This document shows, in pieces, positions 1 to 25,398 of a stretch of DNA of 25,398 bases. Under the pieces are notes generated by a model. It saw only the letters and a list, made by a program, of their open reading frames with translations. It had not been told where the DNA came from and did not search any database. Numbering within the stretch: position 1 is the first letter of the stretch; every line of letters starts with the position of its first letter. This stretch comes from Candidatus Bathyarchaeota archaeon (GTDB lineage Archaea; Thermoproteota; Bathyarchaeia; Bathyarchaeales; Bathycorpusculaceae), in the NCBI GenBank assembly GCA_963777155.1, contig CAVZPM010000018.1:1-25398 (forward strand). Reading direction: 5' to 3'. Position numbers and translations under genes: made by a program.

Positions 1-213
1 AATGCGGACAATGCAGGTGGAACGTGGAAAAACTCGCCCAACACGATGATGACAGGTCATACGGGCTACATTACATACGCAAGAAAAATCATGAAGCCAC
101 CAACCCAAGAATCTTCACAGTCACTTTTACAAGAGGCAATGCCTGAGGTAACAGTTGAGAAACCGATAGAGCAAGAAGAAAACATTGAAGAGTTAGAGAA
201 AGAAACTGCTTAA
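1..213 (+). CDS. trmI: tRNA (adenine-N1)-methyltransferase TrmI/GCD14, C-terminal part (gene starts before the window; 1-bp frameshift near 38-41)
   Basis: Frame 2 reads MRTMQVERGKTRP, then frame 1 reads NTMMTGHTGYITYARK...KETA* (TAA 211-213). RP...M.GHTGYI..ARK is the TrmI C-terminal signature. One missing C in the cgccc run joins the frames. Confidence 0.8.
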   Translation, partial: NADNAGGTWKNSPNTMMTGHTGYITYARKIMKPPTQESSQSLLQEAMPEVTVEKPIEQEENIEELEKETA

Positions 214-1835
214 ACCTTCTCTCTTATTCTTCGTTTGGTTGACTCAGGCATAGGCATACTTAACTGCCACACAGCCTGTTTTAGTTGTTCGCTCTTTTCT
301 CCACGTGTTAGGCCATAGTATGTGCCTAAGATTTTGCCGAAGTATGGAATGATGAAGTTGTCGAAGGTTTTGTAGAGCAGTGGGTTGGATATGCGGTTTT
401 CCAGGAAGGTTGGTTTCCAGATTTTAACGTTGTATTCCCAGCATTTGATGAAGAAGTCCCATCGTGCTTTGGAGAGCGAATCCATTTCTGCGCCCTTCTT
501 GTTCATCAGTACGCAGTTTTCGAGTGGCACAAAGAAGAGCGGCACATAGAATGCGTTGTAGCCTTTGAGTTTATCCATCAACTCAAGTGTCTGCAACATG
601 TCTTCTTCTTTTTCGTCAGGCAACCCAATAATCAAAGTTGCCAATGGATACCAGTCGTTATCGTTTAGGATGCCGAAAGCGTTGGTGACTACGTCTTGCC
701 ATTGTTCAGGCTTAAAGGGTAACATTTTGCCAGCCATGTACTTTTTCATGAGGCGTGGACTACCAGTTTCAACGCCAGTTTCAGCGGTGATGATTGGTTT
801 TTTGCCAAATGAATACCAGCTTTTCTCGATGAGGATTTCGGCAAGTTGCTTAATCATGAGTGGGTCATGCCAAATAGGAGCTAGGGACATGTGTGCTGCC
901 TGAATGCTTTTGACGCCGGGATGTTTTGCGACGCTGCTAACCAGTTTCACGATTGCTTCGCGGTTAGGGATGAAGTGTTTGTCTGTTGCGCCATAGAGAA
1001 ATAGGTCTTCTGTATTAGGGTTATGTGGTCGCTGCCCTGAGCTGTGCTTAAGGCGACTTCTTTCATGATTTTTTCAAGCGGAACATCAATTTTATGTTGC
1101 ATTGTGGGTGTGCAGAATTGGCAGTTTCGACCGCAACCTTTTGAGATTTCTACGGCTCCATGAATAGCCACGTTCTTAGTAAGCGGCATCTCTTCGTTGT
1201 AGTTCCAGTTATCCAGTGATTCATCCGCTTTTGCTATACGCGGAATTGGTTCACCGTTTATGGCTTTTTTGAAAAGCTCAACGATCGGGGTAGGTCGACC
1301 GCCCATGAGGACACAATCTACACCGTAGCTTTCAGAGACGTGTTGACGTTCAAGTTGCCATGAACCATACCCGCCCACGATGATTTTTGGCCTATACTTT
1401 TTGATTGCAGGATGTGTGACGAGTTTTTTGAATTCTATGCGGTTCATCGGTTCGCCGCCGCCAACTATTGAGCTGTAGGTTTTGCTTACATAGCCCATAC
1501 CTAGTTGGGTCCATTGAGGATATGCCTACAACTTTTGTGTCTGGACCGATGAATAAGTCTAAATCTTCCGGATATGCAACTGCGATGTCGTCTGGAGAAA
1601 ATCCGCCTTCAAGTAGTATGGATTCGACTTTGCGCAATCCATAAGGAACGTAGCTGGCTTGTCCATCGGCTCTTTTTGGGCGGTGTGGATAAAGCGTTTT
1701 TCTCACGTATGATAAGGGAATGGGGCCTTTGCCGAAGCCTCCCACGAATGCTATGAAAGGATTATTGAAAAAATCGCTCATTTCTGTAGCGGATGCGGTT
1801 AAAACGATTTTCCTGCCAGATACTGCTGATGCCAA
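210..1835 (-). CDS. B12-binding radical SAM protein, GrsA/GrsB-Gms-Gmm-like family (split over three ORFs by indels at ~1503 and ~1014)
   Basis: ORFs 1392-1835, 947-1498 and 210-950 join into about 540 aa. Motifs: IVLT, PYGLRKVE, SSMDPxGMG, KIIVGGYGSWQ (cobalamin-binding region), CGRNCQFC (CxxxCxxC), GVETGS, LIIGLPDE. Start codon uncertain. Confidence 0.8.
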
Positions 1836-2020
1836 ACCTCTGTCTTCCTCGCGAATAAGCTTAATGATTAGTTCATAGCCCTTTTAAGAATTACTATAGC
1901 TGGCATGTTGAAGGTCTAAGGAGTTAGTCGTAATAATTAGTTTTGATCAAATTTTTCTGAATCGATAGTTAAGCTAACAACTCCATACGACAGAACGCAA
2001 TTACCACCTTATTATTGAAT

Positions 2021-2248
2021 CTAAACGGTTAAGATAGCAGTGTTTGTTCTTCTTGAGGAATTACGATGAGTTCGAGTTCTTCTTTTTGTTTTGATGTCGT
2101 TTTGCCTATTGTTTTCTTTGGTTGTTTTGTTTGTTTTTGTCCGATCCAGTAGAAGCTCCAGCCCATGAGAAAGAATATTGCCAATATGGGAAATAGTAGG
2201 ACTTTCGTTGTTTTGCTGTGCTCTTTTCTTGGGGGCTGGTTTTGTCAT
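2021..2248 (-). CDS. small hypothetical protein (frame uncertain)
   Basis: 75-aa ATG ORF with a TATA-like TTTATATT about 35 nt upstream on the minus strand. Low-complexity A-rich 3' half and no recognisable motif. Confidence 0.3.
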   Translation of the reverse strand: MTKPAPKKRAQQNNESPTISHIGNILSHGLELLLDRTKTNKTTKENNRQNDIKTKRRTRTHRNSSRRTNTAILTV

Positions 2249-2532
2249 GTGTGCGCCTACTGCTATCTGGTAGCTTAACTCTTAATATAAATGTTGCTGA
2301 TAAATGCTTAAGGAAAAAGCGGGCTATGACCCGTCATTGTCAAACTTTCTCTGAGACAACAATCTCATGGTTTCTGTTTATTGGACTTCTAATCCCCAAC
2401 CTCAAGAGCTACCCCTTTTTTTCCTACCTCCTATAAAAAACGAAGATTATTCAAAATTGCCTGAACGACTTCTAAGTTAACTTTATTAAAGTTTTTTGAA
2501 ACGGAAAAAAGGGAGGAATTGTTTTGTTTGGT

Positions 2533-2981
2533 TTATTCGGTCTCTTCACCGACAATTGTTATGGCAAATCCTATGGTTATTGAATTATTATGGCTGCGAC
2601 GATGGAACAAAGTACATGTGAACAACTGATTGTGGGTGCTTGGTTGGTGTGGGTGTCGAGCTACATGTTGATGGAATGATGTAGATGCCGATGAAGGATA
2701 GTATGAGTTTGAGCCATTGAAGACACGGTGTAGAGTAATCGCCAATGTCAGGTGTCCTGTTAAAGATGAAGGTGCCGTCTGCTTTACTTGTCGTTGTGCC
2801 GATTTCTCTAAGTTTCCTTTGAGTCAAGTACGTTGATGCTAATTGGAACGCCGGTTGCGTTTGTTGGGCATGGTTGTTGCATATCGACATACTCCATCCA
2901 TGCGGCTTTGCTTTCGTCAGAGACTACTGGAACGCCGTTGGGGTTGTTGGCTTCTTTGCCGCAACTTGGACAATGAACCAT
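2533..2981 (-). pseudogene. C-terminal remnant of a PQQ-like beta-propeller surface protein (Ig-like domain, PT linker, TM anchor), 5'-truncated and frameshifted
   Basis: From ATG 2981: MVHCPSCGKEANNPNGVPVVSDESKAAWMEYVDMQQPCPTNATGVPISINVLDS. Other frames continue REIGTTTSKADGTF..TPDI, FNGSNSYYPSSASTSF, TPTPT..PQS...MYFVP and a hydrophobic tail. This matches my recollection of the conserved C-terminus of bathyarchaeal propeller proteins. Confidence 0.65.
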
Positions 2982-3079
2982 AGAAATTCAATCAAAATAG
3001 GGATAATTTTGCATAAGAGTCTTATGAATTCAGAATAAATAAAACAGAGTAGTCTTAGGAATAATGGTGAAGAAATTTT

Positions 3080-3616
3080 TTACTCCTTAGGGTTCCAAAG
3101 ATCCTCTTCTGCCGTGCCTTTTCGTTTTAAGGATATGGGCGATCTGCAGTTGGGACAATATTTGATTATGTTAGAGGATTTGGGGGGTCCAAAATTTATC
3201 ATATAATCTCCCTCGAGGCTTCCTAGGCTAAACTCTTTTCTGCAGGCTGGGCAGAACAACTTAGTAGGTTTGATTACTACTTGTTTGACCGGCTGCTTCT
3301 TTTCTCCAAAGACAAGCTCAATATTGCTTGTAGGTTTTTGCAAATTGACTTTTGGAAGACTTGCGTCTGCTTTTTCATTTGGTTCTTGTTTTTCTGCAAT
3401 CATTGCCTCATGTTTATCCTTGTTGACAATCGTCACCATGACTATAGCTAGAGCCACTGCCGCTGCTAAAGCCACATATGCAATGCTGTCAAAAACGAAA
3501 GCAGGAACAGAAATTAGATTGAAAGCTACAAGATTTGCATAGAACAATAAACCAACCACAAATATTGTCATAATGCCAAAGATTTTTTGTTCTTTAGAAA
3601 ACTGCCTCATTTTCAT
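3080..3616 (-). CDS. membrane protein with two N-terminal TM helices and a C-terminal zinc ribbon
   Basis: 178-aa ORF with two hydrophobic segments, a charged linker, then CPAC...CPNC. Confidence 0.8.
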   Translation of the reverse strand: MKMRQFSKEQKIFGIMTIFVVGLLFYANLVAFNLISVPAFVFDSIAYVALAAAVALAIVMVTIVNKDKHEAMIAEKQEPNEKADASLPKVNLQKPTSNIELVFGEKKQPVKQVVIKPTKLFCPACRKEFSLGSLEGDYMINFGPPKSSNIIKYCPNCRSPISLKRKGTAEEDLWNPKE

Positions 3617-3713
3617 CGCTCTTTCTTTTGCAAAAGTTAGATTGGAGATTTGTCAATAAAAGTTTTGGCATTCTTTTATTTCAGGATTAATAGGTCAAGC
3701 GGAGAATTGATAG

Positions 3714-4651
3714 TTAACCTTCAAGCAGTGAGCTTAGACCTTCCGATAAGGAGACTTTTGTCTTGAAGTGTAGCTTTTCTTCTGCTTTGGATGGGTCTCC
3801 ATAACTAAACTTTATTTCGCCTTGGCGAGCTGGTTCATGAGTAATGGGTAAATCTTTTTGGGTAGCAACTTGAACGGCTTTAGCAAGATCGTTAATGCTG
3901 GTCGGGATTCCTGTACAAATGTTGAAGGTTTCTCCATCGACTCCTCTGGCTTCTAATGCTAGAATTAAGGCTTCAACGATGTCTTTTACATGAATGAAGT
4001 CACGGGTTTGTTTGCCATCGCCAAAGATTTTGAGGGTTTCGCCTTTGTTAGCTTGCTGCAAGAATTTTGTGATTACCCCGCAGTAGGGGCTTTTTTCGCT
4101 TCTTGGTCCATAGACATTGAAAAAACGTAACACAACTGTACTTAGATCCGTAGCTTCCCGCGAAGGCTTTGCAGTAGGCTTCGCCTGCAAGTTTTGAGGC
4201 AGCGTAGGGTGAAATGGGATTAACATCAGAACCTTTTCATTTATTGGCAGTGTCTTTGCATCACCATAGACAGCGGTAGAGGAAGCGAAAACAAACCTCC
4301 TGACTTTGCATCTAGCCGCCTCCTGCAGTACATTCAGGGTGCCTAGTGACGTTTACGTCATTGGTTGAGGCTGGGTCGGCGACGGAAGCAGCAATATCTA
4401 TCAATGCCGCCAAATGTATAACCGCATCTACACCGTTAAAAGCAGCCTCAAGTTTGACTTTCATCCCGAATATCTCCCTCTATAAATTCAAAACCCTTCT
4501 TTCCACTTATTTCTTTTAGATTTGCGATTTTTCCCGAGCATAAATTATCGAATACAACAACTGAGTATTTTCTTTTCAGAAGCTCTGAGACCAGATGTGA
4601 CCCTATAAAACCTGCTCCACCAGTAACTAAAATTCTGTTACTTTTGTTCAT
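3714..4651 (-). CDS. NAD-dependent epimerase/dehydratase (UDP-glucose 4-epimerase-like extended SDR), about 5 frameshifts
   Basis: [20 protein letters not shown], NVx[22 protein letters not shown] (YxxxK), RFFNVYGPR and [12 protein letters not shown] are all recoverable by switching frames between about 4140 and 4460. Confidence 0.85.
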
Positions 4652-4943
4652 TTATTTCCTTCTATCATTGGGATGTTATTTCATTCAGCGTCTGATTTAT
4701 AGCTAAATTAGCTTTGATTAACTTTTCCATCTTAACTTTTTGGTTTCTATGCCCCAGTCGATAACAAAAGTGCAGAGGACGTTTTGGGAGATAGAGCAGA
4801 TATTGATTCCCTTATGAAAACAAGAATCTCTCATATTACTTTTAATATTGAAGGCGTCCAATTCCTTTTGACTTTGCGGTTGTCTAACCACAGTCACATA
4901 TACTTAAGAACGCTCGGCTGCTTTCTACTCTTAGGTGCAAACT

Positions 4944-5123
4944 ATGAGTAAAGATAAACTTCATAATCATACATTAGGGGCTCCTTCATCCCAAGAAATT
5001 CCCATAAAAGGAGCTAACCCCGATCAAGTTCCATGTCCAGTCTGCGGGAAACCTTTCAGAACTCACTCAGAAATGGAGAGACATAGAGATACAAAACACC
5101 ATGAAACAAAAGGACATGAATAA
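4944..5123 (+). CDS. C2H2 zinc-finger microprotein
   Basis: CPVCGKPFRTHSEMERHRDTKH fits C-x2-C-x3-F-x8-H-x4-H. AGGTG SD-like site at 4933-4937 precedes ATG 4944 (alternative GTG 4935). Confidence 0.8.
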   Translation: MSKDKLHNHTLGAPSSQEIPIKGANPDQVPCPVCGKPFRTHSEMERHRDTKHHETKGHE

Positions 5124-5155
5124 TAAATAATCGAAGAATTACGATGTGTTTTTTT

Positions 5156-5386
5156 ATGTCTGAACCAGACGTACCCTATAACAAACCTGCAACAGATCTA
5201 TCTCAAGAAACAACTGAAGTTACCCCGCCATCTCCAGACGTAAAAAACCCGCTGCCTGATCATGATCCTCTGGAAAAGATAGAGTTAGGCGATTTTATTT
5301 GTCCAGTTTGTGGAAAATCCTTCAATACTAAGGCTGATCTTGATTTGCATCTGGCAAGAAACCACAGACTAACAACAAAAGCATAG
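5156..5386 (+). CDS. C2H2 zinc-finger microprotein with acidic, Pro-rich N-terminus
   Basis: FICPVCGKSFNTKADLDLHLARNH is a canonical C2H2 finger. Start is ATG 5156 or 5144. Confidence 0.8.
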   Translation: MSEPDVPYNKPATDLSQETTEVTPPSPDVKNPLPDHDPLEKIELGDFICPVCGKSFNTKADLDLHLARNHRLTTKA

Positions 5387-5731
5387 AATAGGTCTTATTG
5401 GAGCAGGGGAAGCTGGTGCGCAAAGATTGGGCGGTTGTTTCTCTTCTAATTTAAAGTTGCTTTCTTCCAAAGCTGTTTTGTTTTGCTTCGAGTAGCGTAC
5501 GAAAACATTGTTTTCAAGTCTCCGAAATTTAGGCATTTTATCGCGTTGGTGATGGGTTTCGCCTTCTTTTTCTGTAAGCGAAGTGATTCCAAAAGCGTGG
5601 AATCACCATTACATGTTAGCTCTTATTTCTAAACGGTAATTTTGTTTGTCTGCAATTTACCATCTTAAACAACGTAGTACAAAAAACACGATAAGAAGCC
5701 CTTTATCAAAAAACAAAAGTATTGTAAAAAC

Positions 5732-5869
5732 GGGAAGTACGATCCCTTTGATTGGAATCGTTTGGCCGGGTCAACGTTGGCAAGACGCGGAGGCTACTTA
5801 GCCCAAACAAAGAGCCATTTGACGCATCTGTACCAAAACGTGCTTTGATCCCCCAAACACTTACTCCCC
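5732..5869 (-). ncRNA. candidate rod-like structured RNA (~140 nt), possibly encoding a 20-aa peptide
   Basis: Nested helices on the minus strand: GGGGAGUA/UACUUCCC, GAUC/GAUC, CGUUU(U)GG/CCAAACG, AGAUGCG/CGCGUCU and a GGCU/AGCC hairpin. Both G-U wobbles work only on the minus strand. U-tracts follow. Confidence 0.35.
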
Positions 5870-6021
5870 CCTTTTTTTAAGGACTAATTGTGTATCTATA
5901 TTGGTGGATCATCTGTTTGAGGGTTGCAATGCAACTCTGCTCTTTTATTATGTATTTACCAATTAGTAAACAATTTCTGTTAAACGGATTTCCCTAAATC
6001 AAGCTAGCTCTTAGGGCTAAT

Positions 6022-6037
6022 GCAAAATCTTTTATAC
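6022..6037 (+). promoter_or_regulatory. BRE + TATA box
   Basis: GCAAAA followed by TTTTATAC, about 25 nt upstream of the structured element starting at 6061. Confidence 0.55.
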
Positions 6038-6060
6038 TAAGTCATTAGAAAGATGTGTTT

Positions 6061-6134
6061 GAGGGGTTGCCAAAAATGCTATTTTCCGCTTATTATGGCA
6101 TTTTTGTCTTTTCTCCAAAAAGAGGCACCCCCTC
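6061..6134 (+). ncRNA. candidate three-way-junction RNA (sRNA or 5' leader of the aRF1 paralog)
   Basis: P1 GAGGGG(U)UGCC 6061-6071 / GGCA(C)CCCCUC 6124-6134; P2 AAAAAUGCUAU / AUGGCAUUUUU; P3 UCUUUU/AAAAGA. Begins at the expected TSS distance from a TATA box. Confidence 0.45.
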
Positions 6135-6318
6135 GGCTTTGCTTCTAACTATCTATGTAAACCCAAAAATGTTCAAATCCCGTTCGAGAACGGTTAATGT
6201 TAACAGGAGCGTTTCACCGCAGATTACTATCTAATGCTCACTTAAAACCTGTTTGTGAAACAATTTTCAAAAATTAATAAATCAGTATTGGTTTCAACCT
6301 GATGTTGGAGTTTCAAAT

Positions 6319-7611
6319 TTGATAGCTGAAAAAAACACTCATGTTTATGGATGCCAAATGGCTACCTCAAATTCTGTAAAACAGCACAAGCTCAGGAAAT
6401 TCATTGCCTGGCTATCAAATAAAGAGGGACGGGGCTTAGAATTTATTTCGCTATACATACCCAAAGAAAAAACTGTGGATGAAGTGATAACATACCTTAA
6501 ATTTGAATTGGATTCTTCCACCCCGAAATATGAGAATAGTAAAGATGTTAGGGATCGCTTTCAAAATGCCCTCAAGAATGTAATCCAGCGACTAAAACAG
6601 CGCAATCAAATTCCCGAGAATGGGCTTGCCATATTTGCAGGTGCTTTCCCCATAGATGATTCTGAAAATGAAACCGTGAATGTTGAAGAGGTTATCCCAC
6701 CAGAGCCAATTACCACATACTTCTACACCGTTGACAACCATTTCTGGTTGGAACTGTTAAGAGATATGCTAAGAAACCAAAAAGTGGTAGGTTTAGTTAG
6801 CATGGATTCGAAGGAGGCAAGCTTTGGATTACTGAATGGTGAGCGTCTTGAAATTATCGAAAACATCACCTCGGGGATCCATGGAAAGTCTGGAAAGGGC
6901 GGGTCAAGCCAAAGAAGGTACGAGAGAGAACGAGACATGGCACTCACTAACTATTTCCACCGAGTTGCAGAACACTCTGCAAAAACCTTTCTTGATAACC
7001 ACAAAGTTATGGCTTTGATAATTGGTGGGCCAGGTCATACTAAAGAGGAGTTCTCAAGAGGTAATTACCTTCATTATGAGCTTCAAAATGCACTTCTAAA
7101 CGTTGTTGATACCCAATTCGCCAACAGAGAAGGGGTAAGAGAGGCGCTTGATAAATCATCCGAAATATTGAGGAATATGTGTGCGCCAGAGGAGAAAATG
7201 GTTGTTCAGCGACTTTTGGCATATATGGGCAAACAGGACGATCTGGCTACTTATGGTTTAGATGTAGTTTTGACCGCTCTTAGGAATGGTGAAGTGGAAG
7301 TTGCAATAGTGACGGATAGTACGGAAATGGTTGAAATTGTTTTATTATGCAAAAAATGTGGATTATCGAAGTCGAAGATAATGAACATAGAACAGAAGGT
7401 TCAAGTTGTTCAGGAAATGGTTTCGAAACCTTGTGAGAGGTGCAGTTCGGTTGATTGGGCGTTAGAAGAGAAGGACATAATAGATGTTTTGGAGGATTTG
7501 GCTTCACAGACTAACGCAAGGGTTGAAGTAATATCTACAGAGTCTACGGAAAAGGCAAGGTTGACAGCTTTGGGCGGTTTTGCCGCTATCTTAAGGTACA
7601 GACTTCGATAG
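6319..7611 (+). CDS. prf1: divergent paralog of archaeal peptide chain release factor aRF1 (eRF1 domains 1-3), with degenerate catalytic and decoding motifs
   Basis: Intact 430-aa ORF with GGAG before TTG 6319 (alternative ATG 6358). Has ISLYIP, PENGLAIFAG, PPEPI, GGPGHTKEEF, YG...V..AL..G.VE, a CxxC..CxxC minidomain and LGGFAAILRY. The GGQ position reads GGS and NIKS is absent. Confidence 0.9.
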   Translation: MIAEKNTHVYGCQMATSNSVKQHKLRKFIAWLSNKEGRGLEFISLYIPKEKTVDEVITYLKFELDSSTPKYENSKDVRDRFQNALKNVIQRLKQRNQIPENGLAIFAGAFPIDDSENETVNVEEVIPPEPITTYFYTVDNHFWLELLRDMLRNQKVVGLVSMDSKEASFGLLNGERLEIIENITSGIHGKSGKGGSSQRRYERERDMALTNYFHRVAEHSAKTFLDNHKVMALIIGGPGHTKEEFSRGNYLHYELQNALLNVVDTQFANREGVREALDKSSEILRNMCAPEEKMVVQRLLAYMGKQDDLATYGLDVVLTALRNGEVEVAIVTDSTEMVEIVLLCKKCGLSKSKIMNIEQKVQVVQEMVSKPCERCSSVDWALEEKDIIDVLEDLASQTNARVEVISTESTEKARLTALGGFAAILRYRLR

Positions 7612-7688
7612 AATAATTAAGAAAACATCTGTAATTTGTGGTATTTTCAGCGAGATCGTTAATAATCTCGTAATTTACTTCATAGGCA

Positions 7689-8180
7689 ATGCAAAAAGTC
7701 AAAAATCTAGCACCTATATTTGCAAGTCTGCTTTTGGTTGTAGCGATAACTACTCTTTCCGCCTCTGCCACCTCTATTCCAACTTTCACACTTTCCGCCC
7801 AATCATCCCAGCTCAACTATGCATTGCCAGCGGGAACTACATTTAACGGTTCAATCTCAACTACAGGTACTATCCGCTTTTGGGTAAGCGATCCCCAAGG
7901 TGTCCAAATCGTTAATTTGGGTCTAATCGATCAAGAAGCCACCTTTGGTTTCGTTGCAAAACAGGTTGGAAACTATACATTGAATTTTGAAAATGACCTT
8001 CCTACTGCCGTTCAAGTAACGTTCTCTTACGAGACAAACCCAGAGATACCAACCAACAATTCTACATTCATACCACTTGCTTACCTCTCCATACCAATAG
8101 CGATCGCGGTAATTGGGAGTGTTCTGATTTTTGTTTTAGTGAGGCGGAAAAGAAAACCTGACGGAGCTGCTTGCACCTAA
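7689..8180 (+). CDS. secreted, C-terminally anchored protein with a GOLD/emp24-p24-like beta-sandwich
   Basis: Signal peptide, then IRFWVSDPQG...FGFVAKQVGNYTLNFEN (GOLD-like pattern), a TM helix and an RRKRK tail. Confidence 0.7.
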   Translation: MQKVKNLAPIFASLLLVVAITTLSASATSIPTFTLSAQSSQLNYALPAGTTFNGSISTTGTIRFWVSDPQGVQIVNLGLIDQEATFGFVAKQVGNYTLNFENDLPTAVQVTFSYETNPEIPTNNSTFIPLAYLSIPIAIAVIGSVLIFVLVRRKRKPDGAACT

Positions 8181-8188
8181 GACGAAGT

Positions 8189-8419
8189 TTACCTAAATTC
8201 ATTCGACGCGATTCTGGTTTCTTTCATCCTTGCTTTGTTGGTTATGGTTTCTTCGTTGATGGCGTTTTCCATTAGAGTGCGTAGTGCTTGGTTTAGGTTG
8301 CCGGCGAAATAGGGTTTTGCAATTTTTCGTGCGAATTCTTTAATCATTTCTGCTGAGAAGTTGTGGAGTGTCAAGCTTATGAGAAAGTCTTTTTCTGTAG
8401 TTATCTCTGTTTGTGTCAT
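8189..8419 (-). CDS. small hypothetical protein, ribbon-helix-helix-like pattern
   Basis: ATG 8419. Strand ISLTLH followed by two amphipathic helices (EMIKEFARKI...NLNQALRTLMENAI). Confidence 0.6.
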   Translation of the reverse strand: MTQTEITTEKDFLISLTLHNFSAEMIKEFARKIAKPYFAGNLNQALRTLMENAINEETITNKARMKETRIASNEFR

Positions 8420-8497
8420 GAGGTTCACAGAACCCCGATATCATGGATAACGCTTAAAAGGCGGGTGCTAAGGCGACAATGTACAGTTGTGGAGGGG

Positions 8498-9652
8498 TCA
8501 TTGAAAGTGCTCAGTGGAAGACGCTTGTCCAGTACTGCACAACGGAGCCTTTTGTAAATCTACAGGTTTTTTCTTAATATCATTATCTAATCGAGGCGTA
8601 TGCGCAATCAAGTCTCTAGCCCCTAAAACCTGCACACCAATAAAACCCACAAACAATGGGAACCAGAAACCCACGCTCCGCAGCAACAAGGCAGTTACTG
8701 CGCTTAATCCGGGGTCTATTCCGTAGAGCAGTAGAATGCTTGCTAAAATTATGTCAAGCGACCCCACTGAGAAGCTTGCTGCAGCATCCTGCACCGCAGT
8801 TGCTATGAAGTAGATTACGACGTAAAACTCGAGGGATTGGGGAATGCCGAGAGCGTAAAAGACGGCGATGTAAACGGATAATCCAAGTAAATATGAGATT
8901 AGATGAATGAAAAGTGGTTTGATTATTAATCTTGGGTTTTCACGGAATGTTTTGAATCCGCTGTAATAGCCAGCAAGTGATTTTTCTCTTTGCGTTTCCT
9001 TCCAAACGGAATAGCGTTTCGGGGAGATCTTCTTCAGGATTTTTTGGTATATCTTGCTGATGTTCTTTGCGGATTGTTTAACGAAGGCCAAGTAAAGAAG
9101 AACAGCAAGGTACAGTGTTACTCCGATTAAGAAGAAAACAAAAATGTTTGAGATAGCAGGGGTTATTCCCGACTTGAGAAAGACCAGGATTGCTCCGCTG
9201 TATAGTCCGAAGGCAACTATGATGTAGGCAACCAATCGGTTAGTTATGGCTGAAGCCGCAAGGACACCATAGCTTTTTCCTGTTTCCTTTTGCACAAGGT
9301 ACAGTCGTGTTAGTTCCCCACAAATTGTTGCGCATGGAAGAACTAAGTCGCTAAAGTATCCTACCCAATAGTAGAGGTAAATTCTCCGCAGACGGATTTT
9401 GATGGAACATACCCTTAGTATGCTGTTCCAGGCAAGTGACCAACAAAGTACTGAGGCAAGCACTGCAACAAGTGCAAGAGTGTAGAAGAATGCATATTGG
9501 GTTGAGTTTATGCCGTTTATGACCTTCAATATTTTGGGTATGCCAATGTAGAAATACAAGTAGATGATGAAGGCTACTAAACCACCTATCATAAAAAGAA
9601 CGGAACTTCTAATCGACAAGTACTTACTTACTGAAGACAATTTTTCACGCAA
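8498..9652 (-). CDS. lysylphosphatidylglycerol synthase TM / flippase-like (UPF0104, AglD2-like) membrane protein
   Basis: 384 aa with about 8 TM segments and the motifs W..IL, VLP..TICGE..R.Y, GSLD and LLLR...FWFP..VG. Confidence 0.8.
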   Translation of the reverse strand: MREKLSSVSKYLSIRSSVLFMIGGLVAFIIYLYFYIGIPKILKVINGINSTQYAFFYTLALVAVLASVLCWSLAWNSILRVCSIKIRLRRIYLYYWVGYFSDLVLPCATICGELTRLYLVQKETGKSYGVLAASAITNRLVAYIIVAFGLYSGAILVFLKSGITPAISNIFVFFLIGVTLYLAVLLYLAFVKQSAKNISKIYQKILKKISPKRYSVWKETQREKSLAGYYSGFKTFRENPRLIIKPLFIHLISYLLGLSVYIAVFYALGIPQSLEFYVVIYFIATAVQDAAASFSVGSLDIILASILLLYGIDPGLSAVTALLLRSVGFWFPLFVGFIGVQVLGARDLIAHTPRLDNDIKKKPVDLQKAPLCSTGQASSTEHFQ

Positions 9653-9907
9653 ATTTGCTTTTGGTTATACAAGAAACCTTGCTTGTTAGAGCTAAATAGC
9701 TTTGTAGTTGCTTTTTGTAGTCACAAAACAATATTTGTTCTTCCTATTATTTTGGCAAATGACATTATGTGGGATTTGCGATAAGTAAGCTGGATAAAGA
9801 TCCAAGTGTTCGCAGGGTTTATTCAATTATGATGTTACCTTCAACGTGGAAAAAAGTTGTTTAACCTTAAGGAAGAGTTGGAATATAGTAGCGAGTAGAC
9901 CTTCTCT

Positions 9908-11332
9908 TTATTTTAACGGTTGAAATCCCATTGGCCAGTTCGGTGGTTTTTTGTTGAGTTCCTGTTTTTTCTGGTGGATAGCTGCAACAGTGGCATGAAC
10001 ATTCTTTTCCTCAACGACTAATATGATTTGTGAGGTGTGGGGTGCGAAGATGCCGCGTTTGATGTTGATTCCTGAGATTGCGCTGATGGCAAGGGAGGCT
10101 ACTCCGGGAGAATCCTTCATACGGTCGCCGATGAGCGTTACCACGCCTAAACCATAGTCGATTTTCATGTTCTCATCGAAGCCCTTGAGTTTTTCCTCGT
10201 TCTTTTTCAGGAAGTCTGAGTCTAAGAATAGGAAGTCTCGAATGCGTTCGCCTGTTTCCATGGTTTCTGCTCCGAGATCCATGAAGTCGTTTCTACGTTC
10301 CCAGATCCTAAGGGAATCTTCCAGCGAGCGACTTTTCTCGTCACTCATCGAAAGAATAGCACAGCCAGATTTGCCTGTCAAGCACTTCACGACTTCACCC
10401 CCGGTTGTTTGCGCTTCAATAATTGAGAACATTTTGGGTTCATCGATAGGCACCACCATCAGCGGCTGACCAAACCGTCTCGCCATGGCAATTGCTGGGC
10501 TCTGCACGATTTTCATGCCCATCATCGAGGCCTTGTGGGCTTCGTTGTAGGTTAAGGCGTTGACATGTTCAGTTTTCTGTCCCCTAACAACTTTAGGGTC
10601 AGCGCTTTGAACAGGTACGTCCTTGTAGAGAAGCGTTTTTGTCAAGTAAACATCCTTCAGCAGGCAGGAAACAAAAACCGCAGTTAAGTCTGATCCACCT
10701 CTGCCCAGAACGGTTTCAAGGCCGTCTGGTGTTACACCCAAGAAACCAGCTAAACATACGACTTTGTTTTCTTCTAAGGGTTCAATTAGAGAATGGAGGC
10801 TTTTTTTGCTTGATTCATAGTTGGGCAATGCGTCTTCAAAGTTGTCGTCAGTTACAACTGGCCAATCTTCCATAGTGAGGCAGTATGAGTCCAAGCCGTT
10901 GCTTTTTAGGATGTAATCCATCAAAGTGGACATGGCGAGTTCCCCTCCTAATGTGAGCACTCGGGCTTTGATGTTGCCACTGAAACGCTTGTTAACTGCG
11001 TCAAGAGTGGTTTGGGTCAGAGCTTTATAGTTGGCAAGTTCATCCTGTGCTTGCCTAAGCAGGTTACCCTTGACGTATTGTTTTGCTAAACGTTCATAGA
11101 TTTCAAAAACTGGCTCCAAAGACAACTGGCAGGCTTGTGCATAGGATTCACCTATCTTGATGAGGGCGTCAGTGCAACCCATTGGTGCAGAGAACACTAT
11201 GACTGGTCCACTGCCGTCTTTTTCCCTGATTTCTTTTATCTGCTTGACTATTTTGGGGATTCCCTTGCCTTCCGCGTCAAGGAGGCTGCCGCCGAATTTA
11301 GCTACTGAAACCGTCTTGAAAGCGCATTCCAC
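9908..11332 (-). CDS. lysC: aspartate kinase with C-terminal ACT domain
   Basis: VAKFGGS, VFSA, GE..MS, AGFLG...LGRGGSDLTA, DV...ADPK.V, Y.EA, and the ACT segment VTLIGDRMKDSPGVAS. Confidence 0.9.
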   Translation of the reverse strand: MECAFKTVSVAKFGGSLLDAEGKGIPKIVKQIKEIREKDGSGPVIVFSAPMGCTDALIKIGESYAQACQLSLEPVFEIYERLAKQYVKGNLLRQAQDELANYKALTQTTLDAVNKRFSGNIKARVLTLGGELAMSTLMDYILKSNGLDSYCLTMEDWPVVTDDNFEDALPNYESSKKSLHSLIEPLEENKVVCLAGFLGVTPDGLETVLGRGGSDLTAVFVSCLLKDVYLTKTLLYKDVPVQSADPKVVRGQKTEHVNALTYNEAHKASMMGMKIVQSPAIAMARRFGQPLMVVPIDEPKMFSIIEAQTTGGEVVKCLTGKSGCAILSMSDEKSRSLEDSLRIWERRNDFMDLGAETMETGERIRDFLFLDSDFLKKNEEKLKGFDENMKIDYGLGVVTLIGDRMKDSPGVASLAISAISGINIKRGIFAPHTSQIILVVEEKNVHATVAAIHQKKQELNKKPPNWPMGFQPLK

Positions 11333-11609
11333 CTATAGGAATTAGCAACATAAAGGTAAGGTTTAATAAAATTTTCTAGTTTTTCGGCAGCTAAATGTTA
11401 GTCGCTCTTTAACCTAGAGCTGTCGACTGTTCATCTGACTGCTGTTTCTCCTGATGATAACTGTTACACCACTATTTTCCCTTTGATTGAATAATTATGA
11501 TTGCGGATTCATGATAGAATCAACTTCTTACCTGTAATGCGTGGCTAAAAAAAGAAAAGGAAATAAACGCCGACACGCTTCAAAATAAACAAGAAGGTTT
11601 TAGTTAGTT

Positions 11610-12020
11610 ATGTATGACGGATTTGTATTTTTCTGCACGAAAACTTCCCAGCAACAATGTTTAAGCAACAAACGATATACCTGCTCTGACCAAAAAACCA
11701 AACCCAATGAAGAAGACATTAAAGCTGGTTCAATAATTTTCCTTTTTAACATTGATGATAAGAGTCTGCTTGGTCCTTTCACAGCCATGACGGAAGAAGA
11801 CGAGTTGGATGCTGGTGCATGGGCCATGGATGTTGACACTCATATCCCCTCTGAAGACATTAAAGTTGCCTGGGAAGACCTGCACATTATCCAAAATGCT
11901 CCAGAAGAACTCCCGTTCTTGAAGGATCTCAAAACCTGCAAATTGACCTCAATGCAGACCCAACGAACCTTAGACATACTAAAGAAGGGAGAACTCTACA
12001 TCTATACAAAAAACAAGTAA
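11610..12020 (+). CDS. stand-alone DCD (development and cell death; PUA/EVE-like) domain protein
   Basis: GFVFFC...QQCL.....IKAGSIIFLFN......GPF.A......D..AW follows the DCD pattern G.IF.C...ECF.....IKPG..LFLFN......GIFEA.....IDP.AW. Confidence 0.7.
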   Translation: MYDGFVFFCTKTSQQQCLSNKRYTCSDQKTKPNEEDIKAGSIIFLFNIDDKSLLGPFTAMTEEDELDAGAWAMDVDTHIPSEDIKVAWEDLHIIQNAPEELPFLKDLKTCKLTSMQTQRTLDILKKGELYIYTKNK

Positions 12021-12021
12021 A

Positions 12022-12186
12022 TTAAAATTTTTTTGCTTCTAACTCTACGATTTTATGGCAGTTAAGGCATCGAGTAAAGTTCAATTCGAAACCGTTGAGC
12101 AAGTCAAACTGTCTCTGGTTGTACACTTTCTGTTTCTCATGTACACAGTTAAGCTGCCGCTCTTCAAACAAAATATCCTTCTCCAT
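12022..12186 (-). CDS. small Cys/His metal-binding protein
   Basis: GGAG-rich SD before ATG 12186; 54 aa with CxH...CxxCH. Confidence 0.7.
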   Translation of the reverse strand: MEKDILFEERQLNCVHEKQKVYNQRQFDLLNGFELNFTRCLNCHKIVELEAKKF

Positions 12187-12270
12187 TCTCCTTCTCCTCA
12201 ATAGAATTAAGAAATGAGGTAGGCTTAAAAAAGTTTGCAATGATTCAGCTAAATAAAAAAATGGAGAAGG

Positions 12271-12696
12271 TTAAGTACCTTTTATTTGTGCTTCAACATT
12301 AACGGGCACCGCTTCTTTGTAGACAAACATCACTGGGCAATTGGCTTCTGTCCGTCTCCAAGCTGCTTCCACCAAGCCTTTTCTTGCTGGCGAGTCAATG
12401 TTTACTTTCATCGTTACTCCAGTTAGCGTCGGAGAGTTGCCTGATTTTTCTGCTTCGACAACAATCTCAATTTTCCCTGGATCAACCTTGCTGTTTTTGC
12501 AGACATCAGCGTAAATAATGACTCCGCAACCAGCCAACGCCATCAACGCAAGCTCCAATGGTGTGGGTCCGGCGTTTGTTCCTCCGGCTGCCTCAGATAA
12601 ATCACAGATAACCTTGTGTCCTCTGCTGTTGTCGGTTTCTAATCGGACATTTTCAAGAAGTTTCGCGTTTGCTTTTAGTTTTGCCATAGAAATCAC
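12271..12696 (-). CDS. OsmC/Ohr/YhfA family protein
   Basis: D.....GG.NAGPTPLEL.L.ALAGC and a second conserved Cys in NCPV. Confidence 0.9.
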   Translation of the reverse strand: MISMAKLKANAKLLENVRLETDNSRGHKVICDLSEAAGGTNAGPTPLELALMALAGCGVIIYADVCKNSKVDPGKIEIVVEAEKSGNSPTLTGVTMKVNIDSPARKGLVEAAWRRTEANCPVMFVYKEAVPVNVEAQIKGT

Positions 12697-12824
12697 TGGT
12701 AAAGAATTATGCCGCTGTCAATTTAAGAATTCTGTTTCGTTAGCGGACCCATAGAATCTGGATAAATAATGTGAAGCGTTAAATAGCAAAAAAACCGTTT
12801 CCTCATAACAAAGAGGCTCAAACC

Positions 12825-13890
12825 TTGAAAAATAAAGGTCCACTATTTATCGTACCCTGGCGATGCACGTTTGCATGCGACAGTAACTGCGTCCACTGCG
12901 CCTCAGCACAAAAATCACCCGCTCCAGACGAAATGAGCACTGAAGAAGCGAAAAAAATCGTTGACCGTATCGCCGATTTTGGGGCAACTTTTTTTGGAGT
13001 TACGGGTGGGCAGCCGTTTCTCCGCAAGGATCTCTTTGAAGTGCTTGATTATGCTACAGAAAAAGGTTTGAGCACGAGCATAATAACGGATGGGCGCCTT
13101 CTCGATGAGGAAATGTTCAAAAAAATTGTCAAGAACCAAACAAAAATTTCTGTAAGTATCGATGGTACCGAGAAAACTAATGATGCAATCCGCGGCAAAG
13201 GTGCCTACAAATCGGCAATCTCAGCCATCGAGCGTTTTTCAAAAGAAAAACTCCTAAATTGCCTAGTTTATACGTTTGCAAACATAGGCAAAAAAACCAA
13301 TGCAAACGAAGATGATATGTTGCATGTGCTGGATTTAGCTAAAAAGTACGATGCACGCTGGGTGGTCTTCCATGGCATGATTCCATACAGCAGCGATAAA
13401 GCCTGCCTCAAAGCCGACTTAACCCCTGCCCAGTACGAGTGGGTATGCAACAAACTCTACGACCTCACACCCCTAATACAACGGAAAACCCTGCATCAAC
13501 GTCTACATTCCGTTCTACGCCCGAGTAGCCAAACAACGCGGCATGCCAGACTTCGACAACTGGTACAACAACTTCTTCTTGGGTAGGTGCTTTTTTGGAA
13601 AATTCATGAGCGTGGCAGAGAACGGCGAAGTTATTCCCTGCAGCTACAACGATGCTTACCGAGTCGGAAACGTCAAAGACAAATCACTCGGAGAGATCTG
13701 GGAGGGAATGCAGAGTAGCGAATTCTTTAGCAAAGTCAAAGACAAAGCTAACATAAAGGGCAAATGCGGCGTCTGCGAATACAATGATCTCTGCGGTGGA
13801 TGTCGATCAGCAGCATTATTCTATACTGGAGACATATTAGGGTCCGACCCTAGATGCGGCTACATTCCAGCTGCTCTTAGAAAAAATTAA
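12825..13890 (+). CDS. radical SAM protein with SPASM domain (PqqE/AhbC-AhbD-like), 1-bp frameshift near 13470
   Basis: CDSNCVHC, TGGQPFLR and VSIDG...D.IRG.G. The C-terminal ORF has C...PC...GN...C..C....CGGCR...D..C. The frames join at the C-run near 13470. Confidence 0.85.
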
Positions 13891-13978
13891 GCCCCCAATA
13901 GCTCTCAGATCTCACGTTTGCTTGAGATAAATGAATCGCTATTGAGAGAATGGCGGATAGTGACTTCTCTATCCATAC

Positions 13979-14955
13979 TTAGTTTACTGGGCGATTCTGT
14001 TTAAGGATGGATGCAACGGTTGCAGCGGTTCTGCGCCTACGTCTAATAACAACCACGATAGCTACAAGAGCAATTAATACAGCTATAACAACGACAATGG
14101 CTATCCAAGGTGTCGTGGCTGGATTTAGAGTCTGCATGAAGGGTATTTGTATGGTGAAGGCATGTTGACTCTGACTGTATATGCATGAAATGACCCATAC
14201 ATCGTCTTGTGGTTCGCTGGAAAACGCAAACGCAATCGGTTTTCCATCAATGTTTACTCCCAGCGTGTGGATGTCGCTTACAAGAGTTTTCGGGATGCAA
14301 ACGTGGACATATCCTGTTGTGCTTGTGGTTCCATTCGTGTTGAAGCTGATTGTTTGGGTTGCCGCGGTATAGTTAAGGTCGGATATGGTTGAGTTTGACG
14401 CTACGGAGAAAACGTTGCCTGCTGAATCGGGCATAAGCGCTAGGTTTACAGTAGCGTTCATCCAATGTAGTGTTGAGTTTCCGTCCCATTTAGCGTTGAG
14501 CAAGTAGTTGCCAGTTGCGTTGGGGATCCAAAGTGCTCCAAAGCCCCCATCAGGCTCGGGTTTGTACCAATGAGAAGTTTTCCCACCTGTTTCCAGAGTC
14601 AGCGCTGAAGGAGAGATATATAGATGCACTGGGGATGGCGGTTTTGTTGTAAGTTAGGGTGCCCGTTACTGTAACTTTGAGATTGCTTGTGGCAGCGGTG
14701 CTTTTGCAGTCAATCTCTATAGTGGGTTTAGCTGTAGGGTTCTGGTCTGGGCGTTGGGATTGGAGTTACGGTTGGTTCAGGAGTAGGTGAGGGGGTAGGT
14801 GTTGACGTTGAAAATTGAAAAGGAGAATCGGCCAGCGGAGTATAGGCAGGGTTTCCATTATGTGTCAAAGTAATCGTTGAGGAAGCTGCAAGAGCGGTAC
14901 AGCTTGAAATTATGAGGATTATTGCGAGAAGACCTAACAGTTTAATATTTGTCAT
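13979..14955 (-). CDS. secreted surface protein (signal peptide, PT-rich linker, Ig-like domains, C-terminal TM), frameshifted
   Basis: ATG 14955 MTNIKLLGLLAIILIISS..., STPTPSPTPEPTVTPIPTP, DGGF...W.P.ATGNY...A.W.G, SNSTIS.L.Y, GY..V.IPK.L, then TM and RRRRR. Confidence 0.75.
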
Positions 14956-15221
14956 GGAAACACCCACTACCGATTGTTTTCTTCTGATATCCAAGCGCTG
15001 ATATTAGGCGGTGTGAATTTAAGGGTTTTTGAATTTATGCGAATCAAAAACACATTAGTTTGCTACCAAATCATCTTTTGAGCTTTTTAAGTCATTCAAA
15101 TTTGGCTAGAGTAAGTGGAGCTCCAGTATCAATTCCAAGAGTATTTTACGTTTGCTATAGCTAACTAGGTGAAAGAGTATAATTTGCCAAAACCTTTAAG
15201 GAAAAATAATTAGCGAGAGCA

Positions 15222-15278
15222 ACGTGCACCCAATAATGTTTGGAAGAGAGAGGGGCAAGGAATCGGTTGGATGCACGT
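15222..15278 (-). other. 12-bp stem with a large CU-rich loop in the 3' UTR of the 15286-15555 gene
   Basis: Minus strand ACGUGCAUCCAA (15278-15267) pairs with UUGGGUGCACGU (15233-15222), including one U-G pair. The loop contains CCUUGCCCCUCUCUCUUCC. Confidence 0.5.
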
Positions 15279-15285
15279 CACACAG

Positions 15286-15555
15286 TTATGGGTGTCTCAA
15301 GCTCCGTCGGAAGAGGAAACCATAGATTTGTCTGGAACGGTTGTAGTTCTGTTGAGCTTTGGCTTTTGGATAGGACAGTTTTTGTGAACCTTTGCTTGTT
15401 ATGAAGACGGAGCCGCCGTTCTTGAGGTGCTCTTTAACTTGGCAAAAATCCACTTGTTTTGCTTCTTGAACTTCAACGTCGTCGCTGGCGTCGTTGTCGA
15501 GGAGCAACACTTGAAATACCGATGGCTTTGTTCTTTTCCTTAGTTGTATAGTCAA
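15286..15555 (-). CDS. hypothetical protein
   Basis: 89-aa ORF, TTG start after GAAGGAAGGA, TATA-like sequence about 45-55 nt upstream. Confidence 0.7.
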   Translation of the reverse strand: MTIQLRKRTKPSVFQVLLLDNDASDDVEVQEAKQVDFCQVKEHLKNGGSVFITSKGSQKLSYPKAKAQQNYNRSRQIYGFLFRRSLRHP

Positions 15556-15651
15556 AAATAATCCTTCCTTCAGGTTTGAGAGTAACCTTATATTTCTTCA
15601 AAAAATGTTTAAAGCTATGTTGTTGCTAGCGCACTACCACAAGAAAAAACT

Positions 15652-16310
15652 TTACTGCAGGATAAACTTGAGGATTCTTGGGTCTTTTAGGGATCCAACA
15701 ATTAAATCAGGCTTTTCAACAGCAAGCTCTTGGCGGGAGTAAACGCCTGTTGTAACGGCAATGCATCCCATTTCTGCGGATTTGGCGGCTTTTACGCCAA
15801 AAATCGAATCTTCAAAAACCACACTTCTTTGTGGGTTAGCATTTAGGCTCTCAGCAGTTTTTAGGAAAATTTCTGGGTCAGGCTTTGAGTGAGAAACCGC
15901 TTCAACTGTTAAGATCGTATCAAAACAGTCCGCTATACCGTTAATTTGAAGCAAGTGCATGATGACGGAGCGGTTATTCATCGATGCCAAACCCACTCTT
16001 TACCTTGCCCCGCAGTTCTTCCAAAAGCTCTCTTGCGCCCTCAAACAACAGCTACCTCGTTGGCTAATTCGATTTGCACTTTACTTTTCCGCTCAACAAG
16101 CTGCTTAACAATTTTCTCGTCAACTCGTCTATTTGCTGCTTGAAGAATTTCGCGGAAGGTTTCAGATGCACCGATGCCGATTCTGCGTTCAATATATTCG
16201 GTGGGGACTTCGAGGTTAATTTCTTTAAGCGCTTTTTGGAATGAAACTACGATTGCTTTTCGTGTATCGGCGAGTGTTCCGTCCCAATCGAAGATTACTG
16301 CTTCAAACAT
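15652..16310 (-). CDS. HAD-superfamily phosphatase (subfamily IA), frameshifted near 16000-16050
   Basis: VIFDWDGTLADT (motif I), LASMN (II), KPDPEIF (III), FEDS..GV.AA..A.M (IV). Translationally adjacent to proC. Confidence 0.88.
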
Positions 16311-16319
16311 TACGTTTCG

Positions 16320-17129
16320 CTATGTGAGGTTTAGTTTTTCTCGGATGGCTTGGCTTTTTTTGGTGGCTTCTTCGATGGCGCGTATCATGGCGGGTCGAAT
16401 CTGAGATTGCTCGATTTGGTAGATGGCTTCGATGGTTGTTCCGCCTGGCGTGGTGGTCATGTCTTTGATTTTTGCTGGGTCCTCGTTTAGGTCGATGACG
16501 AGTTTGCCTGTTCCCATCACGGTTTGGGCGGCGCATTTTAAAGCGATGTTTCTTGGCAACCCAACCTTCAACCCTGCGTAGGTTAAGGCTTCGATGATGA
16601 TTGACATGTAGCCTGGTCCACTGCCGCTGACCGCTGTGATGGCATCCATGTATTTCTCGTCCACCTCATCGCAGACACCCATCATGTTCAGAAGGGTTTT
16701 GACTTTTTCTTTGTCTTCTGCTGTGACGTTTTCTCCGCAGCAATAAGCCGTATATGCAGCCTGCACCATCGCTCCAAGGTTAGGCATTATCCTCACAATT
16801 TTGCATTCTGCTGGAGCATTCTTCTTTAGAAAGCTAAGGGGCACAGTGGCAGCGACGGATATGAGGAGTTTGCCCTTGATTTCCTTGCTTATTTCCTTGA
16901 GGACTTTCTCAACGTCGCCTGGCTTAACAATTATGAAAACGATGTCGGCGTCGGCGGCGGATTTACGGTTATCTGAGGAGACTTTGACACCTAACTTTTC
17001 CAAGTCACCGAGTTTTTCTGGTGCAATGTCTACTGCTGTGATTTTGCCAGCGTATTTGCCTTTGATTAGGCTTTTGATTATGGCGCTTCCCATCATGCCT
17101 GCGCCGATTACAGTGATTTTATCGTTCAT
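16320..17129 (-). CDS. proC: pyrroline-5-carboxylate reductase
   Basis: IGAGMMG, VKP, ISVAA, RIMPN, TAVSGSGPGY, TTPGGTT. Confidence 0.96.
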   Translation of the reverse strand: MNDKITVIGAGMMGSAIIKSLIKGKYAGKITAVDIAPEKLGDLEKLGVKVSSDNRKSAADADIVFIIVKPGDVEKVLKEISKEIKGKLLISVAATVPLSFLKKNAPAECKIVRIMPNLGAMVQAAYTAYCCGENVTAEDKEKVKTLLNMMGVCDEVDEKYMDAITAVSGSGPGYMSIIIEALTYAGLKVGLPRNIALKCAAQTVMGTGKLVIDLNEDPAKIKDMTTTPGGTTIEAIYQIEQSQIRPAMIRAIEEATKKSQAIREKLNLT

Positions 17130-17198
17130 GAGTGCTCACTTTATCTTGTAGAAACACGGGTTTTGCTCTTTAAACTTTCGCAGCCAAGAAACTGGTGC

Positions 17199-18419
17199 CT
17201 ATTTGGCTGTGACTAGATCTCTGAGCACTTTATGCATTGCTAAGGCGGGCGCGTTTGTTTTTATGCTTCTGGGGTTGAAGTGGGTTTGGACTGCTTGGAA
17301 GCCGCTACGCTGAAGAGCAGCCAAGAATGCTTGGTTTGATGGGGCTGGGAGGTTGAGTTTTCCGCTTAACTTGTCAATAACGTAGTAAGTGGGAGGTTCC
17401 GTGGCTTCGGCTTTGGTTAGGGTTAGGAGTTTTGTTATTTTAGCGCTGTTTTTGAAAGCGGTATTCTGGTTTTCCTTGATCATTTGTTCAATGAAGGCTT
17501 GGTCAGAGATACTTCCTATCCATAATGGTCCTGCATGCTCCATTTTTGCGCCGCATTCAGGACATTGACTACTTTTACCGAAAATTTGACGAGTAGTTTC
17601 ACGGTGCATACAGCCAAAGCAGTGCAGAATATAGCCTGTTGACTTGAGGCTTTCGTCAGCTTTTTGGCAGCCGTACCCGATTTGGGCGTAGACTCGAATG
17701 TAGTGGTCGCTGCTGTGGCTGAACAGAATTCGAATTCCAATATCATGCTTCGCCGCCACCGATGCCATGCATCCCGCCAAGAGCCGCACCGCCAACTCAT
17801 GACAATACTCCGTGCGCAATGGTTTGCCACCGTACTTTCGCACACAAGCCTTTGCATGAACCCCGCAGAGAGGAGCCAAATCAGTTGCAGTAGCGGCAAT
17901 TAACCCATTGTTTTTTATTGCCCTGAACGCTGAATCCAAAAAGGGCACTGGAGTACCAAAGGGGTCGATGTCTATTATGTCGAAGCGTTTTTTGGGCGAG
18001 GCATTGTCACTTAAAACGGCGTTAGCGTCTTTGTGTTCGAGGGTGATTTTATTTTCCATCTTGTTTAATTCAATGTTGTATTTTGCCAAATCTACAGCTG
18101 AGGTGTTGATGTCACTCAGCATCACCCTTGTTACTCCCTCGATTTCGACTGCAAAACGGATTCCTCGAATGCCTTGGCTGGTGAACGGTTCGCAGATACT
18201 GATTTCATGGTTAACCATATGCTGGTAAGCTTTGAATGCTAAAACGGTTAAGTCACGGTTGAATTCCATGACGGGGTTGTAGAAGACTGGTGCTTTAGAG
18301 GGTGCATAATCGCTGGGAACGACGCCATAGGCTGCGAGTTTAGGCACTAAGACTTGGACTTTGCCTTCTTTGATTATTTCGCTTGGAAAATCTGCGACGT
18401 AGCCTGCTTTGTTTGCCAT
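17199..18419 (-). CDS. trm1: tRNA (guanine26-N2)-dimethyltransferase Trm1
   Basis: PVFYNPVM..NRD, GIRGIR, DIDPFGTP.PFLD, TATD.A.L.G, E.AVR.L, HY.R, zinc ribbon, GPLW.G, THF....IKTNA. Confidence 0.95.
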   Translation of the reverse strand: MANKAGYVADFPSEIIKEGKVQVLVPKLAAYGVVPSDYAPSKAPVFYNPVMEFNRDLTVLAFKAYQHMVNHEISICEPFTSQGIRGIRFAVEIEGVTRVMLSDINTSAVDLAKYNIELNKMENKITLEHKDANAVLSDNASPKKRFDIIDIDPFGTPVPFLDSAFRAIKNNGLIAATATDLAPLCGVHAKACVRKYGGKPLRTEYCHELAVRLLAGCMASVAAKHDIGIRILFSHSSDHYIRVYAQIGYGCQKADESLKSTGYILHCFGCMHRETTRQIFGKSSQCPECGAKMEHAGPLWIGSISDQAFIEQMIKENQNTAFKNSAKITKLLTLTKAEATEPPTYYVIDKLSGKLNLPAPSNQAFLAALQRSGFQAVQTHFNPRSIKTNAPALAMHKVLRDLVTAK

Positions 18420-18499
18420 TTGGTCTGCTCCAGAGATGTTGGTATGAAAAGAATTTAATCGGCATATTAGACTTATGGTTAGTTGGTGTAAAAGACTTG

Positions 18500-19036
18500 A
18501 TGACGAGGGTTTTGATTTTGACTGGTGCTCCAGGGGTTGGAAAAACCACTCTGCTCACTAAGATTGTGGATACCTTAAAAGCCAAAGGCATTAGTGTCGG
18601 AGGCATGATTAGCCGTGAAGTGCGGGAAGATAACGTGCGGGTGGGTTTTGAAATTCTGGATTTAGCCAGTGGTAGACATGGTTGGTTGGCTCAAGTAAAC
18701 GGACAAAGTGGTCCACAAGTAGGAAAGTACCGCGTCAACCTTGACGATCTCGACGACATCGGTACCTCTGCTATCACTCAAGCCCTCGAAAAATGCAGTG
18801 CCATAGCCATCGACGAGATAGGTCCCATGGAGCTTTACTCGCAGAAATTCAAACAAGCCGTAGTACAGGCATTGGGAAGTAAAAAGCTGGTGTTAGTGGT
18901 CGTGCATGGAAAAGCCAACGACCCGCTGGTAACTCAGGTTAAACGAAGAGTTGATGCCGAGATTTTTAATGTAACTTTTTCTAATAGAGAAAGCCTGCCT
19001 GAGCAACTAGTACAAAAAGCCTTAGCTGCACTTTAA
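18500..19036 (+). CDS. nucleoside-triphosphatase, THEP1 family
   Basis: LTGAPGVGKTT, GGM.S.EVR...RVGF, VGKY.V, IDEIGPMEL. The likely start is ATG 18500 (or TTG 18497); the longer 18383 start would overlap trm1. Confidence 0.92.
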   Translation: MTRVLILTGAPGVGKTTLLTKIVDTLKAKGISVGGMISREVREDNVRVGFEILDLASGRHGWLAQVNGQSGPQVGKYRVNLDDLDDIGTSAITQALEKCSAIAIDEIGPMELYSQKFKQAVVQALGSKKLVLVVVHGKANDPLVTQVKRRVDAEIFNVTFSNRESLPEQLVQKALAAL

Positions 19037-19152
19037 TTCGACTAAGTCATCTTCTAAGGTGATCCTATTTTGGATTCTAATAGCCAATCTATGCAGAAAT
19101 GATAAAGGTTAGGTCAGAATAGGTCTAAAATTGTTGATTGTGCCCAGAAATG

Positions 19153-19440
19153 TTATCTGTTGTTTCTTGCTTTATGTTTTGTTTGAGGGGTCTTTGTAGG
19201 TTCATCCCAGTATTTATCAAATTCTTCAGGCGTCATGATGTTTAGGCTTTTAAGTTGTTGGCTGAACGCATCCAGTGCACAAGGGTTGTTCAGATGCGCA
19301 CGATAAATCTCCATCAGCAAATCCACAGCCATCGAAGCAGAAATAGGCTTCTTAGCCATCAACGATAACTCCTCAGAGACTTTAACTAAATCCTCAAAAA
19401 CCCGCAAAGGCAAATCAACAGTCTTAACCATATCAATCAC
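19153..19440 (-). CDS. hypothetical protein (RHH-like N-terminus)
   Basis: 95-aa ORF 7 nt downstream of the flavodoxin gene; strand-helix-helix pattern KTVDLP..VFEDL...KPIS...AVDLLM. Confidence 0.7.
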   Translation of the reverse strand: MIDMVKTVDLPLRVFEDLVKVSEELSLMAKKPISASMAVDLLMEIYRAHLNNPCALDAFSQQLKSLNIMTPEEFDKYWDEPTKTPQTKHKARNNR

Positions 19441-19447
19441 TTAGTGT

Positions 19448-19993
19448 TTACAGACTCTTGGCTATTTGCTCTGCATCCTTTTTAATCTTCGCCAACTCAT
19501 CCACCGTCGGTTTGCCTCTAATGTCGCCGAGCCTGCCTAGCGTGCTCATGTCCAATCTGCCGTGAAACTCGCCAACAATGTACCATTCTCCAACGATGCT
19601 AAAGCCGAAATGCTCAAAATATTGCCTCATCGTTTTCCCAGCGGGCGTAGCCTCATCTATACCCGTATGTGGACCTGAATACGTGCAGAAGATAAGCGCG
19701 TTTTTTCCAGCAACCTTTGGGGCAGACGGCTTAATCTTTCCTTGGCTTCTATACAGGTTAAGTTTAGCTTTCAGTAGGTCAGCTATGGGTTTTGCTGGTT
19801 GCCACTCAATCGAGGGTGAACCCACACAAACCAAATCATACCCGAAGAAATCGGTTTCAGCGGCCTCTGCGGGCTTCTTTAAATCAACCTGCATTCCGCC
19901 AGATTCGAGACCTTCTTTAATAGCGGATGCGACTTTTTGAGTGTTTCCTGTACTTGAAAAATACACGAGTAAAGCTGACTTCAAAATCTCCAC
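19448..19993 (-). CDS. flavodoxin family protein
   Basis: VYFSSTGNTQKVA, YDLVCVGSP, FCTYSG. Confidence 0.88.
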   Translation of the reverse strand: MEILKSALLVYFSSTGNTQKVASAIKEGLESGGMQVDLKKPAEAAETDFFGYDLVCVGSPSIEWQPAKPIADLLKAKLNLYRSQGKIKPSAPKVAGKNALIFCTYSGPHTGIDEATPAGKTMRQYFEHFGFSIVGEWYIVGEFHGRLDMSTLGRLGDIRGKPTVDELAKIKKDAEQIAKSL

Positions 19994-20098
19994 CTAACCT
20001 AACATTGCAGTAATTTAAAATAAAAACATATACCTTGCCATATAAGAAAATTAAATAAACAAAGTTACAATTAGGAACATACGTGAGTACTTAGGTAA

Positions 20099-21319
20099 AT
20101 GAAACAAGCTACAATTTTAACTGCCACAACGCTGTTGGCATTATCAATTTTGGTGGCTGCAATCATTAACTATGACTTTGTAAGAAAAACAGAAACCAAC
20201 CATGAACCCTTCCATATAGGCGTATCATTCTGTGGAAATACTACAGTTGAAGCAAAGCTCTTGATTGACCGCGTCAAAAACTACACTAACCTTCTGGTTA
20301 TCCAGTCAGGACCTGTCAGCAAGAACGAAAGCAGCTTAACTGAAATAGCGGACTACGCAACACAGCAGGGATTGGATATTATTCCTTTTTTCGGCATTTT
20401 TGATCCTGACCAACCCTGGCAATTGCCATGGGTTGAAGCTGCAAAACAAAAATACGGAAGCCAATTCCTAGGCGTTTATTACTACGATGAACCCGGTGGA
20501 ATACAACTTGATATAAATAATACTGAGTGGGCTCATTTTTTCAATTCTTACGTGCGCCGATTTGAAAATTCATCTCTGTATCAGACTCATTCAGAAGGGA
20601 TAGACCAATTCATTAACGGCAGTTTAACCCGCGATTACGATTCAGCTGCAAGAGTATACGTTGATTCATTCAAACGTTACAGCGACCTCCAAGCGTTACG
20701 CAACAATTCGATTCCAATCTTCACATCTGACTATGCTCTTTACTGGTACACATACAAGGGGGGTTGGGATGTTCTCTTGACTCAACTTGGATGGAACATC
20801 TCAGTCCAACAAGACATAGCACTAGTGCGAGGTGCTGCAAACATCCAAAACAAAGAATGGGGCGCTATGATAACTTGGAAGTACGATGAACCGCCGTACC
20901 TTGATACAGGTGAAGAAATTTACAAACAAATGCAGATGGCGTACACAGCTGGAGCAGACTACATAGTGGTTTTCAACTATCCCCAAAATGACACTTCGAA
21001 TCCTTACGGCGTAATGAAAGATGACCACTTTTTGGCGCTTCAAAACTTCTGGAATGACATTAAAACCCAAAAGATCATGCATGGCTCTTCAAGTGGTGAG
21101 GTAGCGTTTGTTTTGCCAGAGAACTATGGTTGGGGCATGCGTCGTCCAGACGACAAGATTTGGTATTGGGGACCAGACGAGGTCTCGCCGCAAATCTGGA
21201 ACACAAGCCGTCAACTATTGTTGCAATATGGGTTACGTTTAGATATTGTCTACATTGACCCCCAATTTCCGCTTGAAGGCAACTATTCACGGATCTACTA
21301 TTGGAATCAAACACTATGA
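20099..21319 (+). CDS. membrane-anchored conserved hypothetical protein, glycoside-hydrolase-like (TIM-barrel) motifs
   Basis: N-terminal TM helix, [24 protein letters not shown]....K.WG...TW, AY.AGA.Y...F.Y; Trp/Tyr-rich. Confidence 0.75.
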
Positions 21320-21378
21320 GCAGCATTGGTCTTTAAACTATAAATATCCAGCAAACCATAGGTAAAAGCAAGCTACGG

Positions 21379-22626
21379 GTGAATTTTTTGAGAATAGGCT
21401 TTTTTGTTTATGAATATCCTCCTCAACTGGTCGGAGGCTTAGGAACATATGCTGAATACATCACTCAACAGTACGTTGACATTGGACATGACGTTTCAGT
21501 CTTTACTTTAAACAATAATGGTTTAAGAACCCGGGAAATAATGAAGGGTGTTGAAGTTCATAGACCCCAAATAGCTGATGCAACCAACGTCTGGCCATTT
21601 TTTGTAGTTGACGACCTAAAAAAATGGGGCACCAACATCAAACTCTTCAACGACATTTTTATCTACAACATTCTGAGCGCAACCAAACTAATTAATGACT
21701 TAATAAGAAAAGAAGGGTACATTTTTGATGTAGTCTGTTGCCACGACTGGTTAAGTAGCATAGCAGGCTTAGTTGTTAAGAATGAAACTAAAATCCCAGT
21801 TATTTTTCACACTCATAGCACGGAGTGGGGAAGAAGCGGTGGACAAGGCTCCGAAGTTGTATCTCACCTTGAAAATGCAATAGCCCAGAACTCAGACAAA
21901 ATCGTCACTGTAAGTTATGGTATGCAAGAAGATCTTATAAAACACGGTTGGCAATCGTCAAAAATCAGTGTGGTCTGGAATGGCGTGGACCCTGACCGCT
22001 ATAACCCAGTTAATGTTAAAAAACAAGATGCTTTGGCAATTAGACGAAAATACGGTGTTCCAGACGATTTTAACATGCTGCTTTTTGTTGGTAGACTCAC
22101 GTGGGTGAAAGGTGTACGTAATCTTTTGCAGGCTATGCCGCTTGTTCTTAAAGAGTTCCCTAATACTAAACTGGTAATCTTAGGTAAAGGTGAAGAGCAA
22201 ACCGATGTTGTGGAAACCGCTGAAAGACTCAACATTAAAGAAAACATAATTTACCGATTTGACTTTGTCTCAGAAAACGAAAGAATCCTCCATTACGCAG
22301 CCGCAGATGTCTGCATTTTCCCGTCAACTTACGAGCCATTTGGGATTGTAAGTTTAGAGGCGATGGCTATGGAGAAACCAGTCGTTGTAGGCGCTCATGG
22401 AGTTGTCGGCTTCAAAGAGCAGGTGGTAAATGGGGGTCCAGATCAGACGGGAGTACACATCAACGGTGAAGATCCCTCTGACATAGCTTGGGGTATCAAG
22501 GAGACATTGCGGAATCCTGAGAAAGCAAAGAATTGGGGAGAGAACGGTCGCAGACGGGTACTGGAGTATTTTACTTGGCGAAAAGTTGCAGAGCAAACCA
22601 TCAAAATCTACGAATCTCTACTATAA
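21379..22626 (+). CDS. GT4 glycosyltransferase (glycogen synthase-like)
   Basis: EYPP..VGGLG, HDW, H.HSTE.GR, V.NGVD, FVGRL...KG, PS.YEPFGIV.LEAMA. Confidence 0.92.
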   Translation: MNFLRIGFFVYEYPPQLVGGLGTYAEYITQQYVDIGHDVSVFTLNNNGLRTREIMKGVEVHRPQIADATNVWPFFVVDDLKKWGTNIKLFNDIFIYNILSATKLINDLIRKEGYIFDVVCCHDWLSSIAGLVVKNETKIPVIFHTHSTEWGRSGGQGSEVVSHLENAIAQNSDKIVTVSYGMQEDLIKHGWQSSKISVVWNGVDPDRYNPVNVKKQDALAIRRKYGVPDDFNMLLFVGRLTWVKGVRNLLQAMPLVLKEFPNTKLVILGKGEEQTDVVETAERLNIKENIIYRFDFVSENERILHYAAADVCIFPSTYEPFGIVSLEAMAMEKPVVVGAHGVVGFKEQVVNGGPDQTGVHINGEDPSDIAWGIKETLRNPEKAKNWGENGRRRVLEYFTWRKVAEQTIKIYESLL

Positions 22627-22650
22627 AGAAAAGTAAAAAGATAAATTGGT

Positions 22651-23616
22651 TTAGATTGACAGCATCTCTGCCACTTTTAGCAGCCGCAAATCCAGGTGCT
22701 TTCGGTTGTTAGCTGCCTTCTCAAGCTCAAAATGTGTGACTACGCCCCTCTCTAATCCAACTGCCATGTTGCTTTTTCCCTCACAGACCAATTCAACAGC
22801 TCTCTCAGCAAACAAACTAGCCAGCAACCTACTTCGGGCTGTTGGACTTCCACCACGTTGAGAATATCCCAGAATTGAAAGTCTAACCTCAAATTCTGTT
22901 TGTCGCTGAATTTCCTGCGCTATTTCGCTCGAGTTGCCAAACCCTTCGGCAGCAACAATTATTCCGGCTCTTTTACCTTTTTTCGCATTATCATTCATTA
23001 TGCCGCATATATCCTCAAGTCGCATTGGGTTTTCAGGAATAAGGATCACTTCTGCTCCAACACACATGCCGACCTCAAGTGCTAAGAAGCCCCTTTTGCG
23101 ACCCATAACTTCTACAATAAAAATTCGTTCGTGAGAAATCGCTGTATCCCTGATTTTGTCGATTGATTCTACGGCTGTGTTAACAGCTGTGTCAAAACCG
23201 ATTGTTTCGTCGGTACCATAAACATCGTTGTCTATTGTTGCTGGAATCCCAATCATCAAAGCGTCGCTTTTCTTACTTAACGCTAAGGCGCCTCGGAATG
23301 AGCCATCGCCGCCAATGACCACCAGAGCATCAATATTGTTTTGCCGCAGAGTTTCTGCGCCTGTTTCAACGCCTCCCGGTTGCTCAAATGCAGGGCACCT
23401 GAGCGTATGAAGTATGGTTCCACCAAGTTGGATTATGCCGCCAACGCTGCGTGGAGTCAACTTTTTGTAACAATTGGATAATAATCCATCCCAACCACGT
23501 TCGAAACCGATTACTTGAAGTCCCATTGAGTGTCCAACACGTGTAACTGCACGTATCGCAGCATTCATTCCTGGTGCATCGCCGCCTGAGGTAACTACTC
23601 CAATAGTTTTAGTCAA
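22651..23616 (-). CDS. pfkA: ATP-dependent 6-phosphofructokinase (PfkA family)
   Basis: TSGGDAPGMNAAIR, GGTIL, IGGDGS, PATIDND, GFDTA, EVMGR, AEG, LG..QRGG.P. GGDGS and PATID indicate the ATP type rather than PPi. Confidence 0.95.
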   Translation of the reverse strand: MTKTIGVVTSGGDAPGMNAAIRAVTRVGHSMGLQVIGFERGWDGLLSNCYKKLTPRSVGGIIQLGGTILHTLRCPAFEQPGGVETGAETLRQNNIDALVVIGGDGSFRGALALSKKSDALMIGIPATIDNDVYGTDETIGFDTAVNTAVESIDKIRDTAISHERIFIVEVMGRKRGFLALEVGMCVGAEVILIPENPMRLEDICGIMNDNAKKGKRAGIIVAAEGFGNSSEIAQEIQRQTEFEVRLSILGYSQRGGSPTARSRLLASLFAERAVELVCEGKSNMAVGLERGVVTHFELEKAANNRKHLDLRLLKVAEMLSI

Positions 23617-23732
23617 TTTTAATGCCCTATTATCTGACTCTTGTTAATAGATTAAAATGTTTAGTATGTCTCATAAATTGTGTGCAGTTCCAAAACACAT
23701 AAATTCCAATCTTCTGTCTTTATGGAAACTGT

Positions 23733-23886
23733 CGGGAGGTAGCTCAGCCTGGCAGAGCTCTCGAGCTGGCTAACATGCTTAGCTGGTGGAGAAGCTGTAG
23801 AGGTCTACCCATGGTGGGCTTCATTCTAGCCTGTCTAGGCCACAGATACCGAGCCGTCGCAGGTTCAAATCCTGCTCTCCCGACCA
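23733..23886 (+). tRNA. tRNA-Tyr(GTA) with two BHB introns: 23764-23793 (position 30/31, 30 nt) and 23801-23847 (37/38, 47 nt); CCA encoded
   Basis: Acceptor CGGGAGG/TCTCCCG with A73 (C1-G72 is the archaeal Tyr identity pair), D arm GCTC/GAGC, T arm GCAGG-TTCAAAT-CCTGC. After splicing the anticodon arm is CTCGG-CTGTAGA-CCGAG. Both junction pairs form bulge-helix-bulge motifs (CTCT/GGAG and CTGT/ACAG). Confidence 0.93.
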
Positions 23887-23938
23887 TGTCTATAATCAGG
23901 TTTTTTTAAGCTAAACTCGTGTTTTTTCTTCTGGATGC

Positions 23939-23985
23939 TTTATATACTTCAAGTTAATATTGTATTAATATGGTGATAATATGGT
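23939..23985 (+). promoter_or_regulatory. TA promoter (TATA) and putative autorepression operator
   Basis: TTTATATA at 23939-23946; TAATAT(T/G)GT three times at 23955, 23966 and 23977 (11-bp period); palindrome TTAATA-ttg-TATTAA at 23954-23968. Confidence 0.6.
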
Positions 23986-24209
23986 AAAGGCGATAGTAAC
24001 GATTGACGAGCGAACGAACCGAATCCTCAACATACGTTAAAGCCAAGTACGGTCTCAAAGACAAGAGCCAAGCGATAAACTTGATGGCACAACAGTTTGA
24101 GGCGTGTGTTATGGAGCCTGAGCTAAGACCAGAGTTCATTGAAAGCCTAAAAGCTTCAGAAAGCGAAAAAACTGTAAAAGTCAAGGACTTCGCCAAGCAG
24201 ATATTCTAA
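23981..24209 (+). CDS. antitoxin, DUF2683-like (RHH-type), 1-bp frameshift near 24033
   Basis: ATG 23981 MVKAIVTIDERTNRILNI joins VKAKYGLKDKSQAI...EPELRPEFIE.L; GGTGA SD upstream. Confidence 0.8.
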
Positions 24210-24217
24210 GTGATTGC

Positions 24218-24479
24218 TTGTATTCTTTAGAAGTGGTTGAAAAAGTAGATAGAATATTCAAGAAACTGCAAAAGAAGGACTTCAGTGCAGTTTGAAGCGC
24301 TATCTAGAAAGGTAAACGAGATTTTGGAAAATCCTCAGCAATTCAAACCGTTGAGGAGTCCTATGCAGCATATGCGTCGAGTACACGTGGGCTCATTCGT
24401 TCTTGTCTACGATATAGACGAGAAAAAGAAAGTCGTCACGATAAGAAGATATGAACATCATGACAACGTTTACAAATAG
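24218..24479 (+). CDS. RelE/ParE (YafQ-like) family toxin, 1-bp frameshift near 24282
   Basis: TTG 24218 MYSLEVVEKVDRIFKKLQKKD joins VQFEALSRKVNEILENPQQFKPLR..M...RRVHVGSFVLVY.IDE..K.V....YEHHDNVY. Confidence 0.85.
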
Positions 24480-24504
24480 GCTAACTTTCAAAGATTGATA
24501 AAGA

Positions 24505-24610
24505 GCCAACAAGCTTAGTGGATAGAGAAGTTGAAAAAAAACTATTTGTGGGCTATCCTTAGGCCACAGATACCGAGCTGTCGCAGGTTCAAATCCTGCT
24601 CTCCCGACCA
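24505..24610 (+). repeat. duplicated 3' part of the tRNA-Tyr gene (att-like); 24560-24610 near-perfect, 24505-24554 a decayed copy of intron 1, anticodon and intron 2
   Basis: TAGGCCACAGATACCGAGC(T/C)GTCGCAGGTTCAAATCCTGCTCTCCCGACCA is repeated. Upstream GCCAACAAGCTTAG..GAGAAGTTG..GTGGGCT resembles GCTAACATGCTTAG..GAGAAGCTG..GTGGGCT. Confidence 0.9.
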
Positions 24611-25197
24611 AATTGACTTTTCGGTTTTGGAGTTGTGTGCGAGTGTATTTTGGGGGGAGTCTGCGAGTTGTTTATACAATTTGTTTAAACAATGTGTATA
24701 CCATTTTTCAGAATGTATCAACACGATTTCACTTGGTGCATACCAAATCTCGCGGTAAAAACTAAATACTCGCCAACCAAACGCTCGCCACAAACCCACA
24801 AAACCCATCCGCCTAAAACCTGCTTTGTCCAAAGTCGCTAAGGCCGCGGTGTTTCTTCTTTGGGTGGAAGCAAAAACCGCCTCTGAACCATCTTTTTTCA
24901 AAACATCCAACCCAGCTTTTGTAAGGTTTAGGGCGATTCCATCGTCGCCGAAAAGTGGGGTGAACCGCAATCCAGAGGATACAGCCGTACTTGCCGCCGC
25001 CAACTTGGAAATCTATCAATTTAGCAAATCCAACCACTGTGTCTTGAACTTCTCTGACGAGCACGCGTCCATCCTCTGAGTCTACGCTGTGGCTGGCAAA
25101 GAAACGGAAGAACCTTGGAAAAGACAAGTCAATTATCTTTTTTCAGTTCTATGTAATCACTTGAAGTTGCCTGTCTTATCGATGGAACGGCGTTCAC
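24542..25197 (-). CDS. GNAT family N-acetyltransferase, frameshifts near 25140 and 24945; true stop probably near 24700
   Basis: GTG 25197 MNAVPSIRQATSSDYIELK joins IIDLSFPRFFRFFA...VVGFAK...ILWIAVHPTFRRR and then GIA..L...N.AA.....KAGF (acetyl-CoA motifs A and B). The tail running through the tRNA repeat looks non-coding. Confidence 0.8.
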
Positions 25198-25398
25198 TAT
25201 TGTTCCTTCAATTGCTAATAGAAAGTGAAAAGAAATAAAATACTATTGTGGAGGCACCTTAAAGTGGCGGTGCAGGAGATGGCAATGTGGGTTCTTGCGT
25301 TTTTTTGCGTGAAAATATTAGGCTGTGATTTCACAATTGGGGTACTCCGGCAAGGTCTTCTACGATTAGTAAGCCTCGAGCAAGAATTGCAAATGCTC

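Follow-up and report, generated by a model that had tools for sequence, protein, structure and literature searches.

What role is left for an archaeal release factor that no longer carries the means of reading stop codons? The question is raised by a gene for a relative of aRF1, located in a 25,398-nucleotide stretch of DNA from a Candidatus Bathyarchaeota archaeon which is called here the window. An earlier note, made from the sequence of the gene, had described it as an intact aRF1 paralog bereft of its decoding motifs and of GGQ, and had proposed that it was neofunctionalised into an A-site binder for ribosome rescue or hibernation. Stalled ribosomes are split by Pelota together with ABCE1; the hydrolysis of peptidyl-tRNA is beyond these two, and we know of no factor in most archaea that frees the nascent chain when a ribosome has stalled with no stop codon to read. 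Bacteria and mitochondria have ArfB/ICT1, a protein of an unrelated, bacterial RF-type fold which mediates codon-independent release by a GGQ-type hydrolysis on stalled ribosomes. The papers that were searched gave no account of the paralog family to which the window gene belongs.

An intact gene of the aRF1 family

The gene, its presumed upstream signal and the domains of its product are located in the window as follows.

6270..6282, + strand: TATA-box-like A+T-rich element aaaattaataaat, read from the sequence, ~38 nt ahead of the TTG start codon
6319..7611, + strand: complete open reading frame of the paralog (430 aa and a stop codon), TTG start, 0 internal stops
6319..6357, + strand: family-specific N-terminal extension MIAEKNTHVYGCQ, 13 residues, translated
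6358..6768, + strand: N domain, eRF1_1 type (Pfam 28.4 bits, residues 34-151), conserved overall, without stop-codon-reading motifs
6769..7188, + strand: M domain, eRF1_2 (Pfam 112.6 bits)
7189..7608, + strand: C domain, eRF1_3 (Pfam 61.9 bits)
7348-7443, + strand: four-Cys minidomain (C344, C347, C372, C375), invariant or nearly so in the family
7570-7599, + strand: C-terminal LGGFAAILRY

The description of the gene as a full-length, uninterrupted frame of the eRF1 fold was borne out, since all three Pfam domains are present and the TIGR03676 aRF1 model gives the protein 369.9 bits (cut-off 234.7), which makes it a member of that family. The four cysteines of the minidomain and the C-terminal LGGFAAILRY are kept, as had been said. 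A fold search with an AlphaFold2 model (mean pLDDT 83.4) found the aRF1 structure 4af1 at the top (E 1.4e-37), together with eRF1; the structures of Balon and Pelota were matched far more weakly (E 2.6e-18 and 8.8e-17).

The N-terminal extension, which the model renders with a pLDDT below 50, has Phe(-12) and Cys(-9) in 35/35 members of the family (those in which 21 residues or more precede the KQHKL anchor), and it is missing from P0125 and from the canonical aRF1 of AmoA-bearing archaea. The position of Met14 of the window protein is occupied across the family by I, M, L, V or T, and hence the ATG at 6358 is not a conserved start. An upstream element of the aaaattaataaat type recurs at other loci of the family, where its translation reads ..KLIN*; we infer that the element in the window is a putative promoter of the paralog.

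The canonical aRF1 and Pelota of the host

The earlier note had denied that this was the working release factor, and had suggested that the genome be searched for a separate canonical aRF1 and a Pelota. Both were found in the host bin: a canonical aRF1 on another contig (C38) which retains TASNIKS, YRCDSRF and GGQSARRYERLR with its GGQ, and a Pelota at 249.8 bits. In the assembly, two 1-base insertions within C38:26568-27796 break up this canonical gene, which is in frame in related strains. As both factors are present in the same genome, the window gene is not its main release factor. The host genome holds no eRF1_2-domain genes beyond those found and no second EF1A-type GTPase, its aEF1A being represented by one full gene and by a partial one that lies at the end of a contig.

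The bin also contains a second copy of the paralog, on C31, that is 91% identical to the window copy. This was not retained as an intragenomic duplication, since parts of C31, C13 and C4, all in this bin, match the entire window, and not the gene alone, at 90-95% identity; the contig of the window (C18) therefore looks like that of a co-binned sister strain. An altered genetic code was likewise dropped as a candidate, because TAA, TAG and TGA all end long open reading frames in the host (550, 256 and 231 of 1037), and so was a link to pyrrolysine, neither PylS (30.8 bits, cut-off 178.15) nor PylD (22.6 bits, cut-off 150.05) rising above its cut-off in this 90.6%-complete genome.

Loss of the elements that read stop codons

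The three decoding motifs of the N domain are replaced in the window protein by the following.

6427..6438, + strand: GRGL (within KEGRGLEF) at the site of the GTS/GTE loop, residues 37-40; Thr lost
6514..6540, + strand: SSTPKYENS, the former TASNIKS loop, residues 66-74
6724..6744, + strand: YTVDNHF, the former YxCxxxF motif, residues 136-142; Cys lost

These readings, and that of GGSSQ in the catalytic loop, agree with those given earlier. Judged from its sequence, the window protein no longer has the elements by which stop codons are read, and it shares this loss with its family: the Asn-Ile of NIKS, the Thr of GTS and the Cys of YxCxxxF are missing from all 50 paralogs that were compared and present in 37-39 of 39 canonical aRF1s. 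At the GTS position, Thr occurs in 38/39 canonical proteins, and the residues listed for the 50 paralogs are M 22, K 15, R 5 and L 3, with no Thr. NIKS itself is nearly invariant in the canonical set (N 39, I 39, K 39 and S 37 of 39); among the paralogs there are indels, and the residues at the Asn and Ile sites vary, the window protein reading T-P-K-Y. The Cys of YxCxxxF, present in 39/39 canonical aRF1s, has given way to V 40, I 4, A 4 and L 1 among those listed for the 50 paralogs, no Cys being among them. The earlier account of the lost stop-reading motifs needs one refinement, as the Lys of NIKS is retained in the window protein (K70) and in 32/50 paralogs. Also largely retained are E63, Y136 and F142 (E in 44, Y in 37 and F in 50 of the 50 paralogs), which we take to be the equivalents of E55, Y125 and F131 of eRF1.

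A rebuilt catalytic loop

6883..6927, + strand: catalytic-loop region GKSGKGGSSQRRYER, residues 189-203, with GGSSQ at 6898-6912

In the window, GGSSQ is encoded by GGC GGG TCA AGC CAA. That its Ser is no sequencing slip, as the earlier note maintained, follows from the two base changes that Gln to Ser requires and from the synonymous variation of the Ser codon (TCA, TCG, TCC) over the 18 Ser-bearing loci of the 40 examined. Around this residue the loop is fixed: K190, K193, G194, G195, S197, Q198, R199, R200, Y201 and E202 are each found in 50/50 paralogs, all of which read GG-x-S-Q. K193 and Q198 are specific to the paralogs, canonical aRF1 having Ala in 34/39 at both positions. Position 196, that of the classical catalytic Gln, is another matter; the residues listed for it among the 50 paralogs are Q 26, S 18, E 4 and W 1, and within the sublineage of the window S, E, M, W and A are all tolerated there.

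The loss of GGQ thus holds for the window protein, whose loop reads GGS-SQ, but not for its family, which is mixed: GGQSQ is retained in 38/121 close homologues and in 19/20 divergent members, and the two basal subclades of the paralog tree likewise have it in 19/20. Since basal and divergent members read GGQSQ, the loss of the first Gln is secondary and confined to one sublineage. With this Gln replaced in the window sublineage (here by Ser), Q198, which lies two residues downstream, becomes the candidate functional Gln, and by analogy it may be able to stand in for the classical one. Going by the title of a 1999 paper of Frolova, mutations of GGQ are said to abolish the activity of eRF1. The classical Gln is invariant in working release factors, and the freedom of position 196 in the window sublineage counts against a role in release.

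Selection on the paralog

A decaying duplicate should show a dN/dS close to 1, and this check, which the earlier note had proposed, marks the gene instead as a selected and conserved paralog. Ten pairs of paralogs gave values of 0.12-0.22 (canonical aRF1, 0.03-0.06), and the range holds for every pair, including unsaturated ones with a dS of 0.2-0.3. The paralog does evolve faster than the canonical aRF1 of the same genomes, non-synonymous change being accelerated 1.6-5.2x (median 2.5, 15 pairs). The constraint is distributed unevenly over the protein. The values are 0.195 for the N domain (0.170 without the former NIKS loop), 0.129 for the M domain and 0.185 for the C domain, with 0.25 for the four-Cys minidomain. 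The most constrained part is the catalytic loop (residues 186-206, 0.054) and the least constrained the former NIKS loop, at 0.34 over the ten pairs and at 0.93 in three close pairs (15 non-synonymous vs 4 synonymous changes). By this measure the change in the former NIKS loop is close to neutral; purifying selection acts on what remains of the N domain, on the N-terminal extension and the C domain, and most strongly on the loop directed at the peptidyl-transferase centre.

Distribution and origin of the family

The paralog occurs in 76/120 genomes of one Bathyarchaeia genus and in 0/145 other genomes of the class that were searched. Only the canonical aRF1 is found in 40 of the 120 and in all 145 others, and neither kind in four of the 120; among the 76 carriers, 71 have both genes. 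Five further genomes all combine an intact canonical aRF1 (504-516 bits) with one or two paralogs (358-386 bits), on a single contig in two cases, and all five yield a weak third match of 46-50 bits, of the sort that Pelota produces in the host. Frames are intact in 20/20 newly fetched divergent members, and most matches in the genus are without in-frame stops; broken copies were seen in G226 (10 in-frame stops), G233 and G183. The paralog is dispensable to many relatives of the host.

In the trees, which were quick LG+G4 reconstructions with distant aRF1s as the root and in which the stem is long (0.58-0.68), the paralogs cluster with P0125 and P0137 and with the f32-family aRF1 (SH-aLRT 100). 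A clade of the paralogs with the canonical aRF1 of Bathyarchaeia was rejected by an AU test (p 0.0028), in which the group tested was named only after the tree had been seen. Archaeal AmoA is present in 4/4 f32 genomes tested. As the closest canonical relatives of the family are found among the aRF1s of ammonia-oxidising archaea, and the host's own is not one of them, a horizontal acquisition is suggested, and the paralog was most likely derived by such a transfer from an aRF1 of ammonia-oxidising archaea. In 5/5 members of the genus that lack the paralog, mtnA and endA are neighbours and no aRF1-like gene lies in between; it is most likely there that the gene was inserted. The family would then be an example of a core translation factor which moved between archaeal classes and subsequently took on a new role.

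Relation to known factors

Its three-domain fold, length, four-Cys minidomain and C-terminal GGFAAILRY make the paralog similar to classical aRF1 (4af1, 3agk/3vmf), within which it nests in the tree. It differs, however, by the loss of the NIKS Asn-Ile, the GTS Thr and the YxCxxxF Cys, by a GG(x)SQ loop with the extra invariant residues K193, Q198 and E204, by the 13-residue N-terminal extension with its invariant Phe and Cys, and by being a faster evolving (~2.5x) second copy beside the canonical gene rather than a single-copy primary factor.

The GGxSQ of its loop matches the pattern of aVLRF-1 and acVLRF-1, as had been noticed: in the part of the source consulted, these factors have a GGxSQ catalytic loop followed by Arg residues (Burroughs and Aravind 2019, PMC6514570), as do 50/50 paralogs. 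A further likeness is that they are standalone genes to which a part in specialised release is ascribed. But aVLRF-1 is described there as having an N-terminal coiled coil and no C-terminal domain, and acVLRF-1 as having no N domain (PMC6514570), whereas the paralog has all three aRF1 domains. PF18859 gives the window protein 39.2 bits, against 112.6 for eRF1_2, and the NCBIfam acVLRF1 model 32.1 bits, well below its cut-off of 125. Since the paralog nests in classical aRF1 and falls below the acVLRF1, Balon and Pelota cut-offs, its likeness to Vms1-type proteins, to which the earlier note had pointed, is convergent. On the sequences compared, GGxSQ arose independently in the paralog family, through a GGQSQ intermediate.

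Pelota/Dom34 is, like the proposed role of the paralog, an A-site factor of the aeRF1 superfamily that acts without codon reading, and its M and C domains are homologous. Its N domain is Sm-like and it has no GGQ loop, according to the part consulted of PMC6514570; the N domain of the paralog, by contrast, is of the eRF1_1 type and its GG loop is present. The Pelota model TIGR00111 reaches only 67.5 bits on the window protein (cut-off 177.65), and matches only the M and C domains (residues 142-429). Balon is presented in the consulted part of PMC10901736 as a bacterial protein of the aeRF1 fold, ~10% identical to aeRF1, without NIKS or a GG loop and with an HP motif, a lasso loop and a beta-hairpin insertion, which binds the A site independently of mRNA. 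The paralog is set apart from it by its invariant GG loop and by the score of the Rv2629/Balon model NF052289 (33.6 bits, cut-off 320). Other archaea, such as Methanosarcina, also have an aRF1-family gene in addition to their canonical one; the aRF1-2 of Methanosarcina is treated for copy number alone in the consulted part of PMC12626013. No link to pyrrolysine was seen for the paralog. With ArfB/ICT1 we draw a functional analogy to the proposed job of the paralog, and claim no homology.

Proposed function and its alternatives

The reading that we tentatively favour, as a real possibility, is that the paralog is a functional, lineage-specific second aRF1: a codon-independent A-site factor directed at the peptidyl-transferase centre, and probably a peptidyl-tRNA hydrolase for stalled ribosomes. 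Stop-codon reading being lost and the loop for the peptidyl-transferase centre kept, it probably frees or parks such ribosomes. It would bind the A site without reading a codon, insert its GG(Q/x)SQRRYERER loop into the peptidyl-transferase centre, and hydrolyse peptidyl-tRNA on ribosomes beyond the reach of the canonical factor (non-stop, no-go or otherwise stalled), working beside canonical aRF1 and Pelota as a counterpart of bacterial ArfB/ICT1 on an aRF1 scaffold.

The main rival, which we consider unlikely but serious, is a codon-blind A-site occupant without catalytic activity, which would assist ABCE1 in splitting ribosomes like Pelota, or park idle ribosomes in hibernation like Balon, its loop only binding or shielding the peptidyl-transferase centre. 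The lost decoding motifs, and a classical Gln that is unconstrained in the window sublineage, speak for it, and Balon and Pelota, both of which turn up in the fold search, show that the aeRF1 fold can assume such roles (PMC10901736, in the part consulted). Yet in the consulted parts of the two sources these proteins are without the GG(Q) loop altogether (PMC6514570, PMC10901736), whereas in the paralogs GG, Ser, Gln198 and RRYER are invariant (50/50) and the loop is the most constrained part; moreover, basal members retain GGQ (19/20), the genome already has a Pelota, and the protein scores below the Pelota and Balon cut-offs. The earlier note is borne out in that the paralog is conserved and is not the primary factor; a role at the peptidyl-transferase centre, possibly catalytic, fits the constraint on the loop better than does a loss of function of the Balon or Pelota kind. 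A termination modulator, which would compete with canonical aRF1 and tune read-through, or a release factor of altered specificity for some non-standard signal, could explain why E63, Y136, F142 and the NIKS Lys are largely kept and why the C domain, which in aRF1 binds aEF1A, is conserved. It is nevertheless quite improbable, because the former NIKS loop, almost neutral, differs in both sequence and length between close relatives, so that no fixed codon should be readable; stop-codon usage in the host is standard, and PylS and PylD were not above cut-off in its genome.

Still less probable is it that in some hosts, at least, the paralog serves as the working release factor and terminates at stop codons. 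TIGR03676 did find it alone (338-345 bits) in 5/76 genomes, of 94, 96, 91, 75 and 56% completeness, but about five misses are expected from completeness of 56-96%, the other 71 carry both genes, 4/120 genomes of the genus showed no aRF1 whatever, and the NIKS, GTS Thr and YxCxxxF Cys elements are gone from all 50 paralogs compared. That the gene is a functionless, decaying duplicate is scarcely credible: its faster non-synonymous change and its few broken copies are what such a fate would leave, but they are set against the low dN/dS of every pair, the intact frames of the divergent members and of most genus matches, and the many invariant positions.

A bolder account, which we regard as somewhat unlikely, is that the genus captured the aRF1 of an ammonia oxidiser and made of it the first archaeal stop-codon-independent class-I release factor, with a catalytic Gln that migrated by two residues (GGQSA->GGQSQ->GGxSQ). 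As all these stages survive in living lineages, the family would then display a Vms1-type GGxSQ in the course of evolving from GGQ, and it would provide the peptide-release step that is missing from ribosome rescue in archaea. The graded series from basal GGQSQ to crown GG(S/E/M/W/A)SQ bears on the role of the GGQ glutamine, and on the takeover by a neighbouring Gln that is assumed for Vms1-like factors. A natural, selected aRF1 which has dropped codon reading and further fixed its loop for the peptidyl-transferase centre is a concrete candidate for expression and assay.

Genomic neighbourhood

The window shares no neighbour genes with 19 related loci; it contains no tRNA genes and no Rfam families. 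No conserved partner gene or operon was found among the loci compared, and a partner link was rejected, the recurrent neighbours showing no functional connection. An origin in mobile elements or defence systems was rejected as well: 14 eRF1-like loci in viral contigs, all 25-36% identical, lie outside the paralog family, and PADLOC gave no matches. The only neighbourhood that recurs was seen in nine loci, comprising a class-I methyltransferase, EndA, MtnA, a glyoxalase and APRT; this methyltransferase is trans-aconitate/BioC-like and not Mtq2-like. The habitats of the host genus are soil, peat and wetland.

The aRF1 paralog and the canonical release factor of its genome

The aRF1-type gene of the window is an unbroken frame of 430 codons with a TTG start, in which all three Pfam eRF1 domains are recovered and which scores 369.9 bits against the NCBIfam aRF1 model (cut-off 234.7); the full-length, uninterrupted eRF1-fold ORF of the earlier note is thus borne out. 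The protein falls well below the NCBIfam cut-offs for Pelota (67.5 vs 177.65 bits), Rv2629/Balon (33.6 vs 320 bits) and acVLRF1 (32.1 vs 125 bits). The closest fold to its AlphaFold2 model (mean pLDDT 83.4; residues 1-15 below 50) is aRF1 (4af1, E 1.4e-37), with eRF1 next, whereas the Balon and Pelota folds rank far lower (E about 1e-18 and 1e-17). The motifs previously read from the sequence, GRGL, SSTPKYENS, YTVDNHF and GKSGKGGSSQRRYER, are all present, the catalytic loop being encoded by GGC GGG TCA AGC CAA.

6319-7611 (+), aRF1 paralog
some 38 nt before the TTG start, TATA-like element, putative promoter
C38:26568-27796 (884-2154 of locus L003), canonical aRF1 of the same bin, broken into three frames by a pair of +1 shifts
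L003, about 1027-1031 and 1503-1505, extra single bases in this canonical aRF1

Upstream of Met14 the frame of the paralog remains open and conserved (..EK-x-T-H-F-H/Y-G-C-Q..), Phe and Cys each occurring in 35/35 members with enough upstream sequence, and Met14 itself is replaced by I, L, V or T in some of them; hence this N-terminal extension is translated. The canonical aRF1s of the paralog's nearest relatives do not have it.

The source bin (2.29 Mb, 39 contigs, 90.6% complete, 3.8% contamination) holds three aRF1-type loci and one Pelota (249.8 bits), and its stop-codon usage is ordinary. The locus on contig C38 is canonical (TASNIKS, YRCDSRF, GGQSARRYERLR). Both the separate canonical aRF1 and the Pelota for which the earlier note had proposed a search are therefore present, and the paralog is, as that note maintained, not the genome's working release factor. 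Contigs of related strains, taken from four public metagenome runs (peat, wetland and soil), were aligned to the canonical locus. In the runs that covered the shift sites nearly all contig depth was one base short: all depth at both sites in run X2; in X4, 39 of 39-41.7 at the first site and the full 19.8 at the second; and all 2.84 at the second in X3. Since these contigs lack the extra base at both sites, the gene is in frame in close relatives, and the frameshifts are assembly indels or strain-private damage.

Family size and host range

When 5.8 billion proteins were searched and 8000 candidates scored, 952 reached E <= 1e-10; the top 120 are 67-100% identical to the paralog and form one cluster at 50% clustering. 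All 19 related loci from species-representative genomes are titled Candidatus Bathyarchaeota or Bathyarchaeia MAGs. Across 151 genomes sampled from the whole class, matches more than 41% identical were limited to the source bin and G038, a genome of the same genus, and none was found in the 145 genomes outside it. Within the genus, a match of paralog grade (48-100% identical, E <= 1e-130) is present in 76 of 120 genomes and one of canonical grade alone (35-38% identical) in 40; four give no match at all. In all five paralog-bearing genomes examined the canonical aRF1 is intact (504-516 bits) and is accompanied by a third, weak match (46-50 bits) of the type that Pelota yields in the source bin; in two of them a single contig carries both paralog and canonical gene. 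Five other genomes (94, 96, 91, 75 and 56% complete) yielded the paralog and no canonical aRF1, which is about what incompleteness predicts and is no proof. Broken paralogs occur in G226 (10 in-frame stops), G233 and G183 (stops).

A single in-frame TAG is present in the canonical aRF1 match of G068, G125, G143 (family f29, genus g54) and G030; it may precede the true start, or it may be a sign of recoding. A further distant eRF1-like frame, 27-29% identical and with two in-frame TGA, lies at G072:C39:7152-8237(-), in a genome of another genus within the family of the source bin.

Motif divergence and selection

The stop-reading motifs were compared between 50 paralogs and 39 canonical aRF1s. 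In the paralogs the Thr of GTS (38/39 canonical) has given way to M, K, R or L; the Asn and Ile of NIKS (39/39 each) are variable, with indels; and the Cys of YxCxxxF (39/39) is V, I, A or L. Partly retained are the NIKS Lys (32/50) and Ser (35/50) and the YxCxxxF Tyr (37/50), while its Phe is invariant (50/50). In the catalytic loop K190, K193, G194, G195, S197, Q198, R199, R200, Y201 and E202 are found in every paralog and R203 in 49/50; K193 and Q198 are specific to the paralogs, both positions being Ala in 34/39 canonical proteins. Position 196, that of the classical Gln, alone varies within the loop (Q 26, S 18, E 4, W 1).

The earlier claim that GGQ has been lost holds for the window's protein, which reads GGSSQ, but not for the family: GG, S197 and Q198 are universal, yet Gln persists at 196 in about half of the 50. 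Among 121 close homologues (the window protein entered twice, three being fragments without the loop) the loop reads GGSSQ in 61, GGQSQ in 38, GGESQ in 10, GGMSQ in five, GGWSQ in three and GGASQ in one. The divergent genus members (48-63% identical) have GGQSQ in 19/20 and GGSSQ in 1/20, with NIKS in none of the 20; on the tree two basal subclades carry GGQSQ (19/20), and the varied residues fall in the crown clade to which the window's protein belongs. This distribution suggests the order GGQSA (canonical relatives), GGQSQ (paralog stem), GGxSQ (one sublineage), in which the loss of GGQ appears as a late and partial event. The Ser codon is two bases away from Gln and shows synonymous variation among loci.

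Three metagenomic aRF1s (P0154, P0164, P0194) retain NIKS and YxCxxxF with GGWSQ or GGFSQ in place of GGQ, and GGQSQ is common in canonical aRF1s elsewhere; thus the shift to GGxSQ may have arisen more than once. Other aRF1s (P0122, P0123, P0131, P0169, P0171 and others) are long (680-1450 aa), and their similarity to the query falls into two or three separate segments; several break directly after GGQ, before a Cys, and look like carriers of inteins at the catalytic motif.

The paralog is under purifying selection that is uneven along the protein. Pairwise dN/dS, which the earlier note had proposed to measure, is 0.12-0.22, three unsaturated pairs (dS 0.2-0.3) included, and so not near 1; for canonical aRF1 it is 0.03-0.06. 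When both genes are compared between the same six genomes (15 pairs), dN of the paralog exceeds that of canonical aRF1 by a factor of 1.6-5.2 (median 2.5), at similar dS. Regional estimates from 10 pairs are 0.195, 0.129 and 0.185 for the N, M and C domains, with the lowest value, 0.054, in the loop region (186-206) and 0.34 in the former NIKS loop (62-80), where three close pairs reach 0.93 (15 non-synonymous vs 4 synonymous changes).

Origin and genomic position

The paralog clade (SH-aLRT 100, stem 0.58-0.68) stands apart from the canonical aRF1 of its host genus and groups (SH-aLRT 100) with the proteins P0125 and P0137 and the canonical aRF1 of f32, an ammonia-oxidising archaeal family of another class in the same phylum, with archaeal AmoA encoded in 4/4 genomes tested. 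Both share a YxCDDHF-type motif (YRCDDHF in f32, YEVDDHF in the paralogs). These are quick LG+G4 trees with a long stem. A single clade of paralogs and Bathyarchaeia canonical aRF1s is rejected by the AU test (log-likelihood difference 62.5, p 0.0028), although the group put to the test had been chosen after inspection of the tree. The paralog sits between endA and mtnA in nine loci, and in 5/5 paralog-free genomes of the genus these two genes adjoin and no aRF1-like sequence separates them. The simplest reading of these sequences would be a horizontal transfer into the mtnA-endA spacer and, in some lineages such as that of the window, a later relocation.

That spacer is about 800-860 nt long in paralog-free G185 (L142) and G199 (L144), vs 3-160 nt in the three others. 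The long form may be the scar of a lost paralog; tblastn (E 1e-5) found no paralog remnant in either.

Possible function

The paralog can no longer read stop codons in aRF1's way; it retains the N domain, the C domain and an exceptionally constrained loop directed to the peptidyl-transferase centre. It would enter the A site without codon reading and would act at that centre, and our tentative preference, held at somewhat below even chances, is for a codon-independent peptidyl-tRNA hydrolase. Catalysis is favoured because the known non-catalytic derivatives (Pelota, Balon and most baeRF-1 families) are described as having lost the Gly-Gly-Gln loop (PMC6514570, PMC10901736), because basal members of the paralog family retain GGQ, and because the derived loop fits the GGxSQ motif reported for aVLRF-1 and acVLRF-1 by Burroughs and Aravind (PMC6514570). 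The first two of these features weigh against a non-catalytic binder, the main rival, which we consider less probable; the free drift of the classical Gln in the window's sublineage counts in its favour and against catalysis. Modulation of termination and other rivals share the remaining probability.

We found no description of this family among the papers searched on archaeal and bathyarchaeial release factors, VLRF1/baeRF, archaeal ribosome rescue or GGxSQ motifs. Two aRF1 copies are recorded in 4.3% of sampled archaeal genomes in one survey, whose relevant passages handle them as a matter of copy number (PMC12626013).

Sister strain and other features of the window

A 91% identical "second copy" of the paralog on contig C31 was ruled out as a duplication, since the whole window is 90-95% identical to parts of three other contigs of the bin. 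The window's contig is best read, from these alignments, as a co-binned sister strain.

6186-25384, matched by C31
1-2932, matched by C13
2939-5877, matched by C4
about 5877-6186, break in synteny immediately 5' of the paralog
3714-4651 (-), NAD-epimerase broken into N- and C-terminal pieces
12825-13890 (+), radical-SAM/SPASM gene with a 1-base indel near 13469
15652-15996 (-), HAD hydrolase without its N-terminus
4935-5123 (+) and 5144-5386 (+), two small ORFs side by side (62 and 80 aa)
11610-12020 (+), 136-aa ORF with a Development-and-Cell-Death (DCD) domain match (PF10539, E 3.4e-08)
23836-23886 and 24560-24610, 51-nt direct repeat, 98% identical

Single-base indels relative to the sister contig split further genes of the window, for example separating the radical-SAM from the SPASM part at 13469, and the epimerase, radical-SAM/SPASM and hydrolase genes each reflect an assembly indel or a pseudogene. 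The two small ORFs upstream of the paralog encode one C2H2 zinc finger each and are followed by about 930 nt without any ORF of at least 60 aa. The DCD domain is mostly a plant one. The copies of the direct repeat lie about 720 nt apart, and one is found on C31 too.
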